A stretch of DNA of 57,532 nt. Source: a virus. Its lineage: Duplodnaviria; Caudoviricetes. The notes under the pieces are model-generated. The model was not told the origin of the DNA, did no database searches, and worked only from the letters and a program-made list of their open reading frames with translations. Position 1 is the first letter of the stretch. Each line of letters opens with the position of its first letter. A program made the translations under genes and the position numbers. This document shows positions 1 to 57,532 of the stretch, in pieces. The stretch lies in the IMG/VR virus record IMGVR_UViG_3300017744_000007, positions 1 through 57,532 of that record; one strand, 5' to 3'.

Positions 1-2823
1 AACTCATTATTGTCTGTTATGCCTAAGTCTATAGTTAATAAAATTAACGAAAGCTTAACTGCTGAAAAAATAAATAAAGGGCTTGCTCTTAGTAGGGCAG
101 ACGTTCTTAGTGCAGCTAGAAGCAATGTTTATTCCGTTCCCAATGTATACTTTGGAAATGATGTTTTGTCGCCTGAAATAAAAGAAGCCATACAAAGCAA
201 TCAAGACTTTTTAAAATTTATTGAATCTAACGGAGTTTTTAAACTTGCAAACATACCGTATCAAAAATTAACATCAAGCAATAAGAATATTGTTGATATG
301 TTATTTACAAGAGAAGGAGACAATTTAGTTTTTGACATAGAAAAAGTTAAGTCTATTATAGAAGGAGGTATTGATATTGCTCCAATAATGTTTAACAAAG
401 AATTGCATTATATTGATTTAAAATCTATTGTTGATAATAACAATCCTTCTCAGTGGATTAAAAAAGCAGACACAGTAGAAACTACACCAACACCTCCTCC
501 TGGTAAAGACTCTGCAATAGTTTTAGCAGAAACATTAAAAAAAAAGGGCGATAGGATTATGAGAAGAAAGGTCATTAATGATTCTGCTTTAAGAAGCTTT
601 AATCAAGACATGACTTTAGAAGAATACTTTGAAGCTAGAGGTTTGAAAAAGTCTTTAATGAAAAACGACACTATCTCTCAGGAAGTAGAAAAAGAATTTA
701 GAAAACTTAAAAACTCTAAAAAGTTTATAGACTCTTTGCTTGACAACAAAAATGAATTTTCTCTTTCTAATATGTCTAAGTTTACTAAAGAAGAACTTAT
801 GGGTACTGCTGTAGCTATTTCTACAGACGACTCTTTAGAGAAAGTAGGAAAGAACGCTATAACAAAAGAAATATCTATTCTTATTGCACAAAAAGCAAGA
901 GACGAACAGATGGCTTTAAATCCTGAAGGATATGCTGGAGCTAACGAAGGCGATGTATCTTTCTTTAAAAAGTGGCTAATGTCTAATGACGTAGACACAA
1001 ACAACCCAGACGTGCAAGCTATGACTAGAACTGTTGAAGAGCAGTACTTTAAGTTTACGCAAGAATACTCTAAGCAGGCTAGACCAATTAAGGTAATTGC
1101 TAAAAGCTTAAAAGCAGACTTTTATAAAAAAGTAGGAGCTGTAGAGTATGTAAAACTTTGGTTTAAGGGAGACCTGAATAAAGAGATTTACAAAAACGTT
1201 TACGAAATGAGAACTGATAAAGATGGTTCTGAATACATAGTTTTGAAAAAAGACACGACTACTCTTAGTAAAAATGAAAAAGCTTTTCACACAGAGTTTA
1301 GTAGAGTAATGCAAACAGTTAGTGGTAATGAACAATACACTGGTTCTATACCTTATCACACAATTAACTCTAACGAAGCTTTTATGAGACAAGGACTTTA
1401 TGGTATGTATTTAACTAGCGAAGGCATGGAGAACCACTTAAATAGTGTTCCTGTGTACTCTACCGACCCTATTTCTGGACAGCAGGTGAAAAGAACATTT
1501 TTAGAGTGGAAAGAGTTATATGCAAATAAAAACGTGTCTAAGTCTAAGTTCAAAAACCTAAAAGACTTTTCTGAAATAAAGAAAAGAGCAGAAGAGCTTT
1601 TAAAGTCTGGAGTAGATGAAGATGGTACTGCTATTGAGTACGACAGAGTAGCAATTAATTTACTGTTAGAAACAAACGAAACAAGCGGTTACATAGCTCA
1701 AGAGTCTGTAAACATGAAAGAGTTTGCGTCTTATGACTTAGAGTCTATTGCATTAAAGACATTAAGAACACAGATGTTTAATTATGGTTCTAATGACTTT
1801 ATAGGATTTAAGAACTTAGGATTTATGATTGATGGTGTTTTAGAATACAACGAAGACAATCCAAATCTTAAAGAGTGGGTTCAGACTATATACAAAGAGT
1901 ATTTAGCTAAACAAGGCCCTAAAAAGAAAACGTCTAAATTAGGTAAAGCTGCCGATGCTTTTGTATTGTTTACTACACTTAAAGTCTTAGGCCCTTGGAA
2001 CATAGGAATACCTTTAGGAAACATAGCTATTGGCAAGTATCAAGCTATGAGAGCTTCTGGTATGAAGCAGTTTATAAAAGGTGAATCAAGATTTTTAAAT
2101 CCTAAAAACTTTAAAAAGAATGCAGCCCTTATAAGAAACTATGTATCGTTTGATATGTCTATGTATGAAAACTTTTATTCAATGCAGGAAAAGACTCCAT
2201 TTGACCAAATAGCAGACTTGATAATGTTGCCGATGGAGCAGTCTGAAAAATATATACAAGGAGCTACTTTTTTAAGCTTTTTAACTGATGAAGAATACAA
2301 TAACATTAATGTAGATGAAAACGGATTAATTGTTAATAGTCCAATATCTGAAGAAAGGGTTATTGATATAATGGAAAAAGTTAAAAAAGAACAAGGTAAA
2401 GGATACAACACCACAAACCAAAGACTTACTGGTATGCACGCAACAAGCAGACTTTTATTTCAATTTAAAAAATATTTACCTACTTTAGTTGCAGAAAGAT
2501 TTGGTAAAGAAAGAGTTAATAGACTTGGACAATACCAAATAGGTTCTGTAAGAGCTGTTAAAAATGTAGTCACTGATTACATGACGGGTAAGATAACCTA
2601 TGAAGAACTAAAGAATCAGCCTAAGCACGTTAGAGAAGGTGTAAGAAAGTTTAGAAACGGAGTCTTTTTAAGTCTTGCTATTGCGTTAATGGCTGGATGG
2701 GACGAAGAAGATGACTGGAAAGACAAACTAAGTAGAGACACGCAGCTTCTATATGATACTGATAAATATAAATATAGATTAGCTCCTTCTGCATATTGGA
2801 ATATTAAATCTATGGTAGACTAA
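1..2823 (+). CDS. 5'-truncated C-terminal part of a giant virion cargo protein (crAss-like virion RNA polymerase-associated)
   Basis: Frame 1 is open from base 1 (NSLLSVMPK...), so the start lies outside the window. Helical protein ending in GKGY...RLLFQFKKYLP...ERF plus a hydrophobic helix (GVFLSLAIALMAGW), resembling C-termini of large ejected proteins. Precedes the tail genes. Confidence 0.65.
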   Translation, partial: NSLLSVMPKSIVNKINESLTAEKINKGLALSRADVLSAARSNVYSVPNVYFGNDVLSPEIKEAIQSNQDFLKFIESNGVFKLANIPYQKLTSSNKNIVDMLFTREGDNLVFDIEKVKSIIEGGIDIAPIMFNKELHYIDLKSIVDNNNPSQWIKKADTVETTPTPPPGKDSAIVLAETLKKKGDRIMRRKVINDSALRSFNQDMTLEEYFEARGLKKSLMKNDTISQEVEKEFRKLKNSKKFIDSLLDNKNEFSLSNMSKFTKEELMGTAVAISTDDSLEKVGKNAITKEISILIAQKARDEQMALNPEGYAGANEGDVSFFKKWLMSNDVDTNNPDVQAMTRTVEEQYFKFTQEYSKQARPIKVIAKSLKADFYKKVGAVEYVKLWFKGDLNKEIYKNVYEMRTDKDGSEYIVLKKDTTTLSKNEKAFHTEFSRVMQTVSGNEQYTGSIPYHTINSNEAFMRQGLYGMYLTSEGMENHLNSVPVYSTDPISGQQVKRTFLEWKELYANKNVSKSKFKNLKDFSEIKKRAEELLKSGVDEDGTAIEYDRVAINLLLETNETSGYIAQESVNMKEFASYDLESIALKTLRTQMFNYGSNDFIGFKNLGFMIDGVLEYNEDNPNLKEWVQTIYKEYLAKQGPKKKTSKLGKAADAFVLFTTLKVLGPWNIGIPLGNIAIGKYQAMRASGMKQFIKGESRFLNPKNFKKNAALIRNYVSFDMSMYENFYSMQEKTPFDQIADLIMLPMEQSEKYIQGATFLSFLTDEEYNNINVDENGLIVNSPISEERVIDIMEKVKKEQGKGYNTTNQRLTGMHATSRLLFQFKKYLPTLVAERFGKERVNRLGQYQIGSVRAVKNVVTDYMTGKITYEELKNQPKHVREGVRKFRNGVFLSLAIALMAGWDEEDDWKDKLSRDTQLLYDTDKYKYRLAPSAYWNIKSMVD

Positions 2824-2847
2824 TTTTATTAAATTTACAAAAAAAAC

Positions 2848-3123
2848 ATGGCTAATATTAATGACCACCATAATCAATCATTCGCTAGGCAAGGCACAAA
2901 ATTTTTGTCTGGTTCTCAACTAAATGGCGTTGCTAAAGGAACTTACGTTGCTGTACAATTTATTACTGACTGCACTCCAGGTTATTTAACCACTCATTTT
3001 GAGCCAGGAGTAGAATATGGAACTATTAAATATCTTGCTGGAACAATAATATATATTGACGTAGCTTCTATTAGATTAAATTCTGGCGAAATAGCAATAT
3101 TATACGAAAGAGTGCCATGTTAG
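2848..3123 (+). CDS. small beta-rich putative virion protein
   Basis: 91 aa ORF in the late block; stop overlaps the next start. No family recognised. Confidence 0.5.
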   Translation: MANINDHHNQSFARQGTKFLSGSQLNGVAKGTYVAVQFITDCTPGYLTTHFEPGVEYGTIKYLAGTIIYIDVASIRLNSGEIAILYERVPC

Positions 3124-3830
3124 GATTAGGACTTAGTTTAGCAAAGCCATATAAAGTATCTAAACCCGCATTTAACGTATTAGATATAGATTCTTTGGTT
3201 ATATATAATGAGTATCAGACTTGGACTTACAGCTCTGGAAGCACAGTAAATGCTTGGCCTAATCATTCAAGCTTATCAAGTAATTATAATTTGTCACAAT
3301 CAAACAAAAGTTTTTTTCCAGTAGAAGAAAATGGAAAACTTAACTTTAACAATCAATCTATTAATGGACAGCTAAATTACGCTACACAAATAGATGTAAC
3401 TAACTTTACTTTAATTATGTCTTTAGACTTAAACAAACAAGTTAATTTAGCAAACGAAGCTATTATTGGTAGAGGTTTAAACGATTTATTAAAACTTTAC
3501 AGAGGAGGTGCTGCTAAAAGAATAGGATTTAAACTAGAAGGAACTAATTATGATGAAAACAATCTTGATGTAGACTTTCCTGTAGGAGAGTTTATTTTGA
3601 CGGCTACTAGAAGTTTAAGCGGAGTAGTTGTTTTTTACTTTAACAATGTTGAGGTTGGAGGATTTAATACAAACCCAAACGAAGACTTTAGAATAACTCA
3701 AATAGGTTCTGGACAATTACACTCTTCTGTCAAGTACGATGGATACATTAATGAAGTCTATGTGTTTGAAAAAGTTTTAAGTGACGAAGAGAGAAACAAT
3801 GTTATTAACTTTGCTTTAAATAAATTATAA
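3117..3830 (+). CDS. putative ConA/LamG-like lectin-fold tail or decoration protein
   Basis: N-terminal MLGLGLSL motif; C-terminal IG...YDGYINEVYVFEKVLSDEER pattern typical of LamG-like folds. Confidence 0.65.
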   Translation: MLGLGLSLAKPYKVSKPAFNVLDIDSLVIYNEYQTWTYSSGSTVNAWPNHSSLSSNYNLSQSNKSFFPVEENGKLNFNNQSINGQLNYATQIDVTNFTLIMSLDLNKQVNLANEAIIGRGLNDLLKLYRGGAAKRIGFKLEGTNYDENNLDVDFPVGEFILTATRSLSGVVVFYFNNVEVGGFNTNPNEDFRITQIGSGQLHSSVKYDGYINEVYVFEKVLSDEERNNVINFALNKL

Positions 3831-3831
3831 A

Positions 3832-5061
3832 ATGAAGTGGATAGGACAACATATATGGGATTTTATATCTAGGTTTCGTAACGATGTATACTTTGAAAAC
3901 CTACAAGGTAGCTCAGAAACTACTGCACTTGTTATTGACTCTGACGGCAAGGTAACAACGAACAGTTTGACTGGAGGTAGTGGAGACTCTGAAGCTAGTA
4001 AAGTGAGACTTCCAGTTAGATTTAAAGAAGCTGTTGTTAAAGGTGACCCAGTATACATATCAGGATACAACAGTGGTCAAGACAGAGCAGAGGTACAAAA
4101 AGCTGATTCTGATGATGCTAATAAAATGCCATCATTTGGTTTGGCAGATGCTGACTATTCTTTAAATGATAATGGTTATGTAGTATCTATAGGTAACTTA
4201 GCTGATGTTGATACTAGCTCATACTCTGTAGGAGACACTCTTTACGTAGCTTCTGGTGGCGGATTAACAAGCACAAAGCCTGCAACTGAATTAAACTTAA
4301 TACAGAATGTTGGTGTAGTTACAAGGTCTCAACAAAACAGTGGTATGATTGAGGTAGTTGCTACAGGTCGTAGCAATGATGTTCCTAACTTAGATGAAAA
4401 TGCTATATTTCTTGGGGACTCTAACGATAAATCTGTTCAGACTGACGCACCTATGATTGGACTTGTAACTGCTGCTGATTCTGCTGCCGCAAGAACTGTA
4501 TTAAATGTAGACGTGTCTGGTACTGACAACTCAACAAATGTAACGTTGACTGGTACGCCTGATTATATTACAATATCAGGACAGGAGATAACCAGAAATC
4601 AAATAGACTTAACAGCAGACGTTACGGGGGTTTTGCCATCTAATCAGGTTAAGCAAATAAGCATGAGTAATCATCACTTTTTTATGAACAGTGCAAGCAC
4701 TACAGCTGACTTCTTTTTTCCATATAATAACTTAAACGAAGCTAGCAGCACAAGCCAATACTACACAAGAACAATAGCTCCTTATGCTGGGAAGATTGTA
4801 AAAGTAATCATAAGACCTAGTGCAGCTATTGGAACAGCCTGCAAACTACAGTTCCATAAAATAACAGACACAACATTAAACTTTGGAACAGCATCAGAAG
4901 AAGTTACCAATGTAAATTTAAACACGGCAGAGACATCAGTGTCTACAGCATTTAGCTCTGCAACATTTGCAGCAGGAGATGTAGTAAATGTTTCTTTAAT
5001 TAAATCAGCATCAGGAACAGCTAACGTCCAAGCAGTTATCGTTTGGGAATACACAATATAA
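3832..5061 (+). CDS. putative tail fibre / structural protein
   Basis: Thr/Ser/Ala-rich, beta-type. Contains KGDPVY...GDTLY...GGLT...P...Q.VG.V domain common in phage structural proteins, and a C-terminal APY.G...F.AGD domain. Confidence 0.6.
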   Translation: MKWIGQHIWDFISRFRNDVYFENLQGSSETTALVIDSDGKVTTNSLTGGSGDSEASKVRLPVRFKEAVVKGDPVYISGYNSGQDRAEVQKADSDDANKMPSFGLADADYSLNDNGYVVSIGNLADVDTSSYSVGDTLYVASGGGLTSTKPATELNLIQNVGVVTRSQQNSGMIEVVATGRSNDVPNLDENAIFLGDSNDKSVQTDAPMIGLVTAADSAAARTVLNVDVSGTDNSTNVTLTGTPDYITISGQEITRNQIDLTADVTGVLPSNQVKQISMSNHHFFMNSASTTADFFFPYNNLNEASSTSQYYTRTIAPYAGKIVKVIIRPSAAIGTACKLQFHKITDTTLNFGTASEEVTNVNLNTAETSVSTAFSSATFAAGDVVNVSLIKSASGTANVQAVIVWEYTI

Positions 5062-5062
5062 T

Positions 5063-5836
5063 ATGGCACTAGCAGACAGAAAATCACAAGATATATTTAA
5101 TAAAAGAACTGGAAGCGATAGAGACGCTAAAAGTATAGACACGTCTAAAGAAACTGAAATAAAAAGTAAGTTTGATAATGGCGAACATATATTAGACCAG
5201 GGTATGTTTGAAAACTTAGCACCAGCCTTATACGCGGTACAACAAGTTGCAGACGACATAGAGGAATTAAGAAGATTTGTTTCTTCTGAAATAACAAGCA
5301 TAACCACTAGTCAAGCTTCAGCTATAACAGCTAATACAGCTAAGACTTCAATAACGACAAGCCAGTCTAACGCTATAACAGCAAACACAAATAAAAGAGA
5401 TGCTAGATATATATTTATACCTGTTATCTGTAACTTTTATGGAGAGATAACCACAGAGTCTTACGTTCCTTTTTCTGATGGAGAAACAGAAAGCACAGCA
5501 AACTCAAACAGAAGAAATCAATTTATAGCCCCATTTGATGGTCAGTTTCACAAAGCTATATTTAGAAGCAATCAAAGCTTACTTGAAAGAGGCAAGGGGG
5601 TTACTCTTACTGTAAAATCTAAAAGAGCTAGAAACAACAGCTCAACTGTTGATGATTTAGAAACAGAGACAGTAACAACTACAGCGGCAGAAAACTTTAT
5701 GGAAGTAACATTTTCTTCTACATCTTCATTTAACAAGGGAGACAGGCTTTTAATGTCTATGAGCCTGCCTAGTGTTCCAAGAGGAAACAAAAACTGGTTT
5801 GTCACTGTTATATTTAAAATAGACCAAACTACGTAA
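5063..5836 (+). CDS. putative tail fibre protein
   Basis: Coiled-coil with a duplicated TSITTSQ.xAITANT.K unit; C-terminal domain paralogous to that of 3832-5061. Confidence 0.55.
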   Translation: MALADRKSQDIFNKRTGSDRDAKSIDTSKETEIKSKFDNGEHILDQGMFENLAPALYAVQQVADDIEELRRFVSSEITSITTSQASAITANTAKTSITTSQSNAITANTNKRDARYIFIPVICNFYGEITTESYVPFSDGETESTANSNRRNQFIAPFDGQFHKAIFRSNQSLLERGKGVTLTVKSKRARNNSSTVDDLETETVTTTAAENFMEVTFSSTSSFNKGDRLLMSMSLPSVPRGNKNWFVTVIFKIDQTT

Positions 5837-5845
5837 GAACTTTAT

Positions 5846-5853
5846 TATCTTTG
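5846..5853 (+). promoter_or_regulatory. Bacteroidota -7 promoter box TATCTTTG
   Basis: Matches TAnnTTTG; intergenic; 4 nt before the ATG at 5858. Confidence 0.7.
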
Positions 5854-5857
5854 CAAT

Positions 5858-6127
5858 ATGTATAAGACATACGTTATAAAAAACCTTCAAACTACCGACA
5901 CCACTTTAAGAGACGGCGAAGAATTGTTTTCTGTTTATGTATCAAACACGTCTACAGATGACCAAACGTTTAATTTAAAGATAGATGAAGTTTATGTTTA
6001 CGAAGGAGTCGTTATACCCCCTAGCGTAACTTTAGTTTTAGACAACCCAATTATTTTTGACACAAGTAGGATTACGGTTTCAGCAGGCGTAGCAGATAAA
6101 CTTGACATAACATACACCGTGAAATAA
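5858..6127 (+). CDS. small beta-sandwich-like hypothetical protein
   Basis: 89 aa; stop overlaps the next start (TAATG). Confidence 0.55.
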   Translation: MYKTYVIKNLQTTDTTLRDGEELFSVYVSNTSTDDQTFNLKIDEVYVYEGVVIPPSVTLVLDNPIIFDTSRITVSAGVADKLDITYTVK

Positions 6128-7164
6128 TGAAATTGAGAATTTTTATATTTTTATTTTTAGCGTTTTTTGCAAATACAGCAGACGCACAACTTAAAAAACC
6201 TTTTAAATTTTCTACTTTTTATATAGCGGCTAACGGTGGAACTTCTTTAGCTAACGAAAACATCTACTCGGTAAACAATAGCTTTCTTTCTACAGACACA
6301 ATAATAACACCTTTTGATTACTCTTTAACTATGGGTATTCGCAAGATAAAAAGGTTTGGCTATGAAGATGTTAGCAAGTTTAAAGATGGTACTGAATCTG
6401 CATACGGAGACGCTACTACTATTGGCTTATCTCCTTTTGAATATTTGTTTGAAGTGGACTACAGAAGACAAGAAGGAAATAAATATTTAGACCAACATCA
6501 TTTTCTTAGATACGTAAAGCCTTTATGGATGACTAAAGTATCATACATTAAAGAGGGTTTTGCAGACATTGAATATTACGAAGCTACACAAAGATTTAGA
6601 ATTAATGGCAAAAAGAAGCTATCATTTAATATAGGTGGAGTTCAAAGACTTGCAGAACCTTATGGATACAACCCGTTAGAAGAATGGCTAATAGCTTCGG
6701 GACAGCTACACTATACTTGTTTAGCGATTGAAGAAGGTTACAGCGTAGATGTATACGAATCTGAATATAGAGACCCAAACGGTAATTTAGTAGCGGAGAA
6801 CGCAACTATATGGAATCAAGTAGTTATACCTGAAGTACTAAATGACTACGTAGAAAAGAAAAAGAATGAGTTAGATAATCAATGGCAATACTCTTTGGTG
6901 GTAGGATTTGATTTTTATCATTACAAAAAGAATTTCTGGTTACACTCTTGGGGTAACTTAATGCCTTATCACTATGATGGTGGAGGTGAATACTCATATC
7001 ATAACTTTAACGATGGAGAACAATGGTATGACTACTCAGGAGGATTAATTTTTGGATACAACTTAAACAGAAACGTTGGTTGTTTTATAGAGGGTAAATA
7101 CAATAAGTATTGGAACAGAGAATGGTACGACTTTAAATTTGGTATAAACTATAGAATATTTTAA
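6127..7164 (+). CDS. signal-peptide-bearing putative outer-membrane beta-barrel protein
   Basis: Sec signal ending ADA|Q; alternating aromatic strands; C-terminal beta-signal-like FKFGINYRIF ending in Phe. Confidence 0.65.
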   Translation: MKLRIFIFLFLAFFANTADAQLKKPFKFSTFYIAANGGTSLANENIYSVNNSFLSTDTIITPFDYSLTMGIRKIKRFGYEDVSKFKDGTESAYGDATTIGLSPFEYLFEVDYRRQEGNKYLDQHHFLRYVKPLWMTKVSYIKEGFADIEYYEATQRFRINGKKKLSFNIGGVQRLAEPYGYNPLEEWLIASGQLHYTCLAIEEGYSVDVYESEYRDPNGNLVAENATIWNQVVIPEVLNDYVEKKKNELDNQWQYSLVVGFDFYHYKKNFWLHSWGNLMPYHYDGGGEYSYHNFNDGEQWYDYSGGLIFGYNLNRNVGCFIEGKYNKYWNREWYDFKFGINYRIF

Positions 7165-7165
7165 A

Positions 7166-7447
7166 ATGGCAAAAGAACTTAACGAAGAAACAGGGTTCAA
7201 CGTAAGCATAAAGACTTTATTGGGAATAGGTTTTGCAATGGCAACTCTTATTGGAATGTGGTTTACACTACAGGCAGACATAGCTGAAGCTAAACAGCTA
7301 CCAGCTCCTACACCAGCAGAAATTACTCGCATGGAATTTGATATGAAAGACCAGCTTGTGCGTCAAACAATTATGACTACGCAAGAAGACGTTAAAGAGC
7401 TTAAAGAGGCTATACAGAGAATAGAGGATAAACTAGACGGAAGATAA
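7166..7447 (+). CDS. single-TM protein with C-terminal coiled coil
   Basis: Hydrophobic TLLGIGFAMATLIGMWFTL followed by heptads (EDVKELKEAIQRIEDKL). Confidence 0.65.
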   Translation: MAKELNEETGFNVSIKTLLGIGFAMATLIGMWFTLQADIAEAKQLPAPTPAEITRMEFDMKDQLVRQTIMTTQEDVKELKEAIQRIEDKLDGR

Positions 7448-7797
7448 TGTTTAAGGCTCAAAGAAATATTTTTACTATATACTTGTTAGTTTTATTACTA
7501 TTACTGAGCTGTAATAAGGCTTTTTCTCAAATAGAAATAATACATTTTAATGCTGGTTTCAACTCAGCAAATAATGTTGCTTGGTTTGAAAAGTTAAGAG
7601 AGTGTGACAAACAAAGTCTTTTAATAGAAGAAGACAATAATCAAGTAGAATATCAAATAGCTGTTGTTCCTACAATAGTAGTGTTTGATGACGGTGAAGA
7701 GGTAAAAAGATTTCAAGCAGACATAAGTTTTAAAATGGTTGCTACAAGAAAAGAAATACAAGAATACATTGACGAATTAATAATAAGCAAATTCTAA
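7447..7797 (+). CDS. exported thioredoxin-fold protein lacking CxxC
   Basis: Signal peptide ending AFS|Q; HFNAGFNSAN aligns to the F.A.WCxxC position; YQIAVVPTIVVFDDGEEVKRF is the cis-Pro and C-terminal half of the thioredoxin fold. Confidence 0.7.
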   Translation: MFKAQRNIFTIYLLVLLLLLSCNKAFSQIEIIHFNAGFNSANNVAWFEKLRECDKQSLLIEEDNNQVEYQIAVVPTIVVFDDGEEVKRFQADISFKMVATRKEIQEYIDELIISKF

Positions 7798-9779
7798 TGA
7801 ACAGGTTTACTAAATTTTTATACGCATTTATTATGGTTGTAGTGTTTACACTATCAACTGCTTTTGCTCAATGTCCTAATGGAACATACTTAAACATTGT
7901 AATAAATCCAGACCAATACCCACAAGAAACATCTTGGGTTATTGTTAATGTTTACGGAGACACTATAGTTACAGGAGGGCCTTATACTAATATAATAGAT
8001 TATTCACCACAAATTACACAACTGTGTGTGCCTAACGGTGACTATTACTTTAACATATACGACACTTATGGCGATGGAATGCAAGGAAGTCTATGGGGTG
8101 GTCAAGATGGCTCATACTACCTAATAAGATGTAATGATACTATAGTTGAAATGGATTCAGCTAATTTTGGTACGTACACATATCACGGTTTTACAGTAGA
8201 AGACTGCGCACCTCCGCCTCCTGTATACGGTTGCATGGATAACGACTTTGTAGAGTTTTTACCAATAGCAACAGTTGATACAGGAATGTGTTACACTCCA
8301 AAGTTATACGGATGTACAGATGAAGAAGCATTTAATTATGACAGTATAGCTAATACAAATATACTAACAGATAGCTGCACACACACCTTAGAGTTGACAG
8401 ACTTAGCTGGTAACGGCTGGGCTGGAGCATATCTACAAGTATTTCAAGGTAACAACTTTTTAGGTATATTTACTTTAGAAGATGGTTTTGATACTACGTT
8501 TACTTTTGACCTTAGTATATCAGAGCCTGTGGAGATAAAATTTAATACTACTCAACAATCTCAGTTTACATCGGTACAATGCGGTTATAGTTTATATTCA
8601 GAGGAACATTTAACAATAAGCGAACCAGGAGGCTTTGCTAATCCTTTAATTCCTTTTGCTACAAACTTAGGTATGCCGTATTGCGGCAATAGTTGTATAG
8701 AAAAAATATTTGGTTGTATTGATGATACAGCTTTAAATTATGATGATGGTGCTAACACGGATGATGAAAGTTGTTATTACATTGAAGGATGTACTAATCC
8801 ATTGTATTTAGAATATAACGAAGACGCTGACTTTGATGACGAAAGTTGTTTAACTCCAATAGTTTTAGGATGTATGGACGAGTACGCATTAAACTACAAT
8901 CCTGAAGCAAACGTAGAAATAGAAGGTTATTGCATTGAAATTGTAGAAGGTTGTATGAATGAATTAGCATTTAACTACAACCCTAACGCTAACGTGCCTG
9001 ATACTTGTATAGCGGTAATAGAAGGTTGTATGATTGTTGAAGCTTTAAATTACGATTCTTTAGCCAACACTGACGATGGTAGCTGTACGCTCCCAGTTTT
9101 AGGATGCACTAATTCTGAATCATTTAATTATAATCCACTAGCAAATGTTGACGACAATTCTTGTATAGATGTTGTTTATGGATGCACAGATAATACAATG
9201 TTTAATTATAACTCAGAAGCAAATATAGATAATGGTAATTGCATACCTTTTTATTATGGATGTACAGACAGTACAGCAATTAATTATGACGATAACGCAA
9301 ACTCTGACAATGGGTCTTGTATTTATCCTTTGTATGGGTGCATTAATCCGTCTGCTATTAATTATAATCCACAAGCTAACATGGCAGACAGTAGTTGCTA
9401 TTACTCTGCTGGGTGTTATTCTGGTGATATATACTATGTGCCTAATGAATGTTTTAGCTGGGTTATCGAAGTAGACCCATATTGCTGCAATACAAACTGG
9501 GACGATGGTTGTGATGGACTTTACGAATATTGCGTAGATGGATGGACTGGGCCTGTGGGGGTTGAGACTTATAACAGACTTGGAATAAATCCCTATCCAA
9601 ATCCAACTAAAAATACTGTTAATTTTAATAACTTTGTAGATGTTGATGTTTACGATGCAAAAGGAATTTTAGTAAACAGACATAAAAAGATTAATGCTTT
9701 AGACTTGCCAAAAGGTATGTATCATTTAATAATAAAGTTTAATGAATTAATTTTCAACAAAACAATAGTTAAATTATAA
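7797..9779 (+). CDS. secreted Cys-repeat protein with T9SS type-A C-terminal sorting domain
   Basis: Signal peptide ending AFA|Q; 11 GC[TM]D..A.NY...AN.DD.SC repeats; C-terminal YPNPT...YDAKG...LPKGMYHLII...KTIVKL. Confidence 0.8.
   Translation: MNRFTKFLYAFIMVVVFTLSTAFAQCPNGTYLNIVINPDQYPQETSWVIVNVYGDTIVTGGPYTNIIDYSPQITQLCVPNGDYYFNIYDTYGDGMQGSLWGGQDGSYYLIRCNDTIVEMDSANFGTYTYHGFTVEDCAPPPPVYGCMDNDFVEFLPIATVDTGMCYTPKLYGCTDEEAFNYDSIANTNILTDSCTHTLELTDLAGNGWAGAYLQVFQGNNFLGIFTLEDGFDTTFTFDLSISEPVEIKFNTTQQSQFTSVQCGYSLYSEEHLTISEPGGFANPLIPFATNLGMPYCGNSCIEKIFGCIDDTALNYDDGANTDDESCYYIEGCTNPLYLEYNEDADFDDESCLTPIVLGCMDEYALNYNPEANVEIEGYCIEIVEGCMNELAFNYNPNANVPDTCIAVIEGCMIVEALNYDSLANTDDGSCTLPVLGCTNSESFNYNPLANVDDNSCIDVVYGCTDNTMFNYNSEANIDNGNCIPFYYGCTDSTAINYDDNANSDNGSCIYPLYGCINPSAINYNPQANMADSSCYYSAGCYSGDIYYVPNECFSWVIEVDPYCCNTNWDDGCDGLYEYCVDGWTGPVGVETYNRLGINPYPNPTKNTVNFNNFVDVDVYDAKGILVNRHKKINALDLPKGMYHLIIKFNELIFNKTIVKL
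8712..9398 (+). repeat. nine tandem ~26-aa Cys-bounded repeats (GCxD..A.NY...AN.DD.SC)
   Basis: Visible in the translation; two more copies at about 8230-8380. Degenerate at DNA level. Confidence 0.85.
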
Positions 9780-10084
9780 TGGCTGAAAAAAGAAAAAAGT
9801 CTAAAACAATTAGAAAAACCACAAAAGGCAAGGGAGCTAATTATAGGTCTACTAAGTCTGGAGCTGGTATGACTCGTAAAGGAGTTAAGGCATATAGAAA
9901 AGCAAACCCTGGTAGTAAATTAAAGACTGCCGTAACGGGAAAGGTTAAAGCTGGGAGTAAGGCTGCTAAAAGAAGAAAGTCTTATTGCGCTAGAAGTTTA
10001 GGTCAACTAAAAAAGAGTAGTGCTAAAACTAGGAATAATCCTAACTCAAGAATTAGAGCCGCTCGTAGGCGATGGAAATGTTAA
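9779..10084 (+). CDS. highly basic small phage protein
   Basis: 101 aa, K/R-rich; GAGMT.KGV..YR..NPGSKLKTAVTG...RRKSYCARS...RRRWKC pattern familiar from aquatic phages. Confidence 0.7.
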   Translation: MAEKRKKSKTIRKTTKGKGANYRSTKSGAGMTRKGVKAYRKANPGSKLKTAVTGKVKAGSKAAKRRKSYCARSLGQLKKSSAKTRNNPNSRIRAARRRWKC

Positions 10085-10090
10085 TTATTA

Positions 10091-10213
10091 ATGAAAAAAT
10101 GTAAATGTATGTACGGAAGTAAAAGTTACAGTAAAAGTAAAATGAAGGCTACAACTCCTAAAAAGAAAAAAGCTACAACTAAAAAAAAGAAAGTTGTTAA
10201 AAAGAAAAAGTAA
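10091..10213 (+). CDS. 40-aa Lys-rich peptide (not in ORF track)
   Basis: Hand translation MKKCKCMYGSKSYSKSKMKATTPKKKKATTKKKKVVKKKK*; fills the gap after 10084. Confidence 0.6.
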   Translation: MKKCKCMYGSKSYSKSKMKATTPKKKKATTKKKKVVKKKK

Positions 10214-10238
10214 ATATTATTACGACTATACTAGAAAT

Positions 10239-10445
10239 ATGAGTAACGACAAACAATACAGCAACTGTAATTGCACTAGAAACTTGGTTGCCTGTACTTG
10301 CATTATGTCTGAAGCTATCCGAAAAGAATTGGAGAAAAAAGAAGAAGAAGCTTTTTTTAATGCCTGGACAGAAAGTTTAGAAAAAATGGAACAGCCTAAG
10401 GCTTGTAATATAGATAATCCTGACTGCGAAAACTGCGGTAGTTAA
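10239..10445 (+). CDS. small Cys-rich protein ending ACNIDNPDCENCGS
   Basis: ATG at 10239 preferred over TTG at 10194, which overlaps the upstream peptide. The C-terminus resembles the NrdA Cys tail. Confidence 0.65.
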   Translation: MSNDKQYSNCNCTRNLVACTCIMSEAIRKELEKKEEEAFFNAWTESLEKMEQPKACNIDNPDCENCGS

Positions 10446-10455
10446 ATAAATAAAT

Positions 10456-10566
10456 ATGAATCCTACAAACAACAATTCTTTATACAAGAACAGTTTAAAG
10501 AAAAAGAAAAAAACAACTGCTCCAAAGAAAAAAAAGAAGGTAGTTAGAAAGAAAAAAAAGTGTTAA
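10456..10566 (+). CDS. 36-aa Lys-rich peptide (not in ORF track)
   Basis: Hand translation MNPTNNNSLYKNSLKKKKKTTAPKKKKKVVRKKKKC*; ends 1 nt before the next ATG. Confidence 0.6.
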   Translation: MNPTNNNSLYKNSLKKKKKTTAPKKKKKVVRKKKKC

Positions 10567-10567
10567 T

Positions 10568-10978
10568 ATGCTAAATAATATATTAGGAGGGATACTTGGT
10601 AAAGTAGTAGACAACGCTGAGGGTATTCTTGATAAAGTAATTACTACTGACAAAGAAAGAGAAGAGGCTAAACTACAGTTACGCAAAGTCTTGTTAGACG
10701 CAGAGAAAGAAGCTTTTAATAAAGAAGTGGAAGACAGGAAGGACGCAAGAGACTTGTATAAAGACGATGCTATAATTCAAAAGATACTTGCTACTTTATT
10801 TACAGTAGCTTATTTTGGTATTAGCTTTGTTATGTTTCAACACTTTGTTAATGGAGTTATTGACTTAGGAGAGTTTGAGATTAGTTTTATATCTACTATA
10901 TTTGGAGCTATGTCTGCAAAAGTTAATACTATTATAGACTTTTTCTTTGGAGGAAGCTCTAGTAAAGAAAAAAAATAA
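10568..10978 (+). CDS. putative holin (GTA/3TM holin-like)
   Basis: Amphipathic N-terminus, DKVITTDKEREEAK motif, two TM helices, FFFGGSS end; near the putative lysin. Confidence 0.6.
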   Translation: MLNNILGGILGKVVDNAEGILDKVITTDKEREEAKLQLRKVLLDAEKEAFNKEVEDRKDARDLYKDDAIIQKILATLFTVAYFGISFVMFQHFVNGVIDLGEFEISFISTIFGAMSAKVNTIIDFFFGGSSSKEKK

Positions 10979-10979
10979 T

Positions 10980-11171
10980 ATGCCAGCTAAAAAGAAATCT
11001 ACAGTAAACGCAAGCGGAAACTACACAAAGCCTACAATGCGTAAAAGACTTTTTAATTCTATAAAAGCAGGAAGCAAAGGAGGTAAGCCTGGACAGTGGT
11101 CTGCACGTAAAGCTCAGATGCTTGCTAAAAAATACAAAGCTGCTGGAGGTGGATATAAAAGCAAAAAGTAA
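10980..11171 (+). CDS. basic small phage protein
   Basis: ATG at 10980 directly after the holin stop; NYTKP..RKRLF..IKAG.KGG.PGQWSARKAQ.LA..YK..GGGY motif. Confidence 0.7.
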   Translation: MPAKKKSTVNASGNYTKPTMRKRLFNSIKAGSKGGKPGQWSARKAQMLAKKYKAAGGGYKSKK

Positions 11172-11413
11172 TGGCATTAACTAAAAGACAGAAAAGTTTA
11201 AAAAAGTGGACTAAACAAAAGTGGAGGACTGCTTCTGGAAAAAAGTCTAGTAAAACTGGAGAAGTCTATGCTCCCGCAAAAACTATTGCTAAATTAAAAA
11301 GCACTGAAAAAGGTAGAAAAAAACTAGCAGCAGCTAATGCTAAAAAAAGAAAAGCAACCAAGAAAGGTAAGCAGCACGCTAAACACGGATTACATAAAGG
11401 AAAAAAAAGATAA
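11171..11413 (+). CDS. basic small phage protein (DUF5872-like)
   Basis: Q.SLKKWTKQKWRT.SGK.S..TGE.Y.P motif; coupled by TAATG overlaps on both sides. Confidence 0.65.
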   Translation: MALTKRQKSLKKWTKQKWRTASGKKSSKTGEVYAPAKTIAKLKSTEKGRKKLAAANAKKRKATKKGKQHAKHGLHKGKKR

Positions 11414-11889
11414 TGAATTTACAAGTATTAAGATTTAGTAGTGGAGAAGACTCAACCTCTGGATTATTGTTTGAAACAAACTTAGACATGAAGTCTTTTT
11501 TATGTTACACGCTAGAAGACGAAGCTAGAGATGTAAAGATAAAGGGTGAAACAAGAGTTCCTGCTGGCACGTATAAAATAAAATTAAGAACCGAAGGAGG
11601 ATTTCATGGAAGATACACTAAAAAATATTCTGGTATGCACGTTGGTATGTTGCATATCGTTGACGTTCCTGGTTTTGAGTATATTCTTATACACACTGGA
11701 AACACTGATGAACATACTGCTGGCTGTCTTATCGTTGGTGATAGTCAAGAAAACAATAACATTCTTAAAGATGGTTTTATTGGAAAAAGTGTTAATGCCT
11801 ATAAAAGAATCTATCCAAAAATAGCAAACGCTATTAAGTCTGGAGAAGAAGTTACTATAACTTATATAGATTACGACATAAAACTTTAA
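11413..11889 (+). CDS. DUF5675-like L,D-peptidase-fold protein, putative endolysin
   Basis: CYTLED...GET.VPAGTY and ILIHTGNT..HTAGCLIVG with a His/Cys pair; family is common in crAss-like phages. Confidence 0.75.
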   Translation: MNLQVLRFSSGEDSTSGLLFETNLDMKSFLCYTLEDEARDVKIKGETRVPAGTYKIKLRTEGGFHGRYTKKYSGMHVGMLHIVDVPGFEYILIHTGNTDEHTAGCLIVGDSQENNNILKDGFIGKSVNAYKRIYPKIANAIKSGEEVTITYIDYDIKL

Positions 11890-11901
11890 GTATTAATTTA
11901 A

Positions 11902-11909
11902 TATATTTG
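11902..11909 (+). promoter_or_regulatory. Bacteroidota -7 promoter box TATATTTG
   Basis: Intergenic TAnnTTTG 5 nt before the ATG at 11915. Confidence 0.7.
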
Positions 11910-11914
11910 CATAT

Positions 11915-12298
11915 ATGGCTAAATCTATAACTCTTAACTCAACAACATCATTTAAGGCAACCGATAGCGGATTGTCTAAAATACTTTTTGATTTTCAAAA
12001 GAACTTTACAAGCACTATTACTAGCGAGTCTGTACAATATGGTGAAGTAACTATTCCTACAGTATCACTTATTACTTTAAATTTAGCATCTCCAGGAGCA
12101 GGCGTTTTTCTTTATGTAGAAAACATTGAAGATGAAAATGATTCGCAAGTACAAGTTCATTATGGCTCTGTAACTTTTGCTACATTAGAACAAGGGGAGT
12201 TTCTTTTTGTTAAATTAAGAACTACAGATGACATTAAGTTAAGACTTAACACTGACTTAGGACAGGCTACTTGTAAATATTTTTTAATAGAATTTTAA
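11915..12298 (+). CDS. small beta-rich putative virion protein
   Basis: 127 aa; paralogous to the next gene (ATLEQGEFLF vs AELAYGEWLF). Confidence 0.55.
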   Translation: MAKSITLNSTTSFKATDSGLSKILFDFQKNFTSTITSESVQYGEVTIPTVSLITLNLASPGAGVFLYVENIEDENDSQVQVHYGSVTFATLEQGEFLFVKLRTTDDIKLRLNTDLGQATCKYFLIEF

Positions 12299-12300
12299 TC

Positions 12301-12681
12301 ATGCCAAAAACTTATAATTTAAAAGCAGACGCAGATATTACTTTAACAGACAGTGCAAGCAACACGCTAAACACTTTTTCTGTTACAGAAACATTTTCAG
12401 CTATTAGCTCAGATACAGTTGTTACTGGTACAATTTCTATAGCTAGAGACGTTACAGAGCAGATTAACATCACCACGATAGGAACTAGAGCTTTAATTCT
12501 TTTAAAAAACGACAACACTACTGGAGTTGCAAAAGCTAAACTTTTAAATAACACAACCGAGGTAGCAGAACTAGCTTATGGCGAATGGTTGTTTTTGCCT
12601 ATAGACGCTGCTGGAACAAACATAAACGTTAGTGCAGAAGGAGGTGCAGTAGAAATTACATACGTTATAGTTGAACAATAA
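12301..12681 (+). CDS. small beta-rich putative virion protein
   Basis: 126 aa, Thr-rich; paralog of 11915-12298. Confidence 0.55.
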   Translation: MPKTYNLKADADITLTDSASNTLNTFSVTETFSAISSDTVVTGTISIARDVTEQINITTIGTRALILLKNDNTTGVAKAKLLNNTTEVAELAYGEWLFLPIDAAGTNINVSAEGGAVEITYVIVEQ

Positions 12682-12928
12682 AATTCCCATCTGGCTAAGT
12701 GACTGGACTTTCAAAGATTCTAAAGGTTATATTATAACTGTAAGAGATGTTTTTGTTAAAGGAGAGCCTGACACTCAGTTTATTAACAATCCTATGTTAG
12801 TAAAAAAAGCATTAAAGAAGTTTGGTAAAGTAAAAAAATCGCAAACTTACAAACCAATTAATGTCGTTTTAAAGTCTCAACACGGCTATGGGCCAAGATA
12901 TGAAGACGAAAAACTTTTTATTAAATGA
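12671..12928 (+). CDS. hypothetical protein
   Basis: 85 aa with a TTG start; overlaps both neighbours (ATGA with the next gene). Confidence 0.5.
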   Translation: MNNKIPIWLSDWTFKDSKGYIITVRDVFVKGEPDTQFINNPMLVKKALKKFGKVKKSQTYKPINVVLKSQHGYGPRYEDEKLFIK

Positions 12929-14214
12929 AGAAAAAAAAACATACTGAAGACATAAGAAAATATCTCTTATCTAATCCAGAACTATTAAACGCTAAGTACT
13001 CACAAACAGCAAAGCTATTTGAAACTAATTACGAAGTAGTAAGAGGTATAGCTAGAAGACTTAGAGAAGAAATAAATCCACCAAACTCTAAAGAAACTAC
13101 TTCTTTTGAAGAAAATAAACAAGGAGCTATAGTTACTTGTGAGGATAGCAAACGAGTTAAGTCTTTAGACGACCTTTTAAAAGCTTGTAATGTAGACTTA
13201 GATGTCTGGGAGGTAGATAAGTACGATATAGGTACTTATGAGGTTACAGGCTTTGATAAAGCTAAAAGACCTATAACAGTACCAATGTTTAGGACGAAAG
13301 CTTGGTTAAAGAAAATAAACCCACTACAAAATATAAAAAAAATAAGAGAGGAGCTAATAGAAGATTTAACTCCTCTTTTTTATTCTAAGCCTAAATGGGT
13401 AATTAGACCACATAGCTATAAAGAAGACGACCCGCATCTTTTAGAAATCAATGCTTTTGACTTACACTTAGGTAAGATTGGAATAAAAGGTGACGAGTAC
13501 AGCCTTGAAATAGCTAGAGAAAGAATGATTAACGCATTAACACACTTAGTAAAAAGAGCAAGTGGTTATTGTGTAGACGAAATTCTTTTTGTTGTCGGTA
13601 ATGACTTTTTAAACTCAGATGGGGACTTTCCGTTAGCAGCAACTACAAAAGGAACGCCACAATCTAATACAGACACAGGAATGCAAATGTATAGAGCTGG
13701 ACGTAAACTAATTGTAGAGTGCGTTGAAATGCTTGTTGAGTATGCTGATGTTCATATTGTTATTATTCCAGGTAATCACGACAGAGAGTCTATGATGCAC
13801 ATAGGAGACGCTTTAGAGATGTTTTATGAAAACAACGAAAATGTCTCTGTAGACAATAGCGACAGCATGATGAAGGCGCACAAGTACGGAAGATGTCTTA
13901 TTGTTAATGACCACGGTGATGGTGCAAAACTTATAAACTTACCAGGCATAGTGTCTCAAAGATATAGAGATGTATGGAGTGAGGTAAAGTATGTGGAGGT
14001 TCATAGAGGACATCTACACACTAATAAGTCTTATAAGATGCAGGCCGTTGAAGAACTTAACGGACTTACAGTAAGAAATCTATCATCAATGTCTGCTACT
14101 GACGAATGGCATGATATGAAGGGTTATGTTGGAAACATAAAGAAAGCTTCCGCTTTTATTTGGAGCAAGTACAATGGAGTACAAGCCAAGCTAAACTACA
14201 ATGTTGAGGTTTAG
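12925..14214 (+). CDS. calcineurin-like metallophosphoesterase with N-terminal HTH-like region
   Basis: Motifs DLHLG, GND, GNHD, HGD and GHLH in canonical order. Confidence 0.85.
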   Translation: MKKKKHTEDIRKYLLSNPELLNAKYSQTAKLFETNYEVVRGIARRLREEINPPNSKETTSFEENKQGAIVTCEDSKRVKSLDDLLKACNVDLDVWEVDKYDIGTYEVTGFDKAKRPITVPMFRTKAWLKKINPLQNIKKIREELIEDLTPLFYSKPKWVIRPHSYKEDDPHLLEINAFDLHLGKIGIKGDEYSLEIARERMINALTHLVKRASGYCVDEILFVVGNDFLNSDGDFPLAATTKGTPQSNTDTGMQMYRAGRKLIVECVEMLVEYADVHIVIIPGNHDRESMMHIGDALEMFYENNENVSVDNSDSMMKAHKYGRCLIVNDHGDGAKLINLPGIVSQRYRDVWSEVKYVEVHRGHLHTNKSYKMQAVEELNGLTVRNLSSMSATDEWHDMKGYVGNIKKASAFIWSKYNGVQAKLNYNVEV

Positions 14215-14870
14215 TTTTTAGACAACAACTCTAAAACTTCTGTTAAAGATTCGTGTCTGTGGTTGTCTTCAAGCAAAATTCTATATACATATTTAGAGGA
14301 AGTTATTTTTGAAACCTCATGTATTGCAGAATAATTCCTGTCTTTTAAATCTATTTGTTGTTTGTCGCCGCAAAAAATCATCATAGAATTTTTCCCAAGT
14401 CTACTTAATGCCATTTGAAACTGCGACCTTGTAAGATTTTGAAACTCATCTACAATTACAACAGCATTGTCAAAAGTTCTACCTCTGAAGTGAGCTAAAC
14501 TTACTAGCTCTATTTCTTCATCGTTAGTCATTTTATCAAGCTTATCTGGCTTGTTATAAACCTTACGCATATTAGACATGATAGGTACTAACCAAGGTTC
14601 CATCTTTTCTTTTTCAGAGCCTGGTAAGAATCCATTATCTTCAGTAGAGACGGTAGGACGAGTTATAATTATTTTATTATACTTTCTTTTAAAGAACATA
14701 TCAAGAGCAGTCTGTACAGCTAACAAAGTTTTACCTGAGCCAGCTTTACCAATGACAAAACTAAATGGGTGTTTTAAAATTTCAGACTTAGCAATTTTTT
14801 GCTCGTCAGACAGTGTGATGGCAAACCTTATAGCTCCCTTTGGAGAAGGCTTACCTTTATTTTCTTTCAT
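14211..14870 (-). CDS. phoH: PhoH-family ATPase
   Basis: GKAGSGKT, IIITRP, GFLPG...EKM.PW, RGRTF, DEFQN, SRLG, GD..Q.D. ATG at 14870 preferred over TTG at 14900. Confidence 0.93.
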   Translation of the reverse strand: MKENKGKPSPKGAIRFAITLSDEQKIAKSEILKHPFSFVIGKAGSGKTLLAVQTALDMFFKRKYNKIIITRPTVSTEDNGFLPGSEKEKMEPWLVPIMSNMRKVYNKPDKLDKMTNDEEIELVSLAHFRGRTFDNAVVIVDEFQNLTRSQFQMALSRLGKNSMMIFCGDKQQIDLKDRNYSAIHEVSKITSSKYVYRILLEDNHRHESLTEVLELLSKN

Positions 14871-14976
14871 ATTTATATGGAGGTTTATTATATTCTGCAA
14901 TTAATAAAGAGTCAATCTTTTTTATCATCGCAACGTAATACCTTCTTAGTTTCTGTAACTTGTCTTTTCTTGTCAT
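14857..14976 (-). CDS. 39-aa hypothetical peptide (not in ORF track)
   Basis: Hand translation MTRKDKLQKLRRYYVAMIKKIDSLLIAEYNKPPYKYERK*; fills the gap and overlaps the phoH start. Confidence 0.45.
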   Translation of the reverse strand: MTRKDKLQKLRRYYVAMIKKIDSLLIAEYNKPPYKYERK

Positions 14977-15005
14977 TGTTTTGTTTCTTTAAAAAATTAT
15001 AATAC

Positions 15006-15227
15006 CTAGCTGCCGCTTTTAAAATAATCGTCTTGGAATTTTCCATGAAAAGGTTTTGATTTTACTCCAGTGTTTTCATTATACGAAGTTGTGGGATATT
15101 TAAAACCAAACATCATTTGAAATCCGTAGTCTTCCGTAATAACCTTTGGTAGGTCTACATATCTACTTTTAGGGTCTTTAGGGTCTTTATACTTAATTAT
15201 ATTTTTTATTTTACTCATGCGTGCCAT
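15006..15227 (-). CDS. hypothetical protein
   Basis: ORF in a tightly packed minus-strand operon. Confidence 0.55.
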   Translation of the reverse strand: MARMSKIKNIIKYKDPKDPKSRYVDLPKVITEDYGFQMMFGFKYPTTSYNENTGVKSKPFHGKFQDDYFKSGS

Positions 15228-15448
15228 TCTCCATCAAAATACATACCCATTACGTCAACATCTTCTTCTATATCAAAATTGAGTACTGGTGGTTTATCTT
15301 CTTTTATCCAATCATAGCAAATGTTATACATTTCTGAAACACCATAATGCAAAGTTTCATCATCTTCAAGAGTGACTTCACTACTAACATAGTATTCAAA
15401 TTCTAGTTTAACTTTTACTATTGGCATATTATTAATTATTATTCCCAA
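15215..15448 (-). CDS. acidic hypothetical protein
   Basis: Packed operon ORF; true start may be the downstream MPIV. Confidence 0.55.
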   Translation of the reverse strand: MGIIINNMPIVKVKLEFEYYVSSEVTLEDDETLHYGVSEMYNICYDWIKEDKPPVLNFDIEEDVDVMGMYFDGEWHA

Positions 15449-15645
15449 GGTCTAGGTTTTCTCATAACAGAGCCGTCTGGCCCTTTTCTAATAGAGCCAA
15501 ATCCTGCTCCCTTTTCTCTTTTTTGTGTCATATAACTATCACAACAAACAGCCTCTGGAACAACAACCTTATCGTCTATAACCTTAACAGTGTAATTAGA
15601 TACAGACTTAGATTTGTTACACTTTTTACAAATGAACTTACCCAT
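15439..15645 (-). CDS. small zinc-ribbon-like protein
   Basis: CKKC...CCDSYM. Confidence 0.55.
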   Translation of the reverse strand: MGKFICKKCNKSKSVSNYTVKVIDDKVVVPEAVCCDSYMTQKREKGAGFGSIRKGPDGSVMRKPRPWE

Positions 15646-15829
15646 TTAAATCTTCTTTTAATATATTATAAATTGCTAAGTCGTGTTCTTTAATTAACTT
15701 ATAAATCTTTTTTGCTTCACGTTTAGCTTCATCTAATTTACCTTTAGGAACGTCAATTCCAGTTGCGTTGTTAATTAAAATGTGTGCCTTTTTTAAAAGG
15801 TCACTAGTTTTACTGTTCATTTTTTTCAT
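15638..15829 (-). CDS. hypothetical protein
   Basis: Packed operon ORF, helical. Confidence 0.55.
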   Translation of the reverse strand: MKKMNSKTSDLLKKAHILINNATGIDVPKGKLDEAKREAKKIYKLIKEHDLAIYNILKEDLNG

Positions 15830-16100
15830 CTTGTATTGCTATTTTTAAAAGTACTAAATATCCTATTAAATCATCTATAGTATCTAAAGTATTTTCGTTA
15901 ATTCCTTTGTTTTTAATTCTCATCATCTTATCATCTATTCGACAACAGATAGATTCTACAGCTCCCAATTTACTAAAAATTTTAGCTGGATTTGTAGCTG
16001 AGTCCCCATATTGTTTATTTTTCTTTAACAATAAAGTCATAACATCTACCATTGTTTTTTTAATTTTATACCTTGTATCTCCTGTGTGCTTATTTTGCAT
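15810..16100 (-). CDS. DUF1599-like nucleotide-modification-associated protein
   Basis: KN..YGDS...RIDDK..RI...DT..DLIGYL.L signature. Confidence 0.75.
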   Translation of the reverse strand: MQNKHTGDTRYKIKKTMVDVMTLLLKKNKQYGDSATNPAKIFSKLGAVESICCRIDDKMMRIKNKGINENTLDTIDDLIGYLVLLKIAIQDEKNEQ

Positions 16101-16380
16101 TGTCTTCTTCTTTTATGTTTTTTTGTAGTTCTAATTTAACATCATTAATAATATCCATCATTACGTCTAACACGCTGTCTAAGTCTTCAGTAGAATCACC
16201 CATGTTTTTCATCATTTCATCTTCATACTGTCTAGCAAGCTTTATAAGTCTATTAAACTTTAGCTTTACTACTTTTGAATGACTACCTTTAAGTAGGTAT
16301 AATTGTTCATTAAAACACCTAAAAGTAGCAAATGCAAGTGTTAAGTCTATTTGATGCTCTTTTGTCATTTTATCTTCCAT
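16090..16380 (-). CDS. hypothetical protein
   Basis: Packed operon ORF. Confidence 0.55.
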   Translation of the reverse strand: MEDKMTKEHQIDLTLAFATFRCFNEQLYLLKGSHSKVVKLKFNRLIKLARQYEDEMMKNMGDSTEDLDSVLDVMMDIINDVKLELQKNIKEEDNAK

Positions 16381-16382
16381 AG

Positions 16383-16604
16383 TTATAAAAGTTTAAATAA
16401 TTTATTAATGTTTTTATCTATACTATCTATTGTATTAGAATAAACGACAATACTTTCACCAATAGTTTGTGTACCAATTTGGTGCAATTTTTCTTTAACA
16501 GCTAAATCTCTTACCTCCTTTTTTTTCTTCCAGTTTGGTGATTTTTTCTGATAGTAACCAGGGTACTTTGCTCTTATCCTGTCTAAACTTCCTTTTTTCT
16601 GCAT
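16383..16604 (-). CDS. hypothetical protein
   Basis: Start overlaps the upstream stop. Confidence 0.5.
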   Translation of the reverse strand: MQKKGSLDRIRAKYPGYYQKKSPNWKKKKEVRDLAVKEKLHQIGTQTIGESIVVYSNTIDSIDKNINKLFKLL

Positions 16605-16993
16605 TAATCTAATTTTGTTTTTAAATGTTCTATAATGTTACTCATCTTACGTCTGTAGTATAAATCAAACTCTAAGTACTGAGTGCTGCCGTCAGGGCCT
16701 ACTTCAGTTGGTTGTTCTTTTTCCCAAAGTCTATATATTACATTTCGCATTCTTTGACTTGGAGTCTTAGTTTCAAACTCAGCTTCTTGACCTGCTGTCT
16801 CTACTAAGTCTACCATTTCTTTCTGAACAGGTGAAGTAGAGATTACCACGTATCCTGGTTTTTTCAAAAGAGAAAAAAGTCTAGTCATTGTTTCTGCTGA
16901 CAACTCTGGAGTTCCAAGCACTACTTTTAACGAGGAGTCTGCCATAGTTCTTATACCATCTACACCTCCTTCAAATACAACTGTATTTTTCAT
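16604..16993 (-). CDS. conserved phage hypothetical protein
   Basis: T.ADSSLK...TPEL and KTPSQRMRNV.Y motifs, familiar from aquatic phages; function unknown. Confidence 0.65.
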   Translation of the reverse strand: MKNTVVFEGGVDGIRTMADSSLKVVLGTPELSAETMTRLFSLLKKPGYVVISTSPVQKEMVDLVETAGQEAEFETKTPSQRMRNVIYRLWEKEQPTEVGPDGSTQYLEFDLYYRRKMSNIIEHLKTKLD

Positions 16994-16995
16994 AA

Positions 16996-17214
16996 TTATT
17001 TAGTTTTTAATGTTAAGTAAATTAAGTCTTCAAACTGAAGTCCAGCTTCTATAAACTTAGAATTTTTAGATAAAAGCTCTATATGTTTAACTCTTAATTC
17101 TTTTGGATTATCTATGTATTTAGTTATTGTTGTACCAGCAACATCAATAATTTTTCCAAATTCTTTTTGTGTTATTCCTAATGCTTTAATGGTCATTTTA
17201 AAATTTAATTTCAT
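16996..17214 (-). CDS. XRE/Cro-like HTH protein
   Basis: GITQKEFGKIIDVAGTTITKYI. Confidence 0.7.
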   Translation of the reverse strand: MKLNFKMTIKALGITQKEFGKIIDVAGTTITKYIDNPKELRVKHIELLSKNSKFIEAGLQFEDLIYLTLKTK

Positions 17215-17231
17215 TTTTCTTATTTAATATA

Positions 17232-18053
17232 TTAATATAAATCTTCAGCGGTTAATGTTACTAAGTTTAATTTACCATCAAACCTTTCGTAACGTTTTGG
17301 GTAGTAATCTTCAGACAAGCACTTTTGATATATTCCAAGTAAATGGTCTATTTTTTCGTTAGCAACCTCCATAACAGAAGCGTCTAGCTCAAACATAGCT
17401 ATCTCAAAAGGAGATTGTTTTTCTACAACAGCAAACACAAACCTTGCATTCGGGCTTACAAGTTTATTAGCTATAAGTCCTCTTAGGTAATATGCAGCCT
17501 GCCTATCGTATCCAAACTTTTTAATACTAGACGTAAAGGCTTTAACTGAAGTAGTAGTTTTTAGGTCTACCACTAAATCATCAGTGTCTCTTCTTAAGTC
17601 TATTAAACTCTTACATTTAATTATATGAGTTTCATCATTGTCGTCCCTAATACTTTCTGTCCACACGTTTACAGACTCGGTAACAGCTTTATTACAAGAA
17701 AATAACTCTTTCATTGTTTCGTTGTTATTGACAGCCTCTTCCATCCCTAGAATTTTAGAGTATTGTTCTGTTGTAAGTATTATTTTATTTCCAGCATTGA
17801 GCAAATGTACAGCAAAAGCCTCTTTACCAGCTTTAGTCCTTTTGTCAATTTTTGGAATAATATAATATAAGTCATCAAACTTTTCTGGTTCTAAGACTTT
17901 ACAGTGAAAAGCAGAGCCAAACACCATTGCTTCTGTAGAAGTGGATTGTGATTCTATTTGAGACTTAAAGTAAGCAGGACTTTCATTTAACCATCCCAAC
18001 ATTGAGTTTGTGATATGTTCTTTATCTTCGTAATAATTATCTTGATTTATCAT
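17232..18053 (-). CDS. exonuclease VIII / RecE-like PD-(D/E)xK nuclease (DUF3799-like)
   Basis: FGSAFH..VLEP, K..ID, VDLKTT, GY..QAAYY, F.FAVVEK..PF. Confidence 0.85.
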   Translation of the reverse strand: MINQDNYYEDKEHITNSMLGWLNESPAYFKSQIESQSTSTEAMVFGSAFHCKVLEPEKFDDLYYIIPKIDKRTKAGKEAFAVHLLNAGNKIILTTEQYSKILGMEEAVNNNETMKELFSCNKAVTESVNVWTESIRDDNDETHIIKCKSLIDLRRDTDDLVVDLKTTTSVKAFTSSIKKFGYDRQAAYYLRGLIANKLVSPNARFVFAVVEKQSPFEIAMFELDASVMEVANEKIDHLLGIYQKCLSEDYYPKRYERFDGKLNLVTLTAEDLY

Positions 18054-18056
18054 AGT

Positions 18057-18257
18057 TTAAAATATATTATCTTCTTTTGTTTCTTGATTTTGTTTGAAGT
18101 ACTCTCTTATTCTACTTTCAGAAAGATTAAATCTATCAGCTATTTCTTTTACACTGTAACCTTCTTTAAAGTGTAAAATAGAGGCTAATTCAGCTTTTTT
18201 TCTTATATCTAAATCCTGAATAGGAGTCCATTCGTTTTTATAACTATTTCTGTTCAT
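18057..18257 (-). CDS. HTH protein (sigma region 4-like)
   Basis: EGYSVKEIADRFNLSESRIREY. Confidence 0.7.
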   Translation of the reverse strand: MNRNSYKNEWTPIQDLDIRKKAELASILHFKEGYSVKEIADRFNLSESRIREYFKQNQETKEDNIF

Positions 18258-18501
18258 CTTCTTCTGGCTTTAAGTCTTGTTTTCTAAACTCTTTTTTATA
18301 CAATTCATAGTTAGGTAAATACTTTGCAGTTTCATGTATGTCATTATACAACTTAGTTACATTTCCAATAAGGTCATCGTAATGCTCAGGAGTAACACAA
18401 ACATCTTTCATTTGCTCTAAGACGTGTTCTACAACCATTATAGTGTATTCTTGATTTGCTAAAGCATCTAAAAAAGCTTTTTCTTTTTTCTTATTAAACA
18501 T
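18244..18501 (-). CDS. hypothetical protein
   Basis: Packed operon ORF. Confidence 0.55.
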   Translation of the reverse strand: MFNKKKEKAFLDALANQEYTIMVVEHVLEQMKDVCVTPEHYDDLIGNVTKLYNDIHETAKYLPNYELYKKEFRKQDLKPEEDEQK

Positions 18502-18955
18502 AATCTAATTCTTTTTTTAATTGTTTTACTTGTAGTTTAAGGCCTACGTTTTCCGCCTGTAAGTTTTCTATAATTCTACCCTTGTTTAAAATCTTTTCTC
18601 TAAGCTTACTATTACTCGTAAGGATAGATGAAACAAAATCATTTGTAACTTCGTCTTGTATATATATATTAGCAAGACCTACGGCTTGAGTGTATGAGCT
18701 ATCATACTCTTTATATATGTCACGCAAATCATCAAACTTTTTACAATGATGTATTATTGAAGAGTGGTCACGATTTATAAGTTTACCACAATCAACGAGT
18801 CCTAAGTCAAACATTTTAACTAAAACTACGCTAACTATTGTTCTATGATAGACTAACTGTCTTTCTCTACATTTACCCATAAAATCATCATAATTAACGT
18901 GATTGTAATTTAGGTAGTGTTTTATAAATTCTTTTGCATTATCTAATTCTTTCAT
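18494..18955 (-). CDS. DnaA C-terminal (domain IV)-like DNA-binding protein with coiled-coil tail
   Basis: R.RQLV..R...GL..CGK.INRDHSSIIH..KK matches the DnaA domain IV RDH(T/S)TV.H signature; no AAA+ domain. Confidence 0.75.
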   Translation of the reverse strand: MKELDNAKEFIKHYLNYNHVNYDDFMGKCRERQLVYHRTIVSVVLVKMFDLGLVDCGKLINRDHSSIIHHCKKFDDLRDIYKEYDSSYTQAVGLANIYIQDEVTNDFVSSILTSNSKLREKILNKGRIIENLQAENVGLKLQVKQLKKELDYV

Positions 18956-19317
18956 AATACTCTGATTATCACACCTGCTTTTTCTTTATCATAAGTATAC
19001 GGTTCAAAGGAAGGTATCATAAACTCACAGTTATCATCCTCTATCCAGCCATACTTAACCATTAAGTCTTGTACAGTCTGACAAGGATTTATGTAATCAA
19101 ACCTATGTCTTGAACCCCTTATAAATTCAAAAGATATTTTATAGGGAGCTTCCTTACCTACAAGCATAGCTTTAAACTTCTCCTTGTTCGACAAGTAGTC
19201 AGCTTTTGTAGCGCTTATATAAGTCATTACAGTTTTAGAGTGGATTAACATTTTGCCAGTCCATCTCTTTCCGTTTTTACTTGAAGGTACGTTACCCCCT
19301 ATAAATATCTCGTTCAT
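18952..19317 (-). CDS. RusA-like Holliday junction resolvase
   Basis: GNVPSSKN, R.D.IN...VQD.M...G.I.DD pattern. Confidence 0.7.
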   Translation of the reverse strand: MNEIFIGGNVPSSKNGKRWTGKMLIHSKTVMTYISATKADYLSNKEKFKAMLVGKEAPYKISFEFIRGSRHRFDYINPCQTVQDLMVKYGWIEDDNCEFMIPSFEPYTYDKEKAGVIIRVL

Positions 19318-19336
19318 AACAGATGTTATTGGTTAA

Positions 19337-19939
19337 TTAAAATGGTAAGTCTGTATCTTCTGTTGAAGAAGTTGCGATAGGCTCAGTATCAAACTTACTT
19401 TTTAGTGCGTCCATTCCGTCTAATAATTGCTGGTCATCAGCAGACAGAACTTTGTTGTACTTGGAATCATAAGTAAGCTTTTTACCTACCTTAGAAGACC
19501 ATAGGTATTTTACAGCGGTTCTTTTAACCAAAGTTCCAGTTTCTTTATCTTTACCTACGTATTCTTCAGAAACAAGAGCAACCTGTACACGTCTGTTTAG
19601 AGCAGACTTACAAGCCTCTGCGTCTGAATTAAATTCAGTAACACCACAGTTCATTAAGAAATCTTTTAGTTGTTTCTTTTTCCATTCTTTAGTGCTGTCT
19701 TTGTCGGTTTGTTTTACAACCCAAAATCTTGCACTTGCTTGTTTACCATCTTCTGTTAAAAGATAGAACTCAATAAAAGGTGAACTTGTGTAACCTTCTA
19801 TATCAGAAGAGTTTTTAAGTCCTGTTACGGTACATAAGTATCCTCCTGGAGTAGCTCTTTCTGGGTATTTACCATCAGAACCTTTAGGGTTAGTTTGTCC
19901 TCCTTTGAAATTTGCTAAGTTGAATGCTTCCATTGTCAT
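19337..19939 (-). CDS. putative single-stranded DNA-binding protein
   Basis: PGGY...V OB-fold-like start, acidic tail EDTDLPF, adjacent to the annealase. Confidence 0.65.
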   Translation of the reverse strand: MTMEAFNLANFKGGQTNPKGSDGKYPERATPGGYLCTVTGLKNSSDIEGYTSSPFIEFYLLTEDGKQASARFWVVKQTDKDSTKEWKKKQLKDFLMNCGVTEFNSDAEACKSALNRRVQVALVSEEYVGKDKETGTLVKRTAVKYLWSSKVGKKLTYDSKYNKVLSADDQQLLDGMDALKSKFDTEPIATSSTEDTDLPF

Positions 19940-19966
19940 AATTTTAATGTTTTAATAATTTATTAA

Positions 19967-20500
19967 TTAGTTTTTTTTCCAGTTAAATCTCACTTTACCA
20001 TTTTGGTCTTTGGCAGCCAACTGAATAAGCTGTCCGTTTTCATCTCTTTTGTCTCCCCAAGTCCACTCTTTGAGTTTTAATCCCCAAGTAGCCTTAGGTC
20101 TACCGCCTACTTCTTGAAACTCACTTGAGTCAAGTTTAGCTTGTATTAACGGAAAGTCGTATAACTCACGACCTATTCCCCAATTAAAGCAAGCACGTTT
20201 AAATGCGTCTGAAGCTTGACCTTTTTCTGCTTCTGTGTTAGACTCAGTACCTACGTCTTGTTTCCAAACCCATTCTTTTGTTTCTGAGTTGTAAATACCA
20301 ACAGAACAATAAAGTCTGCCTTCTATTACTTCGTAGCGCTTAGACCAATTCTCAGGGCCTACTACCTTGTCTAGGACATTCATATCGTACCTTGCGTCTT
20401 TATACGCTAAGATGGTCGCATAACCTCCTTTATTAATTGATTGTACTCTAAAGTCTATTTGACTTAACTCTACTGGTTGATTTAGTTTTTTAAAATCCAT
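19967..20500 (-). CDS. Rad52/Sak-family ssDNA annealing protein
   Basis: LAYKDAR....LD.VVG..NW; K.D.G.ES..EAEKG.ASDAFKRA...WGIGRELY. Confidence 0.9.
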   Translation of the reverse strand: MDFKKLNQPVELSQIDFRVQSINKGGYATILAYKDARYDMNVLDKVVGPENWSKRYEVIEGRLYCSVGIYNSETKEWVWKQDVGTESNTEAEKGQASDAFKRACFNWGIGRELYDFPLIQAKLDSSEFQEVGGRPKATWGLKLKEWTWGDKRDENGQLIQLAAKDQNGKVRFNWKKN

Positions 20501-20515
20501 AATTTTAATTTAGTT

Positions 20516-20740
20516 TTATTTGTTTCTTGTTTCATAACTTTTAATATCTCTGTCTAACTTTTTTAGAACAACAGCAGCCATAACTATTTTAATAAATCTT
20601 CTTATTAAGATTGGTGATTTACTTGTAATAAGTATAAATCCTATTTCCTTAAAGATTCTGTGTAAAATAGAACGGACAGTTGATTTACTAAAGCCAGTTC
20701 GTTGAGATACTTTAGCTATTATTTTTTCATAATTTGACAT
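20516..20740 (-). CDS. HU/IHF-like DNA-binding protein
   Basis: II.KVS.RTG.SK..V..IL...F.EI pattern of the HU N-terminal helices. Confidence 0.6.
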   Translation of the reverse strand: MSNYEKIIAKVSQRTGFSKSTVRSILHRIFKEIGFILITSKSPILIRRFIKIVMAAVVLKKLDRDIKSYETRNK

Positions 20741-20760
20741 AAATTATTTTTAAATACTTT

Positions 20761-20769
20761 GCTAAAATA
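20761..20769 (-). promoter_or_regulatory. possible -7 promoter variant TATTTTAGC
   Basis: Intergenic, about 20 nt upstream of the HU-like gene; one mismatch to TAnnTTTG. Confidence 0.4.
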
Positions 20770-20780
20770 ATAAATAAGTT

Positions 20781-20930
20781 TTATTTATTAAAGAATTTTT
20801 TTAATTTAATTACAGAAAAACCTATAATAAATAATGCTATAAATGGTAGTAAGTTTACTGCCAAAATAGCGGTAACAGCCAGGGCTAATACACCCAAGAC
20901 TGCTCCTCCGATAATGTTAATTTCGTTCAT
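20781..20930 (-). CDS. 49-aa membrane peptide (not in ORF track)
   Basis: Hand translation MNEINIIGGAVLGVLALAVTAILAVNLLPFIALFIIGFSVIKLKKFFNK*; AATTATG context directly after dnaB. Confidence 0.6.
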   Translation of the reverse strand: MNEINIIGGAVLGVLALAVTAILAVNLLPFIALFIIGFSVIKLKKFFNK

Positions 20931-20934
20931 AATT

Positions 20935-22221
20935 TTAAATTAATGATGTAAATTTAGTTCTACTTGAGTCAAAACTCATGTTAATTTCTCCAACACCTAT
21001 GTTACGACCTTTTGCAAATATAATTTGCGCAAGTCCAGCAGCGTCAGTTCCGTCTTCAAGTGATGGGATGTTGTAGTATTCTGGTCTAAATAGTAGACAA
21101 ACTATATCCGCTGCTTGTTCGATTTCGCCTGATTCTCTCAAGTCTGACATTGTAGGTTTTGGATTGCCTCTAAACGAGACACCTCTGTTTAATTGCGATA
21201 AAGCTATAACAGAGATATTAAGTTCTTTTGCAAGGTTTTTGAGCGTTCTCGCAACCATTGAAACTTCTTGTTCTCTTGTTCCGTTCTTTTTTCCTTGGAC
21301 GGAGACGAGTTGGAGGTAGTCGATAAATACCACCTGCACATTGTCATTAATAGCATATTTTCTAATTTTTGCGGTTAAATAACTTAATGATGTTCTTTTA
21401 CAGTCATCAATCTTTAATGGTAATTCTTCAATAACGCCTATTGCTTTGTTGATTAATTGCAACTGCTCTTTATCTATTGCGCCTTGATTTAATTCTCTTA
21501 AAGATACTCCTGACTCTATACTTATAATTCTTTGTAATAGTTGTGGAGCAGACATTTCATAACTAAATACTGCGACTGGGTGTTTAGCACGTACAGCGTT
21601 ATACGCTACGTTAAGAGCAAAGCTCGTCTTACCCATAGATGATGCAGCACCTATTATTGTTAAGTCTGTCGGTTGAAAACCATTAGTGAAATTGTCAAGA
21701 CAGGAATAGCCAGTTGTTACACCAGTTATCCCGTCTGTAGACATACGTGTTGTTAAGGTCGTGTAGTAATCTTTTAATTGACCTCCGATGTTTTCGTCAT
21801 TAGCTGACTCATCAGTTTGTATAATTTCTATGCCTTTCTTTAACTCATCAGAAATTGTATCTAACGGTTCGTTTTTTTGCATTAAATTATTTATGTTCAA
21901 CAAAAGATTACCCATAGTTTGATATTTACTTCTATATGATAGGTCTTCTATCAAAGAATTAAAATCAAAATTTGTATAACCATAAGATTCACAGTCAAAC
22001 AAAACACTAAGAGAGTTTTTGTCCATGCCTATTTCTTTACCTATAGTAACCATGTCTATCTTAGTTCCAGACTTGTGAACTTTCTTTATAGCCTCCCAAA
22101 GAAAACTATAATTAGGTTCGTTCAACTTAATTTTCATAAGTCTGTCTTCGTCTTTGATAAAAAGTTCAGGATTTACTAAAACTTTGCCTATTAAAAACTT
22201 TTCTCTTTCTGTATTTGTCAT
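20935..22221 (-). CDS. dnaB: DnaB-like replicative helicase
   Basis: GVTTGY..LD, GAASSMGKT, FSYEM, IDYLQL, LSQLNR, DLRESG.IEQ.AD, K.RN. Confidence 0.95.
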   Translation of the reverse strand: MTNTEREKFLIGKVLVNPELFIKDEDRLMKIKLNEPNYSFLWEAIKKVHKSGTKIDMVTIGKEIGMDKNSLSVLFDCESYGYTNFDFNSLIEDLSYRSKYQTMGNLLLNINNLMQKNEPLDTISDELKKGIEIIQTDESANDENIGGQLKDYYTTLTTRMSTDGITGVTTGYSCLDNFTNGFQPTDLTIIGAASSMGKTSFALNVAYNAVRAKHPVAVFSYEMSAPQLLQRIISIESGVSLRELNQGAIDKEQLQLINKAIGVIEELPLKIDDCKRTSLSYLTAKIRKYAINDNVQVVFIDYLQLVSVQGKKNGTREQEVSMVARTLKNLAKELNISVIALSQLNRGVSFRGNPKPTMSDLRESGEIEQAADIVCLLFRPEYYNIPSLEDGTDAAGLAQIIFAKGRNIGVGEINMSFDSSRTKFTSLI

Positions 22222-22235
22222 AATGTTTTATTTAT

Positions 22236-22751
22236 TTAATGATATGAATGTTTGCCTTGTGATTCACATTCCTGTCCGCATTCACTGCAAGACGATTCGT
22301 AATTATCGTCCCAATCAACTTCTTTCTCACAGCAATCAGAAATTTGTATAATTTCTCCTCCCTTATGGTCAATGTCTCCATCTGAATAATGAATAATACC
22401 ACAGAAAGCCATTCCTGGTTCTTCGTATTCCATAAATATTGTTAAATTTGGAAACATCTCAGTAAGACGTTCAAAGAATTTTATAGGTGGAGACCAAGCG
22501 GTGTCAAAAGTAACACTAAATATTGGAATTTCAATATCCAACTCAGGCTCATATACGTCCCACTTAGTACCCCAGTTTTCACAGTTCCAATTATACCAAT
22601 TTTCTTCTTCATGTTCTGGTCTAGGTACAAACCAATCCATTTTAAAGTCATCACAAGACTTGTAATCGTTTACTTTAAATTTAGAATAAAATTCAGTCAT
22701 GTCTTGTTTAGTTCCTTGAACTTCAAGACGATTCCAGCACCAATTTGGCAT
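22236..22751 (-). CDS. Api92/YubB-like (DUF1281-type) ferredoxin-fold protein with C-terminal Cys cluster
   Basis: MPNWC.N, WY.W...NWGTKW, F.TAWSPP, Y.EPG..F.G; tail CC...CSEC. Confidence 0.8.
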   Translation of the reverse strand: MPNWCWNRLEVQGTKQDMTEFYSKFKVNDYKSCDDFKMDWFVPRPEHEEENWYNWNCENWGTKWDVYEPELDIEIPIFSVTFDTAWSPPIKFFERLTEMFPNLTIFMEYEEPGMAFCGIIHYSDGDIDHKGGEIIQISDCCEKEVDWDDNYESSCSECGQECESQGKHSYH

Positions 22752-22753
22752 AG

Positions 22754-23014
22754 TTAATCTAATAAAATCATATAGGCTTCTGGATTGGCGTGCCTAAACC
22801 ATTGCAGTCCTTCTGCGTGTTCATTGAGTACTTTTTTATCATCTAAGAACATTCCTTGTTCAAATAAAATAGTAGCTCCCATAATAAAATCATACATGGA
22901 AAGTTCCACGGCGGTAAGCTGCGTCTCTTCTCCAGTAAATCTGTTTGATACAACGTCTCCCTCTTTGTAGAGTTCACCGTCAAACCATTTTGGCAATTCT
23001 TGTTTCTTTTTCAT
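22754..23014 (-). CDS. conserved phage hypothetical protein
   Basis: V.NRF.GE...L..VE...YD...G and WF...NP.AYM.LLD pattern. Confidence 0.6.
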   Translation of the reverse strand: MKKKQELPKWFDGELYKEGDVVSNRFTGEETQLTAVELSMYDFIMGATILFEQGMFLDDKKVLNEHAEGLQWFRHANPEAYMILLD

Positions 23015-23015
23015 A

Positions 23016-23276
23016 TTATCCTATTAATTTTTCGTGTGCTTCATTTTCTATGTCTTCTATAAAACTACCTTCTATAAAGTCCCAAAACAAATCTGTTATT
23101 TCTGTAACAACCCACTGCCCATCTTCATTTCTTGATTGCAAGTGTACTTCTGTAACTTCTACTTCTCTATGTTCAGGAAGCTCGTGTGTTGCTGACTCAT
23201 AACGATAAGTATATGATATAGTCATTTCGTAATTTTCTGCTGCGACTAAAAAGTCTGCTGATATTTCTCTATTCAT
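23016..23276 (-). CDS. acidic hypothetical protein
   Basis: Packed operon ORF. Confidence 0.55.
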   Translation of the reverse strand: MNREISADFLVAAENYEMTISYTYRYESATHELPEHREVEVTEVHLQSRNEDGQWVVTEITDLFWDFIEGSFIEDIENEAHEKLIG

Positions 23277-23535
23277 CGTCTTCTTGATTTAATGTTTCTT
23301 TTAATTTAGTGAAAGCTGAGTCAACCATTTTGTGTGCAATGTCTACAGCTGCTAATGTTTTATCCTTTAGATTTCTTTTAGGCTTTATTTTATCACCTAT
23401 TTGTGGATAAGTTTTAAGCACAGACAGCACAATATGTGTTGCTTTGTTTTCACTTTCTTCGTCTTTAAAAACGTTGTTTGCTTCTAAGTTGTCAAGAATT
23501 TCTAATGCAATGCTGACGTTTGTGATTTTTTTCAT
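23269..23535 (-). CDS. hypothetical protein
   Basis: AATTATG start context with an A-rich leader. Confidence 0.55.
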   Translation of the reverse strand: MKKITNVSIALEILDNLEANNVFKDEESENKATHIVLSVLKTYPQIGDKIKPKRNLKDKTLAAVDIAHKMVDSAFTKLKETLNQEDDE

Positions 23536-23589
23536 AATTTTGTATTGATTTTGTTTTAATCTATTTTGATGATTGATTTGATTAGTTTT

Positions 23590-23619
23590 ATAGGGGGTGT
23601 TTAGCCCCCTATTTTTTTT
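23590..23619 (+). terminator. hairpin ATAGGGGG-7nt-CCCCCTAT followed by a T-run on the plus strand
   Basis: Perfect 8-bp inverted repeat in an intergenic gap; U-tract only in the plus orientation. Confidence 0.6.
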
Positions 23620-23935
23620 AATAACCTGGTTTTAGATGTGCAGTTCTTTGCTCTCTTTCTAAGTCTTCCAACTCCAACTCATTAAATGGTGTTCTAACTT
23701 TTGGTTTTTTAACCTTTTCAAACACCACCTCTTTAATCTTGTTAGAATTTCTGACATGATTAGCCATTGTGTTAACCACCTTAAATACGTGATTACACAA
23801 TTCTTTTTGTTTGTCATCCAGACTGTCGCCAGGTTCTATTTCCCAGACTTCTCCGTAATTAATCTTTTGATTCTCAAAGTTTCCAGTGTTAATGGTAACT
23901 GATTGGTTACTGATTATTTCTTTTACTCTTGACAT
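23618..23935 (-). CDS. hypothetical protein
   Basis: TINTGNFEN.KI motif; packed operon. Confidence 0.55.
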   Translation of the reverse strand: MSRVKEIISNQSVTINTGNFENQKINYGEVWEIEPGDSLDDKQKELCNHVFKVVNTMANHVRNSNKIKEVVFEKVKKPKVRTPFNELELEDLEREQRTAHLKPGY

Positions 23936-24345
23936 AATTCTTTAGTTTTAGTTAAAAATTCTTTTGCAGTTCCCAGAAAAACAACTTCATTGTCCCAATA
24001 GGTAACTTTTACTTTTATGTCTGAACCCTCTACATATATATAATATATATATTCTTCTCCGCAATCATGTGCATCTGGATGATATAGATATATACCTCCA
24101 GCTCCATCTTTAAAGTGGGCAAACATTTGTGCTGCTAAACAATCTGCTCCATTTGCAACCTTGTGAGTTTCGCCCATGGAAATTCCGTTTACAACAGCGA
24201 AAGGCTCAAGCCACTCTGCCAAGTCTTTTCCGTGTCCTGACATATACCCGTCATATTGACGATACATAGTTGTTAATGCTTTTTTTGATATATAGTTTTC
24301 GTCTCGATGAACTTCTATAATTTTTGTTAAACTTCTAGTACCCAT
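23923..24345 (-). CDS. conserved phage hypothetical protein
   Basis: MGTRSLT...YRQYDGY..GHG..L...EYIY motifs, familiar from many phages. Confidence 0.65.
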   Translation of the reverse strand: MGTRSLTKIIEVHRDENYISKKALTTMYRQYDGYMSGHGKDLAEWLEPFAVVNGISMGETHKVANGADCLAAQMFAHFKDGAGGIYLYHPDAHDCGEEYIYYIYVEGSDIKVKVTYWDNEVVFLGTAKEFLTKTKELCQE

Positions 24346-24363
24346 AATTTTTAGTTTTATATA

Positions 24364-24792
24364 TTAAAATGTTTGTTCTATTATTTCGTGAAACTCTTTT
24401 ACTGCTTTAACAGCCTCCTCCCAGTCATTATTTTTCTGACAAGCCCTAACCATTTGCAACATTGTGTATGAGCTTAGCTTAACTAATGTTGTTTCTGATT
24501 CGTCATTCTTATTAAGTTGACTATACTCAAAAGCTCCAACCATATTTCCTATAGTCATAACCTCTAGTAAATTTTGTGGGTCTAAGTGATACAAAGCACC
24601 AACCCAAATGTCTGAGCGTTTCGTTGCTTTTTTACCTTCTAAAGAATTTAAAACATAATTTTTAAAGTTATCCGCAAGTTCAGATAGCCTTCTGTCATCA
24701 ATGCCTATAGCTTCTGATAGGCTATCGGCTTCAGAGCTTGGTTTAAATTCAGATAATGTTTCTTGATAAAATTTCTTAAATTGATTTTCCAT
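24364..24792 (-). CDS. hypothetical protein
   Basis: 142 aa directly downstream of the AAA+/VWA pair. Confidence 0.6.
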   Translation of the reverse strand: MENQFKKFYQETLSEFKPSSEADSLSEAIGIDDRRLSELADNFKNYVLNSLEGKKATKRSDIWVGALYHLDPQNLLEVMTIGNMVGAFEYSQLNKNDESETTLVKLSSYTMLQMVRACQKNNDWEEAVKAVKEFHEIIEQTF

Positions 24793-24806
24793 AATAATTT
24801 AATTTT

Positions 24807-25757
24807 TTAATTAGTTTCTAATAATTGACCTTCTGTAACAGACTTTAATAAGTTAGATAGAAAAGCTTTTTCTTTTCCATTTTTAACCCACTTAACTTCT
24901 ATTAAGTTTTTGATTTTTAATAAGTCTTTAACATTTTTAGTTGTCTCCATGCCTCGACCTAAGCCGCTTGACGGAACTCCGTCTAAAAAGTTAATCCAGT
25001 TTGTAAAGCCATAAGACCTGTAGAGTCCAGGGATACCAATACAGGCAACCCTAGACACATCAAGTTTTTCACTAGCAGACTTTAACTTAAAAGTAAAGCC
25101 CTGTTCATAGTGTATAGCTTTACGTGGCTTATCTTTATGTTCAAATGTTCTTGTAACATTATGAGCAACACAAAGAGCTAAGACCTCTACAGACAAACCA
25201 CAACGTTGAAGCATATCTACTGCAACAGTAGTTAATGCACCCAACTGATTAAGTTGTTTTTCTGTATGTCCAGAGGTAACAGAAAAGTTGACAGCAAGTC
25301 TGACTACATTTTCTTTCTTACCTTTAGTCATAGACTGCCAGTGTTCTGGGTCTCCTGAAAGAACTCTATCTATATCAAGCTCTGAGCCTGAGTCTGAGAA
25401 CTTTCTTCTACGTTTAAAGGATACAGCTTTACGCATTGATTCTTCTATTCCATCCATGTTTAACAATATATCTCTGTATTTAGAAATTTGTTTAAGGGTT
25501 TTGTTGGAACATTCGCCATTACGTAAAGCCTTTGTTGTAGACTCTAGGCGTGGAAACTCTGTACCAAAAGTCCATTCGTCATCACCCATGTCTAAATATT
25601 TCTTAGACTTACCAGTAATAGAGTGATTAATCATTTCATCTGCATTATCATAATGTATGATTTCTGCACCATTACCATTTTCAAATACAACCTTGTCGTA
25701 TTCGTATGGCACATTCTTTTCTTTATCTAATCTTTGCTTTATCATATTATATTGCAT
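24807..25757 (-). CDS. VWA-like (CobT-like) partner of the MoxR-type ATPase
   Basis: G.ELDIDR.L.G.P motif, then strand VVRLAVNFSVTSG, helix ..D.L...G..VEV and LK...E.LD; overlaps the ATPase stop. Confidence 0.65.
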   Translation of the reverse strand: MQYNMIKQRLDKEKNVPYEYDKVVFENGNGAEIIHYDNADEMINHSITGKSKKYLDMGDDEWTFGTEFPRLESTTKALRNGECSNKTLKQISKYRDILLNMDGIEESMRKAVSFKRRRKFSDSGSELDIDRVLSGDPEHWQSMTKGKKENVVRLAVNFSVTSGHTEKQLNQLGALTTVAVDMLQRCGLSVEVLALCVAHNVTRTFEHKDKPRKAIHYEQGFTFKLKSASEKLDVSRVACIGIPGLYRSYGFTNWINFLDGVPSSGLGRGMETTKNVKDLLKIKNLIEVKWVKNGKEKAFLSNLLKSVTEGQLLETN

Positions 25758-26943
25758 TAATTATTTCATTCATTTTTATTTTAGACTTTTCTTCAGAAGA
25801 CCAGTCTATCATTAAATTGTTTATAAAATCTTTAATAGACTTTCCAGAAGACACTTGTCTTTGACCAGATATAAATACACGAGTACTTATTACTCTGCGT
25901 ATTTTCTTGTCCAACACAGCTTTTCTTAAATTTGTAAGAGCAGTGTATAGAAAATCGTCAGTACATATTTTCTTCTCTAGTTTAGAGTCATAGTCAACTA
26001 CAACCTTAGATGCTGAAAACCTATCCATAAAGGCTGCGTCCATGTAGTTTCTACCTGCGTATTCTATAGAGCCAGAACCCCAGGTGTTACCTGCACATAT
26101 ACACATAAAGTCTTTATGTCTTTTTGCTGATGGATTATCTTTTCTGTTAGGTACAGACATAGAGCCATTTGCTAATGCAGAGTTAACGACTAACAAAGTG
26201 TTAGCGTCTGCTGCATCTATTTCGTCAAACAAGAATATACCACCATTCTCGTAGCAGTCTACAAAGTCTGACTTGACATACGTGCCGTCAAACAGCATAC
26301 GTCCCAGCAGGTGAGCTTCTGAAAGTCCAGCAGAACATGAGATATGTTTGAACTGAACTCCTAATGCTTTAGCTACTTGAGATGCCATGTGTGTCTTACC
26401 TGAACCTGAAGGGCCAGCGACAAATACTTGTCTTTCCATTTCACAGAAATACAGCACGTCTTTAAAAGCTTTGTGCAAGCTTTCTTCTAATACAACTTCT
26501 TTTCTGTTAGGGATGCGTACTAGAGTAGGCTTTAATTTAGCCACTTCTTTCTCAACCTTAACATTAATTTGTTTATTGATGAGTTCTTCACGTTGTCCTT
26601 CTAGTAAGTTTTGGACAGCGCTACTTATTACAGCTCCCAAGTCAAGACCTAAGTCGATTTTCATTTGATTTCCTTCCATTGATGATTTTTGTTTAGGTGT
26701 TGTTAATTGTTTAGTTTCTGTAGGAGGGTTTGTTCTTTCAAACAAATCTTCTACAGGCTCAGTATCTTTAATATATTTATGTATAGATTCTTCTGAACAA
26801 TAAGTTTTTATTGCAAATATTAAAGCTTCTTTATTAGCCCTATTAACTGATTCATAAATGTCAACTAAATAGTCTATTGCGTGAGATTCTTTTCTTGCAA
26901 TTTTTCTAAGTCTGTCTACTGATAATTCTTTTAATTGTTTCAT
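25747..26943 (-). CDS. MoxR/CobS/NirQ-type AAA+ ATPase
   Basis: Walker A GPSGSGKT, Walker B FLFDEID, AGNT.G.G...Y.GRN..DAAF.DRF, ISTR. Confidence 0.9.
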   Translation of the reverse strand: MKQLKELSVDRLRKIARKESHAIDYLVDIYESVNRANKEALIFAIKTYCSEESIHKYIKDTEPVEDLFERTNPPTETKQLTTPKQKSSMEGNQMKIDLGLDLGAVISSAVQNLLEGQREELINKQINVKVEKEVAKLKPTLVRIPNRKEVVLEESLHKAFKDVLYFCEMERQVFVAGPSGSGKTHMASQVAKALGVQFKHISCSAGLSEAHLLGRMLFDGTYVKSDFVDCYENGGIFLFDEIDAADANTLLVVNSALANGSMSVPNRKDNPSAKRHKDFMCICAGNTWGSGSIEYAGRNYMDAAFMDRFSASKVVVDYDSKLEKKICTDDFLYTALTNLRKAVLDKKIRRVISTRVFISGQRQVSSGKSIKDFINNLMIDWSSEEKSKIKMNEIINAI

Positions 26944-26948
26944 AGTTT

Positions 26949-27239
26949 TTATTTATATATTTTAGTGAATGATTCGAATAAGTCTCCTAACAAAGATTGT
27001 TCTTCTTTAGGTTCTTGTTTTATAGCCAGCGTATATTTAGCGTATGATACTGGTTCGTTAAACTTATTTTTAGACGTAATTGTTTCTGACTTTATATTGT
27101 GTCCTTCTTCTTTTAGATTGAAGATGACAGCAGCAAGTCTCATAATACTGTAGTCAAAGTAAGCTTGACGCGGGTCAATGCTTCCATAAGTTTCTAGGTG
27201 TCTTAACACTCTATCTTTTTGATTTAATTTCTTAGCCAT
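26949..27239 (-). CDS. winged HTH protein
   Basis: Q..RVL.HL...GSI....A...Y.I.RLAA.I..L...G..I. Confidence 0.75.
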   Translation of the reverse strand: MAKKLNQKDRVLRHLETYGSIDPRQAYFDYSIMRLAAVIFNLKEEGHNIKSETITSKNKFNEPVSYAKYTLAIKQEPKEEQSLLGDLFESFTKIYK

Positions 27240-27243
27240 AATA

Positions 27244-27507
27244 TTATTTTTTAAGTTGTGATTCTAAGTTTCTAGTTTCTTCTATAAATGTTGTAATATT
27301 TTCAAACAGTTCTTCTTCTGTCTCGCCATACTCTTTGTATATTTCTATATACTTGAGTGTTTGAGCAAGTAGTATATTAGCACTGTCTGTGATATTACCT
27401 ATTGCATTAATGTATGATTGTTGCATCTCTTCGATTTCAACGAGTTGTTCTTTCTGAGCTGCCTCAATTTCTTTGAGGATTTTCTCAAGCTTGATAATTG
27501 CTTCCAT
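27244..27507 (-). CDS. coiled-coil hypothetical protein
   Basis: Helical; MEAII start directly after the upstream stop at 27509 preferred over 27561. Confidence 0.5.
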   Translation of the reverse strand: MEAIIKLEKILKEIEAAQKEQLVEIEEMQQSYINAIGNITDSANILLAQTLKYIEIYKEYGETEEELFENITTFIEETRNLESQLKK

Positions 27508-27508
27508 A

Positions 27509-27751
27509 TTATTTAGTTGTTTTTTTGCCGTAGGCATATTTATTAATTGTTGTGAATACAAATCCTGATATTAATCCGACAAACAAAGCACCTTGTGTGC
27601 CAGTTGTTGATGTCAAAGCTATAATACCGATTGTATATAGTATATCTACGAGTAGTCTCATAGTTGGATTACGTAAAGCCCATTCTGCTTTAGTATCCTT
27701 AAGCATCCAGTATGCACCGAATGCCGTTCCGATAGCTGATAGTAGTATCAT
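27509..27751 (-). CDS. small membrane protein
   Basis: Three hydrophobic segments; start MILLSAIG preferred (start uncertain). Confidence 0.55.
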   Translation of the reverse strand: MILLSAIGTAFGAYWMLKDTKAEWALRNPTMRLLVDILYTIGIIALTSTTGTQGALFVGLISGFVFTTINKYAYGKKTTK

Positions 27752-28046
27752 ATTAGTTAATTTTTTTATTGGTTGAACGTTTCTTTTTTTGAGCGGCATC
27801 GAATTGTTTGAGTTTATTTCTTTGTCTCTTCCATATTTTTTCTTTCTGTACTTCTGACAGAATGATGATTAGAAACCATATCGCACCGATAAGCACGAAG
27901 GTTGCAATAATTGATTGTAATTGTGACATAATGATATTCCCTGTTCTTAGTTATTGTATACTCAAGGGTGATGTATTTAGGTATACTATTAGTTTGTTCC
28001 CACACTCAATATTCTCTACGTGAATGTGGGTTAGTGTGACAGTAGG

Positions 28047-28283
28047 TTATGCAAAGTAATTGTTAACCTGTATGTCTAAGACTTGATTGACGTGTTCGTC
28101 AAACTTGTTATCGTCTATTGACAATAGTGTTGAGGCTGGTGTCATTCTCGTTGAGAGGTCTTTGACGTTAGCCTTGACGTAGTTAAAGTTGTTAAACTTT
28201 GGCTCAAAGTCTGATGCCTTGAGAATCTTGTATGTCCACGTACCTGGTACGTTAATGACATGGTATCCGAAGATTGTTTTCAT
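28047..28283 (-). CDS. early hypothetical protein
   Basis: 78 aa; AATTATG context with an A-rich leader. Confidence 0.6.
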   Translation of the reverse strand: MKTIFGYHVINVPGTWTYKILKASDFEPKFNNFNYVKANVKDLSTRMTPASTLLSIDDNKFDEHVNQVLDIQVNNYFA

Positions 28284-28562
28284 AATTATTTAATTGATTG
28301 ATTTAGTTACTATTTATTTAGATGATTGATAATTTATTTGTTATTAAGTTTATTAACATAGACTTGTTTTTGTCATAAAAAACCCCGAACTTTGGTGGGT
28401 AAGAGGTCTAGTATTACTTATTATGTAGTGAACTTCTAAATAACATAACGACAGTTATATTCTTGTTATTACACTACATTTATATTATAAGTCTCTGATA
28501 ATTAGACAGTTATATGTTATTTATCACATAAAACATATTATATTATATGATTATATAGGGTA

Positions 28563-28811
28563 TTATAGAGTATCACTAACTGTCTTAAACAGATTAAATT
28601 CTATATTATAGTAGTTATCTACTAGTTTATTTGGGATAAATCTGTCTATTAATGAGATGTTATTAGAGTTATTAGGTAGAATAGTATAGCCGACAGACTC
28701 AAGTTGTCGTCTTCTATAGTTAAATACACGTCTCATTCTCATTCTTTGTTCGTTAATAGCTTGTACCTCGTACGTAGTATTAACTTTCTTGTAGTTGATT
28801 CTTGTTCTCAT
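28563..28811 (-). CDS. early hypothetical protein
   Basis: Starts 2 nt after the upstream stop. Confidence 0.55.
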   Translation of the reverse strand: MRTRINYKKVNTTYEVQAINEQRMRMRRVFNYRRRQLESVGYTILPNNSNNISLIDRFIPNKLVDNYYNIEFNLFKTVSDTL

Positions 28812-28813
28812 AG

Positions 28814-29233
28814 TTATATAGTCTCAATAGAGTATTGTGAGTAAGTACTTCTATAGTTATTGTACTTAGCTCTGGTTGTTATTGTGAAGTATCTGTTGCC
28901 TTGGGCTGACAGCTTCGTGAGTATTAGTATTGGATTGTCTGGTGTTCCCATTGACTTGATATAATCTATCATTGTATTAAGATTACGTTTCTGCATGGAG
29001 TTCCAGATGTCTTCCATTCTCCTTGGTAGGTGAGAGTAGAAGTGTACTGGTAGTTCTTCCCAGTCTCCTTTGACGTTGAACTTGTGGTTTACGTCTAGGT
29101 TTGCTTGGATGTACCTTTCTCCTTGGTTGTCATAGGCCACCTTAGTGGTTGATTGACTAAAGCTTTCGCTGTAGTTGTTTAGTACTTGGCTTCTTACGAT
29201 AGCCTTTACTGGTTGATACTTTTTAGTATACAT
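28814..29233 (-). CDS. early hypothetical protein
   Basis: 139 aa ORF; ATTATG context. Confidence 0.65.
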   Translation of the reverse strand: MYTKKYQPVKAIVRSQVLNNYSESFSQSTTKVAYDNQGERYIQANLDVNHKFNVKGDWEELPVHFYSHLPRRMEDIWNSMQKRNLNTMIDYIKSMGTPDNPILILTKLSAQGNRYFTITTRAKYNNYRSTYSQYSIETI

Positions 29234-29273
29234 AATGTTTGTTGCCTGTTACCAGGACTTTGTTGGTTAATAA

Positions 29274-29441
29274 TTAAGAATTTATGTATTTGATTTGTTC
29301 AAATACTTTTAACATTTCTTTTTGTAGTTCTTCTGACAATATAATTGTGCCGTCTTCCTTTTTATATTTTGTATCTAAAACAACTGATACATAGTCTATC
29401 AGACTATTTGTTTCCTGTTTTATTACTTCTAACTCTTTCAT
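29274..29441 (-). CDS. 55-aa early protein (not in ORF track)
   Basis: Hand translation MKELEVIKQETNSLIDYVSVVLDTKYKKEDGTIILSEELQKEMLKVFEQIKYINS*. Confidence 0.6.
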   Translation of the reverse strand: MKELEVIKQETNSLIDYVSVVLDTKYKKEDGTIILSEELQKEMLKVFEQIKYINS

Positions 29442-29573
29442 AATACTTTATACATTTAGTTATTAAGTTACTGTTTCGTTTTTTTAAACTCATCAGATAA
29501 GATACTCATCTTATTACAGTGAGTAGTTTTGAATCTTACTCAGGATTATTGATTTACTTTTAGTATTATCAAT

Positions 29574-29783
29574 TTACTTTTTGATTTTACTTATAGTATG
29601 TCTAGTTAGTATTTCTACGTTTGCTAATAGGTTTCCTATGGTGTAACCTGCTTGTCTTCTACCTGATTTATGTTTTAGGTAGTAAGCTCCTGCGTGGGTC
29701 ATACCTTCTATGAATCCTTTAGTTTTGTTGCCTTCTTCTTGATACATTTGTTGTAAGAGGATAGCTTTTTCTTCGTTTGACAT
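29574..29783 (-). CDS. early hypothetical protein
   Basis: 69 aa; AAAACTATTATG leader. Confidence 0.6.
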   Translation of the reverse strand: MSNEEKAILLQQMYQEEGNKTKGFIEGMTHAGAYYLKHKSGRRQAGYTIGNLLANVEILTRHTISKIKK

Positions 29784-29794
29784 AATAGTTTTAG

Positions 29795-29971
29795 TTATTT
29801 AGTTTTGTTTAATACTTCGTTAATAATTGGTTTTAGTTCTTTGATTAGGTTTATTATTAGTACTCCATTTTGTTTTAGATATTCTGGAGTTACTTCTACG
29901 TTTACCTTGATGTTTTCTACTTTAGTATCTTCTGAGATTTGTAGGTTTGTTAATTCGAATGATGTTTTCAT
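29795..29971 (-). CDS. 58-aa early protein (not in ORF track)
   Basis: Hand translation MKTSFELTNLQISEDTKVENIKVNVEVTPEYLKQNGVLIINLIKELKPIINEVLNKTK*; same AAACTATTATG leader. Confidence 0.6.
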   Translation of the reverse strand: MKTSFELTNLQISEDTKVENIKVNVEVTPEYLKQNGVLIINLIKELKPIINEVLNKTK

Positions 29972-29994
29972 AATAGTTTAATTTAGTTTTAGTT

Positions 29995-30156
29995 TTAGTT
30001 TTTACTTCTTTTATACATAGCGAATATGAATAGGTGGAATATGAATGTCATTAGGACAAGGCATTCCTCTATAGGCATAGCGAAGTAGATTGTTGTTAGT
30101 ACTAGTGTTAGTTGATAGATGTTGAATAAGATGATGATTGACATATACTTTTTCAT
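29995..30156 (-). CDS. first early gene, two-TM membrane peptide
   Basis: Start MKKYMSIII preferred for its ATTATG context; two hydrophobic helices. Confidence 0.55.
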   Translation of the reverse strand: MKKYMSIIILFNIYQLTLVLTTIYFAMPIEECLVLMTFIFHLFIFAMYKRSKN

Positions 30157-30295
30157 AATAATTAGTTTTGTGAGCATTATGCTCTGGTTAAGTTATTTGT
30201 TACCCCCCGTTCGGGTTAAGTGTATGTGTAGGGGGTGTTGACACATATAGCATCCCTCAACCTCAAATCAAAAAAATTTTTTTTAACTTTGGCAA
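30157..30295. promoter_or_regulatory. divergent early/late junction, candidate genome end or packaging region
   Basis: Strand switch; C6 and G5 tracts, overlapping inverted repeats, A7T8 tract, TAACTTTG at 30284-30291. Confidence 0.55.
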
Positions 30296-30571
30296 ATGAT
30301 GGAAATGGAAAATGGAAAGATAAACTGCGTTGATGACGTTTGCGTGGTAGACAAATATTACCGTGAGTATGCAGAACTTATGGCTGACGCTAATAAAGTA
30401 AGAGAAAGATTTAAAGAAAAGGACTTTAAGCTAATAGAGAAAAAAGAATACATAATGAATGACTTATTGTTGGAAGATGAGTTTAGAAAAAAGTATGTAG
30501 ACGTACCACAAATATCTTGTATCCCTGGTTATAGATTTATGACTAGACTTATATTAAGACAAATAAGTTAA
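30296..30571 (+). CDS. hypothetical protein
   Basis: First late-strand ORF, 4 nt after TAACTTTG. Confidence 0.55.
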   Translation: MMEMENGKINCVDDVCVVDKYYREYAELMADANKVRERFKEKDFKLIEKKEYIMNDLLLEDEFRKKYVDVPQISCIPGYRFMTRLILRQIS

Positions 30572-30576
30572 ATTTG
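30569..30576 (+). promoter_or_regulatory. Bacteroidota -7 promoter box TAAATTTG
   Basis: 5 nt before the ATG at 30582. Confidence 0.65.
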
Positions 30577-30581
30577 CATAT

Positions 30582-31115
30582 ATGTATTTATTAAAGGTGA
30601 GCAAAAAGGGTAGCATCCACAAGGACGCTGACTCGGTTATGATAATTCCAGAGTTCGTAAATCTTATGAAAGCCGAAGGTATGGGGGAGACTGCAATGAA
30701 ATGGGTTGCACTTGTACATGACTACGAAAGTCCATACAGGTATTTAAGTATAGACGAAAGAGTGAAAGCGGTGAGTAAAGATTTATTTGACACATACGAC
30801 TGGAAATGCAAAAAAAAATCCGTGCTGCAAGCAGCAGTGGATAAATATAAGAAACTACAATTCGACCCTCTTGACGAACAGCTTATAGCATTTAATGCTA
30901 AGATAGACCAGTTTACTAAGTATATGAATAGCATGATTATTAATGATGATAACGCTGAAAGCTTACAGAAGTTAATGATTGGTATAGAAAAAATACTGAA
31001 GACAAGACAGACTTTAGTAGACGTTATTGAAAGGAGGGGTGAGCGTCAAAAGATTGTTGGAGATAAACAACTTAGCTTTTTAGAAAGCAAGTTAAATAGA
31101 GATAATGATAAATAA
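30582..31115 (+). CDS. putative terminase small subunit
   Basis: Directly upstream of and overlapping terL; DY.SPY motif and helical C-terminus. Call is positional. Confidence 0.5.
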   Translation: MYLLKVSKKGSIHKDADSVMIIPEFVNLMKAEGMGETAMKWVALVHDYESPYRYLSIDERVKAVSKDLFDTYDWKCKKKSVLQAAVDKYKKLQFDPLDEQLIAFNAKIDQFTKYMNSMIINDDNAESLQKLMIGIEKILKTRQTLVDVIERRGERQKIVGDKQLSFLESKLNRDNDK

Positions 31116-32919
31116 AGACGTACAAAGATACAGACCTGTAGTTAATAATGGACATCCTGATTTAAGTCCAGACTCTATTTCTTATCAAGAATATTGGGAA
31201 CAAGAAAGAGACAGGTGTATTAATGGATACAAACCAAGAGGAATGGATAAAATTTCTGGTAAGTATTACTTCTATTTAAATTACTTTAAAATATTAGGTA
31301 ACTCTGGCGATGCTGGAAACAGAAAGACTCTTATTAGCCCTTGGTACAGAGAAATGGATAAGGAATACTTTGAGACTTTCGAGACTTGCAAAGACGAAGG
31401 AAAAGGTATGATTGTTATTAAAGCTAGGGATAAAGGGTTTAGTTATATGAACTCAGGACTTCTCGGACACGAATTTACATTCTTTCCTTTTAATGACGTA
31501 GGAGTAGCGGCAGGACTTCAGTCTTCAGCAACATCATTCTTTAACAAAGTTAAAAATGGACTTAATAATATACATCCTAACTTTAGGCACTCAGCACTTA
31601 AAGATACTGACGAGATTTATAAAGCAGGATACAAACTTAAAAATAAAGACGGCAAGTGGGAAACTGGAGGATACCAGTCTCAGATTATCTGTAGGACAAT
31701 GGATAACCCAGAGGTATTCAAAGGTGAGCGACTCGGTGTCATGGTTTTTGAAGAAGCAGGGGAATTTAAAAGATTAAAGAACGCATATATGTCTTCTAAA
31801 GCCTGTTTTATGGATGGGGACATTCAATACGGTGTTCCTGTTATTGGTGGAACAGGTGGTGACATTACTAAGTCTTCTAAAGATTTTATGGAGATGTATT
31901 ATAATGCAGACGCATTTAACCTTATTCCTTCCTTTATACCTGCAAGTAGAGCCTACTATGGGTTTTACAACATTGAGTCGGGAGTAGAAGATGAGGTAGG
32001 AGCTAGAAAAAAGCTGGAGTCAGACAGAAAAAAAGTCGAGGCCGACCAAAAAGCGTACAACCTCCACTTACAAAACTACCCTATGACTGTGGAAGAAGCC
32101 TTCCTAAACACAAAGTCTAGTAGATTTAATATCTCACTTATTAACCAGCAACGTGGTAAAATAATGACTGATACTAAATTAAAAGGTCAAATACAAAAAG
32201 GAGACTTGCACTGGGTATCTGACGACAACGGAACACTTTCCGTGGAGTTTGAACCTCATCAACACGGGAAATTCAAGATTCTCCACCACCCGCGAACCAA
32301 CTTCGTTGGTTTAGACATTGGAGGTGTGGATAGCTATGACCAAGATAAAGCAGGCGCTAGTACGTCTGAGGGGTGCGCGATGATTTATAGAAGATTTTAT
32401 AATGTAGATGAGCCAGGCGATATGCTTGTAGCTGAGTATACAGACAGGCCAGAAAGAAAGGAAGACTTCTATGATGGCGTTTTAAAGTTAGCAGTATATT
32501 ATAATGCAAAAATGTTAATAGAATATACAAAAATTGCTATTATAGACTACTTTAAGAAAGAAGGTATGCAGAATCTATTAAAAGAAAAGCCTGCATCAGC
32601 ACATAATATTAGAACGCTAACACGAAATACCTACGGTGTTCACATGAATAAACAAGTTAAATCTTATATGGAGGATTTAATGGACGATTATATTAAGTCA
32701 TCCATAAACGACATTTGGTTCTACGACTTATTGGAAGAATTATCATTTTATGGACAAAAAAATACTGACCGAGCAATAGCGTTTGGGCTGTGTCTTTTAC
32801 ATAACAATGACAATTATAGAAGGAAAGTTTTGGATACTGAGGAAAAAATTAGTAAAGAATCGCTAGGATTTCGTAAATTTGCAATGAATAGCCAAGGTAT
32901 ACCAAAAAAAATACGATAG
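31105..32919 (+). CDS. terL: terminase large subunit (crAss-like)
   Basis: G..YFYLNY, KARDKGFSY Walker A, FEEAG Walker B, GGTGG, YP.T.EEAF, nuclease GGVDSYD and TDR.IAF. Confidence 0.92.
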   Translation: MINKDVQRYRPVVNNGHPDLSPDSISYQEYWEQERDRCINGYKPRGMDKISGKYYFYLNYFKILGNSGDAGNRKTLISPWYREMDKEYFETFETCKDEGKGMIVIKARDKGFSYMNSGLLGHEFTFFPFNDVGVAAGLQSSATSFFNKVKNGLNNIHPNFRHSALKDTDEIYKAGYKLKNKDGKWETGGYQSQIICRTMDNPEVFKGERLGVMVFEEAGEFKRLKNAYMSSKACFMDGDIQYGVPVIGGTGGDITKSSKDFMEMYYNADAFNLIPSFIPASRAYYGFYNIESGVEDEVGARKKLESDRKKVEADQKAYNLHLQNYPMTVEEAFLNTKSSRFNISLINQQRGKIMTDTKLKGQIQKGDLHWVSDDNGTLSVEFEPHQHGKFKILHHPRTNFVGLDIGGVDSYDQDKAGASTSEGCAMIYRRFYNVDEPGDMLVAEYTDRPERKEDFYDGVLKLAVYYNAKMLIEYTKIAIIDYFKKEGMQNLLKEKPASAHNIRTLTRNTYGVHMNKQVKSYMEDLMDDYIKSSINDIWFYDLLEELSFYGQKNTDRAIAFGLCLLHNNDNYRRKVLDTEEKISKESLGFRKFAMNSQGIPKKIR

Positions 32920-35184
32920 ATGTACAACACAATTACGTTTCCTAAACAACTACTTAAAGATAGCGAGAAAGACGACCAGTGGTGCGATGCTATGATTGAT
33001 GCAATCATTAGCACTATGAACACTGACGACTCGCCATTGATTCACTCAAGACTTGATGATATAAGAAATTATAACATTTATAACGGACACGTAGACGTAG
33101 ATGAGTACAGATATGTTACAGAACAATATGGCGCTGCTTACCCAGCAAAGCTAGTAAACTATCCTATTATAAGTCCTAAGATAGACCTGTTGATGGGTGA
33201 AGATATATCAAGGCCTTTACAAAAAAGAGTTACCACTATAAACAAGTCTGCTACTGTTAGAAAGATTGACCATAAGATTGCTATTGAACTTAAAAAGTAT
33301 ATCAACGAGCAGTTGGAAGAAATGAAAGAAAAAGCTCCAACAGACATAGACTTAAAGATTGACCAAATACCAATGCCAGATGATGTAGAAAGATACATGA
33401 TGTATACCTACAAAGAAGCTGTTGAAGAAGTTGTAGAAGATGGACTAGAGTATGTTGTTAATAAGTATAACATGAAAGACGTATTTAAGTCTGGATTTAG
33501 AGATATGCTTGTTACGTCTAAGCAATTTTATAAGGTATATATTAAAAACGGAGACCCATTCCTTAGAAGAGTAGACCCAAGAAATGTTATATATGACACA
33601 AACTCTGAGTCAGACTTTTTAGATGACGCTCAATGGATTGGTGAAGAAAGATGGCTTTCGGTAAACGAAATACTAGATGAATATGCTGAGGTTTTAAAGA
33701 GAGATGATATTGCTCTTATAGAAGATATGAGTAGAGTAAATTCATTAAACGCAGCTAATGTATACAATCAAGACTTTGAATGGCTAGACTGGAACGAAAC
33801 TACAGGAAGTAGAGTTAGAGTTGTTTCTTGTGAATGGAAATCTATTAAGCCTATAAAATACAAAGTATCAGAAAACAAATATAATCCAGAAAAACCTTTT
33901 AAAAAGATTGTACCAGATGGATACAAAAGAAGAAAGGGAGACCAAATAGAAACTAGATATATAGATGATATATGGGAGGGAACTAAAATTGGTGGTGTTG
34001 TTTTAGTTAATTGCAGAAGAAGACCTAACCAAGTTCGTTCAGTTGATGACTATGGTTCTACGCCATTATCTTATGTAGGTGTGATTAGAAATAATAGCAC
34101 GGGTAGACCTCAGTCTCTTGTAGACTTGCTACACAATATACAGATGTTATATAACATTACTATGTACAATATAGAACTAGCTATGGCTCGTTCAGGTGGT
34201 AAAGCTGTAGTATATGATGTAGCTCAACTACCTACTAATATAGGTATGGACATACAGGACGTAATGTATCATCTTAAAAATGATGGTATTATTCCTATCA
34301 ACTCCAAAGATGAAGGTAATCAAATGGCTACATTCAATCAATTCCAACAAATAGACTTTACTATTTCTCAGTCTATATCTCAGTTGTTTAATCTAAAATT
34401 AATGTTAGAAGAGACGGCAGGACAGATTTCTGGTATTAGTAGACAAAGAGCTGGAGCTATTAACACAAGTGAGTATGTAGGTAACGTGCAAAGGTCTGTT
34501 CAGCAGTCTGCACTAACTACAGAAACTTGGTTCTTTATGCACAATGAAACTAAAAAAAGATGTTTTGAAAGACTTGCTAACTTGATGAAGCTTGCTTGGA
34601 AAGATGGACACAAGGCTGCTACAATACTAGGTGATGGCGCTCATAAAATTTTAAGTGTAATGCCAGGTGAAATTAATCTTAATGACTACGGAGTATTTGT
34701 AGGAGACACTGGTAAAGAACAATCTGATAAGCAAATAATAAATCAAGTTGCTCAAGCAGCTATGCAGTCTGGTAAAGCTGGTTTATTAGACATTCTTAAA
34801 GTTTTAAAAGCTGACACGGCTACTGAGGCAGAACATACCTTAGAAAGAGCTATGAAGGTTATGGCGGAACAGCAGCAACAACAAATGGCTATGCAACAGC
34901 AACAAGCTGAAATGCAAGAGCAAGCAAGAAACGCTGAACACGCTAGAAACTTAGAGTTAGAACAAGTTAGGGTTGGGGGTAAGGTTAAGGTTGCTGAACT
35001 TGAAACTGAAGCTAAAAAGAAAATAGCAGACATAAGAGATGACGGAAATAGAGATATTTCTGACATGAAAGAAAGAACAAAGATGGCTGGTATGCAAGAT
35101 AACGGAAAATATCAGCTAGGTACGCAAGTCCCAAACTCCAAACTTCCTAGTGAAAACAAAGGTTTAGACGAGTTATTAGGATAA
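32920..35184 (+). CDS. portal protein (crAss-like)
   Basis: 754 aa after terL; YPII.PKIDLL.GE, WEGTKIG, GISRQR.G.I, Gln-rich tail. Confidence 0.88.
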   Translation: MYNTITFPKQLLKDSEKDDQWCDAMIDAIISTMNTDDSPLIHSRLDDIRNYNIYNGHVDVDEYRYVTEQYGAAYPAKLVNYPIISPKIDLLMGEDISRPLQKRVTTINKSATVRKIDHKIAIELKKYINEQLEEMKEKAPTDIDLKIDQIPMPDDVERYMMYTYKEAVEEVVEDGLEYVVNKYNMKDVFKSGFRDMLVTSKQFYKVYIKNGDPFLRRVDPRNVIYDTNSESDFLDDAQWIGEERWLSVNEILDEYAEVLKRDDIALIEDMSRVNSLNAANVYNQDFEWLDWNETTGSRVRVVSCEWKSIKPIKYKVSENKYNPEKPFKKIVPDGYKRRKGDQIETRYIDDIWEGTKIGGVVLVNCRRRPNQVRSVDDYGSTPLSYVGVIRNNSTGRPQSLVDLLHNIQMLYNITMYNIELAMARSGGKAVVYDVAQLPTNIGMDIQDVMYHLKNDGIIPINSKDEGNQMATFNQFQQIDFTISQSISQLFNLKLMLEETAGQISGISRQRAGAINTSEYVGNVQRSVQQSALTTETWFFMHNETKKRCFERLANLMKLAWKDGHKAATILGDGAHKILSVMPGEINLNDYGVFVGDTGKEQSDKQIINQVAQAAMQSGKAGLLDILKVLKADTATEAEHTLERAMKVMAEQQQQQMAMQQQQAEMQEQARNAEHARNLELEQVRVGGKVKVAELETEAKKKIADIRDDGNRDISDMKERTKMAGMQDNGKYQLGTQVPNSKLPSENKGLDELLG

Positions 35185-35188
35185 ATTG

Positions 35189-35196
35189 TATATTTG
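35189..35196 (+). promoter_or_regulatory. Bacteroidota -7 promoter box TATATTTG (capsid operon)
   Basis: Intergenic; 27 nt before the ATG at 35224. Confidence 0.7.
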
Positions 35197-35223
35197 CAAC
35201 GGAGTAACAAAAATAATTATATT

Positions 35224-36162
35224 ATGAGCGAAGAAAATAAAAGTGCAATAGTAGATAATTCTGAGACAAGTGAAAAGTCTTTTAACCCTATTGCTTTTGG
35301 AGACGATTTTGTTTCTGAAGAGGTTACAGCTACTGAAGCTGTTGATAGTAAAAACACTGAAGAAGCGAAAGCTACGGAAGAAGGTGCAGACGACTGGTCT
35401 TTTGAAGAAAAAGAAGTTGTTGAAGAATCAAAACCTGGAGATGATGTTGCAAGAGACGATGTTAATTGGGGAGCGATTGCAGCACAACTTGGACTTGATG
35501 GAAAAAGCACTAAAGAAGAAATACAAGCAGCCTTAAAAAATGTTGAAGACGCTAAAGAGGAAGAAAAGGCTGTTGCTCCCGAAAAAGAATTTGAGGAGTT
35601 TGAGTCTTTGCTAAAGTTAGATGACAGAGGTATAATGGTTGAAGAATTAAAAGCTAGAGGCTTTGGTGAAGGAGAAATAGAAGACTATATAGATAGACTT
35701 GATGACTCTGGAACACTAAAGTATGAAGCTTTAAAAATTCGTAATGACGTTAGAAAGCATATTGTAGAGAAAGAATCTCAAGCAAAAGCTCAAGCTAAGT
35801 TAGAAAAACAACAACAAGCTGAAAAGGTTGAAGAAAATAAAATTCAGCTACAAAAAACTATTAAGGAACGTGAGGACTTTTATGGTTATAATTTAGGAAA
35901 GGAACAAAAGAAAGAAGTATATAAATACATCACTAGTGGTGATTTTTATAAAGATTTGAGTTCTTCGCATGAAGAAGTATTTGAACAAGCGATGTTTAAA
36001 CTGTTCAAAGAACGCGTTATGTCGCTACAGTCTAAAAAAGGATATGAAGATGGTAAGTCTCAAATCCTAGACAACATTACTTCTCCAGACTTAGGGAGGA
36101 CTTCAAAACCGAGACCTGTGTCGTCAAAGGCATTTGACCCATCGCAGTTCTCAAGAAAATAG
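35224..36162 (+). CDS. putative capsid scaffolding protein
   Basis: Acidic, coiled-coil, between portal and MCP. ATG at 35224 preferred because the TTG at 35194 lies within the promoter box. Confidence 0.7.
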   Translation: MSEENKSAIVDNSETSEKSFNPIAFGDDFVSEEVTATEAVDSKNTEEAKATEEGADDWSFEEKEVVEESKPGDDVARDDVNWGAIAAQLGLDGKSTKEEIQAALKNVEDAKEEEKAVAPEKEFEEFESLLKLDDRGIMVEELKARGFGEGEIEDYIDRLDDSGTLKYEALKIRNDVRKHIVEKESQAKAQAKLEKQQQAEKVEENKIQLQKTIKEREDFYGYNLGKEQKKEVYKYITSGDFYKDLSSSHEEVFEQAMFKLFKERVMSLQSKKGYEDGKSQILDNITSPDLGRTSKPRPVSSKAFDPSQFSRK

Positions 36163-36247
36163 TCGGGTATGTATGAAGCCCGAATGAGATGATGCTTAGT
36201 CCGAAACAAAGTTTCACTAACAAGTAAAGTCAAGAGTAATTCATGCA
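36163..36247 (+). ncRNA. candidate structured (pseudoknotted) RNA in the major capsid gene leader
   Basis: P1 TCGGGT/GCCCGA; interrupted P2 36188-36231; P1 loop TGTATGAA is complementary to TTCATGCA at 36240-36247. Confidence 0.5.
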
Positions 36248-36288
36248 AGAGATTTTTAATAATAATAATAATATTTAATTCATTTACT

Positions 36289-37788
36289 ATGAAAACATTT
36301 AATGGTACTTATGGGGTAAATACTGAAAAAAGCAACTCTCTTGTAGATAATCTTTTGAAGTACCCAGAAATTTCAAAAACATTGGTTCGTCAGCACCAAC
36401 GTTATTCTTTAACTTATTTATTAGAGCGTGCTGGCCGTTTCTCTAACGCAAAAGTATTGGCTGACAACTCTTACGAGTGGAAAGTATTAGGTAGAACTAA
36501 CAAACCTCTAGTAGGTCACGGTTTCTTTGACTTAAACGATACGGGTGCTTATACAGCAACTACTGACAACACACAAGATGTTGCAGATACTGCTAACGAA
36601 GTTTTTTACGCTACGTTTAAAGACAACTCTACAAATGGTCACTATGTTCTTTGTAACAGAAATGATGTTGTAAGATTTAAAGGTGGAGCAACTGCTTTGG
36701 TTTTAGCTGTTATTGCATCAGGTGATGAAACTGGAACAGGTATTACTGCTGGTGGCGGTTACAAAGTAGTTAAGTTTAGACTTATCTCTGGTGACGTTAA
36801 CGGTTCTGACCTTCATGGTGATGTTGTTGCTGGTACTATCGCTTCTGCTTACGGTGAAGCTTCTTTAGGTTCTACTGTAGGTCAAAACCAAGTTTACCCA
36901 GATACATACAAAAACTGGTTAACTATTTCTCGTAAGAAGAAAAAAGTTACTGGTGGACAACTATCTGACGTTACTTGGATTGAAAACAATGGACAGGCTT
37001 TATGGTACTTTACTGCTGAAGAATTAATGATTCAAGAGTTTATGTATCAATTAGAGCTTCAAAGATGGTACGGTGTACGTTCTGCTGGTTTAGGTGGTTC
37101 TGTGGGCGCTCCTGGTGAGAACACTGCTTCTACACTTACTGACGCTGACTCTTCTGTTGTACAGACTGGAGACGGTATCTTGGCTCAAATCACTGGTTCT
37201 AACGATGGTTCTTATAGCGGTTCTTTAACTGAAGAAAATTTAGTAGACTATATGGCTACTCTTTCTAAAAATGCTACTACTGCTGAAGGTATGGAGTACG
37301 TTGTAATGACAGGTACTGAAGGACGTAAGCAATTCCACAGAGCTATGAAAGATTTATTGGTAGGGCCTGGAACTTCGTCTAACGGAGCAGGTGGTGCTAT
37401 GATTTTTGATGCTCAAGCTGGACAAGATGTTGAATTAGGTGTAAACTTTACATCTTACAACGCTTTAGGTAATAAAATTACTATGGCTTACTGCCCAGCA
37501 TTTGATGACCCAAATCTACACGCTGACGCAAACGAAGGCGGAAAAATGGCTTTCTTAGACTTTTCTTCACAAGGTGATGGTTCAAACATTGAACTAGTTG
37601 CTAAAGGTGCTGAAGGGTACAACAGAAACTACATCCGTAAGTATGTACCAGGTATGGTTAATCCTTATGACTTTAAAGGTATGATGGCTGCTAATGGCGA
37701 TGATGCTTTTGAATGTCACGTAATGTCTGAATCAGGAATTATTGTAAGAAACCCACTTTCTTGTGGAATCTTTACAAAAACTTCGTAA
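36289..37788 (+). CDS. major capsid protein (crAss-like)
   Basis: 499 aa after the scaffold; YEW...G, N...I.RK, G.G.L.QI, TG..G...F, G....NP.S; strongly biased codons; followed by a terminator. Confidence 0.85.
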   Translation: MKTFNGTYGVNTEKSNSLVDNLLKYPEISKTLVRQHQRYSLTYLLERAGRFSNAKVLADNSYEWKVLGRTNKPLVGHGFFDLNDTGAYTATTDNTQDVADTANEVFYATFKDNSTNGHYVLCNRNDVVRFKGGATALVLAVIASGDETGTGITAGGGYKVVKFRLISGDVNGSDLHGDVVAGTIASAYGEASLGSTVGQNQVYPDTYKNWLTISRKKKKVTGGQLSDVTWIENNGQALWYFTAEELMIQEFMYQLELQRWYGVRSAGLGGSVGAPGENTASTLTDADSSVVQTGDGILAQITGSNDGSYSGSLTEENLVDYMATLSKNATTAEGMEYVVMTGTEGRKQFHRAMKDLLVGPGTSSNGAGGAMIFDAQAGQDVELGVNFTSYNALGNKITMAYCPAFDDPNLHADANEGGKMAFLDFSSQGDGSNIELVAKGAEGYNRNYIRKYVPGMVNPYDFKGMMAANGDDAFECHVMSESGIIVRNPLSCGIFTKTS

Positions 37789-37803
37789 TTCATATTACAC
37801 ACT

Positions 37804-37836
37804 AATTTGGGGGAGGTTAATTCCTCCCTCAATTTT
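37804..37836 (+). terminator. intrinsic terminator after MCP
   Basis: GGGAGG-TTAATT-CCTCCC stem with extendable flanks and a short T-run. Confidence 0.65.
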
Positions 37837-37867
37837 AGAACAGGTATTAACAAATTTTTAAATAATT

Positions 37868-38539
37868 ATGAAACATAGAGTACAATTATTAGTAGCACAC
37901 CCAAAAAGATTTTCTTCTTTAACGTTGTCTGACTACAAAGACGAAAAAGGTAGATACGTTAAATACGAAGACATTAATGGAGAAGCTCCAGGAACGTATA
38001 CAATTACAAAAACAAGCTTAGAGTTTGATTATGCAGATGAGCATGATAAAAAGTTAGTTGATTTTTTAAGAAATCATCCATTAAAAAGCTCTTATCATTT
38101 ACACGATTTAAAAGTAAACGAAGAAAAAGAAGTGGAAGCTTTATTATCTTCAGCTGACGCTATATTAGTTGCTTCTAAAATGGGAATGGTTGAGTCAAAC
38201 GATTTTGCTAGACTTTGCGGTATTCCTTTAGACGCAGACACAGACATTATTAAAGCTAGACTTATTAAAATGGCTAGCATAAGTTCAGACAAATTTATGG
38301 AGCTTTACACGCATCCAGAAAAAGAAGACATTGTTTTTATACGTAAGGCTATAGACAAAGGTATTATATCTAAAGATAGAGGCTCTTATAAGCATAACAG
38401 AGTAGTTATGGGCTTAACAGAAGAAGCTACTATTGTGTGGTTGAAGGAAAATGCCGATATTTACGCTTTAATGAAACAAGAGCTTAGAGGTAACGTAAGT
38501 GTTGAAATAAAACCAACTAAAAAAAGTAAAGTTAAATAA
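37868..38539 (+). CDS. conserved crAss-like post-capsid protein
   Basis: Position after MCP; KAI.KG.I....G.Y......G.T.E....WL motif. Confidence 0.6.
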   Translation: MKHRVQLLVAHPKRFSSLTLSDYKDEKGRYVKYEDINGEAPGTYTITKTSLEFDYADEHDKKLVDFLRNHPLKSSYHLHDLKVNEEKEVEALLSSADAILVASKMGMVESNDFARLCGIPLDADTDIIKARLIKMASISSDKFMELYTHPEKEDIVFIRKAIDKGIISKDRGSYKHNRVVMGLTEEATIVWLKENADIYALMKQELRGNVSVEIKPTKKSKVK

Positions 38540-39567
38540 TGACGTTTTTAGAAGCTCACAACTTAATGGACTTACTGCTTGATAAAGCAGACCAAGCATA
38601 TTTCACGACAGCCGAGAAAGATAAATTTCTTTCTATGGCTATTATGGAATGGTTTGAAGGATTAACTTCAGACTATTTGGAAAATGCAGGACAAGAAAGT
38701 CATGAGGGCGGTAAATTTGTTCAAAGCACAGAAAGAACTTTTAAAGAAGATGGTGTAATAAATCTTGCTAATTCGACAAAAGAAATTACGCCACATCCAC
38801 TTATTTGGGCAACAGGAGTTGTTTATCCTTTTTACAAATTAATTAATCTTAGAGTTAAAACTGTTAATGGTAACTGGGAGAAAGTAAATCCTATGAATCC
38901 TGGAACTTTAGCTCTTGAAGATATTAAAGACCCTTTTAACACTCCCGCTGTTGGAGATAGGGTTTATAATTATCATGAAAACAAACTTAAAATATTTCCA
39001 AGCACAGATTTAGTTGCCAATGATGCTTTAGTTAGTTTTACCATAGGTAGTGGTGGTGCTGCTGGAACAGTTGCATCAGTATCAATAATTGATGGAGGGG
39101 CTGGATACGCTTCAGCACCAGCAGTAACATCTAGGGATAATAGTTCTTCTACAGGAGCAGTTTTTACGGCAACTATAAATGGTAGCGGAACTGTTACAGG
39201 TGTTGCTATTGACAATGCTGGAGCTGGTTCTGATATGTCTAGCGGTAGGTTGAAAATTGATGAAAGTCCTACTTCTGCTAAATTTCAAATGAATTACTTT
39301 ACATACCCATTGCTGTCTAATGTAGCTGGAGGAAATAATGGCGGAACATCTGCTGAAACTATAGCAACCTCTAACGCTCAGTTAGGAGCAACAACAATGG
39401 CTTATGCTCCATACGAGTGGTCTGATGGAGGAAGTGCTATAAAAAACCTAGGAGCTTCACCAAGAGAAGCAGACAATATTATAAGAATAGCTGTAAGAAT
39501 GATGACTGCAAACATAGAAAGCCCTCTTTACCAAACTAATTCAATCGAAGGGAAACGAAGTGAATAA
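38539..39567 (+). CDS. head-tail connector / ring protein with an inserted Gly-rich domain
   Basis: N-terminal D.LLDK....YF...EKD.FL..A and C-terminal I..IAV..M; synteny with crAss-like ring genes. Confidence 0.65.
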   Translation: MTFLEAHNLMDLLLDKADQAYFTTAEKDKFLSMAIMEWFEGLTSDYLENAGQESHEGGKFVQSTERTFKEDGVINLANSTKEITPHPLIWATGVVYPFYKLINLRVKTVNGNWEKVNPMNPGTLALEDIKDPFNTPAVGDRVYNYHENKLKIFPSTDLVANDALVSFTIGSGGAAGTVASVSIIDGGAGYASAPAVTSRDNSSSTGAVFTATINGSGTVTGVAIDNAGAGSDMSSGRLKIDESPTSAKFQMNYFTYPLLSNVAGGNNGGTSAETIATSNAQLGATTMAYAPYEWSDGGSAIKNLGASPREADNIIRIAVRMMTANIESPLYQTNSIEGKRSE

Positions 39568-39603
39568 AAATATTAAAGAGGCTCTTTTTGTTTCTCCTTG
39601 TTC

Positions 39604-39646
39604 GAAAGTAGGTGGATTCACTATCAGTGATGAAGCCTATTTTCAT
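39604..39646 (+). terminator. long hairpin after the ring gene
   Basis: GAAAGTAGGT/GCCTATTTTC outer stem with inner TCACT/AGTGA, then T-rich sequence. Confidence 0.5.
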
Positions 39647-39656
39647 TTAATTTAAT

Positions 39657-39664
39657 TAACTTTG
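39657..39664 (+). promoter_or_regulatory. Bacteroidota -7 promoter box TAACTTTG
   Basis: 4 nt before the ATG at 39669. Confidence 0.7.
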
Positions 39665-39668
39665 CAAT

Positions 39669-40328
39669 ATGGCAACTTTACGTGAAATAGTATACAATAT
39701 AAAAAACATAGCTGAAGGAGGCGCTTCTCTTACAGAAGACTCTAAAATTTCTGACTCTCAAGTAGAATTTTTAGTTCACGCATATAGAGCTGAAGCTCTT
39801 ATTCAATACACTAATTCTGGTAGAAGCGTACACCCTCAGACTTTACAGAATTTTAAACATACATCAACAACAGACAACAATTCATTTGTAGACTTTCCTT
39901 CTGTAATTAACTTTAATGAAAATAGAGCTGTTAAGAGTATAGTTTTTTATGATTCTAGTGCTGGTACATCAGAATATGTAGAAGTTGGAACAAAAGGTGC
40001 TGCGGCTTATTTAAGCGGTAATAGATTTACTTCTGGAAAAAAATCTGCAAGAATACAAGATGGTAGACTTTATTTTTCAAATTTTCGTTTGGATACTGGA
40101 GATTACATACAAATAGCTGCTATATATTTTAATCCAACAGAAATTACTACAAACGAAGGGTTGTTTGATAAAGACACAAGCATATATCCTTTGCCTCCTG
40201 AATTAATTACAACTTTAACTCAGGAAATATTAGCTAAAGAATATCGTGTAATAATGGCAACACCAAGAGATAAAGAAATAGATGGAGAAGCACCAACGGA
40301 AGTACAAAGACAAATACGTCAGCGTTAA
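39669..40328 (+). CDS. tail ring / structural protein (crAss-like)
   Basis: MATL.EI.Y.I...S.SQ..F....YRA; F.NP.E and YP.P motifs; synteny. Confidence 0.7.
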   Translation: MATLREIVYNIKNIAEGGASLTEDSKISDSQVEFLVHAYRAEALIQYTNSGRSVHPQTLQNFKHTSTTDNNSFVDFPSVINFNENRAVKSIVFYDSSAGTSEYVEVGTKGAAAYLSGNRFTSGKKSARIQDGRLYFSNFRLDTGDYIQIAAIYFNPTEITTNEGLFDKDTSIYPLPPELITTLTQEILAKEYRVIMATPRDKEIDGEAPTEVQRQIRQR

Positions 40329-40701
40329 GGATATTTATAACTCTATAAAAGGAGATATAGAAAAAATAAGTTATAGTGGTTTTTACAGTATAATAAAAAC
40401 GTTTTTTGAAGAGTTAATACACGAATTGGTTGTTGAAAAAGCAACAGTTACATTGCCAGCAAGATTTGGTAAGGTATATATAAAGAAAATGCTACAAAAA
40501 AGAGCTTTTCATTATAGGTGTAATATTAACGAAGTTGATGAGCAAGGAAACAAAGTAACATATAAAGTGCCAATACTAAACGACTACTATTATAAGTTGG
40601 TTTGGTTAAGGCCTAAAAAATATAAAATGGCAAAAATTAATCCAATGGGATTTTTTAAAAAAGCCATTAATAATGAATTAAACAAAGGTAACGACTTTTA
40701 A
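40282..40701 (+). CDS. IHF-like protein of the crAss-like tail module
   Basis: II..FF...I......LP.RFG...I.K; lies between ring genes. Confidence 0.65.
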   Translation: MEKHQRKYKDKYVSVKDIYNSIKGDIEKISYSGFYSIIKTFFEELIHELVVEKATVTLPARFGKVYIKKMLQKRAFHYRCNINEVDEQGNKVTYKVPILNDYYYKLVWLRPKKYKMAKINPMGFFKKAINNELNKGNDF

Positions 40702-40703
40702 AT

Positions 40704-41360
40704 ATGAATTTTGTATCTATCAAACGAGTATTAGCTTCAGTAACTAGAAACTTAGGTATTGATGTTTTAGACAAAGAACAGAGTATAATAGAATGGGCTT
40801 TTGAAGCAGAAAAGTTTATTGGAGGCTTAAAGTCTTTTATACAAACAGAAGAAAATGTAACTATAGCTTCTAATAGAGCTGCATTGCCCTCTAACATAGT
40901 TAAGGTTCTTTCTGTATCTAATAGCAGTTCTATAATGAAACCAACTCATGCTCACTTTAGAGGAAATCCTGTAGGGGTAGATGCAGACACCGACAACATG
41001 GTGACTGGAGACAGGTATTATATACAAGATGGATATATAAACGCAAAGCTTGATGACGGGGTAGTTCTTACCTTATCTGTGCTTACAATACCTTTAGACG
41101 ATAATGGATACCCTAAAATTAATGACGCTCACATTGAGGCGGTTGTAGCTTATTGTATGTGGATGATTAAAAATATAGATTACTATAATGGTAAAGTTCC
41201 TCGATACGTTGTAGACGATTTACAAAAAAGATGGTTCTTTCTATGTGGACAAGCGAGAGGTATTGATGGAATGCCAAGCTCTCAGGAGCTTTCTGAGATA
41301 GGTAAGTATTGGAACACTTTAATTCCAATAAAGTCTTCTAACGGTCTTAAAAATCACTAA
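40704..41360 (+). CDS. tail tubular / ring protein
   Basis: IEW..EA..FIG, A.LP, P.DD.GYP.I, EA...Y, W...C.QA. Confidence 0.72.
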   Translation: MNFVSIKRVLASVTRNLGIDVLDKEQSIIEWAFEAEKFIGGLKSFIQTEENVTIASNRAALPSNIVKVLSVSNSSSIMKPTHAHFRGNPVGVDADTDNMVTGDRYYIQDGYINAKLDDGVVLTLSVLTIPLDDNGYPKINDAHIEAVVAYCMWMIKNIDYYNGKVPRYVVDDLQKRWFFLCGQARGIDGMPSSQELSEIGKYWNTLIPIKSSNGLKNH

Positions 41361-41362
41361 TA

Positions 41363-44300
41363 ATGCCAAAAGCAAAACCAAATACATTTCAGGCTGGACT
41401 TAACATGGATGTTGACCCAAGAATGCAGCCTCCAGGCACATACAGGGACGCAAATAACATTAAAATAGTTGGACTTGAAGGAAATACATTTTCTGTAGAA
41501 AACTTTAAAGGTCAAACAGAAAGAATTGATACTGGACTTACAGATGGTAATATTGTAGGTTATTATTCTTTTGCAGATAAAATTGTTTTAATTCACGTAG
41601 ACGGAATTACAGCATCAACTTCTACTACAAAGATTTTTATGTTTACTAAAAATGATGACGATTCTTTTACTAGTGAAACAAATTCTGTTGGTGCTGCAAC
41701 CCACTTGTATTCTGCTGCTTTGAATATGACAGAAACACAGCCAGTAAAAATTGTAGGTTCTTATGAAAATAAATCAACAAGAAGAATTTACTGGACTGAC
41801 AATATAAACCCAGTAAGGTCTATGAACTTAGAGCTTAAAGTCTATGAATTAGAATACTATCCAATAACAATTACTCAGTTACCTATAAATAATTTAGAAC
41901 TGTTGCCTTCTGTAAAACCACAAAGCCCATATTTAGCAGGCGTTGTAGGAGGCTCTTTAAAAGTTGGTGCTTATCAGTATTGCGTAAAGTATATTACTCA
42001 GGATGGTGCAGAAACAGCAGCTTTACCTTTGTCTGGACTTTATCATACTACGGCTAATACAGGAGCTTATAAAAACTTTATGGGTTCTCCTCAAGGAATA
42101 GACTCTACAATGGGTTTAACCTTAAGGCTTGACAATGTAGATTCAACTTTTGAAAGAGCAAAACTTTTTGCTATTTTTTACGAACAACTTAATGGCACAC
42201 AAAAAGTGTATCTTGTTTCTGACAGACTTGTAGACGGCTCAAACTCTATAACCTTTACTCATAGTAGAATTGAAAGTGATAGCGAAGTCTCTATTAACGA
42301 AATACTTGAGCCTAAAAATACTTTTGATGTAGCAAAAGATTTAGCAATCAAAGACAATATTTTATTTGCTGTAAACACAAGAAAAAGAGACGCTTTTGTA
42401 AGTTCTGATGAGTTTAATCCTACCCTAGAAAGGTGGAACAGTACTACAGGGAATAAAAAAGCTACAAGGTATTTGTTAAACGGAGAGTATGTAAGGGCTA
42501 ATCAAGATGTAAATAATTATAGATTTTTGCCTCAAACTTATCATGTTAAATATTCTAAAAATTTAAGCTCATCTACTCCTACAACTCAATCAGTTTTGTA
42601 TCAACCAAAAAACGATGGCTTTACACTAGGTACGCCTGTTGAAGAAACTTTTAGTTCTGGCGTAGACTTTGAAAATTTAACTATATTTTCTTCTGCAAAG
42701 TATATTAATGCAGGAGGTAATGACAGCGTAAAAAATTATGAAGCTACAGATAAGTTTAAATATCACTGGAGAATAAAAGTAGATACAACAGGAGATGGAA
42801 CTTATAATAAGTTTTATAATAGTGCTGGAAACTGGCAAGACACATCAACTACACACGTTGTAAACGGAGGAGAAGTAGGTGAAGGTAATTTTGGTAATGG
42901 TCAAGGAGCTACTGGATATATGACTTCCTGGGATAATATTGGACTCACAATTACAAATGTTCCTACTGGAGTTAGAAAATTATTTATAGAGCTAGACGAG
43001 GTTGATATTATAACAAGCGACAACATCAATCTTAATCTTGTTACATCTCACACTTACACTTACTTTCTTCAATCTATTACAATTACCGCTGATGAATTAA
43101 GTTCTACAGGAGGCTACAGTTATAGCTTAAATGAAACTGTAGACGCTAGTGAAGTAAATCAAGTAAGTGGTAAGTCAAGAGTTTTAGGCGCAATGTCTCC
43201 TGGTTACAACTCTGGAGCTGGAGTAAGACTTTCATTTAAAACAATTCCAAAAGTTTCAGATGAAGTAAAAGGTCAAGCTTCAGAACCACCCTACATACAA
43301 ACTAATGATAGTATAACATCTGTTGATATATGCAACGTTGACGCAAAAGTTTTTTCTAGCACCACATCTTCTGGCAATAAAGACCCTCAAATGCTTACTT
43401 TAAAAGGCTACAAAAGAGGAGAAATATATAGATTGGGTGTGTTGTTTTTTGATAAAAAAGGAAACCCAATAAACACCTTGTGGATGGGAGATGTCCAAAT
43501 GCCTGAGCATGGAGATAGAAATTTACAATTAGAATTAGGAGTTGTACAACAATCAAAAAATGATGAAAATCCAGTAAGTATAACTACAACTGTTGCTTCT
43601 CCACCAAAAATAAATGGTAATGTTTGCGCAGAAGACTATAGGCTTGATGTGGTAGACGGCATAGCTGTCCCTGGACACGTTAAATTACCTAATTTTGCTC
43701 ATAACGGGGTTTCTAATTTTAACGCAACTCATAATAGCGCAAGAAATTTTTTATATCCAATTACAGACACGGACTCAGCTTCACAGCGTACTTTTAAACA
43801 CTACACTATGGACTTAGCTATAGTGTGCGAGTTTAAGTTTCCCCAGTCTGTTTTAGATAAAATATCAGGATTTCAAGTAGTAAGAGCCGAAAGAAGTATG
43901 CAAGACGCATCTGTAATGCAGTCTGGACTTTTTAGAGAGGCAGCCAACTTTATATTTAATGATGAAGGAACTTCTGACGCTCTTAAAAATGAAGCAGAAG
44001 GAAACATAGGTGGTACTAATGAGGCTAATAGAATTTTAGTTAATGAAAAGCTAGAAGACTTTAGAGCAAAGTATGGAGTAGCAGAACACATTTTTTACGA
44101 TGAGCATGATGAAACTAACGATAGCGAGCCTACGTCTTTTGTTTTTGGTTCTTCATACACACAAAACTATTCAGACACAAGTGCTGTAAGAAATAGATTT
44201 TGGGGTGTTCCAAACATAGGTGTAGTTTATAGCCCAGATAGTCTTTTTGGTGTTTATCCATACAAACACTCATCAACCGACAGAATAAAAACCGTATCTA

Positions 44301-46519
44301 CATTAAGTCTTAAAGACAACATTCAGTTTCAATCAACACAAGCTTATACGTTTGGAAATACAACTGCTGGAAATAGATTTTATGGAGAAAAAGTTGTTAA
44401 TCCAACAGATGGTCAGATTAAATATTTTGGAAAAACATATACTGTAGATGCACAGTTTTCAATTTTAGCAGAACAAACATTTAGCAATGGAGACTCTGCA
44501 ATTAAAGCTTATAACAATAACGGCAATTTTGGTAGTTACTTTTTTGACATAAGCGCTAGTAATCCTACTGGTAGTAATGATGCAAAACTTCTATACGCTA
44601 GAAGTATTCTTTTAGACCAGGCAGAGGAAATTTTAGAAGGAGACACTACTAGAGTTAATAAATACAATAAGAATTTTATTAACATGACTTATGGTAACGT
44701 AAGGGCAGCAGGACTAACTCCAGAAGGAGCTACTGATGATGATGATACTACATATACAAGTTATTTTGAATCTTATTTAGTTGACTCGGCATCAACTTCT
44801 TATCTAAAGGTAAAAAGTGTACAAAAAGGTAATAAAGGAATATTTGTTTCTCCTTCTGGTATGCCAAGAATACCTAACCTTAATAGACTTATTTTAGGTG
44901 ATGGTAATTTGCTATGGCCTAACTCTTATAGACACAAAAAGAATCCTTATATGTTACTTGTAGACATAGTTAAAAGTAGCTCTGAAAGAGAGTCTATGTA
45001 TGGTGGAGTAACAAATGACTCTTTGTTTAACACAAGATACATTAAAGCTGGAGAATTTACTAAGGTAGTTGTTCCTGGACATACTATAAACACAAATTTT
45101 AAAATGACTGTTCATGGTGGAGATGTATTTACATCTATTTTTTCTCATCAATTAACAATGTCTCATTATCATCCAGACGGTTCTGCCGCTAAGTTTATAA
45201 CGTTTCCTGTAGAGTCAAGAGTTAATCCAGACATGAGAAGTGGATTTCATTTACAAGCAGGTAAAGCTGAAGCTGGATTTTTTCCTGATGTAATACCAAA
45301 TAAAAACGACTTATTATACAATTCTGTTTACAGTCAAGAGCCAAGCTTTAAAGGCTATATATCTGTAGACGAATCAAAAAAAGCTATAGACTTAGACCAA
45401 CCTGTTCAAGTTGCATACAGCAAAAGCAAAGTTTCTGGAGAATTAGAAGATTCTTATAGACAATTTCCTGTTGTGCAGTTTCACGATTTAGATAATGATG
45501 CTGGTGAAATAAACTCTATAGTTAATTTTAGAGACAATTTATATTGTTTACAAGACTCAGGATTTGCAAAATTATTTATTAATAGTAGAGCTTTAATTGG
45601 AGGAGCAGAAGGAATTTTAATTGGCTCTGCTAATACTATTGAAAATCACTCTTATATATCAAAACAATACGGAAGCATACATAGAGAAGGGGTTTTATCT
45701 ACAGATAATGCTTTGTATTTTATAGATGCAAAAAACTCGAAGATACATAGGTTTACTGATAGGCTTGAAAGCATTTCTGATAAAGGAGTGATGAAGTTTA
45801 TGAATGACACAATTTCTTCCACGTCTACTTTTAAGTCTAAAAAGCCTAATACTACATACCCAAGAATACAAGACTCGCAACAACATTTTGCTAGTGATGC
45901 TAAAGGTGTAAGTATAGGTTATGACCAAAAAGAAAAAAGAGTAATATTTACTTTTTCTGATAAAACTGGAAGCACTGTTAATAAAATATCTATTGCTTAC
46001 AACGAGTATATCAATGCTTTTGAAAGTAAATCAAACGCAACTCCACCTTTGTGGATTATGCACCAAGGTAATTTGTATTCTCATGGTAGAATAAATGAAA
46101 ATATAGGTAATGGTAATGCTGCTTGCAGTAAGGTTTACGAATTTGACAAAGACGCTTCTAACTATGGTAAAATATTTACAAGTACTTATGAGCAAGACAT
46201 AGAAATTATAGTAAATGATGGAGCTGTAAATAGTAAAAAGTTTGATGCTGTTGAGGTTATAGGTGATACTGATAATAGCGGAACTGTAAGTTTAACTGGA
46301 GCAGCTTTTAGTACAGACAAAACAGCAGAACAAACCACTACATTTGCTAGTGATTTAATACACACACTTAGAGAAGGTATACTTAACTTTCCACTAAGAG
46401 GTAAGACGGCAGCAAAAAGGCTTGTTGGTACTTACGCTAAAATAAAACTTAAAAATAACAATAACACTAAATTTAGTATCTTTGCGATAGTAGCTAAAAT
46501 TAGACAATCTTTTAAATAA
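41363..46519 (+). CDS. tail stabilisation / muzzle protein (crAss-like), 1718 aa
   Basis: NTF..GLN.D..P......Y.DA.N, YWTDN.NP.R..N, G.YQY...Y, GYKRGE.YR.G..F, GGD.F, YS..K..GE..DS, RL.G.Y.KI.L. Confidence 0.82.
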   Translation: MPKAKPNTFQAGLNMDVDPRMQPPGTYRDANNIKIVGLEGNTFSVENFKGQTERIDTGLTDGNIVGYYSFADKIVLIHVDGITASTSTTKIFMFTKNDDDSFTSETNSVGAATHLYSAALNMTETQPVKIVGSYENKSTRRIYWTDNINPVRSMNLELKVYELEYYPITITQLPINNLELLPSVKPQSPYLAGVVGGSLKVGAYQYCVKYITQDGAETAALPLSGLYHTTANTGAYKNFMGSPQGIDSTMGLTLRLDNVDSTFERAKLFAIFYEQLNGTQKVYLVSDRLVDGSNSITFTHSRIESDSEVSINEILEPKNTFDVAKDLAIKDNILFAVNTRKRDAFVSSDEFNPTLERWNSTTGNKKATRYLLNGEYVRANQDVNNYRFLPQTYHVKYSKNLSSSTPTTQSVLYQPKNDGFTLGTPVEETFSSGVDFENLTIFSSAKYINAGGNDSVKNYEATDKFKYHWRIKVDTTGDGTYNKFYNSAGNWQDTSTTHVVNGGEVGEGNFGNGQGATGYMTSWDNIGLTITNVPTGVRKLFIELDEVDIITSDNINLNLVTSHTYTYFLQSITITADELSSTGGYSYSLNETVDASEVNQVSGKSRVLGAMSPGYNSGAGVRLSFKTIPKVSDEVKGQASEPPYIQTNDSITSVDICNVDAKVFSSTTSSGNKDPQMLTLKGYKRGEIYRLGVLFFDKKGNPINTLWMGDVQMPEHGDRNLQLELGVVQQSKNDENPVSITTTVASPPKINGNVCAEDYRLDVVDGIAVPGHVKLPNFAHNGVSNFNATHNSARNFLYPITDTDSASQRTFKHYTMDLAIVCEFKFPQSVLDKISGFQVVRAERSMQDASVMQSGLFREAANFIFNDEGTSDALKNEAEGNIGGTNEANRILVNEKLEDFRAKYGVAEHIFYDEHDETNDSEPTSFVFGSSYTQNYSDTSAVRNRFWGVPNIGVVYSPDSLFGVYPYKHSSTDRIKTVSTLSLKDNIQFQSTQAYTFGNTTAGNRFYGEKVVNPTDGQIKYFGKTYTVDAQFSILAEQTFSNGDSAIKAYNNNGNFGSYFFDISASNPTGSNDAKLLYARSILLDQAEEILEGDTTRVNKYNKNFINMTYGNVRAAGLTPEGATDDDDTTYTSYFESYLVDSASTSYLKVKSVQKGNKGIFVSPSGMPRIPNLNRLILGDGNLLWPNSYRHKKNPYMLLVDIVKSSSERESMYGGVTNDSLFNTRYIKAGEFTKVVVPGHTINTNFKMTVHGGDVFTSIFSHQLTMSHYHPDGSAAKFITFPVESRVNPDMRSGFHLQAGKAEAGFFPDVIPNKNDLLYNSVYSQEPSFKGYISVDESKKAIDLDQPVQVAYSKSKVSGELEDSYRQFPVVQFHDLDNDAGEINSIVNFRDNLYCLQDSGFAKLFINSRALIGGAEGILIGSANTIENHSYISKQYGSIHREGVLSTDNALYFIDAKNSKIHRFTDRLESISDKGVMKFMNDTISSTSTFKSKKPNTTYPRIQDSQQHFASDAKGVSIGYDQKEKRVIFTFSDKTGSTVNKISIAYNEYINAFESKSNATPPLWIMHQGNLYSHGRINENIGNGNAACSKVYEFDKDASNYGKIFTSTYEQDIEIIVNDGAVNSKKFDAVEVIGDTDNSGTVSLTGAAFSTDKTAEQTTTFASDLIHTLREGILNFPLRGKTAAKRLVGTYAKIKLKNNNNTKFSIFAIVAKIRQSFK
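46477..46484 (+). promoter_or_regulatory. Bacteroidota -7 promoter box TATCTTTG (cargo genes)
   Basis: Inside the 3' end of the muzzle gene, 34 nt before the ATG at 46519. Confidence 0.5.
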
Positions 46520-47193
46520 TGGTAGACGATTCCGAATTTACAACTTTCAGAAATGACCCAGCTTTTGCAGGTATGACTGACGAGCAAATAAGACAATTAA
46601 TAAGCTCACCAGGAGCTGTTGTTAATGAAAATGCAAATTTAGACTTTGGAATGCAGGGTGGTCAAGGAATGAATTTAAGTGGTTCTCCATCAATGTCTGC
46701 GATTAATTATGGTAATTCCTTACAAGACCCATACGCATATAGCTCAATGGGTCTAGCTCCTGGTTCTAACTTAGGAGAAAGCACTGACCCTAATCAATCG
46801 CTATATAAAATGTCTCAACAAAACCAAAGTCCTGCTGATGAAAGTTTTAGAAATACTGGCCCTGGTAGCTTAATAAACACAGTTACTCAAGGAGTGAATT
46901 TAGTAAGTAAAGTAAAGCCATTGTTAGGTACGGGTGGACTAAAAGGAATTTTAGGAAAAATTGGAGGTGGCGCAGGATTGCCTGCACTAGCTCCTTTAGC
47001 TCCTTTAGCTTTAGGTGCTGGTTTGCTTATGTACCGTAAGCATAAAAAGAAAAAGAGAAAAGAAGCAAGAGAAGCAAAAGAAGAAGCTCAATACAAAAGC
47101 AGAAAGTTAGAGCAAAAACAAGATTTAATTGATGCTAATACAGACTACATGGAAATGGCTTCTAAATATAACAATACTTACGACATATCATAA
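46519..47193 (+). CDS. putative ejected cargo protein with a Gly-rich TM segment
   Basis: Low-complexity N-terminus, GGGAGLPALAPLAPLALGAGLL helix, basic coiled coil. Confidence 0.6.
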   Translation: MVDDSEFTTFRNDPAFAGMTDEQIRQLISSPGAVVNENANLDFGMQGGQGMNLSGSPSMSAINYGNSLQDPYAYSSMGLAPGSNLGESTDPNQSLYKMSQQNQSPADESFRNTGPGSLINTVTQGVNLVSKVKPLLGTGGLKGILGKIGGGAGLPALAPLAPLALGAGLLMYRKHKKKKRKEAREAKEEAQYKSRKLEQKQDLIDANTDYMEMASKYNNTYDIS

Positions 47194-49742
47194 TGGCAAC
47201 AGAACAAGAAATATATAATTACCTAAGAAATAAGCCAGGCGTTACGCACGAACACGCTATGGGCATGATAGCTAACATTAAAGCTGAAAGCGCATTTGAC
47301 TCTGGCGTAAGAGGAGACTTTATGATAGCTGACCCAACGGGTAAATTAAAAAATAAAGAAAAGCTAGTTAACAAAAAAGGAGGTAGTTATGTTTATAGCG
47401 AAAATCATCCTACAAAAGCTGGTCAAAAAGTAGAAGAAAATTTAATAGCAGACATTAGTCCATCAGCAGGAGGTTTATTTCAACATCAAGGAAGTAGATT
47501 TAAAAATATGGTTGATGCAGTTGGTGAAGATTGGAAAACTAACTGGAAAGGACAAATAGACTTTGCGCTACAAGAGACAGACGGAAAAAATTATTTAAAA
47601 CAAGATTTTACTTCTGTTGCAGACTCTACAAAATCATTTATGATAAATTTTGAAAGGCCTGCTAACCAGTCTCAAGAAAAAATACAATCAAGAATAAATG
47701 GAGTTGCTGATTTAGACTTAGAATCAAACTATACTACGGCTAAAGAGGTTACTGTAGACGACATAGAAGCTAAGTACGGGCCAAGCGCTAGATTTACTGA
47801 AATAAATGGACAACAAAAAATAACATATACAGATAAAGATGGTGTTTTTCAACAAATAGATAGAAATACATTTTTTACAAACGACACAGAACTTACTGTT
47901 GATGAAAAAATACAACAAAACAACAACGAAGAAGAAGAAGTAGAGTTAAATAATGAAGAAGAAGTAAGTGAAGATAATGAATCTAATACAATTCAAACTA
48001 AACTAGAAAGGTCTTACAGAGTTTATGACAATAAGACTAAAGAGTATATTAGCATTAATTCTAACTATAATACAGAAACTAAATCTTGGGAACATACTAC
48101 TAGTAGCGAAACAAGTTTAACCGAAGAAGAAATAAATCAAATTGGAGGAATGTATACAGACCCACTTGGAAAAACACCAGGAGGAGCAAGCTCTAATTTT
48201 AAAGAAGAAAAACTTGAAGATGGCACTACTTATTATAGGCCGTATTTTGGAGATGGTAATGAACAAGTTTCTTTTCAAAAAAGATTCTCGTTTTTTGATT
48301 CTGCTCCTATACAAAAAGAAACTGACGTAAAAATATTAAAACAACTTTCTGATGCAGAAAGCGAAAAAAATATTAATAATGCAGATGTAATTTTAGAAAA
48401 CGAAAACAAAAAACAAAAAAAAGAAGACGCTAAAAAAATTAATGCAGCTAATATTAATATTGCTAAGTTAAAATTAAGATACGAAAAGACTAAAAGCCCT
48501 AAAGATAAGGTTGCTTACGAAAAAGCTAAACAAGAATTAAATAATATAAATAATAGCATAAAACAAAGAGATGCAAGTAAAAACTTAAGCAAACTAGTAC
48601 AGCAAGAAAAGGATTTAAGAAAACAACTTGCTGAAATGCAAAAAAATCCAGACAACTTTTCTTTAGAAGATATTAATTCTATTAAAGCAAAAATAGACAA
48701 AGTTGCTATTGATTTATCTACTAACACTGGTAATGTTATAACAGAAGGCCCGTTTGGAAACACTATTGAAGACGTACAGAATGTAGTTATTGAAGATAAA
48801 GATTTAATTTTAAACTACAATAGCAAAGAAATAGCTAATGAAGGTAAGCCTGCAATTATACCTCCTAAAGTAGAATATACTGATGATGGAGAAGAAAAAA
48901 TAGTTAATGAGTCAGACGAAGATGTAGTAGATGGAACAGACGACCCAGTCGTTGGAAACATAGATGGTGATGGAGACGACTTAGCTAATGACGATTTAGC
49001 TAATGACGATTTAGCTAATACAGGGGGTCTTCCTGAAATGACTGTACAAAAAGGATTGCTAGACAGCATAGGAGGTTTTAGCACTGTTGCTTCTGCATTG
49101 ATAGGAGCTAAAGCATTAAAGGCTGCTAACGAGCCGCAAGCTGAAATAGATATGCCTGAGCTTTCTGATGCTTTTAATGCAGAGCTATATCAGCAAGAGC
49201 AGTTATCAAAAAGAGGCTTTAGTCCTGACCAAGAAGCTGCGGCTAGAAAACAGATTAGCGACTCTTATGCTTTAGGTATAGAAAACGCTGTTAGAGGAAC
49301 TGCTGGAGACAGAGCTAAGTTGTTAGCTATGAGCGGTGTGTTAGACTCGCAAAGACAAGCTGCATTATTAGACTTTGCCGCGAAAGACGATGCTGCAATG
49401 CAAGCTAATAAAGAGCAGTTTAATAGAACATTAATGTTTAAAGAAAAGTTTGACATTAATAACGCTCAACAAATGAGGAATGAAAAAATGCAAGAAATTA
49501 ACAATAGATATAGCACAAATCAACAATTAGCTGCATCGGCTTTTAAGTATGCTATGGATAATGTTAATAATGCAAAAGCAGACGCAATGCAAAATCAACT
49601 TACACAAGTTATGATAAATGACGCTAGCGCAGGTTATGATGTAAAAGAAAAATATTCTTCTGGACTTTTAGGTAAATTTGCTTCTAGGGTTTTGCCTGGA
49701 CTATTTGGAAATAATGAAAACAATACAGAAACAGAACAATAA
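47193..49742 (+). CDS. cargo protein with N-terminal phage tail lysozyme domain
   Basis: A.G..ANI.AES, GLFQ..G.R, Q.DF...E, F...FERP: Phage_lysozyme2-type motifs, then coiled coils. Confidence 0.78.
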   Translation: MATEQEIYNYLRNKPGVTHEHAMGMIANIKAESAFDSGVRGDFMIADPTGKLKNKEKLVNKKGGSYVYSENHPTKAGQKVEENLIADISPSAGGLFQHQGSRFKNMVDAVGEDWKTNWKGQIDFALQETDGKNYLKQDFTSVADSTKSFMINFERPANQSQEKIQSRINGVADLDLESNYTTAKEVTVDDIEAKYGPSARFTEINGQQKITYTDKDGVFQQIDRNTFFTNDTELTVDEKIQQNNNEEEEVELNNEEEVSEDNESNTIQTKLERSYRVYDNKTKEYISINSNYNTETKSWEHTTSSETSLTEEEINQIGGMYTDPLGKTPGGASSNFKEEKLEDGTTYYRPYFGDGNEQVSFQKRFSFFDSAPIQKETDVKILKQLSDAESEKNINNADVILENENKKQKKEDAKKINAANINIAKLKLRYEKTKSPKDKVAYEKAKQELNNINNSIKQRDASKNLSKLVQQEKDLRKQLAEMQKNPDNFSLEDINSIKAKIDKVAIDLSTNTGNVITEGPFGNTIEDVQNVVIEDKDLILNYNSKEIANEGKPAIIPPKVEYTDDGEEKIVNESDEDVVDGTDDPVVGNIDGDGDDLANDDLANDDLANTGGLPEMTVQKGLLDSIGGFSTVASALIGAKALKAANEPQAEIDMPELSDAFNAELYQQEQLSKRGFSPDQEAAARKQISDSYALGIENAVRGTAGDRAKLLAMSGVLDSQRQAALLDFAAKDDAAMQANKEQFNRTLMFKEKFDINNAQQMRNEKMQEINNRYSTNQQLAASAFKYAMDNVNNAKADAMQNQLTQVMINDASAGYDVKEKYSSGLLGKFASRVLPGLFGNNENNTETEQ
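48975..49019 (+). repeat. 3 x 15-bp tandem repeat GACGAYTTAGCTAAT (DDLAN x3)
   Basis: Directly visible; in frame. Confidence 0.95.
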
Positions 49743-51538
49743 TGGAAATAAATAAAGGTACGTCAGCAGCTCTATTAGGGATTTTTTCTTCAGACAGAAA
49801 GGCTGCAAAAGCAAGAGAGTTAAATATTGCACAAACGCAATATCAAATATCTCAACAAAAACAACAACAGCAGTATCAGCTGTCTCAGACTTTAGCTCAA
49901 AACAGACAAGTAGCAAACAAGACAGCCGCTGGAATAACTACTAGAAAAGCTGATGCACAACAATTAGTTACTAACCTCGACAATGTTATTGATGACATGA
50001 AGCTTGGCGTAGCTAAGTATGGAGGTAATGTAATGAAGTACATGATTGCTGAAGGTACTGACAAGTGGGCTACAGCCATTGGAGACTATGAAACAAAGAT
50101 TGGTGAAATAAAAACTAACGAAGCAGAAGTTGCTAAGTACATAGAATTAACTAATAGTGATAAAGCTCACTTAGCTATGGATAGAGATGGGCAACTTTTA
50201 AAAGACTATATAGATGGCAAAACTAATACCTTTAGATTTTCTGGGCAAATACAAGAGATAGGAAACTATCAAAGCGCAGTTAGTTCAGGTAGAGAGGTTT
50301 TACCTTCTGATGTATTAGCAGGAAACGAAGGAAAAAATCAGCAAATAATTATTTCTAATTACATGAGAGAATATGGAATAACAGACCGTTCTCAAGTAAC
50401 TCAAGCTAACCTAGATAATTACATTACTCAAAAATACCTAAATAATCAGCCAGGGATGATGGGTACTAAAGAAGATGATAGAACTGTAGGAGGAGAACTG
50501 CTTAATTCAGCTCAAACCTTACAAGAAATAAATCTTAATGACACTAATCCGTTTTCAGCAAATGCTTCAGAAAATATATTTTCAGTTGTTGAAAGTGAAC
50601 TTGGTAGACATGGTTACACTAAAAAAGCAAAGCCTGAAACTAAAAGGGGCGTAAATGTAGTTGGTAGTGGAAGAGTTTATGAAAACTATGAAGATAAAAT
50701 TACTAAAAGTGTATTTGGTTCAGACAATAAAATGTTAAAGAATGTAGAAGCTGTGGGATTATTTAAACAATCTGATGGTTCTCAAATAGAAGAAACTCAA
50801 TGGTACGGAGAGACTTTAGGCGGAGAAAGTGAAACTTATGATTTAGAGGTAACAGGTTATCATTATGCTTACAAGTATATAATAGACGGCAAAGAACAAC
50901 TAGCTGTTATGACAGATGACCCTGCAAAAAATGAAGAACTAAGACGAAATTACGAAGCTAGCGGAGCAAAGCCTTCTATGGTTATGGTTGCTCAGTTAAG
51001 AGAAGACGACCCTATTAGAGACGATTATTATTATAAAGAAATAAAAATGTCTGAAAGTTTAGCTTCTGAAATATCTAGTGAAGCTGATTTTAAAATTATT
51101 TCTAATGAAGCTAGTGATAGAAAAAATCAAAAAGCTCACAAAGACAATAAAAGAAAAAATAAACAGCAAAGCATTCTAAACATCTCTGCTAATCATTTTG
51201 ATGGTAATGATGTTTTTGTTGAACAAACTCAATCAGAAGCTGCCAATACGCTTTTACCTGTATTTAAAAGACATGGTGTTTCAAACTCTATGTTTACTCC
51301 ATTACTTTCTAGTTTAATGGCTCAGTCGTCTAGTATGTCTGATTTGTTTAGTAGAATAGACTTAATAGACGAAGCGCTATCAGATAAGAGTAGTAAGGTA
51401 GGTCAAGCTTTATTAACAAACAATATATCAGAGTTTAATGGTTTTGTAAAAAATAGCTTAAATTCGCAACAAGAAATAAATGAGTTCCAACAGTTACAAA
51501 ACGACTGGAATCAACTAAACGCAAATTCACAATATTAA
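49742..51538 (+). CDS. putative ejected cargo protein
   Basis: 598 aa with a Gln-rich N-terminus; between the lysozyme cargo and the giant ORF. Confidence 0.6.
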   Translation: MEINKGTSAALLGIFSSDRKAAKARELNIAQTQYQISQQKQQQQYQLSQTLAQNRQVANKTAAGITTRKADAQQLVTNLDNVIDDMKLGVAKYGGNVMKYMIAEGTDKWATAIGDYETKIGEIKTNEAEVAKYIELTNSDKAHLAMDRDGQLLKDYIDGKTNTFRFSGQIQEIGNYQSAVSSGREVLPSDVLAGNEGKNQQIIISNYMREYGITDRSQVTQANLDNYITQKYLNNQPGMMGTKEDDRTVGGELLNSAQTLQEINLNDTNPFSANASENIFSVVESELGRHGYTKKAKPETKRGVNVVGSGRVYENYEDKITKSVFGSDNKMLKNVEAVGLFKQSDGSQIEETQWYGETLGGESETYDLEVTGYHYAYKYIIDGKEQLAVMTDDPAKNEELRRNYEASGAKPSMVMVAQLREDDPIRDDYYYKEIKMSESLASEISSEADFKIISNEASDRKNQKAHKDNKRKNKQQSILNISANHFDGNDVFVEQTQSEAANTLLPVFKRHGVSNSMFTPLLSSLMAQSSSMSDLFSRIDLIDEALSDKSSKVGQALLTNNISEFNGFVKNSLNSQQEINEFQQLQNDWNQLNANSQY

Positions 51539-51539
51539 G

Positions 51540-54500
51540 ATGGGAAAATTTTCTGACGCTGGTAGTTTTTTTAATTCAAGAAATCAAAAACCACAAGCTC
51601 CGCAACAACCAGACTCACCTTCTGCTAACTTGCAGAATCAACTATTAAAAGAACAAGTTGATGCTACAACTAAAAAAAGAGAAGGAGGGTATGATGCTTT
51701 TCAACAACAAAAAGGAGGATTTACTATAGACCAACAAGGACAGCGTGTAGCAAACACCCAAGAAGATATTTTAATGAGTGGAGGCACAAAGCTTGGAAAA
51801 AGTTTAGTTGCTGGTACTGGTGACGTTATAGAGCAGGTTGTAGACTTAACTCAATTAGTTTATAACTTTGCAACACCTTTTGCCGCAGTAGAAAGGGCTG
51901 CTGGATTAGACTTTAGCAAAAACTTTTTTGACTGGGTTAAAGAAAATACATCTCAAGAATTACAAGACTATGCTGTAACATATCAAAAGCCAGGGTCACA
52001 AGACTTCAAGTGGTCAGACATGGCAACAGCAGACTTTTGGACTACAGACTTTGCAAGACAAGTCCCTAACTTATTATCAATGATAGCAGGGGGTGCAGGA
52101 CTAGTTAAAGGAGCAGGAACTCTTATGACTAAAATGGCAACTAAGTCTATTGCAAAAGGTGGAACAAGATTATCAAAAGCTGGAGCATTATCTTCTAAAG
52201 TTGTAGACCCAGCAGGTAGAACTATTGGACAGATAGGTGGTAAAGGTATTGGTAAATTATTTACAAGAACAAAAGGTTCTGTAGGACTAAGTACGAGAGG
52301 AAAGCTTGTAGCTGGTATTGGTGGCGGTGCAGGAATGAACTTAGTTGATGGTGGTATTGTTGCTGGTATGGCTTATGATAGAGCAATAGAGGAGTTTGGA
52401 AACGATGACGAGGGAAGAAGATTGGCTGGACAAATAGCTGCTGATATATTTATAGACAATACCAAGTGGATGGCAGTAGACGCTTTGTCCTGGGGATTTA
52501 CATTTGGAGGTGGTTCTAAGGTTATATTAGGTAAAGCAACGCAGAAATTAGGTCAAATAAAAAATGGATTTGGTAAAAGAGCTGCAAATATATTAGTTAA
52601 TGCTAGTGCTGGTTCTGCTGCTGGTGCTGCTATTGCTGGTGCTGCTACGTTAGGAGAAGAGGGTATGGGTGACGCTATTAAGACAGGAGCGTTAGCTGGA
52701 CTTAGTGGTGGACTTCTTAAAGGAACTAGAGGTGTAAAAGCTGCTGGTATGTTAGCTCCAGAAGGTATTGAAGAGATGTTTCAGGAAACTTATCAAGAGT
52801 GGATTGAAAAGAAAGCTTTTAACGAAGCTAGGGGTGAAGAAGAAAAAACACCTACCTACTGGGACTTTTATTCATCTGATGAAGCAAGAAAAACAAAAGC
52901 TATATCGCTTATATCTGGTATGGCTGGTTCTACCGTGGGTGGATACACAAATTTAATTAATGACGTAGCAGACAGGAGTTTTGAAAATGACAAAAAAATA
53001 GATGCTATAAGCTCTATAATGGATAGGGCCAACAATTCAGAAGATGATACTTATGAAAAAACATCTGCAATGTATGACATGGTTTCTCAGTCTGTAGCTG
53101 ACCAAAACGATGACAACTTATTAGCCTGGATAAATGGAGAAGCAAGTAAAGAAGGTGGTGCTGTTGATGCAAAACTACAAACTGAACTTGTTTCTTTTAT
53201 GGAGAAACAAAAAAAGACTTACGAAAAAATAGGTAGTGGTATTAAAAACATTAATGAAGGTGAAAAGTCAAGATTGTTTAGAATGCAAACTGGTATTGCT
53301 AAAAATGTTGCTGAATTTAAAGAACAGTCTGACATATACAACGAAGATAAAGCTGATTTAATTAATCAAATTAAAGAAATAGAAAATAGTAATTTATCTG
53401 ACACTGCAAAAAAACAAGCCATAAGTAATTTTAATGAACGTATAGCAGAGTTAGATGCAGACTTTAATGAATTAAAAAACAAAATTAACACTGCTAACAG
53501 CGAAATACAAGAAGAAATAAACACCTATACTACTAGTTTAATTACAAAATCTAAAGTAAGAAAAGCAGCAAGCGTAGAAGGTATTAAAGATGCCGTTAAA
53601 TCCGCTACAAGTCAAATAGGTAAGTTTGGTAAAGGAGTAAAAGAATTTTCACAAGGAGTTTTTGACGGTGTAAATAAAGCGAAAGCAGACTACACAAAAA
53701 GAAAGCAAGAGGAGCAAGCACAACAAGCTGAACAAGCGCCAGAAGGACAAGAGCCTACTTTAGGTGAGCAGGTTTTTGATATGCCTAAAGAAAATGTGTT
53801 CAACATAATGACTCAAAAATTTAGAGCGTTTTATAAGGGTAGTAAAGATATTGATACTGATATGTTCACAGACGAGCAGTTAGATAAATTAATTTCTGAA
53901 GCATTTACTGAAAACGGAGTAGACGGAACAACAAGTCAAGAAGAGTTTGCAGCTAAAATTGAAGCAATAGAAAAAACTCTTAACGAAAAGCACAAAACTT
54001 TTGTAGAAAATAAAGCTAAAGCTGCTGAAGATTCTGAGTCTACTAAAAAGTCTCCTTTTCAAAAAGCAAAAGAAAAGGGAGCAGAAGTTATTGGAAAAGT
54101 TGTAGATAATGTTAAAGAAGGAGTTGAATCTGTTAAAGAAGCCCTTACTAAAAAACAACCTAAATTTGAAAAACTTAGCGTTTTAGACCAGACAGACCCA
54201 AACAATATTATTGTTAGTAACGAAGAGGTTGTAGAGGAAATACAAAAAAGAAAAGGAGGCGATGTTTATACTCAAGAAGAGTTTGATATAGTAAAAAAAG
54301 AATTGAAGGAAAAAAAAGCTGAAGAAAACAAAAAGTCTGATACTCCTAAAGTTAAAGACGATGTTTCTTCTGATGTTATAGAAGATGTAGAGTTTGAAGA
54401 GGTTACAGAAAACTCTGAAAAAGATAATCCTTTAAAAGCTAAAATTAACGAAGAGTTTGATAAAGAAATTGCTGAAATTCAAGCTGAAATAGATAAAGAA

Positions 54501-57500
54501 ACTGATGAAGAAAGAATAAAAATACTTCAAAAAGCTTTGGCTGAAGTTAAAGAGTCTAAACTTAGAAAAGTACAAGGAGAGCCGTCAAAGCCTATAGGCA
54601 AAAAAGAGTCTGTAAGAAAGGCTAAAAAAGATGCTAAAAAAGCTAAAGACAAATACAAGTATAGCTGGTATAATCCTTTAGGAATATTAGAAAGAAGAAA
54701 TTTTAGAAAAGAAAGAACTAAAAAGGTAAAAGAAGCTATAGCTGAATTTGACGAAGCTAAAAAACAAAACTCACTACATTATGTTTACGCTTTAAAAGAC
54801 GCTAACTATCCTGGCACTGCTATTGTTACTTTAGCTGAAATGTCGCAAATGTTTGGTGAAGCAGGTACTTCTGCTGTAGTAAACGCAACTATATATGCCG
54901 CTAACGGACCAGACTTTGCTAACATAGTTAAACATGAGTTTGGACACGTTTTGTATCCTTTGTTTAAAGACACTCCTTTAATGCAAGACATTAAGAGACT
55001 TATTCTTGAAGATGGTAAAATAATTAAAAATATAACGCAGACTTATCCTGAGTTAATTTTATTTGACACAGAATTAGGCCCACAAACTATTGAAGAAATA
55101 ATAAGAAATCCTAACGTGCTTAAAAATATGTTAGACCACAATTCTACTATAGAAGGTGATATAAAAAGTATTGTAGAAAGTTTAAATACAGGTAGAATAT
55201 TTACTAATGAAATAAACTCTTTACTTAAAAAGATAGAGGGCATGGACTCTATATCTATTGCTAAACCAGAAAATCAAGAATTGCTTATAGAGGAAGCTTT
55301 TGCTCATTACCTAGAAAAAGATAGCATTACTCTTGCAGACATAATAGCTAAAGACGTTAAGACTGAGCAAAGACTTAAAAGAAAAGTTAATATTGTTGCA
55401 GAAAAAATTAAAGTTCCTTCTAAGACTACAGACGAACAAAAGTTTGAAATTATAAAAGCAATGGACTCTCCTGCTAATAGAGCAGACACGCTAGAAGAGG
55501 CTTTAGATATTATAAGAAGAAACGCTGACAGCAGAAGTAAAATACATAAGCCTAAAAGAAGTTCTAGGGTTATGAGAAAAAAACCAAACAAATCATTAAA
55601 TGATATAGCTCAAGCACATTATGAGAACTCAGAGCTTGTTAAAGCTATTCTTATAAACAATAGAGGAGCGTATGACTCTATGATTATGTCTTCTATAGAA
55701 GAGCTGTCTGGTAAAGAATTGTCACAAGAGCAAATAAAAGAGGTTTTACAAAAAGAAGCTCGTATATTTTTAAATGTTATTAATAAACAAGAGTCCGCTA
55801 CCTCTGGACTTATAAATAAAAACAAAAATTATCAATATGACGAAGCAAGTATAGACGACATATCTGGCTCAGTATTAAGTGAACTTATAGCAGAAGGTAC
55901 TTTAGGTAATAATGAAATTACACAAGCTTTAGAATTAGCTGGAATATTAGATAAAAATTCTGAAAGAATACCTTTCTTGTTTGAAGAAGAGTTAGATGAC
56001 TTTGTGATGACAAAAGACTCTAATGACAATGTCGCAATACAGAACGAAAGGTCTTCTACATCTAAATTTATAGACGCTTTTGTTCTTTACTTAAATAGCG
56101 AAAGAGGTAAATTTTTATTAGAAAGCGGAAAGCTAGAAGGAGAGTTAAATCTTTACAACGAAGGAGCTATTAGAAGGGCTATTAGAAAAGAGTTTAGACA
56201 GGCTTTAGTTCCTAAAGGAGAAAATGTGTTTATAGCAGACTTTATGGACTCTATAATTAATCCTAAAACGCCTCTATTAAAAGCATTTAAACAATTTACT
56301 TTAGAATTATATAAAGATAAATACGGAAGTGTTGCTGGCTCTAATCAATACTTAAACGCTATAGCAAGAGGAATACATCACGAACAGTCCTCTAATGTTG
56401 TTGAGTCAAGAGATATTTTATTTTACACAGAACAAGACTCTGATTACTTTATAGAACCCAGCATAGCTGAGTTTGAACAATTTGTAATTGAAGACCTTAT
56501 TACAGACAATGAAACAAATGTAAGCTTAGATAGACTTAACCTCTTAAAAGACTCTAAAAGAGTTAATATGCTTGAATTAATAGAGGCTATAGGTGATATT
56601 AAGTTTAAATCTAAATCTGTACAAGCATATTTAGACCAATTTGCAATACAAGAGTCTTTTACTTTTATGCACAAAGGTAAAACGCTTAAAGCTGTAGACG
56701 TAGTAAATGATATTATTAAGTCTAACGGTAAAATAGATTCTGAGTTACTAAAAAGCATAGCAACTGAAATAACAATGCTTTCAAGAGACCTTAATCAAAT
56801 TACAATGGTTGATATGGCTAGACTTGAAACTGGCACAAGTCTTCTAAACAAGACATCTTCGTTGTATGAAGGCTTTAGTTCTATGAAGCAATATCTTATA
56901 GACAAAACTAAGACTACAAACAAAACAATTAAAGAAGTTTCTGATAATTCTGTATTTGATTATTTAATAAACAAACTAGGAATAGACCCTAAAATTTCAG
57001 CTTCATCTGGAGTAAGAGTAACAGATATTGATGGAATGATAAAAGGTGATAGTTATGTAAACCTTTCTCCTGACGAAATATTAATGAGTGACATTTTAAG
57101 AATGCTTACTGTAGACGAAGACTCATATCAAATGCCTATAATGGTATTTAGTGAAAAGTCTAGGAGATACAATGTTACTGTTCCTAAGTATAAAGATTTA
57201 AGAACTGCTGGAGGAAGCTTAGAATCTGACTTTGTAGAATTTTTAGCTAAAGAAATAGAGGGTGCAAGATATTCTAAAGGAAATAAGGTTTCTAACCTAT
57301 TTAAGTCTAGCCCAGGCTCTACAGTGCTTGAGAGAATAGTAAACAAAGAAGAACTTAAAAAACAAGTTAAGTTTTTAGAAAATTATATTAAAGACAATCC
57401 TTACATAATTAGCAACTTAATTCAAAACGGAGTTATAAAGTCTACTGACGGTAAAGTTCCTGTAAAATTACTTGAAGATTTAGTTGTAGCTACAGCTCTT

Positions 57501-57532
57501 AACAAATACTCTGCTCAAAAATCTTTAGTAGC
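51540..57532 (+). CDS. giant virion cargo protein (at least 1997 codons, 3'-truncated), probable virion RNA polymerase-containing protein with a zincin-like domain
   Basis: ATG 1 nt after the previous stop. Frame is open where spot-checked at start, middle and end; probably absent from the track because no stop falls inside the window. Gly/Ala-rich helices, EGIEEMFQE near 52761, HEFGH at 54933-54947, EEAFA at 55290. RNAP call rests on synteny; I did not see the catalytic motif. Confidence 0.75.
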   Translation, partial: MGKFSDAGSFFNSRNQKPQAPQQPDSPSANLQNQLLKEQVDATTKKREGGYDAFQQQKGGFTIDQQGQRVANTQEDILMSGGTKLGKSLVAGTGDVIEQVVDLTQLVYNFATPFAAVERAAGLDFSKNFFDWVKENTSQELQDYAVTYQKPGSQDFKWSDMATADFWTTDFARQVPNLLSMIAGGAGLVKGAGTLMTKMATKSIAKGGTRLSKAGALSSKVVDPAGRTIGQIGGKGIGKLFTRTKGSVGLSTRGKLVAGIGGGAGMNLVDGGIVAGMAYDRAIEEFGNDDEGRRLAGQIAADIFIDNTKWMAVDALSWGFTFGGGSKVILGKATQKLGQIKNGFGKRAANILVNASAGSAAGAAIAGAATLGEEGMGDAIKTGALAGLSGGLLKGTRGVKAAGMLAPEGIEEMFQETYQEWIEKKAFNEARGEEEKTPTYWDFYSSDEARKTKAISLISGMAGSTVGGYTNLINDVADRSFENDKKIDAISSIMDRANNSEDDTYEKTSAMYDMVSQSVADQNDDNLLAWINGEASKEGGAVDAKLQTELVSFMEKQKKTYEKIGSGIKNINEGEKSRLFRMQTGIAKNVAEFKEQSDIYNEDKADLINQIKEIENSNLSDTAKKQAISNFNERIAELDADFNELKNKINTANSEIQEEINTYTTSLITKSKVRKAASVEGIKDAVKSATSQIGKFGKGVKEFSQGVFDGVNKAKADYTKRKQEEQAQQAEQAPEGQEPTLGEQVFDMPKENVFNIMTQKFRAFYKGSKDIDTDMFTDEQLDKLISEAFTENGVDGTTSQEEFAAKIEAIEKTLNEKHKTFVENKAKAAEDSESTKKSPFQKAKEKGAEVIGKVVDNVKEGVESVKEALTKKQPKFEKLSVLDQTDPNNIIVSNEEVVEEIQKRKGGDVYTQEEFDIVKKELKEKKAEENKKSDTPKVKDDVSSDVIEDVEFEEVTENSEKDNPLKAKINEEFDKEIAEIQAEIDKETDEERIKILQKALAEVKESKLRKVQGEPSKPIGKKESVRKAKKDAKKAKDKYKYSWYNPLGILERRNFRKERTKKVKEAIAEFDEAKKQNSLHYVYALKDANYPGTAIVTLAEMSQMFGEAGTSAVVNATIYAANGPDFANIVKHEFGHVLYPLFKDTPLMQDIKRLILEDGKIIKNITQTYPELILFDTELGPQTIEEIIRNPNVLKNMLDHNSTIEGDIKSIVESLNTGRIFTNEINSLLKKIEGMDSISIAKPENQELLIEEAFAHYLEKDSITLADIIAKDVKTEQRLKRKVNIVAEKIKVPSKTTDEQKFEIIKAMDSPANRADTLEEALDIIRRNADSRSKIHKPKRSSRVMRKKPNKSLNDIAQAHYENSELVKAILINNRGAYDSMIMSSIEELSGKELSQEQIKEVLQKEARIFLNVINKQESATSGLINKNKNYQYDEASIDDISGSVLSELIAEGTLGNNEITQALELAGILDKNSERIPFLFEEELDDFVMTKDSNDNVAIQNERSSTSKFIDAFVLYLNSERGKFLLESGKLEGELNLYNEGAIRRAIRKEFRQALVPKGENVFIADFMDSIINPKTPLLKAFKQFTLELYKDKYGSVAGSNQYLNAIARGIHHEQSSNVVESRDILFYTEQDSDYFIEPSIAEFEQFVIEDLITDNETNVSLDRLNLLKDSKRVNMLELIEAIGDIKFKSKSVQAYLDQFAIQESFTFMHKGKTLKAVDVVNDIIKSNGKIDSELLKSIATEITMLSRDLNQITMVDMARLETGTSLLNKTSSLYEGFSSMKQYLIDKTKTTNKTIKEVSDNSVFDYLINKLGIDPKISASSGVRVTDIDGMIKGDSYVNLSPDEILMSDILRMLTVDEDSYQMPIMVFSEKSRRYNVTVPKYKDLRTAGGSLESDFVEFLAKEIEGARYSKGNKVSNLFKSSPGSTVLERIVNKEELKKQVKFLENYIKDNPYIISNLIQNGVIKSTDGKVPVKLLEDLVVATALNKYSAQKSLV

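What the first reader, a model, noticed from the sequence alone, without database searches (positions are those of the whole stretch)
6127..9779. Phage-encoded cell-envelope module: OM beta-barrel + TM coiled-coil + CxxC-less thioredoxin + T9SS cargo
Seen: four tightly coupled genes (1-nt gap or TAATG overlaps) downstream of a promoter box at 5846, sitting between tail and lysis genes. Three have Sec signal peptides, one ends in a beta-signal-like sequence, and one ends in a type-A T9SS sorting domain. Established: that domain directs export through the Bacteroidota type IX secretion system, and T9SS cargo is handled by accessory beta-barrels (PorV; PorP/SprF for type-B cargo). Inference: this apparently lytic phage (no integrase seen) uses the host T9SS to display or release a disulfide-rich protein and brings its own barrel, membrane anchor and periplasmic chaperone. 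Possible roles are receptor masking or superinfection exclusion, adhesion of infected cells, or outer-membrane disruption. I know of no characterised phage system like this; it is my best candidate for a new system.
Basis: partly seen in the sequence, partly recalled or inferred. Interest (0 to 1): 0.85.

Follow-up and report, generated by a model that had tools for sequence, protein, structure and literature searches.

The report
Phage envelope module with T9SS cargo
An uncultured marine crAss-like phage of Bacteroidota carries a widely conserved gene set for an outer-membrane barrel, an inner-membrane coiled-coil protein, a redox-dead periplasmic thioredoxin and a surface protein exported by the host type IX secretion system, placed just before its lysis genes; what the set does is untested.

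Summary
The four ORFs are real and tightly coupled, and 70 of 80 related viral loci carry all four.

- **A** is predicted as a 12-14-strand outer-membrane barrel of a phage-only family with no Pfam match.
- **B** is an N-in/C-out membrane protein with a periplasmic coiled coil.
- **C** is a thioredoxin fold in which WCGPC has become an invariant WNxxN.
- **D** is a Cys-rich adhesin-like protein. Its T9SS type A tail recurs in 52 of 55 homologues.
- Signal peptides of A, C and D follow the Bacteroidetes Q-rule.

A, B and C also travel together in a distant lineage that has no T9SS cargo, where an acidic-N-terminus lipoprotein takes D's place. So the barrel and the thioredoxin are not T9SS- or D-specific.

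The module lies directly upstream of the lysis genes, whatever the lysin type. My best reading, which is inference, is a lysis-coupled envelope-spanning core plus a lineage-specific surface component. Receptor masking is the main rival. Phage OM barrels and phage T9SS cargo both have precedents, but I found no description of this module.

The parts
5846..5853 (+). TATCTTTG, a match to the Bacteroidota -7 promoter consensus TAnnTTTG (consensus recalled), in the 21-nt gap before g5858
   Evidence: present, but the motif is not enriched in the window (100 found, 87.5 +/- 11.1 expected). A contig in a metatranscriptome run spans 5807-6477 across it.
5858..6127 (+). g5858, an 89-aa ORF translationally coupled to A (TAATG); no family match and not part of the conserved module
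   Evidence: found in only 2 of 80 related loci.
6127..7164 (+). A: Sec-exported predicted 12-14-strand outer-membrane beta-barrel with a conserved insert (about residues 177-250) and a C-terminal ...NYRIF
   Evidence: AF2 pLDDT 74.9, pTM 0.70. All top Foldseek and VIA matches are OM barrels, best Z 10.9. Atlas neighbours are OMP families. 3,718 relatives at 90% clustering, none named and none with a Pfam domain among the 120 listed. No Pfam, NCBIfam or PHROG hit.
7166..7447 (+). B: bitopic inner-membrane protein (TM about residues 17-35, N-in/C-out), juxtamembrane motif LQADIAEAKxLP, periplasmic amphipathic coiled-coil helix
   Evidence: Distant homologues carry an N-terminal MshEN/PilB-N type cytoplasmic domain (profile vs PDB E 1.2e-8) and weak coiled-coil matches.
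7447..7797 (+). C: secreted thioredoxin-fold protein with the active site WCGPC replaced by WNxxN (N39 and N42 invariant), cis-Pro motif kept (V74-P75-T76), invariant C-terminal F
   Evidence: Alignment of 52 sequences. Profile vs PDB gives 27 of 27 hits to thioredoxins, best E 4.7e-7. Weak single-sequence hits.
7797..9779 (+). D: 660-aa T9SS type A cargo with 35 Cys
7872..8684 (+). D residues 26-296: two beta-sandwich domains (motifs DQYPxETSW...YGDG and LTDLAGNGWAG) joined by a Cys-rich linker
   Evidence: AF2 pLDDT 62; domain 1 is about 80. Only generic Ig/CBM/C2-like matches, best Z 6.4. 947 relatives, all unnamed.
8694..9416 (+). D residues 300-540: about ten 26-residue two-cysteine repeats (GCxDxxAxNYNxxANxDDGSC)
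   Evidence: The same repeat occurs in a cyanophage S-CAM3 virion structural protein and in a signal-peptide-less 1151-aa protein of L005.
9450..9533 (+). D residues 552-579: invariant Cys/Trp-rich knot (CFxWVIxVDPYCCxxxWDxxC...YC)
   Evidence: Invariant columns in the 55-sequence tail alignment.
9594..9776 (+). D residues 600-660: T9SS type A C-terminal sorting domain
   Evidence: TIGR04183 26.4 bits in the whole protein and 31.1 bits for the tail alone, cut-off 23. 52 of 55 homologue tails match. It is the only CTD in the window by my own HMM.
9779..10084 (+). g9779: very basic 101-aa DUF6321 protein, coupled to D by TAATG; not a constant module member
   Evidence: Pfam E 1.5e-11, PHROG hits, junction; in 24 of 80 loci.
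10568..10978 (+). Holin-like membrane protein
   Evidence: Weak matches: phrog_3427 holin E 6.9e-4 and GTA_holin_3TM E 0.03. A similar gene lies about 0.5 kb downstream of the distant module in L151 (GTA_holin_3TM E 3.7e-4).
11413..11889 (+). DUF5675 protein, putative L,D-peptidase-type endolysin
   Evidence: Pfam E 2.9e-27, Tlde1 E 2.9e-4. Homologues in cultured phages are annotated as L,D-carboxypeptidase or peptidoglycan hydrolase. Proposed as a C82-like lysin in a preprint. Lies downstream of the module in 44 of 70 loci.

Best explanation
The region is a conserved, phage-encoded cell-envelope module of marine crAss-like phages that infect Bacteroidota.

Shown or strongly indicated:
- A is Sec-exported and is predicted as a 12-14-strand outer-membrane barrel of a phage-only family.
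- B sits in the inner membrane with its N-terminus inside and a coiled-coil helix in the periplasm.
- C is a periplasmic thioredoxin-fold protein that cannot do redox chemistry, because both Cys are replaced by invariant Asn. It is therefore a binding or scaffold protein.
- D is a disulfide-rich, adhesin-like protein with a conserved type A CTD. It should therefore be passed through the host T9SS and displayed or released.
- A-B-C is the old core. The fourth, surface-directed component is interchangeable: the T9SS cargo here, and a lipoprotein with an acidic N-terminus in a distant lineage.

Inferred: the module abuts the endolysin and holin genes whatever the lysin type, and the genome has no other spanin-like pair. 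I therefore read A-B-C as an inner-membrane to periplasm to outer-membrane set that acts late, as part of or as a control on the outer-membrane step of lysis. D coats the cell surface beforehand. The barrel is not a T9SS accessory.
For: Anatomy.

Bacteroidota export signature (Q after the signal-peptidase site): 66 of 70 A, 60 of 61 C and 56 of 61 D N-termini, against 3 of 26 other window proteins. The rule is from PMC5837995, seen as a search listing with the start of its abstract.

Co-occurrence: 70 of 80 loci have all four genes, in order ABCD in 61 and BCDA in 9. DABC order is seen in L143.

Core without D: in the distant lineage, all 9 loci that have enough downstream DNA carry B and C homologues, and 8 of those 9 carry the lipoprotein. 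C compared with the distant thioredoxin-like protein gives hhalign probability 95.7%, E 9.8e-9. 0 of 15 distant loci have a CTD hit.

Lysis linkage: DUF5675 lies downstream in 44 of 70 loci, never upstream. It abuts or overlaps the module in 13 and is within 1 kb in 30. A holin-like gene is downstream in 21. In L143 a PG_binding_1 + Amidase_2 lysin follows the module directly. In L151 a holin-like gene lies about 0.5 kb after C.

No other spanin candidate: the only lipobox or N-terminal-TM ORFs in real coding frames of the window are A-D, the holin-like gene and a few other small or internal-TM ORFs.

Topological analogy: a gut crAss-like phage has a TM + coiled-coil gene overlapping its DUF5675 gene.
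Against: No experiment exists, and no expression timing is known. B has only about 58 periplasmic residues, no Cys, and no detectable homology to the crAss gp008 (probability 2.7%) or to any spanin family. C is rarely a lipoprotein (3 of 72 lipobox-like), so there is no classical o-spanin. A large, highly conserved barrel and a 660-1260-aa T9SS cargo are not what known spanins look like. Lysis adjacency is also the classic site of accessory 'moron' genes such as lambda bor (recalled), so linkage alone does not prove a lysis role. In 26 of 70 loci no DUF5675 gene was found within the fetched DNA. A's deeply invariant residues show no catalytic set, so an enzymatic membrane-breaking activity is not supported.
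Confidence: 0.42

Rival explanations
1. Receptor masking, superinfection exclusion or protection of progeny from re-adsorption. The barrel and the surface protein (D or the lipoprotein) change or cover the receptor landscape of the infected cell and its debris, as lambda Lom does with LamB. B and C help assemble or tether the complex.
For: In both lineages the variable fourth component is directed to the cell surface: a T9SS CTD in 52 of 55, and a lipoprotein with acidic residues right after the Cys in the distant lineage. That acidic stretch resembles the Bacteroidetes lipoprotein export signal (PMC5080379, abstract and passages). D is much more variable than A-C, at 600-1260 aa with swapped N-terminal domains, as expected for something facing variable surfaces. 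Its Cys repeats recur in a cyanophage virion structural protein and in a probable structural protein. The 2026 preprint on huge-phage OMPs favours this role and cites Lom-LamB (passages read).
Against: A, B and C are strongly conserved (A mean column identity 64%), and the module lies in the late, lysis-proximal block. Exclusion genes are usually early or independently expressed (recalled). Nothing explains the inner-membrane protein and the dead thioredoxin. No receptor is known.
Confidence: 0.27
2. One reading: a self-contained T9SS cargo system, with A as a phage-supplied PorV- or PorP/SprF-like shuttle or anchor barrel for D, C as a periplasmic chaperone for the disulfide-rich D, and B as a membrane anchor.
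For: A, B, C and D co-occur in 70 of 80 close loci, and D stays inside the module in all three cyclic gene orders. Redox-inactive thioredoxin domains can bind unfolded substrates, as the PDI b' domain does (recalled). PorV does appear among the structural matches (Z 7.1).
Against: Homologous A, B and C persist together in a lineage with no CTD protein in 0 of 15 loci. A hits no PorV or PorP/SprF model at E <= 0.1. PorV ranks 30th, below many unrelated 12-strand barrels.
Confidence: 0.15
3. A is an auxiliary porin or channel that boosts nutrient or solute flux during infection, and the neighbouring genes are unrelated accessory genes.
For: The best structural matches include substrate-specific 12-14-strand channels: Tsx Z 10.8, KdgM 10.7, NanC 10.0. 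The deeply conserved residues are mostly charged, as in channel lumens.
Against: This does not explain the strict co-inheritance of B and C with A across deep divergence, or the coupling by overlapping stop and start codons.
Confidence: 0.06
4. D (and perhaps A) are virion or assembly proteins. The C-terminal domain would be just an Ig-like structural domain and not a secretion signal.
For: CTDs are Ig-like beta-sandwiches (PMC11285876, seen as a search listing with the start of its abstract). D's repeats occur in a cyanophage virion protein. The module follows the tail genes.
Against: D has an N-terminal signal peptide with the Q-rule site in 56 of 61 distinct N-termini. It has 35 Cys, which suits an oxidising compartment. 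Its CTD scores above the curated TIGR04183 cut-off.
Confidence: 0.03

Closest known systems
Phage-encoded T9SS type A cargo ('Cryophage', Bellas et al. 2020, PMC7468147; T9SS sorting-domain proteins in gut crAss-BACON phage clusters, de Jonge et al. 2019, PMC6949934)
   Same: A phage gene product that carries a Bacteroidota T9SS C-terminal sorting domain and is presumed to use the host secretion system (passages read).
   Different: Those cargos are enzymes or BACON/PA14 proteins described as variable single genes. The passages I read mention no accompanying barrel, inner-membrane protein or pseudo-thioredoxin. Here the cargo is a non-enzymatic Cys-repeat protein embedded in a conserved four-gene module next to the lysis genes.
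Phage-encoded outer-membrane beta-barrels (lambda Lom; cyanophage OMP-like family PF24653; 1,603 OMPs of huge phages, bioRxiv 10.64898/2026.10.24.761521)
   Same: A signal-peptide-bearing beta-barrel encoded by a phage and inserted into the host outer membrane. Envelope-related neighbouring genes are noted in the preprint (passages).
   Different: A matches none of these families by sequence (no Pfam hit at E <= 0.1). It is in a 57-kb crAss-like phage rather than a phage over 200 kb. It has 12-14 strands with a conserved insert. It is co-inherited with B and C. The preprint has no occurrence of 'T9SS', 'type IX' or 'thioredoxin'. Its supplementary tables could not be read.
Two-component spanins (lambda Rz/Rz1, P2 LysB/LysC)
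   Same: B has the i-spanin layout: an N-terminal TM, N-in/C-out, a periplasmic coiled coil, and a position next to the endolysin and holin. Together with an outer-membrane partner it would span the periplasm.
   Different: The outer-membrane candidate is a 345-aa barrel, lipidated in only some homologues, rather than a small proline-rich lipoprotein. A globular pseudo-thioredoxin is interposed. B lacks the periplasmic Cys residues of Rz (recalled). There is no sequence similarity to any spanin family.
T9SS outer-membrane accessory barrels PorV (LptO) and PorP/SprF
   Different: No sequence match. PorV is only a mid-ranking structural match. The A family also occurs without any CTD protein nearby.
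Redox-inactive thioredoxin-fold domains (for example PDI b/b' domains, TXNDC5-type domains)
   Same: C and its distant counterpart keep the thioredoxin fold and the cis-Pro loop but lack CxxC.
   Different: C is a stand-alone, secreted, about 90-residue phage protein with an invariant WNxxN and an invariant C-terminal Phe. No partner is known.

Membership tests
T9SS type A cargo (D) | C-terminal domain matching TIGR04183 / PF18962 | tested here: met
   TIGR04183 26.4 bits (cut-off 23) in the whole protein and 31.1 bits for the tail. PF18962 26.8 bits against a cut-off of 27, so just under it. 52 of 55 homologue tails match at E <= 0.01.
T9SS type A cargo (D) | N-terminal Sec signal peptide | tested here: met
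   Hydrophobic N-terminus ending ...TAFA|Q. The Q-rule motif is in 56 of 61 distinct N-termini. This is a heuristic; SignalP was not available.
T9SS type A cargo (D) | Secretion and CTD removal depend on a host T9SS | not testable with these tools
   The host is uncultured and unknown. A Bacteroidota host is inferred from the Q-rule, the CTD and crAss-like structural genes.
PorV / PorP-SprF T9SS barrels (A) | Sequence match to the family models | tested here: not met
   No Pfam or NCBIfam family at E <= 0.1 for A other than a spurious GPCR hit. The A1 profile has no PDB sequence hit at E <= 1.
PorV / PorP-SprF T9SS barrels (A) | Specific structural similarity | tested here: inconclusive
   PorV 6h3i_F: Z 7.1, rmsd 6.7, 186 residues aligned, rank 30. 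The best matches are unrelated 12-strand barrels at Z 10-11.
PorV / PorP-SprF T9SS barrels (A) | Obligate association with CTD cargo | tested here: not met
   0 of 15 distant A loci (199,429 bases) have a CTD hit, against 58 of 80 close loci as a positive control. The HMM was built from D tails, so very divergent CTDs could be missed.
Outer-membrane beta-barrel proteins (A) | Signal peptide, closed antiparallel barrel, C-terminal aromatic beta-signal | tested here: met
   Model pLDDT 74.9 with about 14 long strands. 46 Foldseek hits at E <= 0.001, with OM barrels at the top. 11 chains with Z >= 8, all barrels. The C-terminus ...NY[RIV]IF is conserved. Membrane insertion was not tested.
Thioredoxin superfamily (C) | Thioredoxin fold with the cis-Pro loop | tested here: met
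   Profile vs PDB: 27 of 27 hits are thioredoxins, best E 4.7e-7. V74-P75-T76 are invariant. No structure model of C was made.
Thioredoxin superfamily (C) | CxxC redox active site | tested here: not met
   WNxxN with N39 and N42 invariant in 52 sequences. C is therefore a pseudo-thioredoxin and not an oxidoreductase.
Two-component spanin (B plus an OM partner) | i-spanin: N-terminal TM, periplasmic coiled coil, gene in the lysis cassette | tested here: met
   TM from about residue 17 and a helical C-terminus with weak coiled-coil matches. Lysin gene downstream in 44 of 70 loci. This is a match of layout only; there is no homology.
Two-component spanin (B plus an OM partner) | o-spanin: small OM lipoprotein encoded within or next to the i-spanin gene | tested here: not met
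   C is lipobox-like in 3 of 72 homologues, and the window's own LLSC may be one. A is lipobox-like in 20 of 80, but it is a 345-aa barrel. No other lipobox ORF exists in the window.
Cyanophage OMP-like family PF24653 / Lom-Ail family | Sequence match to the Pfam model | tested here: not met
   No hit at E <= 0.1. PF24653 appears only as one of several OMP neighbours in the Atlas feature search, with score 0.93 and 149 shared features, which is below the level typical of the same family.

The most novel reading that the evidence does not exclude
A-B-C is a previously unrecognised, beta-barrel-based envelope-spanning apparatus that replaces spanins in a very abundant group of marine Bacteroidota phages. 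An inner-membrane coiled-coil protein is linked through a pseudo-thioredoxin adaptor to a phage barrel in the outer membrane, and this executes or gates the last step of lysis. In some lineages it would be under small-molecule control, because distant modules carry MshEN, H-NOX and cNMP-binding domains. A surface protein delivered by the T9SS or by the lipoprotein export route is an integral fourth subunit.
Probability: 0.22. Interest if true: 0.88.

Novelty: new variant of a known kind. Interest (0 to 1): 0.68.

Why it matters
How phages of Bacteroidota breach or remodel the outer membrane is essentially unknown, and spanins are rarely found in them. This module has thousands of variants in marine viromes: 3,718 clusters for A and 947 for D. 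It carries no Pfam domain on A or B, and no cultured phage has it. It links three host machineries in one operon-like block next to the lysis genes: Sec with the Q-rule, outer-membrane barrel insertion, and T9SS or lipoprotein surface export. If it acts in lysis, it defines a new solution to the outer-membrane step. If it masks receptors, it is a widespread exclusion system in the ocean's main polysaccharide degraders. Either way it gives concrete, cloneable candidates, and it offers a phage-derived T9SS cargo and barrel for testing in Flavobacterium laboratory strains.

Tried and rejected
- **Complex prediction** of mature A + periplasmic B + mature C, with C as the scored partner: score 0.00 and no verdict. 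This is evidence neither for nor against binding.
- **A as an OM enzyme (OMPLA/LpxR-like):** these folds are among the matches (Z 9.5-9.6). However, a 34-sequence deep alignment keeps no Ser/His/Asp-type set, only Gly, aromatic and charged residues. The idea was dropped, though it is not excluded.
- **DNA and protein searches of 50,697 GenBank phage records:** no match for the region or for A. For D, only repeat-level hits.
- **Atlas search of D residues 26-300:** only unnamed viral clusters.
- **Fold searches of D's N-terminal domains:** generic beta-sandwiches, best Z 6.4, no function.
- **Cellular homologues of A:** the genome-contig scan gave 6 loci, all MAG contigs with phage gene content or inconsistent labels (Parvibaculum, Nitrosopelagicus, Rickettsiales). 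I read these as mis-binned phage DNA.
- **Distant A homologue P0166 as a query:** no viral locus found.
- **Homology of B to the TM + coiled-coil gp008 of gut crAss phage cr111_1:** probability 2.7%.
- **Sequence of g11413 against the PDB:** no hit.
- **Promoter box:** not distinguishable from chance.
- **RNA evidence:** the three runs hold only 5-9% of the sampled words. Contigs 90-95% identical cover 5807-6477, 6643-7094, 7065-7341 and parts of D in one marine metatranscriptome. DNA carry-over cannot be excluded, and contigs show neither transcript ends nor levels.

Full report
**What is there**

The window is one whole IMG/VR viral contig of 57,532 bases, classed as linear and estimated 86% complete.

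| Gene | Coordinates | Length |
|---|---|---|
| A | 6127-7164 | 345 aa |
| B | 7166-7447 | 93 aa |
| C | 7447-7797 | 116 aa |
| D | 7797-9779 | 660 aa |

The junctions are TAATG overlaps at g5858|A, B|C, C|D and D|g9779, with a 1-nt gap at A|B. The coupled chain is therefore six genes long.

The phage is crAss-like:
- The 1718-aa ORF is a Crassvirus muzzle protein (PF25731, E 1.2e-121), and the 849-aa ORF has a tail-lysozyme domain.
- Terminase, portal and capsid match PHROGs.
- The capsid's only GenBank relatives are crAss-like and Flavobacterium phages.

Downstream lie a holin-like gene (10568-10978, weak matches) and a DUF5675 protein (11413-11889, E 2.9e-27). Homologues of the DUF5675 protein in cultured phages are annotated as L,D-carboxypeptidase or peptidoglycan hydrolase. 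A 2026 preprint groups a DUF5675 protein with C82-like peptidase lysins (passages read).

Ten early-block ORFs gave PhoH, a Rad52-type protein, a PDDEXK nuclease and a DnaA-like HTH protein, among others, with no integrase.

The 'promoter box' TATCTTTG at 5846 is present, but the motif TAnnTTTG is not enriched: 100 found against 87.5 +/- 11.1 expected.

**The four proteins**

*A.* A has no Pfam, NCBIfam or PHROG match. An AlphaFold2 model built on 71 sequences (pLDDT 74.9, pTM 0.70) shows about 14 long antiparallel strands and an insert at residues 177-250.
- Foldseek gave 46 matches at E <= 0.001. The top ones are all outer-membrane barrels such as NanC, PorB, EstA, FadL and FapF.
- The independent aligner gave 11 chains with Z >= 8, all barrels: EstA 10.9, Tsx 10.8, KdgM 10.7, NalP 10.3 and NanC 10.0. 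PorV scored only 7.1.
- Language-model neighbours are OMP families.
- The C-terminus ...YNKYWNREWYDFKxGINYxIF is nearly invariant.

*B.* B has one TM segment, a strongly conserved juxtamembrane LQADIAEAKELP motif and an amphipathic C-terminal helix. Distant homologues add an N-terminal domain that matches the cytoplasmic N-domain of PilB/MshE (E 1.2e-8). This fixes the orientation as N-in, C-out.

*C.* C aligns with thioredoxins. All 27 PDB hits of its profile are thioredoxins, with best E 4.7e-7. The WCGPC site has become WNxxN with both Asn invariant, and the cis-Pro motif is kept.

*D.* D has the following parts:
- a signal peptide;
- two beta-sandwich domains of generic fold (model pLDDT 62, best Z 6.4);
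- about ten 26-residue two-Cys repeats;
- an invariant Cys/Trp knot;
- a type A CTD that passes the TIGR04183 cut-off.

*Export signature.* A, C and D all have Gln right after the predicted signal-peptidase site. The motif is in 66 of 70, 60 of 61 and 56 of 61 distinct N-termini respectively, against 3 of 26 other window proteins. This is the Bacteroidetes Q-rule (PMC5837995, seen as a search listing with the start of its abstract). Phage proteins obeying it were noted before in P. gingivalis phages (PMC10367356, passages read).

**Conservation**

A has 469 relatives among viral contigs and 3,718 clusters in the protein collection. None of the 120 listed is named or has a Pfam domain, and all sit on phage-sized contigs. 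A profile search of 1.84 billion representatives found 392 proteins at E <= 0.001, many of them fragments.

D's N-terminal region has 947 relatives. Of the 120 listed, 108 carry PF18962.

In the 80 best A loci:
- B is present in 76, C in 72 and D in 72, while the flanking genes g5858 and g5063 are in 2 and 8.
- 70 loci have all four as complete or partial ORFs. I dropped L005 from this count because its 'D' hit is a different, signal-less protein.
- The gene order is ABCD in 61 and BCDA in 9, and 40 of the 70 are compact.
- A MAG contig shows the order DABC. The order is therefore conserved cyclically.

Of 55 D tails, 52 match TIGR04183 at E <= 0.01. The 55 are the window plus 54 of the 57 distinct complete homologue tails. 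I left out L005 and two near-duplicates.

A second, distant lineage of A (420-436 aa, 26-39% identical to A) was sampled in 15 loci. Six of them end within about 0.8 kb after A. All nine others carry a B homologue (compare LVGMWYALQADIQEAKELP) directly upstream of a secreted CxxC-less thioredoxin-like gene. That gene is homologous to C (hhalign probability 95.7%, E 9.8e-9), and its own profile hits only thioredoxin-type PDB chains.

None of the 15 loci (199,429 bases) has a D relative or a CTD by an HMM built from the D tails. The same HMM finds a CTD in 58 of 80 close loci and only in D within the window.

In place of D, 8 of the 9 loci have a lipoprotein of about 170-205 aa whose Cys is followed by acidic residues, for example C-E-D-S-R-V-E-D. 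This resembles the Bacteroidetes lipoprotein export signal for surface exposure (PMC5080379, abstract and passages), but that reading is an inference.

So A-B-C is the conserved core and the surface-directed fourth member is exchangeable. The barrel and the pseudo-thioredoxin cannot be dedicated accessories of the T9SS cargo.

**Link to lysis**

In the 70 four-gene loci, the DUF5675 gene lies downstream of the module in 44 and never upstream. It abuts or overlaps the last module gene in 13, is within 1 kb in 30 and within 3 kb in 42. The holin-like gene is downstream in 21.

- In L143 the module is followed directly by a different lysin type (PG_binding_1 + Amidase_2).
- In L151 a holin-like gene lies about 0.5 kb after C.
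- A scan of all window ORFs found no lipobox ORF other than C and an antisense artefact. It also found no other N-terminal-TM protein that could pair as a spanin.
- A gut crAss-like phage has a 114-aa TM + coiled-coil gene overlapping its DUF5675 gene, but that gene is not homologous to B.

**Reading**

The anatomy is well supported: exported barrel, inner-membrane coiled-coil protein, periplasmic pseudo-thioredoxin and T9SS cargo, in a Bacteroidota phage. The function is inferred.

I favour a late, lysis-coupled envelope-spanning role for A-B-C, with D as a surface coat (0.42). The reasons are:
- the lysin linkage does not depend on the lysin family;
- B has an i-spanin-like layout;
- the genome has no other spanin candidate.

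Against this reading:
- B's periplasmic part is short;
- there is no lipoprotein partner;
- the conservation and size of A are unusual for a spanin partner;
- the presence of D is unexplained by a lysis role;
- lysis-proximal sites are also where accessory genes accumulate.

Receptor masking or exclusion (0.27) explains the surface-directed, variable fourth component, and it has the Lom-LamB precedent cited in the 2026 preprint. It leaves B and C unexplained.

A complex prediction gave no verdict. RNA evidence is weak: contigs from 90-95% identical relatives in one marine metatranscriptome cover parts of g5858-A, the A-B junction and D.

**Novelty**

Phage-encoded T9SS cargo and phage OM barrels are in print. 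My searches found no description of a barrel + bitopic protein + pseudo-thioredoxin module, with or without T9SS cargo. The 2026 OMP preprint has no occurrence of 'T9SS', 'type IX' or 'thioredoxin'. Its supplementary tables, and those of Bellas 2020, were not readable and could list relatives. I therefore rate this as a new variant of a known kind, namely phage-encoded envelope accessory modules, with a real chance (0.22) that it is a new lysis device.

Noticed in passing
L146:10413-10964; L152:11091-11747; L148:11963-12565; L146:10964-11632: Distant versions of the module carry signalling or envelope genes inside or beside them. These are an H-NOX (HNOB) protein (E 2.3e-45), a membrane protein with a cyclic-nucleotide-binding domain (E 2e-14), a PAP2 phosphatase (E 8.8e-10), and a B homologue fused to an MshEN/PilB-N type domain. 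Together they hint at small-molecule control.
   Followed up: partly
L016, L018, L019, L023, L025, L028, L030, L032, L033 and others (A homologues): About a quarter of A homologues (20 of 80 by a lipobox pattern) replace the ordinary signal peptide with a lipoprotein-type one followed by a conserved xPK[KE]CCSQ stretch. Some of these barrels may therefore be lipid-anchored.
   Followed up: partly
window 29096-30291 (+ strand): Nine TAnnTTTG matches cluster within 1.2 kb in the divergent region between the leftward early block and the rightward late block. These are far better candidates for real host-type promoters than the box at 5846.
   Followed up: no
window 9779-10084, 10947-11171, 11171-11413: Three small, extremely basic Lys/Arg-rich proteins (one is DUF6321) lie between the module and the putative lysin. 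Their role is unknown; they could be DNA-binding, internal virion or membrane-active proteins.
   Followed up: no
window 1-2823 and 51540-57530: Both contig ends fall inside very long ORFs (940 aa open at the 5' end, 1997 aa open at the 3' end) with no family match. This fits an incomplete genome (86%) and the giant tail or ejected proteins of crAss-like phages.
   Followed up: partly
L005:327-3782; GenBank S-CAM3 records: D's 26-residue two-Cys repeat also occurs in a signal-peptide-less 1151-aa protein of a related phage and in a cyanophage virion structural protein. It is therefore a mobile module shared by exported and probably virion-borne proteins.
   Followed up: partly
L141, L142, L144 (genome contigs): Contigs carrying the module sit in MAGs labelled Parvibaculum, Nitrosopelagicus and Rickettsiales. 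L144 shows phage gene content alongside B, C, D and A, so these look like phage contigs mis-binned into unrelated genomes.
   Followed up: partly
L157 (contig 216 kb), L160 (130 kb), L068 (120 kb), L116 (298 kb): A or D relatives occur on viral contigs from about 57 kb to nearly 300 kb. The module, or its parts, may therefore move between phage lineages of very different genome size.
   Followed up: no
window 14211-14900 (- strand); 25747-26943 (- strand): The phage carries a PhoH-like gene (E 1e-52) and an ATPase that matches a PHROG labelled 'porphyrin biosynthesis'. Both are common marine-phage auxiliary genes.
   Followed up: no
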